Assembly (NCBI GenBank): GCA_963842945.1
Contig: CAWJIM010000023.1
Coordinates: forward strand, 320,001 to 384,000
Length of the DNA: 64,000 nucleotides
Direction of reading: 5' to 3'
DNA from: an uncultured Gemmatimonadales bacterium
Lineage (GTDB): Bacteria > Gemmatimonadota > Gemmatimonadetes > Gemmatimonadales > GWC2-71-9
Positions 1-64,000 of the stretch are shown here, piece by piece. A model generated the notes under the pieces. The model was not told the DNA's origin and searched no databases. It saw only the letters and a program-made list of their open reading frames with translations. Position 1 is the stretch's first letter. Each line of letters starts with the position of its first letter. A program made the translations under genes and the position numbers.

Positions 1-1023
1 GGCAAGGACGAGTATCAGGCCAAGAAAGCGCTGGTCATCGCCACCGGATCCCGAGTCAAGGGCATACCTCAAATCGGCCTCGAGATCGACAAGAACTCAG
101 TGATCAGCTCGGATGAAGCGCTCTTCCTGGAGAAGACGCCTGCCAGCATGGCCATCGTGGGGGCCGGTGCGGTCGGCTGCGAGTTCGCCGACATCTTCCA
201 CGCGTTCGGCACCAAGGTCACCTTGATCGAGGTGCTTCCGCGGATCCTTCCCCTGGAAGACGTCGAAGCCTCCGACGCCCTGACCAAGAGCTACAAGAAG
301 CGTGGAATCGAGGTGCGGGCGGGCGTCAAGGTCAAGAAGGCCACTGTCGGCAAGGACAAGGTGTCGCTCGAGCTGGAGAGCAACGGGAAAAGCGAGTCCA
401 TCCAGGCCGAGAAGGTGCTGATGGCCGCGGGCCGGGCGGTGAATACGGAGAATCTGGGGCTGAAGGAGGCGGGCGTGCAGCTCACCGACCGCGGCTTCAT
501 CAAGGTGAACCCGGCGACGCTGGAGACCAGCGCGGCGGGCATCTACGCCATCGGCGACGTGGCCGGTCCGCCGATGCTGGCCCACAAGGGCAGCCGCGAG
601 GGTATCGTGGTGGCCGAGCTGGTGGCCGGCCATCACCCGCAGCCGATCATGTACGACAACGTGCCCAGCGTCACCTACTGCCACCCGGAGGTGGCCAGCA
701 TCGGGCTGACCGAAGATCAAGCCAAAGAGCGCAAGCTGGACTACCAGGTCGGACGCTTTCCCTTCAGCGCCAATGGCCGAGCCCGCACCGCGAATGAGAC
801 CGAAGGGTTCGTGAAGATCATCCGGGACCGGAAGTACGGCGAAATCCTGGGAGCTCACATCGTCGGCAGCCACGCTTCCGAGATCATCCACGAACTGGCC
901 GTGGCCCGGCAGAACGAATACACCGTCGAGGAAGTGGATCTGGCCATCCACGCGCACCCCACCCTGTCCGAAGCGATCGCCGAAGCGGCCCTCGATTCGA
1001 TGGGGCGGGTGCTCCACATCTAG
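1..1023 (+). CDS. lpdA: Dihydrolipoamide dehydrogenase (5' part outside window)
   Basis: Open frame from base 1 (..ALVIATGS..); GAGAVGCE NAD-binding motif, IYAIGDV, MLAHK, C-terminal HAHPTLSE; lipB follows. Confidence 0.95.
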   Translation, partial: GKDEYQAKKALVIATGSRVKGIPQIGLEIDKNSVISSDEALFLEKTPASMAIVGAGAVGCEFADIFHAFGTKVTLIEVLPRILPLEDVEASDALTKSYKKRGIEVRAGVKVKKATVGKDKVSLELESNGKSESIQAEKVLMAAGRAVNTENLGLKEAGVQLTDRGFIKVNPATLETSAAGIYAIGDVAGPPMLAHKGSREGIVVAELVAGHHPQPIMYDNVPSVTYCHPEVASIGLTEDQAKERKLDYQVGRFPFSANGRARTANETEGFVKIIRDRKYGEILGAHIVGSHASEIIHELAVARQNEYTVEEVDLAIHAHPTLSEAIAEAALDSMGRVLHI

Positions 1024-1043
1024 GCCGGACGAACCGAGGGCGA

Positions 1044-1444
1044 GTGAGCGGTCCTTTTGCTTTCGTCGTGAGCGGCGTTGGGGCCGGCGCGTTGACTGGC
1101 CTGGCCATCATCAGCGGGATCGTTCTGGGCGTGGACTCGCTTCGTTCCGGCAGTCAGGCTCCCCACGCTGAATGCCTCGTTCTACCTGCTGGTGGTCGGA
1201 ACGCTCGCCGGGATTCTCGCAGCCGCGTTCTCCGCCTGGCGCTTGCTGGCGCCGGTCGGATCGGCTTACCGCCGGGGGGCCCTATCGATCGTTTGCTCCT
1301 TCGCCACCGTCCTGCTCATGCTGGTCTGCATCCCCGTCCATCAGCTGCTCGGCCGCATCGGCTTGCTCTGCCTCATAATCATCTCCGGTACTGACCGCTG
1401 CGCTCCTCGCGCATCGGGCCAGGCGTTTGGCGGTCGGCTCATGA
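1044..1444 (+). CDS. Small integral membrane protein (frameshifted in this assembly)
   Basis: Hydrophobic segments spread over ORFs 1044 and 1192; putative TGA overlaps lipB ATG (ATGA 1441-1444). Confidence 0.55.
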
Positions 1445-2123
1445 GTCGCCGGCTGGTCGTGCAGGAGCTGGGCATCGAGGCCCTATGCCGAGGTGCTGGA
1501 GCTGCAGCGAAGCCTGGCCCGCCAGCGTATCACCGGGGAGCTGGCACGACGACCTGCTGCTTCTGGTCGAGCACGAGCCGGTGGTCACGCTGGGTCGCGG
1601 AACCCGTCCCCAGAGCCTCCGCCGCTCAGTGCGGCCGACTTGAGCCGCCGCGGCGTTCAGCAGTATCGAGGTCGAGCGAGGCGGAGATGCCACCTTCCAT
1701 GGTCCCGGACAACTGGTCGGGTACCCCATTCTCGACTTGCGGGAGTACCGGGAAGACCTGCACTGGTATCTGCGCACGCTGGAGGAAGCGCTGATCCGAG
1801 GGCTCGATGCGCTGGGTATTGCCGCGGCCCGGAATCCCGGGTTGACGGGGGTCTGGACCAGAGGCCGGAAGATCGCGAGCATCGGCATCCACGTGAAGCA
1901 GTGGGTGACCTTCCATGGTTTTGCCCTGAACATCAATACCGACCTGTCCTACTTCGATCTGATCGTTCCCTGCGGAATTCAAGACGTTGTCATGACAAGC
2001 GTTGCGATGGAGCTCGGACGCACCGACGCGGCCCTTTGGAGTGAGACCCGCCGGGCTGTGGTGGAGGGATTTGCCCGGGCCTTTGATGCCGCCCCGGTCG
2101 AGCCTTCATCGTCGCTGATATAG
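1441..2123 (+). CDS. lipB: Lipoyl(octanoyl) transferase (frameshifted)
   Basis: EHEPVVTLGR, RGGDATFHGPGQLVGYPI, GVW..RKIASIGI..HGFALN..IVPCG across frames. Confidence 0.92.
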
Positions 2124-2137
2124 CCCACCGGCCCCGG

Positions 2138-2725
2138 TTGCCTTTAGGGGAGCAATCAGCTTTTCTCCCTAACATGTCTGATTCGTCCCGCCGGCCCTCC
2201 CCGGATGCCCAGGCCGAGCAGCGGATCCGGGAGATTCTCCGGGCCGCAGACAGCTGGTCCCGAGAGGCGCCCCGGTCCCTGATGCCTCCCATCAGGGCGG
2301 TATGTATCCGTTTGGCGGAAATGGTGGCGGATCAGCGACACTACCTCGCCCCGCTGCCGGAGCCTCAGGAAACCGAGCGCCGCACCGTGTTGTCGCTGGT
2401 AGCGGACCGGCTTCGGTCAAAGCCGGTGATGGAAGGCGTGGAGCATCACTTGAAGGAGTTGGAGGAGCTGGAGCTGCGCTCGACCGGGTCGTGGGCTGTG
2501 GTGGCCACCGCCCAGACGGAGTGGATCACGACGGCGATCCGCTACCTGGAGAGCTGCGCCGGACGACTCCCACCGGGCGAGCGGCCCGATCCCTACTGGG
2601 CGGACGACGTGGTGGCCGGGATTATCGCGTCAGTCAGGGCGCTCATCGGGGTCGACGAGCTGCACGCCCGCACCGAGGCGCGCTATTCCGGGCCGATCAA
2701 GCGGATCTCACCGGACGAGGAGTAG
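2138..2725 (+). CDS. Hypothetical helical protein (start may be ATG 2174)
   Basis: 195 aa ORF filling the gap between lipB and the M20 peptidase; no recognised motif. Confidence 0.6.
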   Translation: MPLGEQSAFLPNMSDSSRRPSPDAQAEQRIREILRAADSWSREAPRSLMPPIRAVCIRLAEMVADQRHYLAPLPEPQETERRTVLSLVADRLRSKPVMEGVEHHLKELEELELRSTGSWAVVATAQTEWITTAIRYLESCAGRLPPGERPDPYWADDVVAGIIASVRALIGVDELHARTEARYSGPIKRISPDEE

Positions 2726-4094
2726 GGCTTCCCGCCCCCGATCGGGCAAACATCTCGAAAAACCGTCCGAAGATTTCAATCCCGCTCCACAATTGCGACA
2801 GATCCAGCTTCTCGTTGGGGGAGTGCAGCCCATCGTCCGGCAATCCGATGCCGGTCAGAATGACCGGCGCGCCGGTGAGGCCAAGCTCCGGGACGATCGG
2901 GATGGAGCCACCGGACCGGATCTGCACGGCGGTTCGGCCCACCACCGACTCGAAGGCCTGATTCAAGACATCGAACGCCGGCGCGCTGACGTCGACCTGT
3001 ACCGGATCGCCCCCATGCAGCAGGTTGACCTTGGCGTCGGCCCATTTGGGTGCTAGCCCGGCAACTGCGCGCTCGAGCGCCTGCCCCACTTTTTCGAGCT
3101 CCTGGCCCGGCACCAATCGCAAGCTCACCTTTGCGGTAGCCTGGGCCGGGATTACGGTCTTGGCTCCCTCGCCGACGAAGCCCCCGCGGATTCCGTGGAT
3201 CTCGAACGTCGGCAGCGCCCAGACCCGCTCGAGCACCGTGTAGTCCTTGAGCCCGGTGAGCGCCTTTCCGGTGACCTCTCCTCGCATGAAACCCTCCCGG
3301 TCGAAGGGCAAGCGCTTCCAGGTGGCAAGCTCGGTTTCGCTGGGAGGCTTGACGGCTTCGTAGAGCCCCGGGATGCGGATCTCTCCGGTTTCCGACTTGA
3401 GCTGGCAGAGGATACGGGTGAGTGTCTCTATCGCATTGGGAGCCACGCCTCCGTAGCTGCCGGAGTGAAGATCCCGCTCGAGAGTCCGCACTGAGATTTC
3501 GGCGTAGCAGATTCCGCGCAGGGCGGTGTACACAGCTGGAAGCTCAGGGCCGTAGAATGACATGTCGCACACCAGCGCCGCATCGGCCCGGGTGCGCTCG
3601 GGCTCCCGGTGCAGCAGATCATAGATCACCTTGCCGCCGGACTCCTCCTCTCCTTCGAAGATGAAGTGCACGTTCAGCGGCGGCTGACCTCGGGCATCCA
3701 ATACAGCCTGGTACGCCTTGAGCAGGCAGTACACTTGTCCCTTGTCGTCAGACGCGCCTCGGGCAAAGAGCTTTCCGTCCCGGATGGTAGGGCTGAACGG
3801 CGGAGTGAGCCATTCATCCAGGGGATCCGGCGGCTGTACGTCGTAGTGTCCGTAGATCAGGAGGGTCGGCTTTCCTGGCAGCTTGGGGCTTTCGGCCCAG
3901 ACCACCGGATGACCCGGTCCCTCGATGATCTGCACCACGGGACAGCCGAGTTCCGTCAACTGATGCTTGAGCCATTCCGCCGCGCGTCGACAATCGGCGG
4001 TGTGGGCCGGCAGCGCGCTGACACTGGGGATGGCCAGAAACTCGGAGAGCTCCTGAATCAGCCGTGGCCGGTTCGAAACGAGGTCCTGGTTCAT
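2697..4094 (-). CDS. M20/M25/M40 family metallo-dipeptidase
   Basis: YGHYDVQP, RGASDDKG, EGEEESG, DLHSG, HSPNE motifs; start taken as MNQDLVS. Confidence 0.92.
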   Translation of the reverse strand: MNQDLVSNRPRLIQELSEFLAIPSVSALPAHTADCRRAAEWLKHQLTELGCPVVQIIEGPGHPVVWAESPKLPGKPTLLIYGHYDVQPPDPLDEWLTPPFSPTIRDGKLFARGASDDKGQVYCLLKAYQAVLDARGQPPLNVHFIFEGEEESGGKVIYDLLHREPERTRADAALVCDMSFYGPELPAVYTALRGICYAEISVRTLERDLHSGSYGGVAPNAIETLTRILCQLKSETGEIRIPGLYEAVKPPSETELATWKRLPFDREGFMRGEVTGKALTGLKDYTVLERVWALPTFEIHGIRGGFVGEGAKTVIPAQATAKVSLRLVPGQELEKVGQALERAVAGLAPKWADAKVNLLHGGDPVQVDVSAPAFDVLNQAFESVVGRTAVQIRSGGSIPIVPELGLTGAPVILTGIGLPDDGLHSPNEKLDLSQLWSGIEIFGRFFEMFARSGAGSPTPRPVRSA

Positions 4095-4107
4095 ATGAGA
4101 TCCCGGG

Positions 4108-5178
4108 TTAACGATGTTCTCCCACGGCGCGCCCCAGACGGGCGTACGCGCTGTCACCCTCTACTCCAGACATCAGCTCCTTCAGAGCGCTGACGCTCCG
4201 GCGAATGTCCTGGCCGTGCTGCTGGTACCATCGCTCAAACAGATCGAGCCGCGTGCGGTAGATCCGAGCCCCAATCAGGCGGGCGTTATTGATCGGCCGG
4301 TCCGATAGCCGCCCCACTCGCAGAGTACGGAGCCGTTGTCCGACGGGCCCCTCGAGCTCAGCGCGGGCCCAGGCCGCGGCCTCCCGCCTGCCCTGCTCCA
4401 GCGCCGCGGAATCAGGTTTGGTGGCGTAGAGGATTTCCAGCCGATCGACCAGGGACGCGTAGTAGTCACCCAGCACCATCTCGTCGTGCCAGCGATCGGC
4501 CGCCTGAGTCGCTCCTGCCCGATCTCCCCTCTCCTGAAAGAATGCCTCCGCCGACCGGTAGCCTACCAGCTGCGCAAAGCTCTCGTTGAATGGAGTGGCG
4601 CTCTTTACGTACAGGGTGTTGTGGGCGATTTCATGAAACACGGTTGCGGCGAGCTCCACCGAATCCGGTGTCAGCGCGGTGGAGAGGAGCGGGTCGTTGA
4701 ACCAGCCCAGGGTGGAGAAGGCGCCGGAGGGTCGGAGGTAGGTGTCGAAGCCGCGGGCGGCAAAGCGGGATTCCTCGCGGCGAGCGGCCTCGGCGTCGAA
4801 GAACCCCTTGTAGGGAATTCGTCCCACCACCGGGTACTTCCAGGTGTAGGGACAGATGCAGTCCCTGGGTGCGGCCTGAAGGACCAGCAGCAGGGTGTCT
4901 CGACCCACATCGGCGTAGGTGGTGTAGGTCTCTTTGGCTTCGAGCCCCAGCCGGGCTGCATAGTCTCGCGCATCGAGCACCAGCCGCAGCGAACGACGCA
5001 CTGCCGGATCGACCGCACTGTCTCGCGCCATGCGGCCGATGGGCTGCCTGGACTTGAGAATCCGGGTCTCCTCGAATCCCGCCCGAGTCAGGTAACGGAC
5101 ATCGTCGCTAGCCAGGTAGGCGGTGCCATATCCGGCGAACAGAGCAGCCACCATCACGAAGAAGACCATGCGCCTCAA
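4108..5178 (-). CDS. Putative zinc aminopeptidase, secreted or membrane-anchored
   Basis: W.YPVVGRIPYKGFF, AFSTLGWFNDPLLST, HEIAH (HExxH), FNESFA. Confidence 0.85.
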   Translation of the reverse strand: MRRMVFFVMVAALFAGYGTAYLASDDVRYLTRAGFEETRILKSRQPIGRMARDSAVDPAVRRSLRLVLDARDYAARLGLEAKETYTTYADVGRDTLLLVLQAAPRDCICPYTWKYPVVGRIPYKGFFDAEAARREESRFAARGFDTYLRPSGAFSTLGWFNDPLLSTALTPDSVELAATVFHEIAHNTLYVKSATPFNESFAQLVGYRSAEAFFQERGDRAGATQAADRWHDEMVLGDYYASLVDRLEILYATKPDSAALEQGRREAAAWARAELEGPVGQRLRTLRVGRLSDRPINNARLIGARIYRTRLDLFERWYQQHGQDIRRSVSALKELMSGVEGDSAYARLGRAVGEHR

Positions 5179-6839
5179 CGAATCCGGACCAGCGCAATTC
5201 GAGGCACAATCGACGTGGGCAATGCGGCGCCGGCCGTGCCGGTTACTCTCAGGTCGACTGCCGCCGCATTCGGCTGTTGGACCACGAGGACGTGGTGGCC
5301 GGACCCGGCGCGCAATGTCCCGCTGTGGCCGTACGCGGTGCCGTCGGTGTTGTCGGGCACCAAGGGAAATCCTCCGTTTAGGTCCCCCACCTCACGGAAG
5401 TTCCAGCTGGTGTAGCTCAGCCGGCTACCATCGGGAGAAAACCCAGGCAGGTCGTCCAGATAGTTGGTGAGCTGCCATTCACCCACCAGGGTGGAGAAGT
5501 CCACGCCGGTCCGTGCAGTCACGTTGGCGCTGCCCACCTGACTGGTCGCGAGCAGGTTTCGGGTGAGCACGGTTCCGAGCACGGTGCTCCCCCCGAAATG
5601 ATCGGCGAGCCAGCGAACGAAGAGCCAGTTGGCGCCGCGTTCCTCCAGCTGGCCGGTCGAACTACCCGGCTCGATTAGGTAGAAATCTTCGGGCGAGGCC
5701 AGATACTCCAGCGCGTTGAGCAGGTTTCCCTGGCTCAGGAACTCCTCTTCGCAGGAGGTGGCCGACGGGCACTGCACATCAGGGACCTCCCGCGCGCCCA
5801 ACTCCTCGGCAAAGTGCGACAGACCCTCGTTCAGCCAAGTGTCCTCCGAGCTTCCGTGCCGCAGCAGCACGTGCTGGTTGAAGCTGATCATGTGCTGAAA
5901 TTCGTGGATGAACGTAGCCGGCAGCTTGCTGGTGGCCTCGTCCTTCGAGACCTGGCAGCGGGAATTGTTGACGTCGGGAACCAGGCCGTAGAACACCTCC
6001 CCGTCGTTGGACCCGGGATTACTGGGCCCCGGGGGCAGCAGATCGGCACCGAAGAAGTAACCCAGGATGATTCGCCCGGTGCTGCTGCAGTCCGGACTGA
6101 GCGCGTTCACCAGCTGGGTCAGCAGAACGACCACTACGCCATTCCCGTCCACATCCGACTCTCGGCCGAAGGCCACCGTATCGATAGGATAGAGGTACTG
6201 GTCGAAGAGGGTCCGCACTTGGTCGAGGTCGCCGTCGGTGTATCCACCGTCCGGCGCAGCATTGTCGACGTAAATCGCGACCCGGGCGCCCACCGATCGG
6301 GCCGTAGCCGTCGACTGAGTGAACCCGGTGCAGCTCGAGGAGGCGCAGACATTGAACGTGCGTTGATCGCCGACGACAGGAGGAGCCTCCTGCGCAGCAA
6401 TGCGCGCCTGGTCGAAGAGCGCCCGGGAACCATCTTCCGCCAAGGACTTCTCCCGGGCGCGCAGCAGACTGTGGAATGCTTCGGCGGCCATCGGGGCCTG
6501 AAAAGCGGAGAGCCGAGGTGCCGGCAACTGAGGCGCAGAGGCCATGGGAACCGCTGTCCCGCTCAGCAGATAGGGGGCGGAAACTCCATCCGGCGTCTCC
6601 TGGCCGGCCGTGGCAAGGGGAATATATAGATGCTCCGCTCCGCTCGAGCCCGCCGCCGGAAGCCGCACGCAGGCACCGGTCGAGTTCGGATCCAGAATCT
6701 CGTATTCCCCAACCTGGAGGGTCCGGGTGCTCGCCTCAGAGCAGTCCAGGGAAGGCGGGACGCCCGGCCCCGTGCTGTCGCCACAGCCGGCCAGGATGGC
6801 TCCATAGAGCACAAGGAAGAAAGAGCGCGAATTTCGCAC
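5175..6839 (-). CDS. Lipoprotein zinc metallopeptidase (HExxH; M30-like)
   Basis: GTG 6839 gives signal peptide with lipobox LAGC; HEFQHMI and WLNEGLSHFAEE motifs. Confidence 0.75.
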   Translation of the reverse strand: MRNSRSFFLVLYGAILAGCGDSTGPGVPPSLDCSEASTRTLQVGEYEILDPNSTGACVRLPAAGSSGAEHLYIPLATAGQETPDGVSAPYLLSGTAVPMASAPQLPAPRLSAFQAPMAAEAFHSLLRAREKSLAEDGSRALFDQARIAAQEAPPVVGDQRTFNVCASSSCTGFTQSTATARSVGARVAIYVDNAAPDGGYTDGDLDQVRTLFDQYLYPIDTVAFGRESDVDGNGVVVVLLTQLVNALSPDCSSTGRIILGYFFGADLLPPGPSNPGSNDGEVFYGLVPDVNNSRCQVSKDEATSKLPATFIHEFQHMISFNQHVLLRHGSSEDTWLNEGLSHFAEELGAREVPDVQCPSATSCEEEFLSQGNLLNALEYLASPEDFYLIEPGSSTGQLEERGANWLFVRWLADHFGGSTVLGTVLTRNLLATSQVGSANVTARTGVDFSTLVGEWQLTNYLDDLPGFSPDGSRLSYTSWNFREVGDLNGGFPLVPDNTDGTAYGHSGTLRAGSGHHVLVVQQPNAAAVDLRVTGTAGAALPTSIVPRIALVRIR

Positions 6840-6931
6840 TTGCCAACCACTCCACCGGTAGTGAAAGCAGGGAGAACAGGGCACCGGGAGAACCGCGTAG
6901 ATTTTAGCAAGATAAGATGCGGCAACGGCTT

Positions 6932-6960
6932 TTGACAATCGCTTCACCTGCCGGTACTTT
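6932..6960 (+). promoter_or_regulatory. Sigma70-type promoter upstream of dnaE
   Basis: TTGACA-17 nt-TACTTT. Confidence 0.65.
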
Positions 6961-7201
6961 CACTCGGTGTCCGAATACATTCGACTGTCGGCGGTCGGGT
7001 TCGGTGCTGACGGATTGGCCGGCTCGCTGGCGACAATCAGGACGCGCTCGACCGCAGATCTTCACCGCCTGGCCCCACTTTTCCCATCGCGCCGCGGGAC
7101 CTTGTTGCCCAGGGCACACCCGCGGCCTGTCCAGTGCACGCGTCGAAACCAGACTGGTGAGCGGCGGGTTGATGAATACTGACTCATGATCCGCGACTGA
7201 T

Positions 7202-10200
7202 ATGCCATTCGTCCATCTCCACACCCATAGCGAGTACTCTCTTCTCGACGGGGCCAATCGGATTCCCGAACTGGTCAGCCACGTCAAGAAGCTCGGCATG
7301 GACAGTCTGGCGGTAACCGATCACGGGAACATGCACTCCGCCTGGACCTTCTACGACCAGGCCAAGGCGCAGCATATCCGGCCCATTCTGGGGTTCGAGG
7401 CTTATCTCGCCTTCGGTCCCCGTACCCTGCGGGAAAAGCCCCAGTGGGCGCCCGCCGCGTACAGCCATCTCGTTCTCCTGGCCCGGAACCGGACGGGCTA
7501 CCGGAACCTGGTCCGACTGACCTCGATTGGATTCGTAGAGGGATTTTACCGCCGGCCGCGTATCGATAAAGAGGTGCTCGCCGCACACTCGGAGGGCCTG
7601 GTTTGTCTGGCAGCCTGCCTCTCGGGAGAGGTGGCGCTCTATCTCCGGCAGGGCAAGTTCGACGAGGCCAGGAAGAGTGCCGAGTGGTTCAGCCAAACTT
7701 TCGGCCCCGAGGGATTCTGGCTCGAGATTCAGCAGCATGGAATCGGCGAAGAACGCCAGGTCACCGAAGGCATGCTGCGCCTGGGGCGGGAGCTGGGTAT
7801 CGGCGTGGTGGCCACGAACGACGCGCATTATCTCCGGCGGGAGGACGCCGAAGCGCACGACGTCCTGCTGGCCATCGGCACGGGGAGTGATCTGGATGAC
7901 CCCAAGCGTTTCCGCTTCCTCGGCCAGGAGTCCTACGTCAAGTCCGAGGCGGAAATGCGGGCGCTCTTCCCCGAGCACCCGGAGACGCTCGAGAACACGG
8001 CCCTGGTGGCCGACCGGTGCGAGTTCGACTTCGAGAAGCGCTACTTTCTGCCCGTCTTCCCCCGCCCGGCCGAGTATCAAAGCGATGAAGCGCTGCTCCA
8101 GCATCTCGCCCACACCGGCGCTGAGCGGCGGTATGGATCACCCCTTCCTGCGGAGGTGCGGGAGCGGCTGGAGTATGAGCTAGGGGTCATCGAGCGCGCC
8201 GGCTACGCCGGCTACTTCCTGATCGTCCAGGATTTCATCGCCGCCGCACGTGCGCGCGGGATTCCGGTGGGCCCTGGACGCGGGTCTGCCGCCGGCTCGC
8301 TGGTGGCGTATTCGCTCGGTATCACTGACGTCTGTCCCCTCAAGTTCGATCTCCTCTTCGAGCGGTTCCTCAATCCCGAGCGGGTGTCGATGCCCGATAT
8401 CGACGTGGACTTCTGCTTCGAGCGCCGCGGCGAAGTAATCGAATACGTCCGGGAACGGTACGGTAGGAACAGTGTGGGACAGATCGTGACCTTTGGAACG
8501 ATGAAGGCCCGCGCGGCGGTCAAGGACGTGGCCCGGGTGCTCCGCATTCCTCCCGGTGAGGCCGACCGGATCACGAAGCTGATTCCCTCGGGCCCGGCCT
8601 ACAGCCTCAACATTCGCGATGCGGAAAAGAAGATCGACGAGCTTCGGGAGCTGGTCCGGAGCAACCCGGTTTACCGTCGGTTGGTCGATCTGAGCTCCCG
8701 GATCGAAGGCATATCCCGTCACATGTCGGTGCATGCCGCGGGCGTGGTAATCGCTCCGGGGCCGCTGTCGGATTACGTACCGGTCTGCGTGGCTCCCACC
8801 AACCGGGTCAAGAGCGATGTCGCCGGGACTCCGGCGGAGGGCGATGAGTCCATCATCACCCAGTATGAGATGGGCGCGCTGGAGAAGGTCGGCATGCTCA
8901 AGATGGACATGCTCGGCCTCAAGACCTTGACCGTGATTCACGACGCCGTGGCGATGATCGAGGCATTGCACGGGACCCGACCCGACATGGCCACGCTGGA
9001 GCTGGATGACCCCAAGGTCTACGACCTGCTGCGCCAGGGCCGAACCGCCGGAATCTTCCAGTTCGAGTCACCGCTGGCCACCGATACCCTGCGGTCGATG
9101 AAGTGCGACCGCTTCGACGATCTCGTCGCCAGTAACGCCCTGCTGCGCCCCGGACCACTCGATGCGGGAATGCATCTCGTTTTCATCCGGCGGAAGCTGG
9201 GACAGGAGCGGGTGACCTATCCTCACCCATCCCTCACCGACATCCTGGCCCCCACCTACGGCGTCATCACCTATCAGGAACAGGTGATGCGCATCGCCAA
9301 TGTGCTCGCCGGATTCACCCTGGCCGAAGCCGACGTGCTGCGAAAGGCGGTGGGCAAGAAGGATCAGGAGCTGGCAAACCGGGAGGTCGCAAAGTTCGTC
9401 GAGCGGGCCGTTGCCCTGGGACACTCCAGAGGCATGATCGAGGAGCTGGGCCGCCAGATCGTCACCTTCGGCCGCTACGGGTTCAACAAGTCCCACTCCG
9501 TGGCATACTCGATCCTGTCCTATCAGACGGCATGGCTCAAGGCTCACTACCCTGCCGAGTTCATGGCCGCCCTGCTCTCGTCCGAAATCGGAAACACCGA
9601 CAAGGTGGTGCAGTACATCAACGAGGCCAGAGAGCTGGAGCTGGAGATTCTCCCCCCCGATGTGAACGAGTCTGGATTCAAGTTTACCGTCGTGGGCGAT
9701 CGGAGGATTCGCTTCGGCCTGGGAGCTGTGCGCAACGTGGGCGAGGGCGCGATCGCATCGATCATTGCCGGCCGCGCCGAGGGCCCGTATCAGACCATGG
9801 CCGAGCTGGTCGAGCGCATCGACCTCCGGTTGTGCAACAAACGGGTGCTCGAGTCACTGGTGGCCGCCGGAGCCTGCGACACACTCGATGGCCATCGCAA
9901 ACAGCTGATCGAGGCGCTCGATGCGGCCCTGGCCGAGGCGCAGTTGCTTCAGGCCGAGCGGGAGGCGGGCCAGGGATCGCTGTTTGGAGAGGTCGGGAAG
10001 GACGGCAAGGACGGGAATGACGCCGAACGGAATGGTCACCCGGCCCTCCCCGATATCCCGGCATGGACCGAGGCGGAACGGCTGGCCAAGGAAAAGGAGG
10101 TCCTCGGGTTCTTCATTTCGGGCCATCCTCTGGAACGGTTCAGACAGGAGGTCGAGCTGTTCGGCACTCGTACCACCGCCACACTGAGTGAGTGGGGAGA

Positions 10201-10720
10201 ACACCAGGTGAGCGTGGCCGCCGTCGTCACCGCGGTCAAGCGCCAGATCTCGAAGAAGACCGGAAAGGAATACGCCCGGCTGGTTCTCGAGGATTTCCAC
10301 GGAACCGCGGAGGCCATCGTCTTCCCCGAGGCCTGGGCCAAGCTCAATCAGATCATCCTTCCTGACTCGGCACTGCTCCTGACCGGGGGCTACAGCGACC
10401 GGGATCGGGGAGACGATCAGGCGCCCTTCATCGTGGAAGTCGCCCGACCCCTGGCTGAGCTCAAGAGCTCGGGTGCGCTGGCGCTGAGTCTCCGCTGGAG
10501 AGCGCCCTCCGCTCCCGAGCCGGGCGCCGTCAAAGAGGTGGCGGCCATCTGCTCGGCCCACCCGGGCCCGACGCCGGTCTATATCGAATGGAGCGATGGT
10601 AATGGCGAGGCCGTTCGGTTACGATCGCGCCGCATTCGAGTGGCCGCTGAGGACGACCTGGTTCGCGCCCTGCGCGATCTGCTGGGATCCGAGTCCGTCA
10701 GTTACGTGAAGGCCAACTGA
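7202..10720 (+). CDS. dnaE: DNA polymerase III alpha subunit
   Basis: PHP domain FVHLHTHSEYSLLDG; GPGRGSAAGS; FERFLNPERVSMPDIDVD; YGFNKSH; OB fold. Confidence 0.98.
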   Translation: MPFVHLHTHSEYSLLDGANRIPELVSHVKKLGMDSLAVTDHGNMHSAWTFYDQAKAQHIRPILGFEAYLAFGPRTLREKPQWAPAAYSHLVLLARNRTGYRNLVRLTSIGFVEGFYRRPRIDKEVLAAHSEGLVCLAACLSGEVALYLRQGKFDEARKSAEWFSQTFGPEGFWLEIQQHGIGEERQVTEGMLRLGRELGIGVVATNDAHYLRREDAEAHDVLLAIGTGSDLDDPKRFRFLGQESYVKSEAEMRALFPEHPETLENTALVADRCEFDFEKRYFLPVFPRPAEYQSDEALLQHLAHTGAERRYGSPLPAEVRERLEYELGVIERAGYAGYFLIVQDFIAAARARGIPVGPGRGSAAGSLVAYSLGITDVCPLKFDLLFERFLNPERVSMPDIDVDFCFERRGEVIEYVRERYGRNSVGQIVTFGTMKARAAVKDVARVLRIPPGEADRITKLIPSGPAYSLNIRDAEKKIDELRELVRSNPVYRRLVDLSSRIEGISRHMSVHAAGVVIAPGPLSDYVPVCVAPTNRVKSDVAGTPAEGDESIITQYEMGALEKVGMLKMDMLGLKTLTVIHDAVAMIEALHGTRPDMATLELDDPKVYDLLRQGRTAGIFQFESPLATDTLRSMKCDRFDDLVASNALLRPGPLDAGMHLVFIRRKLGQERVTYPHPSLTDILAPTYGVITYQEQVMRIANVLAGFTLAEADVLRKAVGKKDQELANREVAKFVERAVALGHSRGMIEELGRQIVTFGRYGFNKSHSVAYSILSYQTAWLKAHYPAEFMAALLSSEIGNTDKVVQYINEARELELEILPPDVNESGFKFTVVGDRRIRFGLGAVRNVGEGAIASIIAGRAEGPYQTMAELVERIDLRLCNKRVLESLVAAGACDTLDGHRKQLIEALDAALAEAQLLQAEREAGQGSLFGEVGKDGKDGNDAERNGHPALPDIPAWTEAERLAKEKEVLGFFISGHPLERFRQEVELFGTRTTATLSEWGEHQVSVAAVVTAVKRQISKKTGKEYARLVLEDFHGTAEAIVFPEAWAKLNQIILPDSALLLTGGYSDRDRGDDQAPFIVEVARPLAELKSSGALALSLRWRAPSAPEPGAVKEVAAICSAHPGPTPVYIEWSDGNGEAVRLRSRRIRVAAEDDLVRALRDLLGSESVSYVKAN

Positions 10721-10724
10721 CCCC

Positions 10725-11687
10725 ATGGCCTCCGCCTACACCCTGGATTTCGAGAAGCCTCTGCTGGAGCTGGAGCGTCAGATCGACGACCTGAAGCGGA
10801 TCGGCAGCGAGCGGCAAATCGACATCGATGGGGAGCTCGAGGGACTCAACGGCAAGCTGGAGTCACTCAGGGCGGATATTTACCGGAATCTCACCCCGCT
10901 CCAGCGGGTGATGGTTGCCCGGCACCCGCGGCGGCCGTATACCCTGGATTATCTCAGCACCATCTTCACCGATTTCATCGAGCTCCATGGCGACCGGCTC
11001 TACATGGACGACCCGGCGATCGTCGGCGGATGGGCCCGTTTGGCCGGCATTTCGGTGATGGTGATTGGACACCAGAAGGGGCGAGACACCAAGGAAAATC
11101 TCAAGCGCAACTTCGGCATGCCTCACCCTGAGGGATACCGCAAGGCGCTCAGGCTGATGAAGCTCGCCGCCAAGTTCGGTGCCGGCGTCATTACCCTGAT
11201 CGACACGCCGGGGGCGTATCCCGGTCTGGGAGCCGAGGAGCGGGGGCAATCGGAAGCGCTGGCGCGAAACATTATAGAAATGTCCTCGTTGCCCACACCC
11301 TGCATCGCCGTGGTGATCGGTGAGGGAGGCTCCGGCGGTGCACTGGCGTTGGGCGTGGCCGACCGGGTGCTCATGCTGGAAAATTCGGTGTACTCGGTGA
11401 TCTCCCCCGAAGGATGCGCCGCCATTCTGTGGAAGGATGCCAGTCAAAGGGAGCGGGCCGCCGAGGCGCTCAAGATCACGGCGGACGACCTGCTGCGGCT
11501 CAAGGTGATCGACGAGATCATCAAGGAGCCGGTGGGAGGAGCGCACATCGATCCTGACTCGGCCGGTGAAGCGCTACGGGAAGCCTTGATCCGACATCTC
11601 ACCGAGTTGCGCAAGATTCGGCCGGAGAAGCTGGTCCGGCGCCGGGCCGAGAAGTACGCCGCTATGGGGGCGTTCACCGAGGACTGA
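10725..11687 (+). CDS. accA: Acetyl-CoA carboxylase carboxyltransferase alpha
   Basis: LDFEKP, RNFGMPHPEGYRKALR, GEGGSGGALAL, YSVISPEGCAAILWKD. Confidence 0.98.
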   Translation: MASAYTLDFEKPLLELERQIDDLKRIGSERQIDIDGELEGLNGKLESLRADIYRNLTPLQRVMVARHPRRPYTLDYLSTIFTDFIELHGDRLYMDDPAIVGGWARLAGISVMVIGHQKGRDTKENLKRNFGMPHPEGYRKALRLMKLAAKFGAGVITLIDTPGAYPGLGAEERGQSEALARNIIEMSSLPTPCIAVVIGEGGSGGALALGVADRVLMLENSVYSVISPEGCAAILWKDASQRERAAEALKITADDLLRLKVIDEIIKEPVGGAHIDPDSAGEALREALIRHLTELRKIRPEKLVRRRAEKYAAMGAFTED

Positions 11688-12613
11688 TGAGTCAAACGAT
11701 CGAAGTCCGCTTCAAGGGCACCCGCAAGGCCTACTTCATGTGGGAGAATGATGCCGATCCCCTTCACCTGAAGGAGCCGGTGATCGTGGAGGTGGAGCGC
11801 GGCCGCGACCTGGGCCGAGTCAGCGCAGTGGGCGAGACCGCCGCGAAGAAGTGCGGTGGGTGCACCAGCTGCGCGACCGGCGACGCCAGCCCTGACCCGG
11901 GTGCGCTCAAATCCGTGGTGCGCCGAGCCACGGCGGAGGACTGCAAGACCCATCAGGAGCTTCGGATGGGCGAGGAGGAAGTGCGGCAGAAAGTCATCCA
12001 GCGGGCCCGGGCCCACGAGCTGCTGATGAAAATCAGCGACACCGAGTGGCAGTGGGACCGGAACAAGCTGACCATCTATTTCACGGCCGACAAACGGGTC
12101 GACTTCAGAGCGCTGGTGCGCGACCTGGCCTCGTTGTTTCGCACCAGAATCGAGCTGCGGCAGATTGGAGTACGGGATGAGTCGGCCCGGCTCTCCGGCG
12201 TGGGCCGCTGTGGCCGGGAATACTGCTGCTCGACCTGGCTCAAGGAGCTTTCGCCCGTCAACCTCGGCCTCGCCAAGGACCAGCATCTGTCCCTCAATCC
12301 GTCACAGATCTCGGGCGGCTGCGGCCGCCTGCTCTGCTGCCTCAAGTACGAGCACGAGTTCTACGTTACCGCTCGAAAGCGTTTTCCCAAGGAGGGGAAG
12401 ACATTGAAGACCGCAGTGGGCGCCGAAAAGGTGATTGCGGTCGACATCTTCCGCGAGCGGGTGTTCCTCAGACACGACGATCTGGGATCTCGCATCATCC
12501 CGCTGGCTCAGCTTCGGAGCGAGGTCGAGGCCCTGGGCGAAGTCTTTCCTACGGCCGAGGTTCGCAACCGCCGGGGTCGTGGTGGGGCCTCCGAGTCGAG
12601 CCCCCGGAACTAG
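11687..12613 (+). CDS. ricT: RicT/YaaT family (PSP1 domain) Fe-S protein
   Basis: YFTADKRVDFRALVRDLA..RIELRQIGVRDE, CGREYCC, SGGCGRLLCCLKYE. Confidence 0.92.
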   Translation: MSQTIEVRFKGTRKAYFMWENDADPLHLKEPVIVEVERGRDLGRVSAVGETAAKKCGGCTSCATGDASPDPGALKSVVRRATAEDCKTHQELRMGEEEVRQKVIQRARAHELLMKISDTEWQWDRNKLTIYFTADKRVDFRALVRDLASLFRTRIELRQIGVRDESARLSGVGRCGREYCCSTWLKELSPVNLGLAKDQHLSLNPSQISGGCGRLLCCLKYEHEFYVTARKRFPKEGKTLKTAVGAEKVIAVDIFRERVFLRHDDLGSRIIPLAQLRSEVEALGEVFPTAEVRNRRGRGGASESSPRN

Positions 12614-12652
12614 CCAACCGCGACTTACCCTTTATACTCCCCAGCTGAAGTC

Positions 12653-12751
12653 GGCCGCAGATAAACGCATGCACCCGCCAGGGCGGGTACCGACGCAAGA
12701 TTCATCGTATTGCGTCACCCGCCTCAGCGGGTGCTGCGTTCATCTGCGGCT
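12653..12751 (+). other. Multibranched palindromic element / candidate structured RNA upstream of metG
   Basis: Outer stem GCCGCAGAT.AACGCA / TGCGTT.ATCTGCGGC enclosing three hairpins. Confidence 0.55.
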
Positions 12752-12779
12752 AAAGTTTGCTCCCTTTTGGAGACAATAG

Positions 12780-14296
12780 TTGCCCAAGTTTTTTCTGACC
12801 ACAGCGATTGACTACTCCAACGGCGATCCGCATTTGGGGCACGCCCTCGAGAAGGTGGGCGCGGATGCCATTGCCCGCTATCGGCGACTCCGCGGCGACC
12901 AGGTTCATTTCCTCATGGGAATGGACGAGCACAGCCAGTCGGTGCTGCAGGCGGCGGCCCGGGCTGGGGTCCAGCCGCAGGAGTGGGTGGACCGGATGGC
13001 CGGCCGGTTCGAGGAGTTCTGGCGGCGGCTGGAGTGCAGCAATGACGATTGGATCCGTACTACCGAGTCGCGCCATGCCCGCTCGGTCACCGAGCTCCTG
13101 CGCCGGATCCAGCAGTTTCATCCTGACGATCTCTATGTCGCCGAATACGAGGGACTCTACTGCACCGGCTGCGAGGAGTTCAAGCAGGAGAGTCAGATCG
13201 TCAACGGACGCTGCATCGAGCATCCCACCCTGGAGCTCATCCGGACCCGGGAGCGGAATCACTTCTTCAGGCTGAGTCGCTACCGCGACCCGGTGCTGGA
13301 CCTGATCCGAACCGGAAAGTTCCTGGTGGAGCCGGCAATCCGGCGCAATGAGGTGCTACGGCTACTCGAGGGAGGACTGCAGGATATCTCGGTCTCCCGC
13401 CTGCGGCAGCCCTGGGGAATCCCGTTTCCCGGTGATCCGGAACAGACGGTGTACGTCTGGTTCGACGCCCTGATCAACTACCTCTCCGCCACCGGCTTTC
13501 CCGATGCCGGATACGAGCGGCTCTGGCCTGCAGATCTCCACGTGATCGGAAAGGGAATCACCCGGTTTCACTGCGTGATCTGGCCGGCCATGCTGCTGAG
13601 TGCCCGGCTGGATGTTCCCCGCGAGGTGTGGGCCCACGGTTACGTACAGTGGGAGGGCACCAAGATGTCAAAGACGAGTGGAACGGCGGTAACGCTGGAC
13701 GAAGCCATCGAGCGCCACGGTCCCGATCCGCTGCGGTACTTCCTGCTCCGCGAAGTGGGCTTCGAGTCCGACGGCAACTTCACCTGGGAGCGCTTCGACG
13801 AGCGATACACCGCCGACCTGGCCGATGGGCTGGGCAATCTCGCCTCCAGAACCATCGCGATGTTATTGAAGTACCGGGACGGAGTGGTGCCGCGATCGGC
13901 TGCATCGACGGCGCTGGATCGAGCCGGAGCTGAGTCGCGTCCGGCAGTACGCCAGCGGCAATGGACGCCCTCGATCTTCGGACCGGGGCGGAGGCAGCCT
14001 GGTCCCTGGTTTCGGCGGCAAACCTGTTCGTGCAGCAGACCGCACCTTGGGGACTGGCAAAGTCGCATCGCGACGCCGAGTTGGATGATGCCCTGGCGGC
14101 GCTGGCCCGCGCCCTGGCTCGCCTGGCGGTGCTGGTGAGCCCGTTCATTCCAGCCAAAGCCCAGCAGTTGTGGCACATGCTGGGGATGAAAGGGGCGGTG
14201 GCAGAAGCGGATTGGTCGGCCGGAGAGCAGCCCGAGGTGGAGGGACGCAAAGTCGAGCGCGCCGACGTGCTCTTTCCCAAGCCCGCCAGTGTCTAG
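12780..14296 (+). CDS. metG: Methionine--tRNA ligase, short form (frameshift near 13940-13960)
   Basis: TTAIDYSNGDPHLGH (HIGH), GMDEH, YVWFDALINY, KMSKT (KMSKS), LADGLGNL; C-terminus in ORF 13961-14296 ends LFPKP. Confidence 0.95.
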
Positions 14297-14324
14297 AACT
14301 TACCGCGAACACCTGCGAAACTTC

Positions 14325-14364
14325 TTGACAGTGAAAGAGTTATCACTCTAAGATCTACTTGACA
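14325..14364 (+). promoter_or_regulatory. Tandem TTGACA boxes upstream of M23 peptidase
   Basis: TTGACA 14325-14330 with TAAGAT 18 nt later; second TTGACA 14359-14364; AT-rich. Confidence 0.45.
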
Positions 14365-14492
14365 ATCCTTATCCGCCTGAGCCACCTTAACTTTGCAGCC
14401 ATGACTCCGGGCTCCCCACGAGCGCGGAGTTATTGTCAGATTGGAGCGCAGACTCGCAGAGTTTTTGACCATGCTGTACGAGGTGCAACGTC

Positions 14493-15418
14493 ATGCCCAA
14501 ACGCCGCTGGACCCTGGTTCTTGTCCCTCACGGGTCGGAGCCCTCGCGTATAGTCGAGGTCTCCTATAACCTGTTGCGCGGCGTCGTGGCTGTTATCGGC
14601 TGTTTCGTTGTTCTCGGATTGCTTGTCGGGTACCTCACCGTCAGTCACACCACCGACCTCTCTCGCGCTGCACGGCTCCAGCAGGAAAACGCATCCCTCG
14701 CCCGGCGAAATTGGTGAGCTGCACGGACGGCTGAGCAGCCTGGCCGATACTCTGAGCACGATCTCACAGCGCGATGCCCGCATTCGGGTGCTGGCCAACC
14801 TCGACCCGATCGATCCCCAGGTACAGAAGGCCGGCATCGGCGGACCCGGCAGTTCGGATCTCGATATCACCGGCCTCAGCGGGCTGGCCCGCCGCTCCGC
14901 GGAGGTACGCGTGGATCTCGGCGCGCTGATTCGCCGGGCCAACCTGCTGGCCTCGTCGTTCAAGGAGGCAGCTGACAGCCTGGCTTTCCACCGGGCACGC
15001 CTGGCTGCCACCCCATCCATCATGCCGACGCAGGGCTGGCTCTCCAGCGCGTTCTCCGCCATGCGCGCCCATCCGATCCTGCATCTGGCTCGTCCGCACG
15101 AGGGGATCGACGTCTCCGCCCCCATGGGCAGTCCCGATCGAGGCGCCCGCGGCTGGGGTTGTGAGCGAGGCAGGCTGGGAAACGGGCTACGGCAATACGA
15201 TCACGATCAATCACGGCTACGGCATCGTCACCAAGTTCGCTCACGCGTCCAAGCTGCTGGTGAAGACCGGCCAACGGGTGGCCCGGGGTCAGCGCATCGC
15301 GCTGGTGGGGAACTCGGGCCTCGCCACCGGCCCTCATCTGCACTATGAGGTCCACGTGAACGGCCGCCCGGTGGATCCGCTGAAGTACGTCTTGCCCGAA
15401 GGAGTGGTGACGGACTAG
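14493..15418 (+). CDS. M23 family peptidoglycan endopeptidase with N-terminal TM and coiled coil (frameshifted)
   Basis: PSIMPTQGWLSS, HEGID (HxxxD), GYGNTI, GNSGLATGPHLHYEV, DP; three frames. Confidence 0.9.
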
Positions 15419-15545
15419 GCGGGGCAGCGGGGCAGCGGGGCAGGAGCACAAAGGACAGCGGCCTTCGGATACACATCCGAGGGCCGCTTTGCTTTTGTTG
15501 CTCCCAATCCGCTACCCGCTGCCCCAGCCTGCCCCGCTGCCCCGC
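15419..15545. repeat. Palindromic (GCGGGGCA)n...(TGCCCCGC)n element enclosing a terminator-like hairpin
   Basis: Three 8-mer units, hairpin AGCGGCCTTCGGAT-ACAC-ATCCGAGGGCCGCT, then inverted 8-mers; between convergent genes. Confidence 0.85.
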
Positions 15546-15549
15546 GCGC

Positions 15550-16116
15550 CTAAAACTTTACGGTTGGCGCCTGGGCGGCTCCCTGCGAGGCCTCGAAGTA
15601 TTCCCGCGGCTTGCCCATTCCGAACACCTTGGCGGTGAGATTGTAGGGAAAGCGGCGAATGTAGGCGTTGTACTCATTCACGGCATTGTTGTAATCCTGC
15701 CGGGCCACCGAAATCCGGTTCTCGGTGCCCTCGAGCTGGTCCTGCAGCTGGCGGAAATTCTGACTGGATTGCAGCTGAGGATAGTTCTCGGCGATGGCCA
15801 GCAGGCGGCCCAGGCCCTGGGACAGCACCGAATCGGCGGCAGCCATTTGGCGGACGTTGCCCGACTGGATGGCACCGCCGAGTCGCGCTCGCGCATTGGC
15901 GATCGAGATGAACACAGTGTCCTCCTGCTTGGTCACGCCCTTCACCGTGTTCACCAGATTGGGAATCAGATCAGCCCGCCGCTGCAACTGGGTCTGGATC
16001 TGCCCCTGAGCCTGGTTCACCCGCTCATCCAGCGTCTGGATCTGATTGTATCCGCAGCCGGCCAGGAACAGGGCCGAGGCGAGGAGCGACAAATACATTC
16101 TGGAGGCGCGCTGCAT
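15550..16116 (-). CDS. lemA: LemA family protein
   Basis: GCGYN, LQRRADLIPNLVNTVKG, AENYPQL, LEGTENRISVARQDYN, FP.NL.A. Confidence 0.93.
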   Translation of the reverse strand: MQRASRMYLSLLASALFLAGCGYNQIQTLDERVNQAQGQIQTQLQRRADLIPNLVNTVKGVTKQEDTVFISIANARARLGGAIQSGNVRQMAAADSVLSQGLGRLLAIAENYPQLQSSQNFRQLQDQLEGTENRISVARQDYNNAVNEYNAYIRRFPYNLTAKVFGMGKPREYFEASQGAAQAPTVKF

Positions 16117-16130
16117 TCCTGATCTCCCTG

Positions 16131-16836
16131 CTAGAGTTGATCGACGAACTGTGCCGTCTGCTCCACAGCGTTCATATAGTTCTCGAACTCGGGTGCCCCG
16201 CAACGCCACTCCCGGTCGGCCCGATGTTGCACAACATGCAGCAGGTGCTCGGGCTCGAAGCCGATCGCTCCGGCAGCTGCGGTGCTCAGCTCGGTCGAAT
16301 CCACCGGAACCGGACGGCCCATGACCGCGAGGACTCCGCGGAGGAGCACGAGAATCGTGGCCGCGCTCTCCAGCCCCAACCTTCCCAGCGCCGCGGGCTC
16401 CGGGGCAAAGGTGGCATAGCCCTGCCGAAGCCGGAGCAGCTTCCCCCGGAACTCACGTTCCAGCGCCTTGCGCAGGTCACCGGTATCCACCTGGACTCCC
16501 TGAAGCGGATCGGCCCCGCGCAGCACCTGGTAGGAAAGGCGCATATCGGTGATCTCGATGGGAAAAGCATCCGAGGCGCGGGTCCACTCGGCCCGGCTGA
16601 TCAGCAGCGGTGGCTCCGGGGTCGACTTGCGCCAGCACGGCAAACGCGCGTCCCAGCGCGCGCAGCGTGGGCGTGGTTACCTCGTCGAGCACCAGCATCA
16701 GATTGACATCGGAGCGTCCCGGGATGTAGTCGCCCCGGGCCGCTGAGCCGTAGAGCACTGCACTGTACCCGGCTCCGGCCACCCGATCGACCTCGGTGAG
16801 GAACGGGTCAACCACCCGTGAGACCGTAGTCCGCAT
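16131..16836 (-). CDS. Nucleotidyltransferase-domain protein (frameshifted)
   Basis: VLYGSAARGDY..GRSDVNLMLV; second frame DAFPIEITDM..LRQGY. Confidence 0.8.
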
Positions 16837-17645
16837 CAGAATCTTCCCCCGGCACCACCGCCGCTAAATCCACCTCCGCCACCAAATCCACCGAAACCGC
16901 CTCCGCCCCCGCCGAAGCCGCCGCCGCCGCCCCAGCCGCCGCCGATCCACGGGCCACCCCAATATATCCCGCTCCTTCTACGCCGACCGCCGCGAAATGC
17001 GCCGGATATCGATCAGCAGAAAAAGATCAGAAGGAACAAGCGGCAGCAGGATGCTCCGCCCAGGTGTGACTACCCCTCCCGAACCGACGGCGGCTGGTAA
17101 TGCGGTGAGCGTCGTATCGGATACGCCGTACCCCGCGCGATGCGGCTCAGCCAGCGCCCGAACCCCCAGCACAGCCGTCCCGTAGTTGCCTTGTGAAGCT
17201 CCGGCCGCATGACGTCATCCCGAATCCGGCCGGCAGCAGCATCGGTAACGATGCCTTCAAGCCCCTGACCCGACTTCGATGCGGACTGGCCGAGTCCGGG
17301 TCTGCCTGATCCGTTCGGGGCACGACCAGCAGAACGACCCGCATTTCTGCCGCGGAATCTCCGATATCAGCCTTGGCGCCAACCTTCCATCTCCGGCCGA
17401 TGGCGAGCGCCACTTCGGAGGCTTCCCGATCGCCGATGGGGGTAGGGTGACCACTGCCAGCTCGGCGCCGGTCGCCCCTTCAGCCGCCGGATCAGGTATC
17501 CATCTCCTGGGCGGCGTCGGACCGGGATCACCGAAGCAAAGTCATTCACATATCCCACCGGCTGGGCGTGGGACCAGCGAGTCCAGAGCGGTGGCCTGCG
17601 CGCCCAGGCCACGGCTGTGCAGCCGCCGGAGAGAAGACCGAGCAT
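16836..17645 (-). CDS. TPM domain protein with Gly-rich tail (multiple frameshifts)
   Basis: PVGYVNDFASVI, VVTLP, IGRRWKVG, VRIEVG, C-terminal GGFGGFGGGGGFSGGGAGGRF. Confidence 0.8.
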
Positions 17646-17735
17646 CAGTTGAAGCGCTTCCGGAGGGCGATAGCTTTGGCCCGTGTGCCTCTCAAACTGT
17701 CTCCCTGCGCCGGCGCGTTCACCGTTTCCACACCC

Positions 17736-18477
17736 ATGAGCCTCCTGATGCTGCGAAGCGCGGTGGCACTATGTCTAGGAGCCGCCTGCCTGGGCGCCTG
17801 CCATACCGACCGCGACGTCGCGGTTAGAGTCTCGATTCCCGACGCAGAGTCAGAGGAGACGCCGGCTGCGGGAGTGGGCATCATCGCCCTGCCCTACGAT
17901 CGAGACAGCATTCTCGCCAGCCTGGAGGCCAGAGCGCGAACCCCCCGACCACAAACCGCGACCCTCGACACGCTCTTCGCCCGGTTTCGTGGACCGTTTA
18001 CTCGCTATACCGATGCCTCCTACCGAGCTTCGCAGCTTCGGGATTCGCTCGATCAGCTGCGCCGCGGGCCTCGACAGCGGCTCGAGCTCCGCTCAGCTTA
18101 AGCGGCTGGCCGACTCCATTCGATTGCTCGAGCGGCAAGTCGATCGCGCCCGGAGCGAGCTCGACCGCGCGCGGGCCGAGTTCGTCAGCCGGAGCGAGGG
18201 CCCGCGCGCCGCGGTTCGACGCTGGGAAGATAGCACTTACCGAGGATACGACAGCATCGTCGAAAATTTGGCCCGAGCCCGGGGCCGGGAGCCCGTCACC
18301 GACACGACCGGCGCGACCGGATGGGCCCACCTCACACTGCCGGCCGGCCGCTGGTGGATTTATGCCCGGGCGTGGGACACCAGCGACCCCAACGCCGAGT
18401 GGTACTGGAACCTCCCGGTTCAGGAGGATACCGTCCTGTTGTCCAGCCGGACCGGCCGGCGTCGACCGCGATATTAG
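17736..18477 (+). CDS. Hypothetical lipoprotein (frameshift near 18065)
   Basis: Signal peptide with lipobox LGAC; continues into ORF 17989-18477. Confidence 0.65.
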
Positions 18478-18480
18478 GAG

Positions 18481-19131
18481 ATGGTAATGGCGGTGTTCTC
18501 AACGACCTGCGCTTTAGCCCTGGCTCTCGCCGCCGCGGCACCCATCTGTGCCCAGACCGCCCCGGCGCTGAATGCTCGGAGCAAGGGATCGACCAAGGCA
18601 CCGGTCACGGTGTACGAGATGTCCGACTTCCAGTGCCCCTACTGTCGCCAGTTCGTGGAGGAGACTTTCCCCGGGCTTGAGCACGACTATATCGCCACCG
18701 GGAAGGTGCGCTGGATCTTCATCAACTATCCCCTCACCAGCATCCACCAGCATGCTGCGGCCGCGGCCCAGCTGGGGATGTGCGCTGCGCAGCAGCAGGG
18801 GTTTTGGCGGGTTCACGATCTGCTCTTCAAGTATCAGGAGACCTGGGCACCGCTCAAGGAGCCGGCCCCCTTCTTCGTATCGCTGGCCGATTCGGCCAAA
18901 CTGTCGAAGCCGGCCCTGCTCAACTGCCTCGAGTCTCCCGAGACGGTGAACAGCGTTCGGGCCGATGCCGAAGGCGCGGCACGGTCCGGCGCCACCAGCA
19001 CCCCGACGTTCTATATCGAGGGTGGTCTGCTGGAAGGTGCGCTGCCGATCGAGGTGTTTCGGCAGGTACTGGATTCGGTGTATGGTGTTAAGTCGGGAAA
19101 GACGGGAAAGGCGGGAAAGACTGGAAGGTAA
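18481..19131 (+). CDS. DsbA-like thioredoxin-fold protein
   Basis: Signal peptide, KGS..APVTVYEMSDFQCPYC, STPTF cis-Pro loop. Confidence 0.9.
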   Translation: MVMAVFSTTCALALALAAAAPICAQTAPALNARSKGSTKAPVTVYEMSDFQCPYCRQFVEETFPGLEHDYIATGKVRWIFINYPLTSIHQHAAAAAQLGMCAAQQQGFWRVHDLLFKYQETWAPLKEPAPFFVSLADSAKLSKPALLNCLESPETVNSVRADAEGAARSGATSTPTFYIEGGLLEGALPIEVFRQVLDSVYGVKSGKTGKAGKTGR

Positions 19132-19225
19132 GCAGACAGGGAGATAAGGCGGTTAGGCGCGAACCCTTTCTGCTTTCCTCCTTATCCTCATACGTTCCCG
19201 ACCTTCCCGACCGTCTTCCCGTCTC
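19092..19225. repeat. Palindromic 9-mer (GACGGGAAA/G) repeat element
   Basis: gtcgggaaa gacgggaaa ggcgggaaa gactggaag ... ttcccgacc ttcccgacc gtcttcccgtc. Confidence 0.7.
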
Positions 19226-19238
19226 TTAATCCCCGCCC

Positions 19239-19973
19239 CTACAATGCCAGAAAAACATCATACAACGCATGCGTCCATGCGGTGATCCCGAACCCGCGCA
19301 GCAGGTAGAGCGCACTGAAGAGGAGACCGGCGATAGCGCGGAAGGTGAACGAGCCCAAGGCGAACCGCTCGCCGTAGGCGCCCACATAGTGGAAGGCCGC
19401 GAAGATGAGGGCGCCCAGGATTACCGCGAAGAGGCTTGCGCTCTGCCGCGACCAGCCGAAGCCTTTCCTCGCAATCAGCATGAGCCCTGAGACGAGCAGT
19501 ACGCGGAACACAAGCTCTTCGTAGATGCCGGCTCCGAGCGACACCATCACCTGAGCGGGAAGGCCGAGGGGCGCCGGGGCGATGGCCAGACGGGGAAGGA
19601 GCAGACCGGTAAGCGTCCCCGCGACAAGGCCAAACACCAGCCCGTAGGCGACCGATTCCGCCGCCATGAATCCAAAGTATCGGAGCCGAATTCCACCCGA
19701 GCCGCGAATATCTCTCCAGACCAGCGCGGCTCCTCCACCCACCAGGAGCAACCCAAACACGGCCAATCCGTATCGGCCACCGAAGCCAACGAACAGTTGC
19801 TTCAGCAGCACGTCCGCGCCGTTTCGAACCCGCACCATTTCGAGCCGGGAAAGCAGAAACGCTAACGCTTCGTACGTGACCAGGAGCGGGAAGGCAAAGC
19901 TCAAGCTGTAGCGTGGCGACCGTGAGACGCGCCAGTAGTTGGCGGGAAGGGCGAGGCGGGTTGAGGCGGTCAT
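19239..19973 (-). CDS. CPBP (CAAX/Abi) intramembrane glutamic protease
   Basis: AGIYEELVFR (EExxxR), FAAFHY, AWTHALYD; multiple TM helices. Confidence 0.9.
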   Translation of the reverse strand: MTASTRLALPANYWRVSRSPRYSLSFAFPLLVTYEALAFLLSRLEMVRVRNGADVLLKQLFVGFGGRYGLAVFGLLLVGGGAALVWRDIRGSGGIRLRYFGFMAAESVAYGLVFGLVAGTLTGLLLPRLAIAPAPLGLPAQVMVSLGAGIYEELVFRVLLVSGLMLIARKGFGWSRQSASLFAVILGALIFAAFHYVGAYGERFALGSFTFRAIAGLLFSALYLLRGFGITAWTHALYDVFLAL

Positions 19974-19974
19974 G

Positions 19975-20001
19975 AAAAAAAGGGGCCGCTTGAGCGGCCC
20001 C
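19975..20001 (-). terminator. Intrinsic terminator
   Basis: Minus strand GGGGCCGCTCAAGCGGCCCC GC-rich hairpin followed by T7. Confidence 0.85.
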
Positions 20002-20044
20002 CCCAGGTTCGAAGTGTCGCCTGGGTCTTAGCTTGCAGCGTTAA

Positions 20045-20080
20045 CTAGCGGCCGCAGGCGACCCTTGACTCTGTAGACAA
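20045..20080 (-). CDS. sORF MSTESRVACGR
   Basis: AGGAGGTGATCCA immediately precedes TTG TCT ACA GAG TCA AGG GTC GCC TGC GGC CGC TAG. Confidence 0.55.
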   Translation of the reverse strand: MSTESRVACGR

Positions 20081-20126
20081 TGGATCACCTCCTCGGTTGC
20101 AGGTGGAACATGGTATTGCGGTAATA

Positions 20127-20156
20127 ATTGTAGCAACATCCGCCGGCGCGTTGCAA
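20127..20156 (-). promoter_or_regulatory. Sigma70-type promoter with extended -10
   Basis: Minus strand TTGCAA-18 nt-TACAAT, with TGn before the -10. Confidence 0.65.
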
Positions 20157-20195
20157 GCCTCTTCCGTTTGGAATGGACGCCCGCAACATTGCGCC

Positions 20196-21518
20196 ATGCC
20201 GTCCACCTCGGGGGCCTATCGGGCTGTCATTCGGATCGGCACAGCGGTGGCTCCCGCACTGGGCCTTCTTCGTCCCCGAATCCGGGCCGGGCTGCGGGCC
20301 CGACTGAATGCCGGTGAACGGCTCCTGGACTGGTCCCGATCGCACCGGGACCTGAACCGAGCCCTCGTCTGGTTCCACGCGGCCTCGGTGGGAGAGGGCC
20401 GCCAGGCCGAGAGCGTGCTGCTCGCGCTGCGTCGACGCTGCCCCGAGTGCCAGATCGTGTATACCCATTTCAGTCCGTCTGCGGAGCAGCTGGCGGAGGG
20501 AATGGCCTCCGATGCTTCGGACTACCTCCCGTACGATCTCCCCGAGAACGTGGATCGGCTGCTGCGGGCACTCCAGCCCGACCTGCTGGTCTTTGCCAAG
20601 CTCGACGTCTGGCCCGAGCTGTCCACCCGAGCGGCCGGCAGCGGGGTCGACGTAGCTCTCATCGCGGCCACGGTAAGCCGTGGGAGCAGCCGTCTTGGCT
20701 GGCTCGCTCGGCGGCTGCTGGAAGCCGGTTACCGCGCCATCACTGCCGCCGCCGCGGTCGCGCCCGACGACGCGTCCCGGCTCGAGCTGTTGGGCGTTGC
20801 TCCGGAGCGGATCCAGATCCTGGGCGATCCACGCTTCGACAGCGTGGTCGCGCGAGTCAAGGCAGTCGCCTCCGACGACCCACTGCTCCGGCTGGGGGGC
20901 GGAGCGCCCACCCTGGTGGCCGGGTCGACCTGGCCCAAAGATGAGGCCGTTCTGCTCCGTGCCTTTGCCGGGGTGGTTCGAGAACGGCCCGATGCGAGAC
21001 TGATCCTGGTTCCCCACGAGCCCACCACCGCGCACCTGGCCCGGATCGAGCGGAGCACGCAGTCTCTCAAACTTCCGTCGCCGGTGCGGCTCAGTAACGC
21101 AACCGGAAGCGATTCCATCGTGCTGGGAGATCGAGTCGGGGTACTCGCGGCCCTGTATGGTGCGGGCACTATGGCGTACGTCGGGGGAGGCTTTGGGCGA
21201 GCCGGTCTCCACTCCGTGCTCGAGCCCGCTGCCTGGGGACTGCCGGTGCTGTTTGGTCCCCGCTGGCGGAACAGTCGTGACGCGGAGCTACTACTTCAGG
21301 CCGGCGCAGCCCGGTCTCTGACGCACGGCCGGGTGGGGCCGGCGGCTCAGGGGCTTCAGCGGCAGTGGCAGAGCTGGATCAGCGATGAAGGCGCTCGGGA
21401 GACCCAAGGCGCAATGGCGCGGGAGGTGGTGAATTCAGGAGTGGGTGCTTCGGAGCAAACCGCCGACCTGCTCGCCCAGCTTATTTCACGACGACGCCCT
21501 CGAAAGTTACGCTCCTAG
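20196..21518 (+). CDS. waaA: 3-deoxy-D-manno-octulosonic acid (Kdo) transferase
   Basis: WFHAASVGE, YLPYD, DVWPE, GDPRFD, LVAGSTW, LVPHEP, YVGGGF, SVLEPA. Confidence 0.9.
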   Translation: MPSTSGAYRAVIRIGTAVAPALGLLRPRIRAGLRARLNAGERLLDWSRSHRDLNRALVWFHAASVGEGRQAESVLLALRRRCPECQIVYTHFSPSAEQLAEGMASDASDYLPYDLPENVDRLLRALQPDLLVFAKLDVWPELSTRAAGSGVDVALIAATVSRGSSRLGWLARRLLEAGYRAITAAAAVAPDDASRLELLGVAPERIQILGDPRFDSVVARVKAVASDDPLLRLGGGAPTLVAGSTWPKDEAVLLRAFAGVVRERPDARLILVPHEPTTAHLARIERSTQSLKLPSPVRLSNATGSDSIVLGDRVGVLAALYGAGTMAYVGGGFGRAGLHSVLEPAAWGLPVLFGPRWRNSRDAELLLQAGAARSLTHGRVGPAAQGLQRQWQSWISDEGARETQGAMAREVVNSGVGASEQTADLLAQLISRRRPRKLRS

Positions 21519-21864
21519 GTACCAACAGACCTGCAGTCAAAATTGTGACCAGCACGTCGGGAAAGCGGCTGTGCACTGTGATCCGGAGATTTCCGACGGC
21601 GCTGCCTCCGGCCAGTTGGGCCGCAAGCGCTTTCCTTAACGAGGGTTCTTTAATCTTGGCCACACCCCATAAGGCAAACACGGCGTGAGACCTCACCTTG
21701 AAGTTTGCTCCTTGTAACGGTTGGTCGGCTGATGCAGCCATCGTAATCGGCACACCGAGCCTGGCAGCGTCGAACGTCTGGGAGCAGGCGGTCAGCGTGC
21801 CGACCAGGAGCAGGGCGGTAAGGATGAGGATCGAGAATGCCGGCCGGGCCCTCCGAACGATCAC
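21481..21864 (-). CDS. Small hypothetical lipoprotein
   Basis: Signal peptide with lipobox LTAC; coupled to the upstream gene (GTGA-type overlap). Confidence 0.7.
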   Translation of the reverse strand: MIVRRARPAFSILILTALLLVGTLTACSQTFDAARLGVPITMAASADQPLQGANFKVRSHAVFALWGVAKIKEPSLRKALAAQLAGGSAVGNLRITVHSRFPDVLVTILTAGLLVPRSVTFEGVVVK

Positions 21865-22539
21865 AGACCGGGAATCCGAAAGGCGTAGTGTGCACCCACG
21901 CCGAACACGCTGGGGTCGCCTCCATCGAGGAAGAGGCGGTCGTAGGCCGCGTGCAGCCCGAAGCCATTCAGCAGATTGAACTCGACTCCGCCGCCCAGGC
22001 CGAAATTGGTTTCCGTTTCGGACACGCCGCCTCCGGATACCTTCACCACATCTACCCGGGGAGCGATCCAGGGACGGATGGCCAACGCCGGGTTGGGAAT
22101 GGTAAGCGCGAACCCCAGACCTACGGGGAACCGCAGCTCCGTTTCATCGTCGGGAAGAATGGTGAGGTCGGGCTTGGAGTAGCCTATTCCGCCCTGAAGC
22201 GTCACCGAGAGCGGGACGAGCGGGCCGCCGATCACCCGGTAATTCAGCGTAGCGCCAAGCGAGACGTCGTTCTCACCGTTTCCTTCGGGATCGAAGGTGG
22301 AGACCATTGCGGTGGCGCCGAAAGCTCCGAATCCGGCCCGGCCGGTCAGCGCCATAGCCGGTGCCTTTGCCCGCCTCCTCATCCGGGAAGCCCACATCGC
22401 CATAGAGCGCGATGCCCGAGGCAACGCCGCTGTTGTACACGGGGATGCCGCGAACCTGGGCCACTGCTACTGGGCTGCCAGCGGTGAGGCACAGCGTCAG
22501 GCTCGCGATCGCGAGAGCCGCCTGGGCGCATTGTCTCAT
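21861..22539 (-). CDS. Outer membrane beta-barrel protein (frameshifted)
   Basis: Signal peptide MRQCAQAALAIA..; alternating Gly/aromatic strands; ends FGVGAHYAFRIPGL. Confidence 0.7.
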
Positions 22540-22615
22540 CGTCGTCTCCAGAGTTAGCGGAACTCCGCCGGATGGGGCGGCGCGCCAGAAGCTAGTCCGG
22601 GCTCTGCCCCAATGC

Positions 22616-22646
22616 AAACGCCCGCCCGCGATATCGCGGACGGGCG
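22616..22646 (-). terminator. Probable terminator after atp operon plus first barrel gene
   Basis: CGCCCGTCCGCGATATCGCGGGCGGGCG hairpin followed by TTT on the minus strand. Confidence 0.6.
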
Positions 22647-22662
22647 GAGGCTCACAGCGGAG

Positions 22663-23304
22663 TTATTTGATGTACGTTGCTGCTATGCCGAGACCTTCGA
22701 TGTCACCCACACCACCACTGACCCGCACTCCGAAGTTCTGGCTGAACCGCATGTCCACACCCAGACCCAGCGCGAAATCCACATTGCTGTCGCCGCCGCC
22801 GAAGGTCGGGACGAGTACCGGATGGGCGTAGGGAGTAAAGGTGGTTTTCGAATTTTCCAAATCGAAGCGCCGGCCAAGCGAGAAGCCGACCGGAATGTAA
22901 TAGGCATCATCGCCATCACCCACGTTGGCGCCGAGGCCCACGGTGAGAGCCCCATCCAGGGGGAAGCTTTCACTGTACTGGACAATGCGGGTGCGGAAAT
23001 CTCCGCCGAGGAGGACCCGGGTACCGCCCCCGATTTCTGTCCCGCTAAAGGTCTCATCGGACAACTCAGACCAGCCACCACGAATGCTGAAGTCGTAGGG
23101 TCCCTTCCCGTAGGAATAGAACCCTTCCATTGCGTAGGACACTCCTTCGCCCGGATCAGAAAACGCAGCGCCGAACTCATGATTGGTGAACGCCCGGTAC
23201 GGCGCCTTGAACATCGGCGTTCCGGTCTCCTGCGCCGCCGAATCGGTCACCCACAACGCGACCGCCGCTGCCACCAGGATCCCGCCGCAGAGCTTACGAC
23301 GCAT
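22663..23304 (-). CDS. Outer membrane beta-barrel protein
   Basis: Signal peptide MRRKLCGGILVAAA..AQ; amphipathic strands; C-terminal ATYIK. Confidence 0.75.
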   Translation of the reverse strand: MRRKLCGGILVAAAVALWVTDSAAQETGTPMFKAPYRAFTNHEFGAAFSDPGEGVSYAMEGFYSYGKGPYDFSIRGGWSELSDETFSGTEIGGGTRVLLGGDFRTRIVQYSESFPLDGALTVGLGANVGDGDDAYYIPVGFSLGRRFDLENSKTTFTPYAHPVLVPTFGGGDSNVDFALGLGVDMRFSQNFGVRVSGGVGDIEGLGIAATYIK

Positions 23305-23553
23305 GAGATTCTCCTTGTACGTGTTCGGTGACCACGCGCACCCGATTGTCGACGACCTGCAGGAATCCGCCACGTATGGAGAAGCGACTGACGGTTTCGC
23401 CGCGGCGGACCGTCAGAGAACCCTCACCCAGCAGTGTCATGAACGGTGCGTGGTTCGGCAGGATGCCGACCTGTCCGTCAAAGGCGGGCACGACCACCGC
23501 GTCCGCCTCACCGTCGAACATAGATTTCTCGGGGGAGATCACCGTGACCTGCA

Positions 23554-23554
<1 letters not shown>
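23294..23554 (-). CDS. atpC: ATP synthase F1 epsilon, short form
   Basis: VISPEK, GQVGILPNHAPF, GGFLQV; TGATG overlap with atpD. Confidence 0.93.
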
Positions 23555-25029
<1,475 letters not shown>

Positions 25030-25072
25030 TCAGTGTGATTGTCGTCCTGCTTTTCTCGCCTCGCTGCCCCGC

Positions 25073-26014
25073 CTATCCTTGCAACGCCGCCGCGCCGCCG
25101 ACGATCTCCGAGATCTCCTGAGTGATCTGCGCCTGCCGTTGGCGGTTGTAGGTGCGCTTCAGAAGCTCGAGGATCTCGCCCGCGTTGTCGGTGGCGTTCT
25201 TCATGGCGGTGCGGCGGGCGCCGTGTTCGGCCGCCGCCGTCTCGACCAACCCGCGATACACCATGTTCTTCACATATAGCGGAAGCAGCTCCTGCAGAAT
25301 CGCCTCGGCACTCGGCGCCAGGATGTAATTCGCCACCATCTTGCTCTGCCCCTCTGCCTCGCCGCCCCGCTGCCCCGCGGATATCCCCCCTTCCCCACCT
25401 CCCCGCTTCCCTAGCACTTGTTCTACCGGAAGGATTCGCACCGTCGTGGGAGGCGTCTGCAGCGCGCTGATGAACCGGGCCTGAACCAGCTCGACGCTTC
25501 CCAGTTCCCCCGCGGCGTATGCCTCGATGAGCGGGGCCACGATCTCCGCCGCATGCTCTGCGGTGGGGCGGTCGCCGATATCCATCCGTTCCAGGGAGAG
25601 CTTCCGCCCCAGATACTTGAAGAACCCGATCCCCTTCTTGCCGATCCCGTAGAGGTCGACCGTGTACCCCTGCTCTTCCAGCGCCTCGATCCGGCGGCGT
25701 GCTTCCTTGATGAGATTGGAATTGAAACCGCCGGCCAGCCCGCGGTTCGAGGTGAGCAGAATGAGGGCGGCCCGCTGCGGACCTCCCTTGGACGGAGGGG
25801 CGGGCTGCCGCAGCAAGGGAAACTGGTCGGCTAGATCAGGAGTGAAGAGATCGGCGATGACCTCGCGCAGAGCCTCGGCGTAGGGACGCGCAGCCACCAC
25901 CCGGTCCTGAGCCCGCTTCAACCTCGAGGTGGCGACCAGCTCCATCGTCCTGGTGATCTTGCGGGTGTTCTGGACGGAGCGAATCCGCCCCTTGAGCTGC
26001 CGGCTCTTAGCCAT
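25073..26014 (-). CDS. atpG: ATP synthase F1 gamma
   Basis: [47 protein letters not shown]. Confidence 0.98.
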
Positions 26015-27590
26015 GCTCGGGCGCGAACATCGGCTTGAACGCGGTTATCGCCGACTTGAGCCGGTTGGTCAAGTCGTCATCCAGTGCCTTCTTGGTCCGG
26101 ATGTCGTTTAGGACCGCTGGATGGTTCGCCTCGAGGTAATCCAGGAAGTCCTGTTCCCACTGCCGGATGTGCGCCACGTCTACGTCGTCCAGGTAGCCGT
26201 TGGTCACGGCGAAGATGATCACGACCTGCTTTTCGACCGGCACCGGACGATACTGGGGCTGCTTCAGCACCTCGACCAGACGGGCCCCGCGCTGGAGCTG
26301 ACGCTGCGTTGCAGCGTCGAGATCCGATCCGAACTGCGCAAACGCCTCCAGCTCGCGATACTGGGCCAGGCTGAGCCGAAGCGGTCCGGCCACCTGCTTC
26401 ATCGCCTTGATCTGCGCGTTTCCACCGACCCGGCTCACGCTGATGCCGGCATCCACCGCCGGCCGCACGTTGGAGTAGAACAGGTCGGTGGTCAGGAAGA
26501 TCTGACCATCGGTGATGGAGATGACGTTGGTGGGGATGTACGCCGAGACGTCGCCCGCCTGGGTCTCGATGATGGGAAGCGCGGTGAGCGAGCCCCCCGG
26601 CTTCTTGATTCGGGGGTCGAACCGGATCGTCTCCGCGTTCTCGTTGATCTTGGCGGCCCGCTCCAGCAGCCGGCTGTGGAGGTAGAACACGTCGCCGGGA
26701 TAAGCCTCGCGGCCCGGGGGGCGGCGGAGAATCAGGGAGAGCTGCCGGTACGCCGCCGCCTGCTTGGATAGGTCGTCGTACACGCAGAGCGTCGCTTTCC
26801 CTTCCTCATACATGAAGTACTCGGCGAGGGCGCAGCCCGCGTAAGGCGCGATGTACTGTAGCGGCGCGGGGTCGGACGCAGAGGCGACCACCACAATGCT
26901 GAATTCCATGGCGCCGGCATTCCGGAGCTTTTCCACCACGTTGGCCACGGTCGAACGCTTCTGCCCGATGGCGACGTACACGCACACCACACCGGTGCCC
27001 TTCTGGTTGATGATCGTGTCCACCGCGATGGCCGTCTTTCCGGTGCCCCGATCGCCGATGATCAGCTCGCGCTGGCCTCGGCCGATCGGGATCATGGCGT
27101 CGATGGCCTTGATGCCGGTCTGCAGCGGCTCCTTCACCGGCTGCCGTACGATGATGCCCGGCGCGACCATCTCGACCTGACGGCGGCCGGTGGTCTGGAT
27201 CGGTCCCCGGCCGTCAACCGGCTCACCGAGAGCGTTCACCACCCGGCCCAGCATGGCCGGGCCCACTGGCACGTCGAGCAGGCGTCCGGTCCGGCGAACC
27301 TCATCGCCTTCTTTCAGCTTGAGGTAGTCGCCCATGATGGCAGCGCCGACGTTGTCTTCTTCGAGGTTCAGCACCAGGCCGGCCACGGTCTCCCCGGTTT
27401 CCTGGGCAGTGAACTCCAGCATCTCGCTGGCGATGGCGCTCTTGAGGCCATAAATGCGGGCGACGCCGTCGCGAACTTCGAGCACGGTGCCGACTTCGCT
27501 GACATCTTCGGTGGTGAGGTCCGCAGAGGCGATCTCGCGCAGCAGGATCTCCTTGAGCTCGCCGGGACGCAGAATGGATTCAGTGGCCAT
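26007..27590 (-). CDS. atpA: ATP synthase F1 alpha
   Basis: [38 protein letters not shown]. Confidence 0.99.
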
Positions 27591-27629
27591 GGGTCTCGAA
27601 CAGGGCTAAAGGTAGGCTTCTAAGATAGC

Positions 27630-27647
27630 TTGTGAAAATAGTCACAA
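27630..27647. promoter_or_regulatory. Rex/CRP-like palindromic operator upstream of atpA
   Basis: TTGTGA-AAATAG-TCACAA, perfect 6-bp arms, about 40 nt upstream of the atpA start. Confidence 0.65.
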
Positions 27648-27675
27648 TGGTAGGCGCGCGGTAGACGGAAGACAG

Positions 27676-27768
27676 ATGGGCAGAGCGGGGCAGCGGGGCA
27701 GCGGGGCAGCGGGGCAGAAGCTGAGTCCTTCGTCAGCTCACTGCTGCCTTGCTGCCCCGCTTACCCTC
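27676..27768. repeat. (GCGGGGCA)4 palindromic element
   Basis: Four 8-mer units, small hairpin AGCTGA..TCAGCT, inverted TGCCTTGC TGCCCCGC. Confidence 0.85.
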
Positions 27769-28535
27769 AGGCCCTGCTTCTTGTATTCCCTCGGGCAAAC
27801 GCCGACAAGCACACCTCGCGGTCCCAATTTGCCAAGCTCCGGAATTGATGCGTTCGCTATCCGGCGCGCGGTGCTGGCGAGGTGATCGGCGGACGCGAAG
27901 TTCAGCACCCGCACCACCATGGGGACCGTGTAGCCGGGGTTGCCGAGCAGCTGGGCCGCGCAGGCAATCCGGTTCAGATCGATCACCCGCTTCAGATTCG
28001 GCGCGCCCCCTGCCCCAAACTGCCGAGACAGGTGTTCGCGGCTGACCCGGAGCCGGCTGGCGAGCGCGCTGGTGCGAATGGGGCGCTCCACCTCTCCCAG
28101 CAGGAGGTCCCAGGCCGCCCGCTGGATCTTCTCAGTCAGCCGGAGCACCCGGGGTCCGTCGGCCAGCGCGCGTCGGCGCTCTGCGGTCATGGAAGCGCGC
28201 ACCACCAGCTCACCGACAATGGGATCGTCCACCCCCTCCACTGCGACGGCGGCAACCGCATTGCGGCAGGCCAAGAGCAACTCGCCGTCGTCGGGGCGAA
28301 AGGGTGCGTAGGCGACCAGAGGGACCAGAGGAAGTCGAGCTCGCCACTGAGAGAGCTCGGGCAGGAGGACGGGTTGAGGCGCCAGGACCACAGCGTCGAT
28401 CAACCGCTTTTCCATCAGAAGCTGAAGGGCCTTGGCGCTCCGGCAGGTCACCACCCGGGGCCCGCCTTTGGGAAGACTTCTTCGCAGCGATGTCAGCGCG
28501 GCCCGGCTTTCCAGCAACGCGGCAATCGCGGGCAT
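27738..28535 (-). CDS. AraC-type HTH regulator with receiver-like N-terminus
   Basis: LASRLRVSREHLSRQF, RIACAAQLL, LNFASADHL; 3' end may be frameshifted. Confidence 0.7.
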   Translation of the reverse strand: MPAIAALLESRAALTSLRRSLPKGGPRVVTCRSAKALQLLMEKRLIDAVVLAPQPVLLPELSQWRARLPLVPLVAYAPFRPDDGELLLACRNAVAAVAVEGVDDPIVGELVVRASMTAERRRALADGPRVLRLTEKIQRAAWDLLLGEVERPIRTSALASRLRVSREHLSRQFGAGGAPNLKRVIDLNRIACAAQLLGNPGYTVPMVVRVLNFASADHLASTARRIANASIPELGKLGPRGVLVGVCPREYKKQGLRVSGAARQQ

Positions 28536-28536
28536 G

Positions 28537-29196
28537 CTAGTCGGCGGTACGGCGGTACGGCGGTAAGGCGGTAGTTCCGGGGGAAAGCGCCTCCTGATTC
28601 ACACCTTCCGTCGTTCCGTCATTGTCCTTCCGCGTCCCGTCGTTCCGTCGTCCCGTCGTCCCGTCGTTCCGTCCTTCCGTCGTCCCGTCGTCCCGTCCCT
28701 CCGCCCCCTGATCGACTGACCGCCTGACCGCCTGACCGCCTGCCCCGGCCCCCACCGCTACCAGAGTCCGCACCATCTCCCCGGCCCGCTTGAGCACGCC
28801 CCGCGCGTTATCGTAGCTCAGGATCTCCAGCGCCTCAGGCAGCGGCCTCCACTGGCAGGCGGTGATCCCCTCATCGACCTGGGGACACACCTCGCCTTCC
28901 GGACTCTCGAACAGAAAAAAGTGACAGTACTTGTGGATGTGGCGGCCGCGGAAGCGGAAGTGCCAGTCGATCACCCTGATCGGTCCCTGCAGCACGAGTT
29001 GCTGGAGCCCGGTTTCCTCGGCGGTTTCCCGCAGAGCAGCCTCCGCGGGCGACTCGTCTCCTTCGAGGTGTCCCTTGGGGAAACCCCAGTTGTTGTAGGA
29101 ATCGCGAATCAGCAGGTATCGCGGTACCTCCCCCGGAACCCGGCGGAACACGATGCCTCCGGCGCTCACCTCCAGCTCGGCGCGACGTTTACTCAT
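28537..29196 (-). CDS. NUDIX hydrolase (Ap4A hydrolase-like) with repeat-derived tail
   Basis: SAGGIVF, WGFPKGHLEGDESPAEAALRETAEETG (Nudix box). Confidence 0.9.
   Translation of the reverse strand: MSKRRAELEVSAGGIVFRRVPGEVPRYLLIRDSYNNWGFPKGHLEGDESPAEAALRETAEETGLQQLVLQGPIRVIDWHFRFRGRHIHKYCHFFLFESPEGEVCPQVDEGITACQWRPLPEALEILSYDNARGVLKRAGEMVRTLVAVGAGAGGQAVRRSVDQGAEGRDDGTTEGRNDGTTGRRNDGTRKDNDGTTEGVNQEALSPGTTALPPYRRTAD
28540..28745. repeat. Composite 8-mer repeat element inside the NUDIX 3' end
   Basis: (GGCGGTAC)n on +, about ten GACGGRAS units on -, and inverted (ACCGCCTG)3. Confidence 0.8.
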
Positions 29197-30203
29197 CAGA
29201 ACACGGAGATCTTGAGATACTTCTTGGGGTCGGCCTCGATGGCCTTGATCAGCTCGCGGAATTGCACCACGGTTTTCGTGGTTTCCAGGTACAAGGTAGA
29301 ATCGCTGGTCAGCAACCCGATCGTCCCGCTGCCGGTCTGCAAGCGGGTCATCAGCGAGTCAGCTGCCTGGACCACCCGCACCAGGCTGGCTTCGTTCGAT
29401 CGGGCCGCGGCCATGACCGAGCGCAGATCGGCAGCCGCGGCGCGAACGTCCGCGCTGGAGTTCCGGGAGTTTTCCAGGATATCGCGCAGCTGGTTGTCAT
29501 TGGTTGCGCTGTCCAGCCGGGCCACTGCACCCTCAAATGTCCGCGCTACGCCGGAGAACGCATCCGAAGTATTCGCGACGTTCTGCCCTACCCGTTCCAT
29601 CCGAACGGTTTGAGCGTGGGCAAACTTCACCAGACGGGCCGAGATGGCCGCCAGATCCTTCACGCTCTGCTGCAGATTCTTGAGCGCGGTGCTGTCGAAC
29701 GCCTGCCCGATGCGCTGGGTCACGTCGGCCACGTCTCCCGCGATCCGGCTGGCCTGGGCGGTGAGCTGCCCGATGTCCGGCAGGGTGGCTCCGGGCCAGG
29801 CCTCCCCGCCGGCGCGATCCGATTCAATCAGCGCATTCCGCAGGTTGGGGTCAACCGGCAACGGCTCGAAGGGAACGATATTGGCCGTCCATTCGCCGAA
29901 GAGACTGGCTGAAGCGGAGATCACCGCCGGATTGCGGGGCAGCACGACGCTCCGGTCGATGCTGAACTCGGTCTCGACCCACTCGTTCTCTACCAGGCGA
30001 ATGGCCTCCACCCGTCCGACCTTGACGCCCCGGAGCGTCACCGGTCCGCCCACCCCCAGACCGCCCACGGTCCGGAAACGGGCGGCATAGGTGGTCTGCT
30101 TCTGGTTGACGTCGGTCTCGCTCAGCCAGAGCGCTCCGCCGATCACCAGCGCCAGCGCTGCGAGCACGGCGAGCCCGACGGCAAATTCGTTGCTGCGCTT
30201 CAC
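29196..30203 (-). CDS. mlaD: MCE/MlaD family protein
   Basis: N-terminal TM, GGLGVGGPVTLRGVKVGRV, long helical region, GTIGLL..D..LY. Confidence 0.9.
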   Translation of the reverse strand: MKRSNEFAVGLAVLAALALVIGGALWLSETDVNQKQTTYAARFRTVGGLGVGGPVTLRGVKVGRVEAIRLVENEWVETEFSIDRSVVLPRNPAVISASASLFGEWTANIVPFEPLPVDPNLRNALIESDRAGGEAWPGATLPDIGQLTAQASRIAGDVADVTQRIGQAFDSTALKNLQQSVKDLAAISARLVKFAHAQTVRMERVGQNVANTSDAFSGVARTFEGAVARLDSATNDNQLRDILENSRNSSADVRAAAADLRSVMAAARSNEASLVRVVQAADSLMTRLQTGSGTIGLLTSDSTLYLETTKTVVQFRELIKAIEADPKKYLKISVF

Positions 30204-30965
30204 CCGACGGACCTCCGCAACGTGGGCTCGACCAGAGCAGGGCCGGGTCGCCCCTCGATGAACTGGCGCACCACAGGATCGTCCGAGGCTCGCACCTCGT
30301 CAACGGAACCGGTGTGCCGGATGGCTGCCCTGATGCAGCAGGGCGATGCGGTCGCCCACGGTGAAGGCGCTCCGCATGTCGTGAGTGACCACGAGCCCGG
30401 TGACGCCGAGATCGCGCGTCCGAATGATGAGTTGGTCCATCACCGCGGCGGTGATGGGGTCGAGACCGGTAGTGGGTTCGTCATATAGAATGTAGCGCGG
30501 CTTGAGGGCGATCGCCCGCGCGATGCCCACCCGCTTCCGCATGCCGCCGGAGAGCTCGCTGGGCAGCTTGTCCTCAGTCCCGCTGAGCTCCACCACCCTG
30601 AGGCTCTCCTCCACCCGGGCCCGGATCTCCGCCGAACCATAGCCCCGGCGTACCAGCCCCAGGCCGATGTTCTCGGCCACGGTCATGGAGTCGAAGCAGC
30701 GCGGCGAACTGGAAGACGTACCCGATCCGGCCCCGGAGCGCCGCCAGTTGCTCCCGGTCGAGCTCCTGCACGTCTTCACTGTCGACCAGACACCCGGCCG
30801 CCATCGGGCTCGATGCAGCCCCACGATCAGCTTGAGCGTGACGCTCTTCCCCGCTCCGGACGCCCCGATGATGACGGTGTTCTGCCCGTCGGGCACCTCG
30901 AGCGACACGCCGTTCAGGACGGTGCGGGCGCCGAAGCACTTGGTGAGGTGGTCGAGGAGGATCAT
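30200..30965 (-). CDS. mlaF: MlaF-like ABC ATPase (frameshifted)
   Basis: GASGAGKS, IGYVFQFAAL, LSGGMRKRVGIARA, LYDEPTTGLDP, VTHD, DDPVVRQFIEG. Confidence 0.9.
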
Positions 30966-31075
30966 GGGAGGGGGCAGCGAGGCAGCGGGGCTGCTGGGCA
31001 GTAACAGCACACCACCCGAGTATGATTAAGCTTGCAATCTACCGCCCCGCCGCCCTGCTGCCCCTCTGCCCCGCC
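30966..31075. repeat. Palindromic 8-mer element between mlaE and mlaF
   Basis: GGGGGCA GCGAGGCA GCGGGGCT GCTGGGCA ... CGCCCCGC CGCCCTGC TGCCCCTC TGCCCCGC. Confidence 0.75.
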
Positions 31076-31840
31076 TCATAGCAGCACCAGCGCCCAGAAC
31101 GCGTCCAGCACCAGAATCGCTTCGCAGCCCAGCACCACCGCGCGGGTGGTGGACTGCCCGACTCCCTCGGCTCCACCCTCGGCGGCGAGGCCGCGCAAGC
31201 ATCCCATCAGCGCCACGGCGCCGCCGAAGCTGGCGCTCTTGACCAGTCCGAACCAGATGTCCTTGAAGCGGTAGAACAGCTTCAGCCCCTTGAAGAAGTC
31301 GGGACTGGAGAGATCGAGCAGATTGATGGCGGTGATCCAGCCGGAGGCGACGCCCACCGCCCATGGCAAAGGCGGTGACCACCGGAAACATCAGGTGGCG
31401 GCCAGCACCCGGGGGACGACGAGGTAGGCATAGCGGTCGTAGGCCAGCGTCTCCAGCGCATCCACCTGTTCGGTCACCTTCATCGTTCCCAGCTCGGCGG
31501 CAATGCTGGCCCCCACCCGTCCGGCCAGGGCCATCCCGGTCAGCACCGGCCCCAGCTCCATCATGATGGTTTTCCCCACCAGCGCTCCCACGAAGTAGAG
31601 CGGAACGGTACCGGTGAAGATGTAGGAGGAGAGGAGCGAGAGGACGATGCCGGTGAAGACCGCGATGAAAAGCGCGATCGGCACCGAATCCACGCCCAGC
31701 CGCCGCATCTGGTTGGCCAGCAGCGGGGGCCAGGTCCGCGACATCCGCCAGCGCGCGACCCGCTTCGATGCTGCGGCGGCCCACGATGCGCAATGAAGCC
31801 CTGCCGCGGCGGGAGGCCGAGGAGCCACGGGTGCAATCAC
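31076..31840 (-). CDS. mlaE: MlaE-like ABC permease (frameshifted)
   Basis: GVDSVPI, ELGPVLTG..LAGRVGASIAAELGTMKVTEQVDALE, GGAEGVGQSTTRAVV. Confidence 0.9.
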
Positions 31841-31851
31841 GGCGGAAGCTA

Positions 31852-31956
31852 AGCGGGGAGGCTGTGGGCAGCAGGGCAGCGGGTAGTGGCAGTGACAAAG
31901 CTCGACCCGATGTCGCCGTGGCTGCCCAGCTGCCCCGCATGCCCCGCTGCCCCGCC
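31852..31956. repeat. Palindromic 8-mer element between sigma gene and mlaE
   Basis: GCGGGGAG..GCAGGGCA GCGGGTAG ... TGCCCAGC TGCCCCGC ATGCCCCGC TGCCCCGC. Confidence 0.75.
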
Positions 31957-31960
31957 TTCG

Positions 31961-32910
31961 TCATGCCGCAAAGCTCGCCAGCGCGCGTCCGACCTCGCCC
32001 TCCCGCAGTCGCTTGAGGGCCCGGTCTCGGAGCTGGCGCACCCGCTCGCGGGTGACACCCAGCATGCCACCGATCTCCTCCAGCGTATGCTCCCGGCCGC
32101 CGTCCAGGCCGAAGTAGAGCCGCAGCACCTTGGCGTCGCGCGGCGCCAGCGATCGAAGCGCACGGTCGATCTGCTCGGTCAGGAAGCTGCTCCATCGCCT
32201 GCTCTTCCGGGTCGCTCTGCTCGTCGGCCATGAAGCGGTCGATCATGGAGCGCTCGCTCTCCTGCTCGACCGGAGCGTCCAGCCGGACGTCGCTGGTGTT
32301 GAGGGCCGCGAGGGAGTGGACCACGTCGACGGCGAGCCCGGTGCGTCGGCGATCTCCTCTAGGTGGGCTCCCGGCGGAGGTCCTGGCGAAGCGTTTCGGA
32401 CGTGCGGGTGATCCGGGAGAGGTCGGCGGTGCGGTTGAGCGGGACCCGTACGGTGCGGCCCTGGCGGGCCAGCGCGGCGAGGATGGACTGGCGGATCCAC
32501 CAGACGGCGTAGGAGATGAACTTCACTCCCTGGTCGGGATCGAACTTCCGGGCCGCCGTCAGGAGCCCGAGGTTGCCCTCGCCGATCAGGTCGCTAAGGC
32601 CCATGCCCCGGTTCTGATACTTCTTGGCGACGGAGATGACGAAGCGAAGGTTGCGCTTGATCAGCTCCTGCATCGCGTCGGCGTCGCCGGCCTGGACAAG
32701 GCGGGCAACCGCCATTTCCTGCTGGCGGTTCAGCAGCGGAGTCTTGCTGACTTCGAAGAGATACTGATCGAGGATGTCGCGATCGGCATCGAACACGCCG
32801 AGGTTCTTGGTGGCCCGTCTCCGGGTCCGCCGCGGCTTGGCGGCTCGACTTGGCGAGATATCGGCGGTCGTGAGGTCAGGAACCGGGTCAGGGAGCGACT
32901 CGTTATTCAT
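31961..32910 (-). CDS. RpoD/RpoS-family sigma-70 factor lacking region 1.1 (frameshifted)
   Basis: NLRFVISVAKKY, DLIGEGNLGL, KFDPDQGVKFISYAVWWIRQ; region 4 TLEEIG..LGVTRERVRQL in another frame. Confidence 0.9.
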
Positions 32911-33043
32911 CGCGATAAGATCACCCTTCATCAGCACGGTTGGCCGAGTGGCGGGCCATGGTGCCTCGTTGACACTCACTCGGGCGCGGGATACGTTTCC
33001 GTGCTTGCCGCGGCGCCGTTCGAGGGCGGGACAATAAATACGC

Positions 33044-33116
33044 GGGGGCGTAGCTCAGTTGGGAGAGCGCGTGAATGGCATTCACGAGGTCAGGGGTTCG
33101 ATCCCCCTCGCCTCCA
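33044..33116 (+). tRNA. tRNA-Ala(GGC)
   Basis: Cloverleaf, anticodon GGC, G3:U70 pair, TTCGA loop. Confidence 0.97.
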
Positions 33117-33198
33117 CTGGCCCCTCTTCGGCCGGCTCAGACCCTGCATGCGGGTCGTTGCGCCGCGGCGGGTCGGACGCTAGAATCCTGACCGTTTC

Positions 33199-33271
33199 GC
33201 GGGAATAGCTCAGTTGGTAGAGCACAACCTTGCCAAGGTTGGGGTCGCGGGTTCGAGTCCCGTTTCCCGCT
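33199..33271 (+). tRNA. tRNA-Gly(GCC)
   Basis: GCGGGAATAGCTCAG..CCTTGCCAAGG..TTCGAG..TTCCCGCT. Confidence 0.97.
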
Positions 33272-33375
33272 CTCTGAGGCGGCCAGCAGTATGGTGCAGG
33301 CCAAAACCGCAGCTGTTGGACGGTCTCGAGTATCGGCCCGAGTATCGGTCTCGGTAGTGAGTCTGAAGCACACGT

Positions 33376-33449
33376 CGCGGGGTGGAGCAGTCTGGTAGCT
33401 CGCCGGGCTCATAACCCGGAGGTCGTGGGTTCAAATCCCACCCCCGCTA
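33376..33449 (+). tRNA. tRNA-fMet(CAT), initiator
   Basis: CGCGGGGTGGAGCAG.., GGG/CCC anticodon stem, unpaired 1:72. Confidence 0.96.
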
Positions 33450-33452
33450 TTG

Positions 33453-33581
33453 AAGGACGGGAAGGATGGGAAGGACGGGAAGGGCGGGAAGGACTGGACA
33501 GCGAGAGGGGTCGCTCCTGAGTGCGGTCCTGCTTGGCTCGCGGACCTCCTGCCTTCCCGTCCTTCCCGTCTTTCCCGTCCT
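33453..33581. repeat. Palindromic 9-mer (GGAAGGACG) element between tRNAs
   Basis: gaaggacgg gaaggatgg gaaggacgg gaagggcgg gaaggactg ... cttcccgtc cttcccgtc tttcccgtc. Confidence 0.85.
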
Positions 33582-33588
33582 GCACCGC

Positions 33589-33662
33589 GGGCGGTTAGCT
33601 CAGTTGGTTAGAGCGCCACGTTGACATCGTGGAGGTCACAAGTTCGAGTCTTGTACCGCCCA
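33589..33662 (+). tRNA. tRNA-Val(GAC)
   Basis: GGGCGGTTAGCTCAG..CCACG-TTGACAT-CGTGG..TTCGAG. Confidence 0.97.
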
Positions 33663-33665
33663 TGC

Positions 33666-33739
33666 GCGCCCTTAGCTCAATTGGATAGAGCATTTGACTA
33701 CGGATCAAAAGGCTGGGGGTTCGAGTCCCTCAGGGCGCA
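33666..33739 (+). tRNA. tRNA-Arg(ACG)
   Basis: GCGCCCTTAGCTCAATTGGATAGAGC..CTACGGA..TTCGAG..AGGGCGCA. Confidence 0.97.
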
Positions 33740-33872
33740 CTCGACAAACCGTGAGCGGGACTAGGACGGGCGTAAGCGGTGAGCGGGCTCCGGGAGATCG
33801 CCGGGCTGACTCGGCAATCTCCTCTGGCCATCCCGCTTACCTACGTTTCCTACCGCTTACGTTGTTAGAATA

Positions 33873-33947
33873 CGGGGCGTAGCGCAGCCCGGTTAGCGCG
33901 CCTGCTTCGGGAGCAGGAGGTCCCCGGTTCAAATCCGGGCGCCCCGA
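33873..33947 (+). tRNA. tRNA-Pro(CGG)
   Basis: CGGGGCGTAGCGCAGCC..CCTGC-TTCGGGA-GCAGG..TTCAAATCC..CGCCCCGA. Confidence 0.97.
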
Positions 33948-33956
33948 TGAGTAGTA

Positions 33957-33999
33957 AACTGAAACCCCGACCACCGTTATGGCTGGCGGGGTTTTAGTT
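33957..33999 (+). terminator. Terminator after tRNA cluster (possibly bidirectional)
   Basis: AACTGAAACCCCG...CGGGGTTTTAGTT inverted repeat. Confidence 0.75.
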
Positions 34000-34035
34000 G
34001 TCTTCTTCGCGCCCGATACCTGAGGATGGTTCACC

Positions 34036-34644
34036 TCAGGAAGGTTGCGCCATAGCCCCGCGACTGGTCTTCAGGATCGTCGGCTCCCACTCATCCCATC
34101 TTTCTGGAGCCGAGAACGCCAAATTCACAGTAATTCCTTTTGCCCCTTCAGAGTTCAAGGTCAAGACTGCCTCGTAGGAGCCGGGCGGGAAGTAGTGCTG
34201 GTGAGTATTGGGCAGGGATAGCGCCTTTGCCGTGCCGGGCCAGCATCCAGGTGGTCCACCGGGGATCGTGAACAGGACATCCAGGCGCCTATCGTCGAAG
34301 CCTATGTCTACGGGATGGGCCCCGGAGCTATCCACGGAGTAGTCTACATCAGCCCAGTGGAGAGGAAATCTTTTTTCGGCGAGCCTCAGGTTTCCTGGCC
34401 ACTTAGTGACGGTGAAAACTCCCACGCACCGCATCGCAGTATGGCTGCGGAGGTTGCAGACCTCAAGCGTGAAAACACGTCGATAGCGATTTTCTCCCAA
34501 TTCCAATGTGCGAAGGTCGCGCTCCCGGTCGAATGGCCGAATGGCAATCCTGGGGCGGTGTAGCCAGCGCTGAAACGCACTGGCTGCCTGCCAGAAGAAG
34601 GAGACAAGCCCGGCGACAGCCCCGATTTCCGTAAAGCTCGCCAT
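34036..34644 (-). CDS. Hypothetical protein with N-terminal membrane anchor, lower GC
   Basis: About 200 aa ORF, hydrophobic N-terminus, visibly AT-richer codons than neighbours. Confidence 0.65.
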   Translation of the reverse strand: MASFTEIGAVAGLVSFFWQAASAFQRWLHRPRIAIRPFDRERDLRTLELGENRYRRVFTLEVCNLRSHTAMRCVGVFTVTKWPGNLRLAEKRFPLHWADVDYSVDSSGAHPVDIGFDDRRLDVLFTIPGGPPGCWPGTAKALSLPNTHQHYFPPGSYEAVLTLNSEGAKGITVNLAFSAPERWDEWEPTILKTSRGAMAQPS

Positions 34645-34770
34645 AGGGTACAACCTAAACCTTTGATCGCAAGGCGTTCACTGAGAAGACCCAGGCTCCC
34701 CGGGGCGAGCGATGCCCTTGGGGGCCCTCCGCCACCTGTAACCGGCGGCTGAGGACCTTGCCTTCGCTCA

Positions 34771-37700
34771 CTAGTCCGGAGTTCTTCCTTTCGCCCACAG
34801 GGGGAACGCCGGCCGCTTGGCCACCTGTTTCGGCCGCTTCGCCAGCTCGTTCATCACAACCGCCACGGCCTTCTCCAGCTGCGAGTCGCGCCCCTTCCGC
34901 CACGCCGCCGGCTCCAGGTCCACCTCGACGTCCGGCGCCACGCCCTTATTCTCCACAGCGTATTCGCCCTCCGCCGTCCACAGGGCAATCCGCGGCGCGG
35001 TGACCAGACCTCCGTCCATCAGCGGAGGATAGCCGCCGATCCCCACCAGCCCGCCCCAGGTGCGGGTCCCGATCAGTGGCCCGATCTTGAAACGGCGGAA
35101 CAGCCAGGGCAGCTCGTCTCCGCCCGAGCCGGCGTATTCATTGATCAGCATCGCCTTCGGCCCATAGATCGCGCCGGCCGGAATCGGCACGTCCTCTCCA
35201 TAGCGCGACGTCACCCAGTTGAACGGCGCCTGCCGGCCCAGATACTCCACCATGTAGTCGGCGACGTTCCCACCGCCGTTGAACCGCTCGTCCACCACCG
35301 CGCCGAGCTTGTCCTGCTGAGCGAAGAAGTAGCGGTTGAAGCGGGTGTAGCCCTCGTTGGCGGTGTTGGGCACGTAGATGTAGCCCAGCTTGCCGCCCGA
35401 GAGGCTGTCCACCACCCGGCGGTTGTGATCGATCCAGGCCAGATGCCTGAGCATCACCTCGCTCGGCAGCGGCACCGCAGTCACGTCGCGGGCTCCGCTG
35501 CCGTCCGGCTTGGGGCCCACCCGGAGCACCACCGACTTTCCCGCGGTGCCTTCGAGCGCCTGATCCACATTGTCCTTTGCGGTGAGCGGCCGGCCGTCCA
35601 CCGCCAGCAGATACTCGCCCGGCTGCACGTTCACGCCCGGCTGGGTGAGCGGGGCGACGGTAGACGGATTCCAGTTCTCGCCGGCATAGACCTTGGTGAA
35701 ACGCCACCGATCGTTGGCAATGGTGTAGTCGGCCCCCAGGAGACCGTTGGGAGGAGTCTTGGTCGGCGTCTCATTCGGACCGACGACGAACAGGTGGCCT
35801 ACCGTCAGGTTGCCGAACACCTCCTCCAGCAGGTAATCCAGATCGGCGCGCCCGCCCAGGCCGTCGACATAGCGTTGATAGAATTTCTCGGTTTTATCGA
35901 GATCGAGGCCGTGATAGTTGGGGTCATAGAAGTAGGCCCGCTGCAGCCGGAACGCCTCGTGATACATCTCGGCCCATTCCGCCCGCGGATCGGTCTGGAC
36001 CTGGATGTCCTCGGTGTTGAGCACGCCACCCGCACCAGCGGAGGCGCTCTCCGGACCCGCGGCAGCGCTGTCGGGCGGCGGCGGCGGGCCCAGCGGGGCA
36101 ATGGTCCACTTGCCCTGCTGCCGGTAGAGCAGCATGCCCCCGTCCCGGGACACATCGAAGTCGCCCACGTCCCGCATCAACTCCTTTGCCTTCCGCTCGC
36201 CCAGATCGAACTTGTGCAGAACGAAGGTCAAGGTGTCCGGCTGGATGTCCACCGGTATCAGGGGCTGCTCGGCCAGCACCACGACCCCCTGCTTGCCGGG
36301 GATCAGGGCGACGTAGTTCTTTGGGTCCGCCGGCAGCGCGATCGTGCGCTGGTCGATGCCCTCGAAATCGATCCGCACCGGCTCCGGAGCGGCCACCGCC
36401 CCCAGGCTGTCCTTCCCTGGCTTCACCGCCTTGGCGCCCTTCACGTCACCCGCCGCCGCCTTGGCGTTGCTCTTGGCCGCGCTGTCGCCCTTGGCCCTTT
36501 CCTCATCGCTCTCGGGCGCCAGCGGCGACGGCTGGTCGTTCCTGAGCACGATGGCGTAGAGCCCCCGGGTGATCGGGTGATCGTAGGTCGTCATGCTGAA
36601 GTCACTGGCCGGCCCCGCGTCGGTGCTGGCGACGAAGTAGAGGTACTTGCCGCTGGCGTCGAATCCCGGGGTGCGCACGTCGCTCAGCCCGTCGGTGACC
36701 TGGGTGAACTTGCCGTGCTCCAGGTCGTACACGAACACGGCGCCCAGCCGGTTCTTGATCGAGCGGGCATACGCCAGCCAGCGCGAGTCGGGTGACCAGG
36801 AGCTGGAGAAGGAGTTGTCCCAGCCTGGGCCCAGCGGATCGGTGTCCACCTTGGTGGTCTTGCCGCTGGCGACATCGGCGTACCACAGCTCGCCCCGGGA
36901 GTTGTTGTAGGCGATTCGCTTCCCGTCGGGCGACCAGATCGGGCGGAAGTAGTAGGTGTCGTCGTCGCCCAGCTTGATACTGCGCGGTTGCCCGGTGCCG
37001 GCTTGGCCGCGAAGCTCGAGGTGATAGGCGCCGCCGGCATCGGAGAAGTAGGCCACCGTCTGGCCATCGGGCGACCAGCTGGGATAGCGCTCGGTGGCGC
37101 CCGGCGTGTGGCTGATGTCGCGGGCATCGCCCTTCTTGGCGGGCACCGTCAGGATCTCACCCCGGGCCTCGAACGCCGCCCGCACGCCCGTCGGCGACAG
37201 CGCCGGATGTTCGAGCTTGTCCCCCACTGGTACCCAATGGGGCAGCGCGGCGGTGAGCTCCCCCGCCAGCGTCACGGGCACCGGCGACGATTTCCCGGTT
37301 TTCAGGTCGTACAGGTGGAGGCCGCCGAACTGCTCGTAGACGATCCCACCGGGGCCGGCAGAGGCATACTTGACGTCCAGACCCTTGTTCTCGATCCGCC
37401 GGACCACGCGCTTGGTCCGAGTATCGTAGCTGTAGAGCGTGGCCGGCCCCTCCCGGTCGCTCACGAAGAAAACCGTGTCGCCCACCCACATGGGATATTG
37501 GTCGGTGGAGCCCTGACGCGGGATTTTCTCCACCGCGGCATCCGTCAGCGACGCAATCCAGATCGGCGTCGTGCGCCCGCCGCGATAGCGCTTCCAGGCC
37601 CGGTTGGCCGGAGGAAACGGCAGGTAGGCCAGCCGCTTGCCGTCGGCGCTCAGGGCGCCATCCCACACGCTGGGCAGGTCCACCGGCGCCGGCTGCACCC

Positions 37701-38148
37701 CGTCGGGCGCCTGGACGAAGAGGCGGGGGGCTCCCAGGGCCTGAGCCAGAGCGATGCCGTCGCGGTCCGACATGAACAGCACCTTGCCGTCGGCGGTCCA
37801 GCCGCGAACCCGGTCGGCCGAGGGACGGTAGGTGAGTCGCTTGGGGGTGCCGCCGCTCCCCGCAATCACGTACACATCGGCGTTGTTGTTGCTGGTGTTG
37901 GTATATGCAATCCAGCGTCCGTCGGGGGAGTAATGGCAGCCCGACTCCGTGCCGGGCGAGGCGGTCAGCCGGTGCGCGGTACCGCCGGTGCGACCCACGG
38001 TCCAGAGATCTCCGGCAAAGCTGAAACAGATTTCGGAGGCACTCAGGGCGGGCTCCCTGAGGAGAAGTGGCGAACCGCCCTGGCCGTAGGCTGTGGCAAC
38101 AAGGAGGCAGGTCGACGCAGTGAGCAGGTGGATGCGGAGGACAGGCAT
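34771..38148 (-). CDS. Tricorn protease homolog (S41 family)
   Basis: Signal peptide, beta-propeller WSPDG repeats, PDZ, DERFNGGG, AGSGGD, GTRTWGGLVG, VENKGVAPD. Confidence 0.95.
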   Translation of the reverse strand: MPVLRIHLLTASTCLLVATAYGQGGSPLLLREPALSASEICFSFAGDLWTVGRTGGTAHRLTASPGTESGCHYSPDGRWIAYTNTSNNNADVYVIAGSGGTPKRLTYRPSADRVRGWTADGKVLFMSDRDGIALAQALGAPRLFVQAPDGVQPAPVDLPSVWDGALSADGKRLAYLPFPPANRAWKRYRGGRTTPIWIASLTDAAVEKIPRQGSTDQYPMWVGDTVFFVSDREGPATLYSYDTRTKRVVRRIENKGLDVKYASAGPGGIVYEQFGGLHLYDLKTGKSSPVPVTLAGELTAALPHWVPVGDKLEHPALSPTGVRAAFEARGEILTVPAKKGDARDISHTPGATERYPSWSPDGQTVAYFSDAGGAYHLELRGQAGTGQPRSIKLGDDDTYYFRPIWSPDGKRIAYNNSRGELWYADVASGKTTKVDTDPLGPGWDNSFSSSWSPDSRWLAYARSIKNRLGAVFVYDLEHGKFTQVTDGLSDVRTPGFDASGKYLYFVASTDAGPASDFSMTTYDHPITRGLYAIVLRNDQPSPLAPESDEERAKGDSAAKSNAKAAAGDVKGAKAVKPGKDSLGAVAAPEPVRIDFEGIDQRTIALPADPKNYVALIPGKQGVVVLAEQPLIPVDIQPDTLTFVLHKFDLGERKAKELMRDVGDFDVSRDGGMLLYRQQGKWTIAPLGPPPPPDSAAAGPESASAGAGGVLNTEDIQVQTDPRAEWAEMYHEAFRLQRAYFYDPNYHGLDLDKTEKFYQRYVDGLGGRADLDYLLEEVFGNLTVGHLFVVGPNETPTKTPPNGLLGADYTIANDRWRFTKVYAGENWNPSTVAPLTQPGVNVQPGEYLLAVDGRPLTAKDNVDQALEGTAGKSVVLRVGPKPDGSGARDVTAVPLPSEVMLRHLAWIDHNRRVVDSLSGGKLGYIYVPNTANEGYTRFNRYFFAQQDKLGAVVDERFNGGGNVADYMVEYLGRQAPFNWVTSRYGEDVPIPAGAIYGPKAMLINEYAGSGGDELPWLFRRFKIGPLIGTRTWGGLVGIGGYPPLMDGGLVTAPRIALWTAEGEYAVENKGVAPDVEVDLEPAAWRKGRDSQLEKAVAVVMNELAKRPKQVAKRPAFPLWAKGRTPD

Positions 38149-38286
38149 TGGCCCTTTTCCTAGATCACGGAGACAGGATGCTGGAAGCTATTCCGCTCGA
38201 ATAGGCATCCCGCTTGCCCGGAAGGCAACACCCCTGTCTCCCTCTGCTCCTTACCGACTCGCGTCCGGGCTATAGATTCTGCCCCC

Positions 38287-38667
38287 ATGGCGACCCCCCT
38301 GCCGGTCGAGCCGCACATCATCAGCGTGCTGGTGGTGGACGACGAAGAAGTGATGCGCGCTCTCCTCATCCGCACCATGGAGTTCGAGCACTACCGGGTC
38401 TACTCGGCAGCCGATGGAGTGGAAGCCCTGGCGGTCTTTGAGAAGAACTTTCCCATCGACCTGGTGATCGCGGATGTGAGCATGCCGCGCATGGATGGCC
38501 GCGAGCTCGCGCTGGAGCTGGCCCGGCGGCAGCCGCACCTGCCAGTGGTGCTCATCTCGGGGGTTTACCTCCACGGTGGGTCCGATCTTCCGGGGCCCGT
38601 ATTGCCCAAGCCGTTCACCCCGATGGCCCTTGCGGCGCGGGTGCGGGAAGTGCTTTCCCTTTCCTGA
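38287..38667 (+). CDS. Single-domain response regulator
   Basis: VLVVDDE, DLVIADVSMPRMDG, ISG, KPF. Confidence 0.92.
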   Translation: MATPLPVEPHIISVLVVDDEEVMRALLIRTMEFEHYRVYSAADGVEALAVFEKNFPIDLVIADVSMPRMDGRELALELARRQPHLPVVLISGVYLHGGSDLPGPVLPKPFTPMALAARVREVLSLS

Positions 38668-38750
38668 CTCTCCAGTCCTCAAGTTTGCCGGCGGCATCCC
38701 GAGACTCTGCTCGGCTGTTTGGTTTTTTCCCGGGAAAGGGAGGACTCGCG

Positions 38751-39038
38751 GTGGACGTTCGCGAGGCAAGGCTCAAAGAAGAGTTTGCGGCTCAGTACCC
38801 CGGCATCCCTCCCGAGGTTTGGCTTCCCGTGGCCGAGCTGGCCCGGAAGCTGGTAGAACGTCACCAGAGCGGGCGGAAGGCCGGCCGCTTCACCCGGACG
38901 TTCGATCCCACCCACTTCGAGTTCCGCGGCGGCGCGAGCGAGCGACGCTCTCGCGGGTCTCGCACCCGGATTACCGACCGGAAGCATCCTCCTACTCGGC
39001 AGCTCCCAGATTCTGAAGGCCCCCGACTCGAATCCTGA
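38751..39038 (+). CDS. Small unrecognised protein, HFEFRG family copy A
   Basis: GGAGG RBS then GTG; REARLKEEFAAQYPGIPPEVW..THFEFRGG. Confidence 0.8.
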   Translation: MDVREARLKEEFAAQYPGIPPEVWLPVAELARKLVERHQSGRKAGRFTRTFDPTHFEFRGGASERRSRGSRTRITDRKHPPTRQLPDSEGPRLES

Positions 39039-39091
39039 TCGGCTGACTCGTCCCAGTTGATTTCACGCGGGAACCGGGTGATCCTCACGCG

Positions 39092-40168
39092 ATGAATTCA
39101 CCCCGGCGTCTGATTCGCGACCCTGAAGGCCTCAATACCGCCTCCTGGCCCGTTCCTCCCCAGGATTTCATCACCCCGGTCGATCGCTTTTTCACCCGGA
39201 GCCATGCGGCGGTTCCCCGGATCGATCCCCAATCCTGGCGGCTCGAGATCGGCGGACTGGTGGAGCATCCGCGGAGCTACTCTCTGCCCGAGCTGATGAG
39301 CGCATTCACCCGGCGGACCGTAGCGGCTACGCTGGTGTGTGCCGGCCTTCGGCGGGACGAGTTTCTCCACCTGGGGCCACTGCCGGGAGAGCTTCCCTGG
39401 GGGCCGGAGCCGGTGAGCGCGGGCGAATGGACCGGCCTGGCTCTGGGCGATCTGCTGCAGGCTATCGGGGTGAAGGGTGAGGCCCGCCACGTGGAGCTGA
39501 TCGGTCTCGATCGCGTAGAGCGCCATGGCCGGGAATTCGGCTTCGGCGGATCCATCGACCTGGCCAAGGCGCAGAGCGATGAGGTGCTGCTCGCCACCCA
39601 TCTGAACGGCGCTCCTCTTCCCCCTGCCCACGGCTTTCCGCTTCGGGCGGTGGTGCCCGGCTGGATCGGGGCCAGGAGCGTGAAGTGGCTGGGTCGGATG
39701 AATCTGCGGAGGGATCCCACCGACAACTACTTCCAGACTCAGGCCTACCGGGTGCAGCGCGAGCTGAATCCGCGAGACCCGCGTGACGTGTCGGCGGGAA
39801 CCGCGCTGACAGAGGTTCCGGTGAATTCGGTGATCGTGCATCCCGAGCCGAACCAGCTATTGGCGCCCGGCAGAACGATCGTGCGCGGCTGGGCGATGGG
39901 CTCCGCCGCCCGGCTGATCACCAGAGTCGAGGTGACAACCGAGGGCCGGGACGAGTGGGTCCCCGCCCGCATCCTGCCTCAGGAGTCGGCTTGGACCTGG
40001 GCCTTCTGGGAGGCGGAGCTCGACCTCGAGCCGGGGCAGTACGTCCTGTGCGTGCGGGCCAGCGACAGCTCCGGCGCCACCCAGCCCTCCGATGTGCGGG
40101 ACGCCTGGAACGTGAAGGGGTACGTCAACAACGCGTGGCACCGGGTGCCGGTCAGGGTGGAGCGCTAG
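39092..40168 (+). CDS. Sulfite oxidase-family molybdoenzyme
   Basis: FFTRSH, TLVCAGLRR (Mo-ligating Cys), HGFPLRAVVPGWIGARSVKWL, WNVKGYVNNAWHR. Confidence 0.92.
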   Translation: MNSPRRLIRDPEGLNTASWPVPPQDFITPVDRFFTRSHAAVPRIDPQSWRLEIGGLVEHPRSYSLPELMSAFTRRTVAATLVCAGLRRDEFLHLGPLPGELPWGPEPVSAGEWTGLALGDLLQAIGVKGEARHVELIGLDRVERHGREFGFGGSIDLAKAQSDEVLLATHLNGAPLPPAHGFPLRAVVPGWIGARSVKWLGRMNLRRDPTDNYFQTQAYRVQRELNPRDPRDVSAGTALTEVPVNSVIVHPEPNQLLAPGRTIVRGWAMGSAARLITRVEVTTEGRDEWVPARILPQESAWTWAFWEAELDLEPGQYVLCVRASDSSGATQPSDVRDAWNVKGYVNNAWHRVPVRVER

Positions 40169-40287
40169 TATTGGGCTGCTACGCGCTTCCCCGACGCCCG
40201 CGGGTCCAATAGTTTAGGGTCGTCCGCATGGTGGTGCGCGCCCTGCCAGTGCCCACCCACTACTCGATCGCGTCCAACACTCAGAAT

Positions 40288-40953
40288 ATGCGGCTTCCTT
40301 TGCTGGCGCCGTCCTCAAGATTGCTGCGCTCCCCCTGGCTGCTTCCCGCATGCATGATCGGGATCAGTGCCATGGCGCTCCTGGCTGCCCGGGTTTGGAC
40401 CGACTGGTCCCGGCTGCTATACCTGGTGCCCTACACCTTTCTCGGCAACTCGCTGGCCCCGTTGCCCTACGATGGCGCCGTGCTGTATCTGGGTGGCCGC
40501 TACTCGTTGGCGCTGATCGTGCTGGTCGCGGTACTGGCGACGCTGGTGATCGAGGCCTGGAACATGGAGCTGCTGAGGCGACTCATGGCCCGCGAGGGCA
40601 CGCGAGGGTTTCGGTCTCATCGGATCACCCAGTGGTCTCTCCGGTGCTATCGCAAGGCGCCATTCTGGTCTCTGGTGGCCACCTGCGTGCTGCCGATCGT
40701 GCCTCACTATCCCATGCGAGTTCTGGCCGTGCTGGCGGAATACCCGATGTGGAAGTACCAGCTCTCGGTGGTGCTCGGCCGGGGAACCCGCTATCTCGGG
40801 CTGGCTGGAATGGGGTTGGCCTATCGGGTCCCGGGTCCCTGGATTGCCGTGGGGAGTCTGGTGGTGCTGGCACTGGGTATTCGCGCGGCGCGCCGGATGA
40901 ATGAGTCGGGCGAGAGCATCACCACCCTGCCGCCGATAGCAGAGGAAGCATGA
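40288..40953 (+). CDS. VTT/DedA-like membrane protein
   Basis: Multi-TM; LPIVPHYPMRVLA..YP..KY...VVLGRGTRY pattern. Confidence 0.6.
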   Translation: MRLPLLAPSSRLLRSPWLLPACMIGISAMALLAARVWTDWSRLLYLVPYTFLGNSLAPLPYDGAVLYLGGRYSLALIVLVAVLATLVIEAWNMELLRRLMAREGTRGFRSHRITQWSLRCYRKAPFWSLVATCVLPIVPHYPMRVLAVLAEYPMWKYQLSVVLGRGTRYLGLAGMGLAYRVPGPWIAVGSLVVLALGIRAARRMNESGESITTLPPIAEEA

Positions 40954-42509
40954 ACCGCTGTTTTCTGCTGCTGGTGGATGGACTCCGTCCCGATGTGGCT
41001 CAGCGAAGGCTCGAGCTGGGTGACCTTCCCCATCTCGCGAGCATGCTGCGCCGGGGCGGCAGCACCACCGCCATCACCGGGTTCCCTTCGACAACTAGCG
41101 TTGCGTATCTGCCGTTCCTCACCGGGTGTGCCCCAGGCCGGTGTGACATTCCCTCCATTCGCTGGCTCGACCGGACGACCTATGGCGGACGCTGGTGGCG
41201 CGATCGCGCTGCGGTGCGGAGCTATTGCGGCTATCAGGCGCCCATGCTGGACGCCGACATCAACCCCGCGGTGCAGACCATCTTCGAGCTGGTGCCGGAA
41301 AGCGTCGGGATTTTCACCCCGGTGGCCCGTGGGCTCGACCGGAGCAGGGACCCCTCCCGGTTGGAGCGACGGATCTGGGGCTCGGTGGCCCATGCCGCCA
41401 AGTGGCACCAGCCCTCCGATGATTCGGTGGCGCGCCACCTCCTCAAGGCGGCCGCGCAGGATTGGCGTTTCGTGTTCGCCCAGTTCCCTGCGGTGGACGG
41501 CTACACCCATCAATCGGGCCACGATTCCGCCCCCGTCCACCGGGCCTTGCGCAAGGTGGACGAGACGGTGGGCCGGCTGCGCGACCTGCTGCGGCGCCGG
41601 GGAGAGCTGGAGCGGAGCCTGATCCTCCTGGTGAGCGACCACGGGGCCTCGCCGGTGCACACCCATCTCGACCTGGCCGACTGGTTCCGGGAGCAGGGCA
41701 TCCCCACCATGTCCCACCCCGTCATCTGGGAGCGGAGCCCGCGGGCGGCGGTGATGGTGGCCGGCAACGGTTCGGCGATGGTGTACGCTCGACCCGACGA
41801 CCGCCGGAACCGCCGCTGGTCGTTCGAGCGGCTGCGCCAGCCCCAGGCATTCGGCAGCGGCCGTGACCTGCTGGCCGCGCTGTCGGCCGAACCGGCGGTG
41901 GCGTTGATAGCGGCCGAATCGGAACACGGCGGGATTGCCGTGGCGAGCGGAGATGGCGAGGCCCGTCTCCATGAAGAGAATGGGCTGGTCGAGTACCGAC
42001 CCTGGGCCGGAGATCCCCTGCAGATGGGAGGCGCCTGGAAGGGCACCTCCCGCGACTGGCTGGAGCAGACGTGGAACGGGACCTTCCCCGATGCGGCGTT
42101 TAACCTGCTGGACCAGTTCCGCACCCGCCGCACGGGCGATCTGCTGGTGGTGGCGCGGGAGGGATACGATTTTCGCGACCGGTTCGAGGTGCCGGAGCAC
42201 CGGGCCGGCCACGGCAGCCTGATCCGGGTGCACATGCAGACACCCGTTTGGGCCAGCGAGCCGGTGCCGAGCAGCGCGCTCAGGACCGTGGACCTCTTCC
42301 CGGCGATGCTGTCGTGGCTGGGTGTGCCGGTACCGGATGATATAGATGGCGAGAGCGTGTGGAACCCGGCCCACTCCGCCCAAGAGAACTTCTCACCGCG
42401 CGGTGGAGGTCGGGGCCTAAGCCGTCGGGCCCATTCACCTGTAGTTGCAAAGAGCGTCCCAGTCGGCCAACTTCCCCTCACATTTCGGGTCCGTAGCTCA
42501 GTTGGATAG
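40950..42509 (+). CDS. Alkaline phosphatase superfamily (nucleotide pyrophosphatase/phosphodiesterase) protein; true 3' end probably earlier
   Basis: LLLVDGLR, FPSTT nucleophile, DGYTH, LVSDHG, GHGSL, RTVDLFP. Confidence 0.85.
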   Translation: MNRCFLLLVDGLRPDVAQRRLELGDLPHLASMLRRGGSTTAITGFPSTTSVAYLPFLTGCAPGRCDIPSIRWLDRTTYGGRWWRDRAAVRSYCGYQAPMLDADINPAVQTIFELVPESVGIFTPVARGLDRSRDPSRLERRIWGSVAHAAKWHQPSDDSVARHLLKAAAQDWRFVFAQFPAVDGYTHQSGHDSAPVHRALRKVDETVGRLRDLLRRRGELERSLILLVSDHGASPVHTHLDLADWFREQGIPTMSHPVIWERSPRAAVMVAGNGSAMVYARPDDRRNRRWSFERLRQPQAFGSGRDLLAALSAEPAVALIAAESEHGGIAVASGDGEARLHEENGLVEYRPWAGDPLQMGGAWKGTSRDWLEQTWNGTFPDAAFNLLDQFRTRRTGDLLVVAREGYDFRDRFEVPEHRAGHGSLIRVHMQTPVWASEPVPSSALRTVDLFPAMLSWLGVPVPDDIDGESVWNPAHSAQENFSPRGGGRGLSRRAHSPVVAKSVPVGQLPLTFRVRSSVG

Positions 42510-42560
42510 AGCGCTTGCCTCCGGAGCAAGAGGTCGCGCGTTCGAGTCGCGCCGGGCCCA
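42487..42560 (+). tRNA. tRNA-Arg(CCG)
   Basis: GGGTCCGTAGCTCAGTTGGATAGAGC..CTTGC-CTCCGGA-GCAAG..TTCGAG..CGGGCCCA. Confidence 0.96.
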
Positions 42561-42567
42561 CTCTCAT

Positions 42568-42584
42568 CAAGAGGTCGCGCGTTC
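42568..42584 (+). repeat. 17-nt direct repeat of tRNA-Arg internal segment (att-like)
   Basis: CAAGAGGTCGCGCGTTC identical to 42527-42543. Confidence 0.8.
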
Positions 42585-42840
42585 ACGCACCCGCTGCGCG
42601 GGTACCCGGCGCCGAGCCCATTCCAGAATTCAATCCCCGCTTGCATCTCCCTCGCTGGCGGGGGCGTTGTTTTCCTTCCAAAATGATCCTTGATCCAGTT
42701 GATCCCCCCCGAGACTCGGCGCAGGCGGTCGTCTCCGATTGCCGTCTGGGCCAGGCGCCCGAATTGTCCTCCCAACCGTGCCTCCAGGGGGGAAGGCGGG
42801 ATGCTTACCTTACCAAGCAGATGAAGAAAAGGAAGCAGGA

Positions 42841-43848
<1,008 letters not shown>

Positions 43849-43857
43849 GCCGAGATT

Positions 43858-44172
43858 ATGGTCCCCAAGAAGAAGAGGATTCATCGCCGGCGCGACGCCG
43901 ACCCCGCCGAGGGCCTCAAGAAGTACGGCCAGACCCGATTTGCCGATCCGACCAACAAGAAATACCCGATCGACACGCCCGGCCGGATCAAGGCGGCCTG
44001 GGCCTATATCCACCAGCCCAGCAATGCCCGGAAGTACAGCGCAGCCGAGCGCCGGACCATCACCGGCCGAATCAGGCAGGAGGCGAAACGCCGGAGGGTG
44101 ACGCTTCCCGACCCCGAGGAGTTCCTGGAGCTGATGGCGCGGGTGCGCTCCCGGAGTCGAAGCTCCAACTAG
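43858..44172 (+). CDS. Small basic protein, DUF6582-like
   Basis: FADPTNKKYPIDTPGRIKAAWAYI..Y...E...I..RI; family assignment from memory. Confidence 0.7.
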   Translation: MVPKKKRIHRRRDADPAEGLKKYGQTRFADPTNKKYPIDTPGRIKAAWAYIHQPSNARKYSAAERRTITGRIRQEAKRRRVTLPDPEEFLELMARVRSRSRSSN

Positions 44173-44173
44173 G

Positions 44174-44452
44174 TCAGAAGGTGGTGTCCTCCAGGGCGAA
44201 CCGCACCGCGTCCACCGAGGTATGGATCGGGCCTTCCCGCAACACCGTGAAGGCCTTCCGCTGATTGGGGCTGCCCCCGGTAATAAACCAGGCGTAACAC
44301 AGGAGGGCGCGGGGATGCCCCAGGATGTCGAACAGGGCTACCTCGAACTGCTGGTTCTGCTCCCGGACTCGCTCGGAGGCCCGGTAGGTGGCGGGGCAGC
44401 GATGAGCACGCTCGACCGCCGCCTTCAACTGCGCGATTTCAGTATCGTTCAT
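44174..44452 (-). CDS. Small hypothetical protein
   Basis: MNDTEIAQLKAAVERAHRC..FDILGHPRALLCYAW..TVLREGPIHTSVDAVR; ATG 8 nt after the upstream stop. Confidence 0.7.
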   Translation of the reverse strand: MNDTEIAQLKAAVERAHRCPATYRASERVREQNQQFEVALFDILGHPRALLCYAWFITGGSPNQRKAFTVLREGPIHTSVDAVRFALEDTTF

Positions 44453-44460
44453 CCTATACC

Positions 44461-44737
44461 TTACGCAGGACTGTTGCGCCTGCGGGACTCGCTGCGTGAT
44501 TGTGGGGTCGAGGCGCCGCCGCGGAACTCGAAATGGTCGGACCGGAGAACCCGCTCGGGGGCCATGTACCCGCGGTCCGGCTGGCGAAGCATCCAGGCCA
44601 CCACCCGGTCCGCCATCAGCGCTGCCGACTCCCAGTGCGCCGGCTCCAGCGGTGGATACAGGTGAGCAAACTCGGGCCTGAGGCGCGCCTCTCGAATCCT
44701 TGGTTCCTGGAGATCGCTTCGGTCTTCGATAATCCAC
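44461..44737 (-). CDS. Small unrecognised protein, HFEFRG family copy B (absent from ORF track; 1-nt shift near start)
   Basis: Manual translation ..EPRIREARLRPEFAHLYPPLEPAHWESAALMADRVVAW..ERVLRSDHFEFRGGAS..SPA*; RBS AGGAGAGGA before GTG 44737. Confidence 0.8.
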
Positions 44738-45011
44738 GCTCCTCTCCTGGTCGCACGTGTCCCGCGCCGCGCCGTTGGCCCAGCCCGGAACGACGTTGTC
44801 CAGTGGTATACCGCTGTAATCCGGCTATACCGGTGGGGCTTCCAACTGCGAGGAAACTAGCGGATCAAGCCCCTCCTGCCGTGACTCTGCTCACGCGTGT
44901 CGCCAGCGACCATTTCTTGATGTAGCTTAGGAAAACAGAGCCGAACGGCTCACCCGTTTCGCCCTCCTCGTGGGGAGGGCTCCTGAACGCCCTCGAGGCG
45001 CCGGAGCCTTC

Positions 45012-45827
45012 ATGCCCACGCATCGTATCGCCTATTCCCGCCGACGCGAGTCCGCCCATACGCTGCCGTACGTGGAGCCCATTGCCCTGGTTCCGCGTCC
45101 CGATCCCTTCGATGATCCCGACTGGATCTTCGAGCCCAAGTACGACGGCTTTCGCGGTCTGGCGTATTCCTCCGGCTCCGGCTGTGAGATCCGATCCCGC
45201 CGCGACATTCCCCTGAGACGGTTCGAGGACCTCTGGAACCGGCTGTCCGAGGTGCTGCGAGGAAGAGAGGCCATCCTGGATGGGGAGATCGTGGCCCTCG
45301 ACCGGAAGGGCAAACCGGTCTTTGACCGTCTGGTCCGGCGTCAGGGGTTCATAGCGTTCGCCGCGTTCGATCTGCTCTGGCTGGACGGACAGGACCTCAG
45401 AGGCGAGCCCCTGGTCAGCCGAAAGGAGCTGCTCGGTTCCCTGCTGCCGGAGGACACCGGGCCTCTGTACAAGGTGCTCGCCATCGAGGAGCATGGCCGG
45501 GCGCTTTACGGGGCGGCAAGGCGAATGGATCTGGAGGGGATCGTGGCCAAGCGGAAAGCCGATCGGTACGAGCCGGGAACGGTCTGGTACCGGATTGCCA
45601 ATCCGGCACACCGGCGAATCCACGGCGCCCTCCCGGCCGGGGCACCTCAGGGAACGCCCTGCGCACTCCGCTCCCGATCGATAGACGGTTGCCGTGCCTG
45701 CCCCGGGATTGACTCCAACCCCGGGACCCACAACCTTGTACACCGAGTTGGTCAGACGGTCGGCCTCAATCGAGCCGGTCATCTCGCTCGCCGTAACCCC
45801 GTGACTATCACAACTGCTCCTTCGTGA
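45012..45827 (+). CDS. ATP-dependent DNA ligase adenylation domain without OB fold (3' end uncertain)
   Basis: WIFEPKYDGFR (motif I), LDGEIV (III), AFDLLWLDG (IIIa), LEGIVAKR (IV); similarity ends near 45620. Confidence 0.8.
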   Translation: MPTHRIAYSRRRESAHTLPYVEPIALVPRPDPFDDPDWIFEPKYDGFRGLAYSSGSGCEIRSRRDIPLRRFEDLWNRLSEVLRGREAILDGEIVALDRKGKPVFDRLVRRQGFIAFAAFDLLWLDGQDLRGEPLVSRKELLGSLLPEDTGPLYKVLAIEEHGRALYGAARRMDLEGIVAKRKADRYEPGTVWYRIANPAHRRIHGALPAGAPQGTPCALRSRSIDGCRACPGIDSNPGTHNLVHRVGQTVGLNRAGHLARRNPVTITTAPS

Positions 45828-48604
45828 CTAGAAGACCGTGGATGGAGCGGCTGAGGCCCTACCTCTGGGCCGTGATTGCAACAGCCGTGGCAATCCTGCT
45901 CCGCTCGGCCCTGACCCCCATCGTCGGGGTGAGGCTGCCGTTCATCACGCTGTTCCCCGCGGTATTCGTCTCGGCCTACCTGGGCGGTTTCGGCCCCACC
46001 GTTCTGACCACCCTGGTCGGCATGACGGTCGCCGTGTTCTGGTTTAGCGGACCCACGTACGCCGCCACCTTTTCCGACCCCATCGCTCAAATCGGATTAG
46101 CGCTTTTCGGCCTCTCCGGCGCCGCCATCGGCTGGTTGGGTGAGACTCGGTTTAGAGCCCATCTCAAGACCGCGGAGGCGTTGCGCATCGCGGAACGGGA
46201 AATGGCCCGGGCGGAGCAGGAGGCGGTCCGGGCGGAGGAAGAGGCGGCCCGCGCCGAAGAGGAGTCAGCCCGGGCCGAGGAAGAAACCCTGCACTCCGAG
46301 GAACAGACCGCCCGCGCCGAGCAGGAGGCGAAGCGTGCGGCGCAGGCATCGGAGCGGGTGGAGCGCATTCTGAGCAGCATCACCGACGCCTTCACCGTGG
46401 TGGATCACCAGTGGACCATCACCTATATGAATGAACGGGCCGCGGCGATGGCCGGAGGAAAGCCTTCGGACTACATAGGCCGGAACCATTGGGAGGCCTT
46501 TCCGGCCATGGTGGGCAGCCCGTTCGAGGATGCCTACCGGCGCGCCGTGGCCGGCGAGCACGCGGCCAAGGTCACGGCTTTCTACCCGCCCCGCGAGATC
46601 TGGATCGAGGCCACGGCATATCCCTCGGTTGAAGGCTTGACCGTCGTAGCGCAGGACGTGACCCACCGGGTCCGGGCGAACGAGGCCACCGCAAGGCTCG
46701 CCGCGATCGTGACCTCCTCCGAAGACGCCATCATCGGCAAAAAGCTGGATGGTACGGTCACCAGCTGGAACCACGCCGCCGAGGAGATCTTCGGCTATAC
46801 CGAGGCGGAGATGGTCGGGAGCTCGATCTACCGGCTGATTCCGGCCGAGCTGCATGACTCGGAGACCGATATCCTGCGGCGCGTGTCCCGGGGTGAGCCG
46901 GTCGAATTTTCCGAGGTCGAGCGCGTCCGGAAGGACGGCCAGCGGATCCATATCGCACTCTCGGTCTCCCCCATCCGGGACGGCTCGGGGAAGGTGGTGG
47001 GTGCCGCGTCGGTCAAGCGCGACGTCACGGAGCGAAAGCGGATTCAGGCGGCGCTGGAAGCCGAAAGCGCCCGCAGCCGGGAGTTGGCCCAGGCGCTGGA
47101 GGTAGCCCAGGCGTTAGTCCGGGACTTGGACGGGCGGATCACGTACTGGAGCAGTGGCGCGGCCCGGCTGTACGGATTCACCGCCGCGGAGGCCATTGGC
47201 CGGGTCTCGCACGAGCTGCTGCAGACCGAGTTCCCACTGCCGCTGGAGGAGATCCGGAGCGCGTTGCAGGCCGCGGGCCGCTGGCAGGGCGAGCTGGTCC
47301 ACGTGGCCAAAGACGGACGCCGGATCCACGTGGCCGCCCAGTGGATCCTTCAGCGGCGCCGGCGCGAGGAGTCAGCGTCGGTTATCGAGGTTACCACCGA
47401 CGTCACCGCCCAACGGCTGATCGAGGAAAGGGTGCGGCAGAGCGAGCGGATGGAAGTGGTCGGACAGCTCGCCGGCGGTGTGGCCCACGAAGCCAACAAT
47501 CAGATGACGGTCGTCCTCGGCGCTTCGAGTTTTCTGCTGGGCCGCCCCGATCTTCCGGAAGCCGCCCGAAAGGACCTCGAATACATCCGGGAGGCGGCCG
47601 AGCGCACTGCGGCCATAACAGCTCAGCTCCTTGCCTTCAGCCGCCGGCAGGTCGTGCAGACCCGGGTCTTCGAGCTGGACGACGTGATCCAGGGGCTCGA
47701 GGGCGTCCTCCGCCGCGCCCTGGGCGAGCGCTCAACGCTCGTGCTGCAGCTCCGGGCCGGCAGCCGGGTCAACGCCGATCCGGGTCAGGTGAGCCAGGTG
47801 CTGCTGAATCTCGTGCTCAACTCGCGCGACGCCATGCCCCTGGGTGGACGCCTCAGCATCGAAACCCTCGTCACCGAGCTGACCGAATCCTATGCCAAGC
47901 AGCGGCCCGGCGTGGCCATCCGGCCCGGCTCCTACGCCGTGGTGGCGGTCAGCGATACCGGCCACGGCATGGGACCTGAAACCCTGGGCCATCTGTTCGA
48001 GCCGTTCTACACGACCAAGCCCATTGGTAAGGGCACCGGGCTCGGACTGGCCACCGTCTATGGAATCGTGAAGCAGAGCCAGGGTTACGTCTGGGCCTAT
48101 AGTGAACTGGGCCAGGGCACCACATTCAAGATCTATCTACCGCTCGACGCGTCCTCGGTGGCCCCCACCGCGATGGCTGAGCCGCCGGCCCGGGCCACAG
48201 GTGAGACGGTGCTTCTGGTGGAGGACGAGCCCGCCGTCCGGATCATGACCTCGCGGGCGCTGCAGGAATTCGGCTATGGGGTCATCGAGGCGAGCGGAGG
48301 ACATCAGGCGCTCGGAGTGCTGGAACGGAAGGACACCCCCATCGATCTGCTGATCACCGACGTAATTCTGCCCGGCATGGATGGTCCCGAGCTGGCCCGC
48401 CGCGCCGCGGAGCTCACCTCAGATCTGCCGGTGCTCTTCATCAGCGGCTACACCGACGCCGAGATCGTCCGCCGCGGCTTGCTTCAGGAAGGTCAGCCGT
48501 TTCTGCAGAAGCCATTCACTCCGGAAGCCCTGGCGGTGCAAGTCACCAGGCTGCTGAAGCAAAAGGTCAAGTCAGGCAAGCGGAGCACCGCCGGAGTGCG
48601 CTAG
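45824..48604 (+). CDS. Hybrid sensor histidine kinase (DUF4118-like TM, 3 PAS, HisKA, HATPase, REC)
   Basis: PFITLFPAV..GG.GP TM region; PAS/PAC DVT motifs; AHEANN; FEPFYTTK..GTGLGL; C-terminal receiver. Confidence 0.93.
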   Translation: MTRRPWMERLRPYLWAVIATAVAILLRSALTPIVGVRLPFITLFPAVFVSAYLGGFGPTVLTTLVGMTVAVFWFSGPTYAATFSDPIAQIGLALFGLSGAAIGWLGETRFRAHLKTAEALRIAEREMARAEQEAVRAEEEAARAEEESARAEEETLHSEEQTARAEQEAKRAAQASERVERILSSITDAFTVVDHQWTITYMNERAAAMAGGKPSDYIGRNHWEAFPAMVGSPFEDAYRRAVAGEHAAKVTAFYPPREIWIEATAYPSVEGLTVVAQDVTHRVRANEATARLAAIVTSSEDAIIGKKLDGTVTSWNHAAEEIFGYTEAEMVGSSIYRLIPAELHDSETDILRRVSRGEPVEFSEVERVRKDGQRIHIALSVSPIRDGSGKVVGAASVKRDVTERKRIQAALEAESARSRELAQALEVAQALVRDLDGRITYWSSGAARLYGFTAAEAIGRVSHELLQTEFPLPLEEIRSALQAAGRWQGELVHVAKDGRRIHVAAQWILQRRRREESASVIEVTTDVTAQRLIEERVRQSERMEVVGQLAGGVAHEANNQMTVVLGASSFLLGRPDLPEAARKDLEYIREAAERTAAITAQLLAFSRRQVVQTRVFELDDVIQGLEGVLRRALGERSTLVLQLRAGSRVNADPGQVSQVLLNLVLNSRDAMPLGGRLSIETLVTELTESYAKQRPGVAIRPGSYAVVAVSDTGHGMGPETLGHLFEPFYTTKPIGKGTGLGLATVYGIVKQSQGYVWAYSELGQGTTFKIYLPLDASSVAPTAMAEPPARATGETVLLVEDEPAVRIMTSRALQEFGYGVIEASGGHQALGVLERKDTPIDLLITDVILPGMDGPELARRAAELTSDLPVLFISGYTDAEIVRRGLLQEGQPFLQKPFTPEALAVQVTRLLKQKVKSGKRSTAGVR

Positions 48605-48687
48605 CCGCTTTACGGGCCAGCGCGGTCCGGACCTGACTTGCTCCTCCGGCCGGAATACTTCTTACTTCAGCAGTGCTCGCCACCCAA

Positions 48688-51501
48688 ATGCGTAGAGGAG
48701 TTACCCCCTACCTGATTACCGGGGCCGCCGTGCTGCTCATGACGGTGGTCCGCTGGCTGTTGGACCCCATCCTGGCCCAACAGCTTCCATTCATCACCTT
48801 CATTGTTGCCGCACTGTTCGCTGCCTGGCTGGGCGGGCTCGGGCCCGCCCTGTTTGCCACTGTGGTGGGCGGCGCGCTCGCCCTCTTCCTCTTCATCCCT
48901 CCGGCATACTCGCTCCACTCGATCGGGACCATGGGCACGGTGGGGATGCTGCTGTTCGTCCTGACCGGCTTGACCGCAGGATTGCTGGGCGAATCTCGCC
49001 TCCGGGCCCAGGCCCGCGCCGAGGCGTCAGCGATCGAAGCCCAAAACGCGGCGAACCTGGCTCGGTCGGAGGCCAGGCGCGCCCAGAGGAGAAATCGCGG
49101 GCCGAGGCCGCCGCGCTGGAGGCGGAAGAAGCGCTCAACCAGCAGCTCGAGGTGGAGGCGGCGCTCCGGAGCAGCGAGGCGCGCTTTCGCGCCATGGCCG
49201 AGTCGTCTCCCCTGGGCATCTACATCACCGACCCTGCCGGTGATTGCTTCTACACCAACCCGGCCTACCAGCGGATCTCCGGATTGAGCGAACAGCAGGC
49301 CCGGGGAACCGGATGGAGCAAGGCGATTCACCCGGAGGACCGGGAGCGAGTGTTCCGGGAGTGGTATCAGGCGGCGGAGCGCAGAATTCCCTTCCAGAGT
49401 GAGCATCGATTTGCCCACGCCGACGGCAAGGTGGTGTGGACCCGGGTGAACGCCGCGGAGATCACCGACGAGGAACAACTCGTAGGGTACGTCGGGCTGG
49501 TGGAGGACATCTCGCAGCACGCGGCGGCTCAGACGGCGCTGCGGCAGAGCGAGGAGCGCTACCGGGCATTCATCGAGCAGACGGCGGAGGGTGTCTGGCG
49601 ATTCGAGATGGAGCAGCCGGTGCCGGTGACGCCTGCCCGAGGACGAGCAAATCGAGCGCTTCTATACCCACGCCTATCTGGCCGAATGCAACGACGCCCT
49701 GGCCCAGATGTACGGCTACAGCAAGGCGGGAGAGCTGATCGGTGCGCGCCTGGGTGACATGGTGCCCCGCTCCGACCCGCAGAACCTGGAGTACCTCCGC
49801 GCATTCATTCGGAGCGGGTACCGCCTGACCGACGCGGAATCGCACGAAGTCGATCGCGAGGGAAACGAGCGCTACTTCCTGAACAACCTGATCGGATTCG
49901 TATCCGAGGGACGAACTGCGGCGCGCCTGGGGCTCCCAGCGCGATGTTACGATCAATCGACAGGCCGAGTCCGCCATTCTGGCCAGCGAGGCCCGTTTTC
50001 GCAGCGTGTTCGAGTCGGGCATGATCGGTATCGCCTTCTGGAACGGCCAGCTGATCACCAGCGCCAATGATGTCCTGCTCGACATGCTGGGCTACACCAG
50101 AGAGGATCTGGCCCAGGGGCGGCTTCGGCAGGGCCGCCTCACCCCGCCGGGATACGAGGGGGCTGACCGTAAGGCTACCGAGGAAACCCGGCTCAAGGGC
50201 TCATGCACTCCGTACGAAAAGGAGTTTTTGCGGAAGGATGGAACCCGGGTTCCCGTACTGGTGGGAGGAGCTCGGCTGGCCGATCACATGGCCGACGCCG
50301 TGTTCTTCGTGCTGGATCTTACGGCCCGCCGCCAGGCGGAGGACCGCCTGCGACAGGCGGAGCGAATCGAGGTCGTGGGTCAGCTGGCGGGTGGCATGGC
50401 CCACGAAGCCAACAACCAGATGTCCGTGGTCCTGGGCGCCGCCAGCTTCATTCTCGCCCGGAAGGACCTGCCCGAGCCCGTGAGACAGGACGTGGACTAT
50501 ATCCGGCAGGCCGCCGAACGCACCGCGTCCATCACCCGCCAGCTGCTCGCCTTCAGCCGGCGGCAGATCCTCAAGCCCGAGGTGGTAGATCTGAACGCGG
50601 TGCTGAACAACCTTCAGCCCATTCTCCGCCGCACTCTGACCGAACAGCAGACGCTGGAGCTCCGGCTGGATCCGACGGTGGCTCCGATACGGGCCGACCC
50701 GGCCCAGCTCGATCAGGTCCTGCTGAACCTCACGATCAATGCCCGGGACGCGATGCCCGACGGCGGCACCTTGACCATCGAGACCCGCGAGGTGGAGCTG
50801 GCCGACGAGTATGCCGCCCGGCGGCCGGGCGTCTCCATCATTCCGGGCACGTACACCGCTTTGGTCGTAGCGATACCGGCCATGGCATGGATCAGGAAAC
50901 GATGAAGCATCTGTTCGAGCCGTTCTTCACCACCAAAGCCGTCGGACAGGGAGCGGCCTGGGCCTGGCGATGGTGTACGGCATCGTGAAGCAGAGCGGCG
51001 GATAACATCTGGGCTTACAGCGAGCCCGGCATGGGAACGACCCTCAAGCTGTATTTCCCCTCGGTGCGGGAATCGGCGAGCGGATCCGCGCCCAGCGGAG
51101 CCGGATCAGCCGAGCGCCGAGCTGCCAGCGGAAGGATACTGATCGTCGAGGACGATCCCCTGGTGCGGGAGATGGCCCGGCGCTCGTTGTCCGAGGCGGG
51201 ATACGAGGTAATGGAGGCGGCCAACGGACAGACCGCGCTGGATCTGGTCTCCCGAGGGCTCGCGGAGTCGATGCGGTGCTCACCGACCTCGCAATGCCGG
51301 GCATGGGCGGACGAGAGCTGGCGCGGCGACTGTGGGAGAGCCGGCCCAGCTCTGCCGGTGGTCTTCATGTCGGGCTACACCGATGACGTCGTCATTCGCC
51401 GCGGCCTGCTGGAGAGCGGAGTCCCGTTTCTGGAGAAGCCGCTGTCCCCCGTCGAGCTCGCCCGAAAGATGCGACAGGTGCTCAATGGCGGAATGCTGTG
51501 A
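48688..51501 (+). CDS. Hybrid sensor histidine kinase paralog (multiple frameshifts)
   Basis: Same TM module, three [25 protein letters not shown] and receiver across ORFs 48673, 49152, 49708, 50006, 51031. Confidence 0.85.
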
Positions 51502-51662
51502 GCAACCTCACTCCCCTCGTCTCCCGACAACTACATATATTTCCTCGCCCTGTCGGGCCGGGGTTGTGACACTCCGAGCGGGCCTTGGTCATCGGAGACA
51601 GCGTCCAACCCCGAACTCAAGGCCGTCGCTCTCCGCGGCGGCCCTCCTCAAGGAGTCGAGGC

Positions 51663-52096
51663 ATGGCTAATCGTGAAGGGGGCAAACCTGGCGGCGGAGG
51701 CGGCGGCCAAGGTGGCGGTGGTGGTCAGAAGGGTGGTGGCGGCGGACAAGGCGGCGGTGGGGGCCAGAAGGGCGGCGGCGGTGGCGGCGGTGGTCGACCC
51801 GGAGGACCTGGTGGTGGTGGCGGACAGGGTGGCGGCGTGGCGGGGCGGGCAAAAGGGCGGCGGCGGTGGCGGCGGTGGTCGTCCCGGCGGTCCGGGTGGC
51901 GGCGGTGGTCAGGGCGGCGGCGGTGGCGGCGGCGGTCGTCCTGGTGGTCCGGGTGGCGGCGGCGGCCAGGGTGGCGGCGGACAGGGTGGTGGAGGTGGCG
52001 GTCAACGAGGGGCGGTGGCGGCGGTGGACAGGGTGGTGGTGGGCGGGCGGCGGTGGCTGGGGCGGCGGCGGTGGAGGCCAGGGAGGCAACCGGTAG
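51663..52096 (+). CDS. Extremely glycine-rich small protein (frameshifted)
   Basis: AAGGAG RBS, MANREGGKPGGGGGGQGG..; GGY codon runs; ends GGQGGNR-TAG. Confidence 0.7.
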
Positions 52097-52122
52097 GTAA
52101 ACAGCGCAACAGGCGTGATGAA

Positions 52123-52157
52123 CGCCTCACTCTCTCCGAGAGTGGGGCGCTCTTCTT
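52123..52157 (+). terminator. Terminator after Gly-rich gene
   Basis: CGCCTCACTCTC-TCC-GAGAGTGGGGCG followed by CTCTTCTT. Confidence 0.65.
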
Positions 52158-52277
52158 ACCGGGGGTACGGCGGGCTATACTAGGGACTGGCTTAACTTCA
52201 GATCTTCGCCGACACATCCGGCTTCAGATCACTGTCTCTCTACCTGCCATCGGGGTGGTGCGGCGCGAGGAGATCGA

Positions 52278-52715
52278 ATGAGCTCAAAGCGCGGACGCGA
52301 AGGGAGACTCAAGCCGCAACACGCCAATCTGTATCCTGGGCTGGAGCCGGGGGTCTGGCTGCCGGTCGAGAACCTGATTCGGCACGTTACCCAGCTGATC
52401 TACCAGGACCCGTCACGGCGCCGGGTCATTACCGGGCCACGGCTCTTGCATCAGGAGCACTTCGAATATCGCGGTGCATCGGAACGGCCCGAGGGATTGC
52501 CCGCCAGCGCCAGTCGCCTGAGCGACTCCAGCGCCGAGCCCAGCAGGTTCCCTCCACCCGGACCGAGGCCGATCAGCGGAACCAGAGAGGACCGACTTCA
52601 TGAGCCAACCCCCCCGAGCAGGAGTGCAAGCCGGCCGGCGCGTGCGCGCCGACGTACGGCAGGCGCTCCTCAAGTCGAGCTCCGCCCATCTCTATCCCGG
52701 TATCCCGCCGGGTGA
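52278..52715 (+). CDS. HFEFRG family copy C (true stop may be near 52603)
   Basis: GAGGAG RBS; REGRLKPQHANLYPGLEPGVWLP..RLLHQEHFEYRG. Confidence 0.8.
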   Translation: MSSKRGREGRLKPQHANLYPGLEPGVWLPVENLIRHVTQLIYQDPSRRRVITGPRLLHQEHFEYRGASERPEGLPASASRLSDSSAEPSRFPPPGPRPISGTREDRLHEPTPPSRSASRPARARRRTAGAPQVELRPSLSRYPAG

Positions 52716-52917
52716 GTGGCAGCCCGCCACTGTCATGGTTCAGCTGGTGTTGGCGCTCAAATCAGCCAACGGTCGTGCTCCCTCGGCCCGCGATCGCATT
52801 CTCGACGGCGACCACTTCGAGTTTCGCGGCCGGCTTTCCGCCGGAGGTCAGGACGACCAGCGCCGAACCCGACTCGAGGAACGGCATGATCGCAAGGAGG
52901 GGACCCTGGACGCGTGA
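52600..52917 (+). CDS. HFEFRG family copy D
   Basis: GAGAGGA RBS; RQALLKSSSAHLYPGIPPGEWQP..RILDGDHFEFRG. Confidence 0.8.
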   Translation: MSQPPRAGVQAGRRVRADVRQALLKSSSAHLYPGIPPGEWQPATVMVQLVLALKSANGRAPSARDRILDGDHFEFRGRLSAGGQDDQRRTRLEERHDRKEGTLDA

Positions 52918-53087
52918 CTGCTATCACGTCCTGAAGTCAGCGCTAGCCCTACGTTCGCCGGGTGAGGCCGGGTGGGGTGGAGGCGGAGTTGTCCGAGTGA
53001 ACAGCAGAGGTGAACCTATGAGAAACACCGTCAGCTCCGGGCCTGACACCACGGGAGGCAATCAGTAGTGCTTGCCCAGGTGGATTC

Positions 53088-53510
53088 ATGACCCTCCTTC
53101 CCGATGTTCGCAGCGCCCCCAGCATTCTCGTAGTCGACGACATGCCGACGGTACGCCGTATGGCGCACCGGCTGTTGACCGAATGGGGCTTCCGGGTATT
53201 CGAAGCCGAGAGCGGCGAAGAGGCGATCGAGGTATTGGAGACGGCAAAGGGGGGAGTCCAGCTGGTCATCGTGGACGTGATTCTTCCGCTTCTCGATGGC
53301 GTCCAGGTAACCCGCCGAATTCAGGAGCGCTGGCCCGGTCAGCGTACGCTCTATATGTCCGCCCACCCGGCCGAGGTGCTGGCCCAGCATGGGCTGACCG
53401 AGCTGAGCGTACCTTTCCTGGCCAAGCCGTTCACCCGCGACGAGCTGCTCACCAAGGTGAGTGAGGCGCTCGCCCGGCCCAGCTCCCCCGCCCAGAGGCC
53501 ACCTCGCTAG
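53088..53510 (+). CDS. Single-domain response regulator
   Basis: ILVVDD, LVIVDVILPLLDG, YMSA, FLAKPF. Confidence 0.92.
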   Translation: MTLLPDVRSAPSILVVDDMPTVRRMAHRLLTEWGFRVFEAESGEEAIEVLETAKGGVQLVIVDVILPLLDGVQVTRRIQERWPGQRTLYMSAHPAEVLAQHGLTELSVPFLAKPFTRDELLTKVSEALARPSSPAQRPPR

Positions 53511-53656
53511 AGCCCGGCCCTCCCGAGCTCGTGGTCCACAAGCCGGCCCGCGAGTGTCCGGTCAGCGAGCCTCATCCCCCCGACAGCTGCGGCATCGTCA
53601 AGGCACGGCGCGAACGACAGCTGGCGTTGACGTCCGCCTCCCCGGCCCGAACCAAG

Positions 53657-54888
53657 TCACGAGCGAGCCCGGCCCAGGGTGAAGTAAAACGTCGCTCCCT
53701 GCCCCACCAGACCTTCTGCCCATACCTTCCCGCCATGGCGGTGGATGATGCGTTGAACCGTGGCGAGCCCGATGCCGTTCCCGGGAAACTCCTGCTGGGA
53801 ATGCAGCCGCTGAAAGGGGCCGAACAGCCGGGCGGCGTACGTCATGTCGAAGCCGGCCCCGTTGTCGCGGATGAAGTAGGTCGGCTCGCCTGAGGCTCTG
53901 GGTCACCCCGAACTCGATTCGCGGCTCCGCCTGCTTGCCGGTGAACTTCCAGGCGTTCTGCAGCAGGTTCTCCATGGCGATCTTCAACAGCTGGCCGTCC
54001 CCCGTCACCACCACTCCCGGGCGGATCTTCACCTCCACCCGCCGATTCGGCTGGGCTTCCTGCAGCCGGCTCACCACCAGCTCTGCCACCTCGCTGAGGT
54101 CTACGTCCTGGTCCCGCAGGTCGGTCCGGGTAACCCGGGAGAGGTACAGCACGTCGTCGATCAGCTGCGCCATCTGCTGGCTGGCCTCCCGCACCCGGCT
54201 CAGGAACTTGCGCCCCTCGTCGTCCAGCCGTCTTCCCTGACTCTCCAGAATGGCCCGGCTGAAACTGTCGATTCTTCGGAGCGGGGCGCGAAGGTCGTGC
54301 GAAACAGCATAGCTGAAGCTCTCCAGCTCCCGGTTCTTGTGCTCCAGCTCCCGGACCAGCTCGGCGCGGGTCTCGGCCAGCTCCAGCGCCGCCTGCTCGC
54401 TCTCCGCCAGCAGGGCGGCCTGGCGGCGGAGCAGCTCGTTCTTCTTGGCCAGCTCCACGAACACTGCCACCTTGGAGCGCACGAACTCCGGCACCACCGG
54501 CTTGACCAGGTAGTCCACGGCGCCGACGGCGTATCCTCGAACCGCCTGGGTCTGGGTGGTGTCGGCTGCGGTGAGAAAGAGAATCGGGGTATGGCGGGAG
54601 CGGTCGCGCTGCCGGATCAGCGTCGGCGGTCTCGAAGCCATCCATCTCCGGCATCTTCACGTCCAGCAGGATCACGGCAAAATCGTCGCTCAGCAGGCGC
54701 TTCAACGCTTCGCGCCCCGACTCGGCCCGGACCAGGTTCTGCCCGAGATCCTCCAGCATGGCCTCCAGGGCAACCAGGTTGGCGGGCTGGTCGTCGACGA
54801 GGAGGATATTGACCTCGGTCGTCGGTCAGGCGGCTGGCGGGGCGCTTCGCGGTCAGGCACCCGCCGTGGGTCAGCGATCCTCGTCCAT
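53657..54888 (-). CDS. REC-coiled coil-histidine kinase (frameshifted; start uncertain)
   Basis: [70 protein letters not shown]. Confidence 0.88.
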
Positions 54889-54934
54889 GGGAAGCCGACT
54901 GTCCCCGCCGCCCCGCCTGTCCCCGCCGCCCCGC

Positions 54935-57900
54935 CTATCGGTACAGCCATACTCTCAGCAGCGACAGCAGCTGGTCCATATCGACCGGCTTGGCGATATA
55001 GTCCGACGCGCCGGCCTCGATGCATTTCTCCCGGTCGCCCTTCATTGCCTTGGCCGTGACCGCGATGATGGGAAGGTTGCGGAAGCGCGGCATCTCCCGA
55101 ATGGCGCGCATGGTCTCGTAGCCGTCCATCTCCGGCATCATCACATCCATCAGGACCACGTCGACGTCCGGCGTGTCCTGCAGCCGCGCGATGCCATCCC
55201 TGCCGCTCTCGGCGTAGACCACCTTCATCTCGCTCCGCTCCAGGAAGGTGGTCAGCGCGAAGATGTTGCGCACGTCGTCGTCCACGATCGAGCGCCTTCC
55301 GGCCGGTGAGCGTAGGATCGGTGCGGTGGAGCTGCTCCAGCATCCGCTGCTTCGATTCCGGCAGCCGCGCGGTGACCCGGTGGAGGAAGAGCGCCGTCTC
55401 ATCCAGCAGCCGCTCGGGCGACTGCGCGTCCTTGATCACCACCGATTCCGCCATCCGGCGCAGCTCCGCCTCTTCCCGCTTGGTGAGCTGCTTGCCGGTA
55501 TAGATGATGGTCGGCAGCTTGCGGAGCCCGATCTCGCCCTTGACCCGGGTGATCAGCTGGAAGCCGGTCATATCGGGCAGACCGAGATCGAGCACCATGC
55601 AGTCGAACGCCTCCCGCTGCAGCGCCTCGAGAGCCTCCGCCCCGGTGCTCACCGCGGTGGTGACCACGTCGCCATCGCCGATCAGCTCGGCGATGCTCTG
55701 CTGCTGGGCCTGGTCGTCCTCCACCACCAGCAGCCGCTTGACCGGCCGGTCCACGAAATCGTGCAGCGTGGTGAGCGCCTCGGAGAGCGACTCCTTGGTG
55801 GCCGGCTTGGTCATGAAATCGATCGCGCCCAGCCGGAGCCCTCGCTGCCAGTTCTCCTCCACCGAGATGATGTGCACCGGAATGTGCCGGGTGGAGGCGT
55901 CGTGCTTCAGCCGGTCGAGAATGGTCCACCCGTCGGCGTCGGGCAGCCTCAGGTCGAGAGTGACCGCGGTCGGTTGATATTCCCGGGCCAGAGCCAGGGC
56001 CCGGTCGGCCGACTGGGCCACCAGTCCCTTGAAGCCCCGTTCTCGCGCCAGATCGAGCAGAATCTGGGCGAAGTTGGGGTCGTCCTCCGCGATCAGCAGG
56101 ATGCGATCGCCCTCCTCGACCGTGGCGCGATCGTCGTTGATCGCCCGCTCCACCACCGGAGCGAGCACCACCCGCGAGCTGGCCGTCAGCACCGGCTTCG
56201 GCTCGACCACCAGGCCGATGCCGCTGCTCGTGTCCTCATCCACCGAGGATGTTTCCACCGGCTGCGCCGGATAGATCAACGGCAGGTAGAGGGTAAACGT
56301 GCTGCCCTGGCCCGGCGAGCTCTCGATCCTGATTTCGCCGCCCAGCAGCCGGGTGATCTGCCGGCTGATGGAGAGGCCCAGACCGGTGCCGCCGTACTTG
56401 CGGCTGGTGGTGCCGTCGCCCTGCTGGAAGGCCTCGAAGATGACGCCGTGCTTCTCCTTGGGAATGCCGATACCGGTATCGGTCACCGAGAACGCGATCA
56501 CGGTGTTGGCCGCGTTCAGCATCTCCTGCTCCGGATTCCAGCCCTCCGTCGCCACCCGGGCCCGAAGCGAGACGCTGCCCCGCTCGGTGAACTTGAACGC
56601 GTTGGAGAGGAGGTTCTTGAGCACCTGCTGCAGCCGCTTGGTGTCGGTCTGCAGGGCTGGCGGAAGGCTGGGCTCGAGATGGACGTCGAACTCCAGTCCC
56701 TTGAGGTCGGCCACCTGACGGAAGGTGCTCTCGACGAACTTCCGCACCTCGGCGAAGGAGCACCGTGGTCACGTCCACCGCCATGGTGCCGGATTCGATC
56801 TTCGACAGGTCGAGAATGTCGTTGATCAGGTCGAGCAGGTCGGAGCCCGGAGCTGTGGATGGTCTGGGCGAAACCCGACCTGCTTGCTGGTGAGATTCCC
56901 GTCGGCGTTCTCGCTCAGGATCTGGGAGAGAATCAGCAGGCTGTTGAGCGGGGTCCTGAGCTCGTGCGACATGTTGGCCAGGAACTCGGACTTGTACTTG
57001 GAGATCAGGGCGAGCTGCTCCGCCTTTTCCTCCAGCGCCACCTTGGCCTGCTCCACCTCCTTGTTCTTCTGCTCCACCTCCGCCTTCTGGCCGGCCAGCA
57101 GGTGGGCCTTTTCCTCCAGCTCCAGGTTGGTCTTCTGCAGCTCGTCCTGCTGGTTGCGGAGCAGGTCTTCCGATTTCTGCAGCGAGCGGGTCTGCTGTTC
57201 CAGCCGCTTGTTGGTCTCGGTGAGCGCTTCCTGCTGGGACTGGAGGCCCTCGGTGAGCGCCTGCGACTGCTTGAGCAGCTCCTCGGTCCGCATGTTGGCT
57301 TCGATGGTGTTGAGCACGATGCCGATGCTCTCCGCCAGCTGCTCCAGGAAGGTGAGCCGGATCTCGTCGAACTGGTCGAAGGTGGCCAGCTCGAGCACCG
57401 CCTTGACCTCGCCCTCGAACAGCACCGGCAGCACCACGATGCTGCGGGGCGGTGCCCCGCCCAGGCCGGAGCTGATCTGGATGTAGTCCTGGGGAACCTG
57501 GTTGATGGCCAGCATCCGTCCCTCGACGGCGCACTGGCCGACCAGCCCTTCGCCCAGCCGGAACTCGCTGGAGACGTGCTTGCGGTCGTTGTAGGCGTAG
57601 CTGGCCAGCAGCTTGAGCGTGGCCTCTTCACCGGTCGGGCTCGACCACGTAGAAGACGCCGTGGTGGGCAGTGACCAGCGGCGCCAGGTCCGACAGAATC
57701 AGCTGGGAGACGGCGCCGAGGTCGCGCTGGCCCTGCAGCATCCGGCTGAACTTGGCCAGGTTGGTCTTGAGCCAGTCCTGCTCCATGTTCTTCCGCGTGG
57801 TGTCGCGGAGGTTCCGGATCATCTCGTTGATGTTGTCCTTGAGCTCGGCCACCTCGCCCTGGGCCTCGACCGCGATCGACCGGGTCAGGTCGCCCTTGGT

Positions 57901-60900
57901 CACCGCGGTGGCCACTTCGGCGATGGCGCGGACCTGGGTGGTGAGGTTGGCGGCGAGCTGATTCACGTTGCCGGTCAGGTCGCGCCAGATGCCGGCGGCT
58001 CCCGGCACCCGGGCCTGGCCGCCCAGCTTGCCGTCGATGCCGACCTCGCGGGCCACGTTGGTGACCTGATCGGCAAAGGTGGCCAGCGTCTCCGTCATCC
58101 AGTTGATGGTGTCGGCCAGCGTGGCGATCTCGCCCTTCACCTCCACCCGGAGCTGCTGCTTCAGGTCGCCGTTGGCCACGGCGGTCACCACCTTGGCGAT
58201 GCCGCGCACCTGGGCCGTCAGGTTGGCCGCCATGGAGTTGACGTTGTCGGTCAGGTCCTTCCAGACGCCGGCGACTCCGGTCACCTGGGCCTGGCCGCCC
58301 AGGGTTCCCTCGGTACCGACCTCGCGGGCCACGCGGGTCACTTCGGAGGCGAACGAGTTGAGCTGGTCCACCATGGTGTTGACGGTGTTCTTCAGCTCGA
58401 GGATTTCGCCCTGCACGTCCACCGTGATCTTCTTGTTCAGCTCGCCGCGGGCCACCGCGGTGGTCACGTCGGCGATGTTACGGACCTGGGCCGTCAGGTT
58501 GCCGGCCATGTAGTTCACGTTGTCGGTCAGGTCCTTCCAGGTGCCGGCCACGCCCTTCACGTAAGCCTGGCCGCCGAGCTTTCCTTCGGTGCCGACTTCT
58601 CGCGCCACGCGGCTCACTTCGGAGGCGAAGGCGTTGAGCTGGTCCACCATCGTATTGATGGTGTCCTTCAGCTCCAGAATTTCGCCCTTCACGTCCACCG
58701 TGATCTTCTTCGACAGGTCGCCGTTGGCCACCGCGGTGGTGACCTGGGCGATGTTCCGGACCTGGGCGGTCAGGTTGCCGGCCATGGAGTTCACGTTATC
58801 GGTCAGGTCCTTCCAGACACCGGCGACGCCGGTCACCTGGGCCTGGCCGCCGAGCCTGCCTTCGGTACCGACTTCGCGGGCGACGCGGGTCACTTCCGAC
58901 GCGAAGGAGTTGAGCTGGTCCACCATGGTGTTGATGGTGTTCTTGAGCTCCAGAATCTCGCCTTTCACGTCGACGGTGATCTTCTTGTTGAGCTGTCCCA
59001 GCGCCACCGCCGTCGTCACGTCGGCGATGTTACGCACCTGAGCCGTGAGGTTGCCGGCCATCGAGTTCACGTTGTCGGTCAGGTCCTTCCAGGTGCCGCC
59101 GACGCCCTTCACCTGAGCCTGGCCGCCCAGCTTGCCTTCGGTGCCGACTTCACGGGCCACGCGGGTCACTTCCGACGCGAAGGAGTTGAGCTGGTCCACC
59201 ATCGTGTTGATGGTGTTCTTGAGCTCGAGAATCTCGCCCTTCACGTCTACCGTGATCTTCTTGTTCAGCTCACCCCGGGCGACCGCCGTGGTCACCTCGG
59301 CGATGTTCCGGACCTGAGCCGTCAGGTTGCCGGCCATCGAGTTCACGTTGTCGGTCAGGTCCTTCCAGGTGCCGCCGACGCCCTTCACCTGAGCCTGGCC
59401 GCCCAGCTTGCCTTCGGTACCGACTTCACGGGCGACGCGGGTCACTTCCGACGCGAAGGAGCTCAGCTGGTCCACCATCGTATTGATGGTGTTCTTGAGC
59501 TCGAGGATCTCGCCTTTCACGTCGACGGTGATCTTCTTCGAAAGGTCGCCGTTCGCGACCGCGGTGGTCACGTCGGCGATGTTGCGGACCTGGCCGGTCA
59601 GGTTCCCGGCCATCGAGTTCACGTTGTCGGTCAGGTCCTTCCAGGTACCGCCGATACCACGGACCTGGGCCTGACCGCCCAGCTTGCCCTCGGTACCGAC
59701 CTCGCGGGCCACGCGGGTGACCTCGGAGGCGAAGGAGCTCAGCTGGTCCACCATGGTGTTGATGGTGTTCTTGAGCTCGAGGATTTCGCCCTGCACGTCC
59801 ACCGTGATCTTCTTGGACAGGTCGCCGTTGGCCACTGCCGTGGTGACGTCGGCGATGTTTCGGACCTGCGCCGTCAGGTTACCGGCCATCCAGTTGACGT
59901 TGTCGGTCAGGTCCTTCCAGGTGCCGCCCACGCCGGTCACCTCGGCCTGGCCGCCGAGCTTGCCTTCGGTGCCGACCTCGCGGGCGACGCGGGTCACCTC
60001 TGAGGCGAAGGAGCTCAGCTGGTCCACCATGGTGTTGATGGTGTTCTTGAGCTCCAGGATCTCGCCCTGCACGTCGACCGTGATCTTCTTGTTCAGCTCG
60101 CCTCGGGCCACCGCGGTGGTGACTTCGGCGATGTTTCGGACCTGCGCGGTCAGGTTCCCGGCCATGCTGTTCACGTTGTCGGTCAGGTCCTTCCAGGTGC
60201 CGGCCACGCCCTTCACCTGGGCCTGGCCGCCCAGCTTTCCTTCGGTGCCGACTTCGCGGGCGACGCGGGTCACTTCCGAGGCGAAGGAGTTGAGCTGGTC
60301 CACCATGGTGTTGATGGTGTTCTTGAGCTCGAGGATTTCGCCCTTCACGTCGACCGTGATCTTCTTGGACAGGTCGCCGTTGGCCACGGCCGTGGTTACG
60401 TCGGCGATGTTTCGGACCTGCGCCGTCAGGTTGCCGGCCATGCAGTTGACGCTGTCGGTCAGGTCCTTCCAGGTGCCGCCCACGCCCCTCACGTACGCCT
60501 GACCGCCCAGCTTGCCTTCGGTACCGACTTCGCGGGCCACTCGGGTCACTTCGGATGCGAAGGAATTCAGCTGGTCCACCATCGTGTTGATGGTGTTCTT
60601 GAGCTCGAGAATTTCCCCTTTGACGTCGACGGTGATCTTCTTGGAGAGGTCGCCGTTGGCGACGGCGGTGGTGACCTGGGCGATGTTTCGGACCTGGGCG
60701 GTCAGATTGCCGGCCATGCTGTTCACGTTGTCGGTCAGGTCCTTCCAGGTGCCGCCCACGCCCTTCACCCTGGCCTGCCCGCCGAGCTTGCCCTCGGTGC
60801 CGACTTCGCGGGCCACGCGGGTGACCTCGGAGGCAAACGAGCTGAGCTGGTCCACCATCGAGTTCACCGTCTTGCCGATCCGGAGGAACTCGCCCATGAG

Positions 60901-61371
60901 CGGCCGGCCCTCGATGTCGAGCGACATCGACTGCGACAGGTCTCCCCGGGCCACGGCGCCGATGACGCGGGCCACTTCGCTGGTGGGCTGAACCAGATCG
61001 CCGATCAGGGTGTTGACCGAGTTGACCGACGCCGCCCAGGCTCCGGCCGCCCCGTGGAGGTGCGCCCGCTGGGTGATCTTGCCTTCCTTACCGACCGCCT
61101 TGCTCACCCGCTCGAATTCCCGAGCGGTCTCCCGGTTGAGATCGATGATGTCGTTCAGGGCGTCGGAGATCTTTCCCGCGAGGCCTACCTGAGAGACCGG
61201 CATCTTGACGGAGAAATCGCCCTTGCGAACCGCGATAAGAACCGCAAGCAGTTGATCGGTGTCCAGTACATCGGAACCGGCTTGGACGGCAAGGCGACTA
61301 TTCGCCCGGCGCTTGGACTTACGCCCGTTGCCGGTCGTGCGACCGTTCACGGTCGACTGTTCAGTCGGCAT
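54935..61371 (-). CDS. Giant poly-HAMP hybrid histidine kinase (HAMP array, GAF, HisKA, HATPase, 3 REC; frameshifted)
   Basis: 92-aa repeats in ORF 57628-61371; GAF and [14 protein letters not shown] in 56826-57515; NAFKFT, GGTGLGL and receivers in 54702-56747 and 54935-55402. Confidence 0.93.
57900..61100 (-). repeat. 276-nt tandem coding repeat (HAMP units)
   Basis: Eleven copies of [15 protein letters not shown] unit plus one diverged N-terminal copy. Confidence 0.93.
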
Positions 61372-61596
61372 GGAAACTCCTGAAGGGCCTGATTCTGAAG
61401 CAGGGGGTGGGCAAAGTTGTGTAAGCTCCGCGAGAGGCGGCTGTGAGGCAGGTCACATGGTGTAGAAAAAGCTTAGCCGGCGGCTGGCGCTTGACTTAAT
61501 GCCGGCAGTGAACACACTTCAGACTGACCTCTTAAAGATAAACAGCGGGCGGGGAGTTGGTACCCAACCCTCTGCTCTTGCCTCAGCCCGGCCCTG

Positions 61597-63943
61597 ATGC
61601 TGCCAGATCCGCTCCGCATACTCATCCTGGAAGACGTGCCGATGGACGCCGAGCTGGTGGAGTATGAGCTCGAGCGGGCCGGGGTCCCGTTCATGTCCCA
61701 GCGGGTGGATACCCGGGACGGTTTCCTGCAGGAGCTGGACGGCTTTCAACCTCACGTGATCCTGTCGGACTACACCCTTCCCCAATTCGATGGGATGAGC
61801 GCGCTCTCGCTGGCCCGGGAGCGCGCCCCCAGCAATTCCCTTCCTGATCGTCACCGGATCGGTCAACGAGGAGACCGCCGTCGGCTGCATGAAGGCCGGC
61901 GCGACGGATTATCTGCTGAAGAGCAATCTGGCCCGGATCGGTCCGGCCATCGAAGCGGCGCTGGAGCGCGAGAGAGCGCGCGCGGAAAAAATCAGAGCCG
62001 AGTCGGCACTGGCCGCCAGCGAGCGAAGGTTCCGCTCGCTGGTGCAGAACTCCTCGGACCTGGTGACCATCGTCGCTCCCAACGGCTCGATCCTCTACGC
62101 CAGCGATTCGGCCGAACGGATCGTGGGCTACTCCCCCGCCGCGCTCGTCGGCACCAGCCTGATGGACTACGTCGCCCCAGACGACGCGGAGCCGATGCGA
62201 GCCTTGCTGCAGAACGGCGACAGCGCACCCAGCGAGACCGGTCCCCTCGAGTTCTGCCTCCGCCGGAGCGACGGCACCCCGGTGTGGCTCGAGGCGGTGG
62301 GTACCAACCTGCTGACCGACCCCACCATTCGGGGCATCGTGCTCAATGCCCGGGACGTGAGCGAGCGGAAGCGGGCCGATACCGCTCTGAGAGAGAGCGA
62401 GGAGCGCTACCGCGATCTGTTCGACAATGCCAGCGATCTGGTCTGCATGGTGGATCCAGCCGGCGTGCTGCTCTACGCCAACCATGCCTGGCAGCAGGGG
62501 ACGGGCTATGGCGCAGACGAGATCGGGAACCTGCAGCTTTCCGACATTCTTCACCCCGACAGCCGGCAGCACTATGCCGGCGTGATCGAGCGGGTGCTCG
62601 CCGGCGAGCGCCTGGACCACGTCGAGCTGGTGTTCGTCCCCAAGTCCGGACCGCCGATTACGGTCGAGGGTAACCTGAGCTGCACCTTCAAGGACGGGAG
62701 CCCATCAGGTATTCGGGGGATCTACCGCGATGTCACCGAGCGGAAGAAAATCGAGGAGCATCTCCGGCGGGCCGAGCGGATGCAGGCGGCCGGTAAGCTC
62801 GCGGGAGGCGTGGCTCACGAAGTGAACAACATGATGACGGGCGTGATCGGGTTCAGTGAATTCGTCATCCGCAGCTTCGACCAGGACGATCCCCGCCGCA
62901 GTGACATGGAAGAGGTGATCCGGGCCGCCAGCCGGGCGGCCGACGTCACCCGCCAGCTCCTCGCCTTTACCCGGCAGCAGTATCTGCAGCCGCGGATGGT
63001 CGACATCAACGCCGTGGTCCTCGATATGGAGAAGATGCTGCGCCGCTCCCTGGGCGAGGACAAGCACCTGGAGCTCCGGCTGGCTCCCCAGCTGGGCCAG
63101 ATCCGCGCCGACCGGGGGCAGCTGGAGCAGGTACTCATCAACCTGGTCCTGAACGCCCGTGACGCATTGACCGACCATGGCCGGGTGACCATCGAAACCA
63201 GCAGCACGGTGTGGGACGCCGCGTACGGCGAGCGCCACGGCGGGGTCGAGACCCCGCTGGGACACTACGTCATGCTCGCGGTGAGCGACAACGGCTGCGG
63301 CATGGACGCCGAGGTGCAGGCTAGAATCTTCGAGCCCTTCTTTACCACCAAGCCGGTGGGACAGGGCACCGGCCTCGGCCTATCGACCGTTTACGGCATT
63401 GTGAAGCAGAGCGGCGGCTTCATTTGGGCGTACAGTGAGCCGGCCCAGGGCACCGTCTTCAAGGTCTACCTTCCGGAGACGGTGGCCCCGGAGCACGGAA
63501 AGGTCACTCACGAGCCGGGCCACGACGTCGTAGCCGAGCATGGGGTCGAAAGCGTGCTGGTGATCGAGGACGAGGACGTGGTGAGGAACCTGGCCATCCG
63601 CGGCCTCAGAGATCATGGCTACACCGTGATCGAGGCCAGGAATGGGGTCGAAGCCCTGGACTACCTGAAGCGGTATCCCGGGAGCATCGATCTGGTTATC
63701 TGCGACGTGGTCATGCCGGAGATGGGAGGACGGGAGTTTGGGCAGCGTCTGGCCCTGCTCGAACCGGACCTTCCGATCCTTTTCATGTCGGGGTATACCG
63801 GTGAGGATGTGGTGCAGCGGGGGTTACTGGACCCGGGCGCCTCTTTTCAGCAAAAGCCCTTCACTCCGGGAATTCTGGCCACCAAGGTCAGATCCATGCT
63901 GGACCAGCGGCCGCAGACCCGGGTCCGGGAAGTCTCCCACTAA
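61597..63943 (+). CDS. Hybrid histidine kinase REC-PAS-PAS-HisKA-HATPase-REC (frameshift near 61835)
   Basis: [28 protein letters not shown]; two [23 protein letters not shown]; terminal receiver. Confidence 0.92.
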
Positions 63944-64000
63944 ATACCCTTAACCATCACGCCGATTGCGATTTCGCTTCGCTCTCGGCGGGACGAAACT

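Follow-up and report, generated by a model that had tools for sequence, protein, structure and literature searches.

Four small genes (copies A, B, C and D) lie among two-component genes in a 64,000-nucleotide stretch of the genome of an uncultured Gemmatimonadales bacterium, the whole of which is called the window here. The question raised by this locus is whether they are genuine members of one gene family and, if so, what such a family does beside two-component proteins. An earlier note, made from the letters of the DNA, had described them as paralogous ORFs of a lineage-expanded family matching no named domain, and had proposed a role as a signalling accessory module. In this study, our best explanation is that A-D are real, selected genes of an undescribed family with an alpha/beta domain of about 60 residues, confined to one clade of Gemmatimonadales, and that the domain is likely an effector or partner module of receivers (REC). 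For this explanation taken as a whole we put the chances at about even.

Copies of the family in the window

All four ORFs described in the earlier note exist, share the two blocks and align with 38-42% identity to A (Table 1), with R4, L8, A13, Y16, P17, P21, W24, R42, R49, H55, F56, E57, R59, G60 and R73 invariant. The description of four copies with two blocks stood but had to be extended by a divergent fifth member, copy O, and by a tail motif, R-[ST]-R-x-x-D, as a third block of conservation (in 222 sequences, R has a frequency of 0.92 and D of 0.69).

Table 1. Positions of family copies and neighbouring features in the window
Feature	Position	Strand	Remarks
Stand-alone receiver (REC) upstream of A	38287-38667	+	PF00072, E 8.9e-19
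Copy A	38751-39038	+	95 aa, GTG start
Unknown gene	44174-44452		92 aa; 9 nt past copy B
Copy B	44461-44733	-	Likely start ATT 44733, 5 nt after AGGAGAGGAG
Glycine-rich ORF (GGGGQGGG... repeats), upstream of C	51663-52100	+	Conserved upstream of C in sister genome G121
Copy C	52278-52715	+	145 aa as assembled; conserved part ends near 52540
Copy D	52600-52917	+	105 aa; 170 nt upstream of receiver 53088-53510, same strand
Stand-alone receiver (REC) downstream of C and D	53088-53510	+	PF00072, E 7.8e-23
PAS-HisKA-HATPase-REC hybrid kinase	61889-63943	+	Convergent on copy O
Copy O, 3' part, divergent member	63957-64000 (whole gene 63957-64190)	-	Window end cuts the gene

Copy A follows its receiver on the same strand at a distance of 83 nt (93 bp from the REC domain), and copy O stands tail-to-tail, 13 nt apart, with the hybrid kinase. 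Copy B, which has an ATP-dependent DNA ligase gene divergent from it, could not be kept with the boundaries 44461-44737 first proposed: the GTG at 44737 is out of frame, the interval of 277 nt is not divisible by 3, and ATG, GTG and TTG are all absent from the frame of the gene. B would either start at the ATT or be frameshifted after codon 2 relative to its orthologue P0031; an independent DNA contig of 151 nt from a soil metagenome, with 3 differences, shows the same frame relation.

As assembled, copy C overlaps D by 116 nt. The C of a sister genome is 95 aa long and ends in a 4-nt overlap with the ATG of D, and one DNA contig carries an extra C after 52553 which, by arithmetic on the coordinates, would place the stop of copy C at 52601-52603 with the same ATGA overlap. 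The length of the sister copy together with the extra C in the contig suggests that the long tail overlapping D is probably caused by a 1-nt indel near 52553. The order glycine-rich ORF, C, D, REC is retained in G121. Separately, the glycine-rich ORF was observed to switch reading frame inside the window. Short RNA-library contigs from two libraries of one study align at copy D (52619-52849, 52560-52710 and 52691-52841; 98-100% identity, 0-3 differences), with the proviso that DNA may be present in such libraries; across both RNA runs, A, B, the C core and the two receivers lacked clean cover, an absence that proves nothing.

Six-frame scoring placed the annotated frame best in 16/16 copies tested, and orthologues of each paralog occur in 2-5 sister genomes. 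In one orthogroup dN/dS was 0.11-0.19 (8 of the 10 pairs, those with computable dS), showing that the family genes are under purifying selection. A shared promoter or operator was sought upstream of the paralogs, where only Shine-Dalgarno-like GGAGG hexamers were enriched. A-D are real paralogs and selected genes.

An undescribed domain and its predicted structure

That the proteins match no named domain was borne out by every search made. Pfam and NCBIfam returned no family at E<=10 for the four members A-D, and PHROGs and PADLOC returned none for 12 members scanned. Against the PDB, a sequence profile search gave a best E of 2.4, its sole rows being two WD-repeat entries at E 2.4-2.5, and Foldseek gave a best E of 2.6; VIA-align over ~48,000 chains peaked at Z 4.7 for the single-domain model and at Z 3.7 for the tandem one, values at which no fold is assignable, though such nulls do not prove a new fold. 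ESM Atlas yielded no usable match, and a literature text search for the motif strings of the family retrieved no relevant paper. The family is undescribed and without detectable relative among catalogued families or solved structures.

Members are 75-105 aa in size. AF2 predicts a beta-alpha-beta-alpha-beta core of about 60 residues with the topology beta1(EARL)-alpha1-beta2(W)-alpha2-beta3(HFEFR), at a pLDDT of 83-92 over residues 1-40 and 88 over residues 51-60, followed by a disordered tail that carries the R-[ST]-R-x-x-D block; in a natural tandem form the predicted topology appears twice.

The predicted core bears on two functions raised in the earlier note. Phosphotransfer had been among the suggested roles, with the invariant His as a candidate functional residue; the family would then be a new histidine phosphotransfer protein whose HFEFRG His shuttles phosphate between hybrid kinases and stand-alone receivers. 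The invariance of the residue, the richness of these genomes in hybrid HK-REC proteins and the apparent likeness of the REC fusions described below to REC-Hpt arrangements would fit such a role, but Hpt did not match at E<=10, and the predicted position of the His is a beta-strand within an alpha/beta domain (AF2 places H55 directly before strand 56-59) instead of a helix in a four-helix bundle. Moreover, these genomes have canonical Hpt domains, with 3-10 matches each, while 55 of the 96 genomes in its own taxonomic family yielded no member of this protein family, and neither did any of the 104 genomes searched from other families. We consider phosphotransfer very unlikely.

The second proposal, a nucleic-acid-binding effector, would make the protein a small transcription or translation regulator that contacts DNA or RNA through its N-terminal strand and tail. 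While the tail is 17% Arg, the N-terminal strand bears two conserved Arg residues and weak fold rows lead to SWIB/MDM2-like domains and RNA polymerase parts, charge lends no support (median pI 8.2, net charge -1 in the core and only +1 in the tail), no HTH, RHH or other DNA-binding family matched, and all fold rows have Z < 5. The best repeated rows were SWIB/MDM2-like (eIF2D C-terminal region, MDM2, BAF60), led by 5w2f_A (Z 4.7, rmsd 3.0, 62 residues) and followed by 6hfa_A (Z 3.4), 2z5s_M and 1v31 (Z 2.8), with 3-12% identity over these rows and all Z values far below the 7-8 where, according to the tool's note, unrelated models usually score; they constitute no evidence of relationship. A nucleic-acid-binding output seems unlikely to us.

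Distribution and expansion

A profile of the family gave 21 matches in the window's own genome, corresponding to 18-19 distinct genes at 16 loci. Among 7995 scored candidates, 3144 proteins were retained at E<=1e-3, and clustering of the family gives more than 3,000 clusters when the threshold is 90% identity and 708 when it is 50%. Its taxonomic range is narrow: it is present in 41 of 96 genomes of one family-level clade (f1) and was found neither in the other 55 nor in any of 104 genomes from the eleven other families of the phylum. Among the genomes of the phylum searched, the family is therefore restricted to one clade of Gemmatimonadales. In the genus of the window (g1), 16/16 genomes were positive with 4-25 matches each, and most other genera hold 1-3 copies, so the lineage expansion anticipated in the earlier note is real.

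Dispersed small paralogs of this kind may also recall a multi-copy RiPP precursor, with a conserved leader ending in Gly-Gly and a variable core, as in dispersed lanthipeptide precursors. The N-terminal ~60 residues are indeed conserved and end in FRGG, the tail is more variable, and in 4/5 genomes a radical SAM gene converges with copy G (in the fifth, G165, its convergent neighbour is a 523-aa protein with no family at E<=1e-5). However, the tail is not hypervariable and keeps R-[ST]-R-x-x-D, Cys is rare (0.25 per protein), no NCBIfam leader family matched at E<=10, no maturase recurs among the neighbours, and the N-terminal part, a folded domain by prediction, is found behind REC as well. 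A precursor role is extremely improbable, and we rejected it because the tail is conserved, Cys is nearly absent and no maturase recurs.

Association with receivers

The genomes concerned encode 85-109 REC domains each. In the window's genome, 5 of the 16 family loci have a REC domain no more than 300 bp away, where random placement gave a mean of 0.38 and 0 of 5000 random draws reached 5; in four sister genomes the same holds for 8 of 49 copies, and for 12 of 49 within 1 kb. REC is the sole recurrent neighbour, enriched about 7-13 fold, and a tree built from 64 copies requires at least 5 independent changes of the REC-adjacent label. Besides the pairs in Table 1, copies P and L also stand beside receivers, as does O. 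A locus search with a narrower alignment, whose best 80 loci were mostly copy G orthologues, was excluded from these neighbour statistics.

The suggestion that two-component genes surround the family thus holds for a minority of copies but not for most: 11/16 loci here and 41/49 copies in the sister genomes have no REC within 300 bp, and whole orthogroups (H, G and I, in 5 genomes each) are never REC-adjacent; G and H are also the best-conserved members. The REC-positive groups O, C and D share one conserved two-component-rich island and are therefore not fully independent, and several REC neighbours are convergent, tail-to-tail, and thus not co-transcribed. Enrichment in other genomes, which the earlier note had proposed as a check, was likewise found in the four sister genomes. 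For single-copy orthologues in other genera, just 1 of 6 contexts examined adjoins a hybrid kinase; the contexts there include a DUF1761/IspG operon, LeuRS/GNAT, CorA, an amidohydrolase and an F420 oxidoreductase.

Fusion proteins provide a second line of evidence. A search with representatives and a region-restricted search recovered 14 metagenomic clusters in which the family domain is fused C-terminal to a canonical REC (a family-profile search for longer fusion proteins gave 2 matches, both without Pfam domains). P0230 and 12 further clusters at 90% identity form one orthogroup of 188-230 aa proteins, all with PF00072, in which the family domain is 71-84% identical and the linker varies by in-frame indels. 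In their REC, D59 and T87 are invariant and D13 and K105 occur in at least 90% of rows, so the phospho-acceptor residues are intact. P0215 is a second, separate REC fusion, 32% identical, and both it and the P0230 type carry the family domain C-terminal to an intact-acceptor REC in one polypeptide. The proposal of an output for receivers fits these 13 clusters of one orthogroup and the one unrelated cluster. Such fusions remain rare, at 14 clusters compared with over 3,000; a search of five genus-g1 genomes found none, and the copies in the window are free-standing. Among the REC stretches of the window's genome, the receiver upstream of copy A is the top-ranked match to the P0230 REC, narrowly (1.5e-16 vs 2.4e-16), with 39% identity.

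The variety of contexts could alternatively mean that the domain is a general-purpose small binding or regulatory module for proteins, metabolites or nucleotides, with receivers merely some of many partners. Whole orthogroups without a REC neighbour agree with this, as do forms in which the family domain follows another domain in one frame, namely GNAT (the genome's own copy I, and P0052) or a protein named HIT hydrolase by JGI (P0048); the tail with its RxxD, like the conserved Arg and aromatic residues, would also suit an anionic ligand. On the other hand, no neighbour other than REC recurs, REC fusion was found in two separate forms, one of them conserved over 13 clusters, and a GNAT family was found at E<=1e-5 in 0 of 95 immediate neighbours in the sister genomes. 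We regard a general module as possible but less likely than not. Adjacency and fusion to REC far above chance lead us to prefer the family as a likely new output or partner module of two-component signalling.

Proposed mechanism

If the family is an effector or partner module of receivers, the domain in the fused forms would be under cis control by REC phosphorylation, and the stand-alone proteins would be a split version docking on a receiver in trans. Candidate split pairs are A behind its receiver, C and D ahead of theirs, and O, P and L beside other receivers. A conserved face (R, Y, W, H, E, R), together with the tail motif, would relay the signal to a target, and the 4-25 paralogs of a genome could each serve as an adaptor of their own for different receivers or different targets. 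In its boldest form, this would amount to split response-regulator outputs, in which one clade of Gemmatimonadales would have detached a novel-fold effector from its receiver and multiplied it to as many as ~25 free-standing adaptors per genome, each wiring a different receiver to a different target via a docking tail (R-[ST]-R-x-x-D) and a conserved face of the sheet. We hold this extended form to be doubtful; if true, it would provide a combinatorial wiring layer for ~100 receivers per genome.

For the stand-alone receivers of these genomes, such as the two in the window, the family, abundant in this clade, is a concrete candidate route from single-domain receivers to their targets. It would add to response-regulator outputs an uncatalogued domain without detectable similarity to known folds, and its candidate cognate pairs (receiver 38287 with A, receiver 53088 with C and D, and the P0230-type fusions) make the idea directly testable. 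Restriction to one clade with expansion in one genus also offers a case study of signalling networks that grow by duplication of small adaptors.

Comparison with known systems

The nearest parallels are response-regulator output domains and the partners of single-domain CheY-like receivers. With the former the family shares its location behind a canonical REC, seen in 14 clusters, and with the latter the adjacency of its genes to stand-alone receivers. It is related in neither sequence nor fold to any catalogued output domain, and it is mostly free-standing, multi-copy and usually not receiver-adjacent.

Hpt domains (PF01627) are helical bundles with the phospho-His on an exposed helix. The family resembles them in small size, an invariant His and REC-rich phosphorelay gene sets nearby, but differs in the lack of an HMM match and in a predicted alpha/beta fold with the His on a strand. 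NHLP or Nif11-type leaders are known from dispersed multi-copy RiPP precursors, which are likewise small, scattered paralogs whose N-terminal part is conserved up to a final Gly-Gly; the family is set apart by its conserved tail motif, its near-lack of Cys, and the absence of a recurring maturase and of an NCBIfam match.

Small two-component connectors such as PmrD and SafA are single-copy and lineage-specific in enterobacteria. The family is comparable to them in its size of 75-105 aa and in a putative binding role that would link or modulate two-component proteins, whereas it shares no homology with them and is large and paralogous, with forms fused to the receiver itself.

Copies in the window and their reading frames

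The four related small ORFs described in the earlier note, copies A to D, are present by ORF listing, translation and alignment. B, C and D are 38-42% identical to A, and the 15 invariant columns of the alignment belong to two blocks, R-E-A-R-L-K-P-E-F-A-x-x-Y-P-x-x-x-P-x-x-W and H-F-E-[FY]-R-G. A third block, R-[ST]-R-x-x-D, emerges in the tail once more members are aligned (R in 0.92 and D in 0.69 of 222 single-domain sequences), and in family members the REARL block is preceded by 0-6 residues from the gene start. A fifth, divergent copy, O, is truncated by the window end.

The GTG at 44737, previously taken as the start of B, proved to lie in the wrong frame, and the frame of B holds no ATG, GTG or TTG. 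B may be translated from ATT 44733, 5 nt behind AGGAGAGGAG, or else may carry a frameshift after codon 2 relative to its 91-aa orthologue P0031; an independent contig of soil DNA (151 nt, 3 differences) repeats the arrangement, its sole indel lying upstream, at 44748. As assembled, C and D overlap by 116 nt; in the sister genome G121, C has 95 aa and its stop lies within a 4-nt overlap with the ATG of D. One DNA contig covering copy C has an extra nucleotide C behind 52553, which by coordinate arithmetic would restore the 4-nt overlap in the window too. The nearby hybrid kinase is broken into four or more overlapping ORFs whose frames differ, and a second kinase is also in two pieces, either as pseudogenes or through assembly indels. 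Since further indels are likely near A-D in the assembly, given this split hybrid kinase and a frame-changing Gly-rich ORF, the frame faults in B, C and copy N elsewhere in the genome are no proof of pseudogenes short of read-level checks.

The Gly-rich ORF (runs GGGGQGGGG / GGGRPGGPGGGG) lies directly 5' of C, and its frame jumps suggest indel errors in G runs. An ORF of like kind also stands 5' of the C orthologue in G121, thus Gly-rich ORF, C, D and a receiver (REC) gene form a conserved four-gene unit. Around B, a 92-aa ORF without family match begins 9 nt past the B stop and is adjoined on the opposite strand by a DUF6582 protein; a tRNA-Arg gene lies between phosphodiesterase-like and aldo/keto reductase genes.

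Features in the window, elsewhere in its genome (contigs C18, C19 and C21) and at other loci (L-numbers); copies A to D from ORF listing and translation
Feature	Sequence	Position	Strand
Stand-alone receiver	window	38287-38667	+
Copy A	window	38751-39038	+
tRNA-Arg (CCG)	window	42487-42561	
DUF6582 protein	window	43858-44172	+
92-aa ORF	window	44174-44452	-
Copy B	window	ends 44461	-
Hybrid kinase, DUF4118-PAS-PAS-HisKA-(HATPase)-REC	window	48673-51501	
Gly-rich ORF	window	51663-52281	
Copy C	window	52278-52715	+
Copy D	window	52600-52917	+
Stand-alone receiver	window	53088-53510	+
Kinase in two pieces	window	53598-54759	-
M18	C18	138758-139126	
E18/M18 segment	C18	138758-140636	
Copy N	C19	269757-270104	
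Copy I	C19	505488-506279	
M21	C21	369592-369996	
E21/M21 segment	C21	369592-371497	
Tail-to-tail pair	L025	6001-6273 / 6270-7841	
Tail-to-tail pair	L026	2228-2488 / 2485-3825	
Tail-to-tail pairs	L184, L195, L201, L202, L204		

A selected, clade-restricted family without known relatives

The family is real and under selection. The codon-usage score is highest in the annotated frame, of six, for all 16 copies tested, and dN/dS within the orthogroup of copy G, measured against the G of the window's genome, is 0.11-0.19 in the 8 pairs, of 10, for which dS was computable, the other two being saturated. SD-like words (GGAGG and similar) are the sole enriched words in the 120 nt upstream of 62 copies. 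Two metatranscriptome libraries of the same study contain short contigs that map within D at 0-3 differences; because such libraries can include DNA, this no more than hints at expression.

No known relative of the family is detectable. No model in Pfam-A, NCBIfam, PHROGs or PADLOC matched, in line with the earlier reading of the family as no named domain; a PDB sequence search gave nothing better than E 2.4, and across Pfam, NCBIfam, the PDB, the ESM Atlas and the literature searched, no name, model, structure or paper turned up for the family. The AF2 model from a 66-sequence alignment has a confident core (pLDDT 83-92 at residues 1-40, 88 at 51-60) of topology beta(5-8)-alpha(10-15)-beta(24-26)-alpha(27-40)-loop-beta(56-59), behind which comes a tail of low confidence, and the model of a natural tandem protein repeats this topology twice (pLDDT 67, pTM 0.53). 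Foldseek returned no match below E 2.6, and VIA-align scored at best Z 4.7, against an eIF2D C-terminal / SWIB-like structure, or Z 3.7 with the tandem model, levels that unrelated models commonly exceed according to the tool's note.

A phosphotransfer role for the invariant His, as proposed earlier, appears very doubtful: no Hpt match was obtained, the His is placed on a strand by the prediction, and the genomes carry 3-10 canonical Hpt domains apiece. The median pI is 8.2, with a net charge of -1 in the core and +1 in a tail that is 17% Arg, and a nucleic-acid-binding output is an unlikely reading of these proteins; there is 0.25 Cys per protein, and RiPP precursors are a scarcely credible one.

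The family is clade-restricted and locally expanded. The window's genome comprises 24 contigs and is 86.9% complete with 6% contamination; its 21 profile matches correspond to 18-19 genes at 16 loci. M18 and M21 are circularly permuted or partial-tandem-like forms with the block order ..HFEFRD.., ..REARLRPEY..YP..W.., then RLKPRYFGL; full tandem two-domain proteins of 170-190 aa occur in metagenomes (P0005, P0011, P0125 and others). The two halves of N lie in different frames, through a frameshift or an assembly indel. The near-identical two-gene segments E18/M18 and E21/M21 lie near contig ends, one 1.4 kb from the end of C21, and may be a recent duplication or strain or assembly redundancy in this 6%-contaminated MAG.

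Among 201 genomes of the phylum, profile matches occur in 41 of the 96 genomes of the family-level clade f1, to which the window's genome belongs, and in 0 of the 104 genomes from the eleven remaining families. The window's genus is positive in all 16 of its genomes, with 4-25 matches each; other positive genera have 1-3. A search of 5.8 billion proteins gave 3144 proteins at E<=1e-3 among 7995 candidates scored; among the 120 matches listed, all but one were named "hypothetical protein" at source, and those named by NCBI all came from Gemmatimonadales MAGs. An exhaustive search of 50%-identity representatives gave 708 clusters, with E<=1e-10 for 399. Pattern scanning of 185,579 species genomes yielded 357 confirmed loci, and all but one of the best 80 carry Gemmatimonad* titles, the exception being a 5.8-kb contig of a MAG labelled Microtetraspora.

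Receivers as neighbours and fusion partners

The neighbours described in the earlier note were correct: a stand-alone REC precedes A, another comes after C and D, which themselves follow hybrid kinases, and B diverges from a DNA-ligase gene. The family is enriched beside receivers. A purpose-built REC HMM found 94 REC domains in the window's genome, equal to the PF00072 count, and one lies less than 300 bp away at 5 of the 16 loci (P 16 bp, O 50, A 93, C/D 174, L 196) against a random mean of 0.38, with 0 of 5000 random draws reaching 5; within 1 kb the figures are 5 and 0.78 (P = 0.0008). In four contiguous sister genomes, 8 of 49 copies have a REC within 300 bp and 12 within 1 kb, in agreement with the Pfam annotation of 95 immediate neighbours. 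Genome-wide, the copies have neighbours of many kinds (GNAT, amidohydrolase, peptidase S13, PLD, aconitase, arginase, PKD, Big_1, radical SAM and others).

On a maximum-likelihood tree of 64 copies (P trimmed to its conserved part; the permuted M18 and M21, the frameshifted N and E21, which nearly duplicates E18, left out), the label "REC within about 450 bp" requires 8 changes, and well-supported branches alone force at least 5. Positive are O (4/4 genomes), C (3/5), D (2/4), L184/L195 and, as single rows, A, L, P and L202; REC adjacency is absent throughout groups H, G and I, with 5 genomes each, and in several further groups. O, C and D are not fully independent, since they lie within one conserved two-component-rich island. 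O-type and C-type copies are 0.7-3.6 kb apart at L183, L194 and L204 in three sister genomes, each locus with a REC-HD_5 (HD-GYP-like) protein, two with a TauE exporter (G198, G165) and one with a PAS-HK-REC kinase (G125). About 11 kb separates O from C/D in the window's genome (52278-64190), in a region similarly rich in two-component genes. The arrangement looks like a conserved signalling island.

Many family genes are convergent, tail-to-tail with a neighbour at -4 to +8 nt and no terminator space between (G/radical SAM, H/PLD, P/REC gene; others with a SNF2 helicase or MOSC-DinB protein).

The domain also occurs fused behind receivers. Two longer proteins in the representative search carry PF00072 ahead of it. 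For the first, P0230, a region-restricted search gave 13 clusters at 90% identity (188-230 aa), all 13 with a precomputed PF00072 match and with family domains 71-84% identical. Their receiver is canonical: D59 and T87 never vary, and at least 90% of rows keep D13 and K105. It is followed by a linker varying by whole codons, the domain from G-R-R-E-A-R-L and the tail R-N-R-T-R-R-R-D-A-A; in-frame length changes in many clusters favour a genuine fusion over gene-caller read-through. P0215, the second fusion, has a different receiver, 32% identical. No fused form was found in five searched genomes of the window's genus, where the REC upstream of A ranks top in the window's genome against the P0230 receiver, narrowly (1.5e-16 vs 2.4e-16; 39% identity). 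In copy I and in P0052 the domain lies in one frame behind a GNAT domain, and in a close relative, P0048, behind a protein that JGI names HIT hydrolase and in which Pfam has no match; all three share the short linker ..GDGAPSGVK[VL]GS.M, and they may be genuine fusions, or a conserved 5' leader may have been read through.

Single-copy orthologues in other genera stand in varied contexts: DUF1761, family gene, an 87-aa protein without name, aldo/keto reductase, IspG and redoxins in g15 and g36; LeuRS, family gene and GNAT in g30; CorA, nitroreductase or DUF2721 in g6; a downstream amidohydrolase in g5, as for copy L; F420-type oxidoreductase, family gene, 85 aa and GNAT in g37; thioredoxin-like, family gene and PAS-HK-REC in g4. 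Thus the ancestral copy had no fixed partner gene. The main rival reading, a binding module of general use for which receivers are just some of the partners, is possible though rather unlikely.

We give an about even chance to the domain being an effector or partner of REC domains, which would act with the receiver in cis in fused proteins and in trans when free-standing, with the tail motif R-[ST]-R-x-x-D and the conserved face (R, Y, W, H, E, R) as putative binding determinants. The category into which the family falls, receiver-coupled output or adaptor, is known, but the domain itself is new, and its deployment is unusual in being mostly detached from receivers and multiplied.
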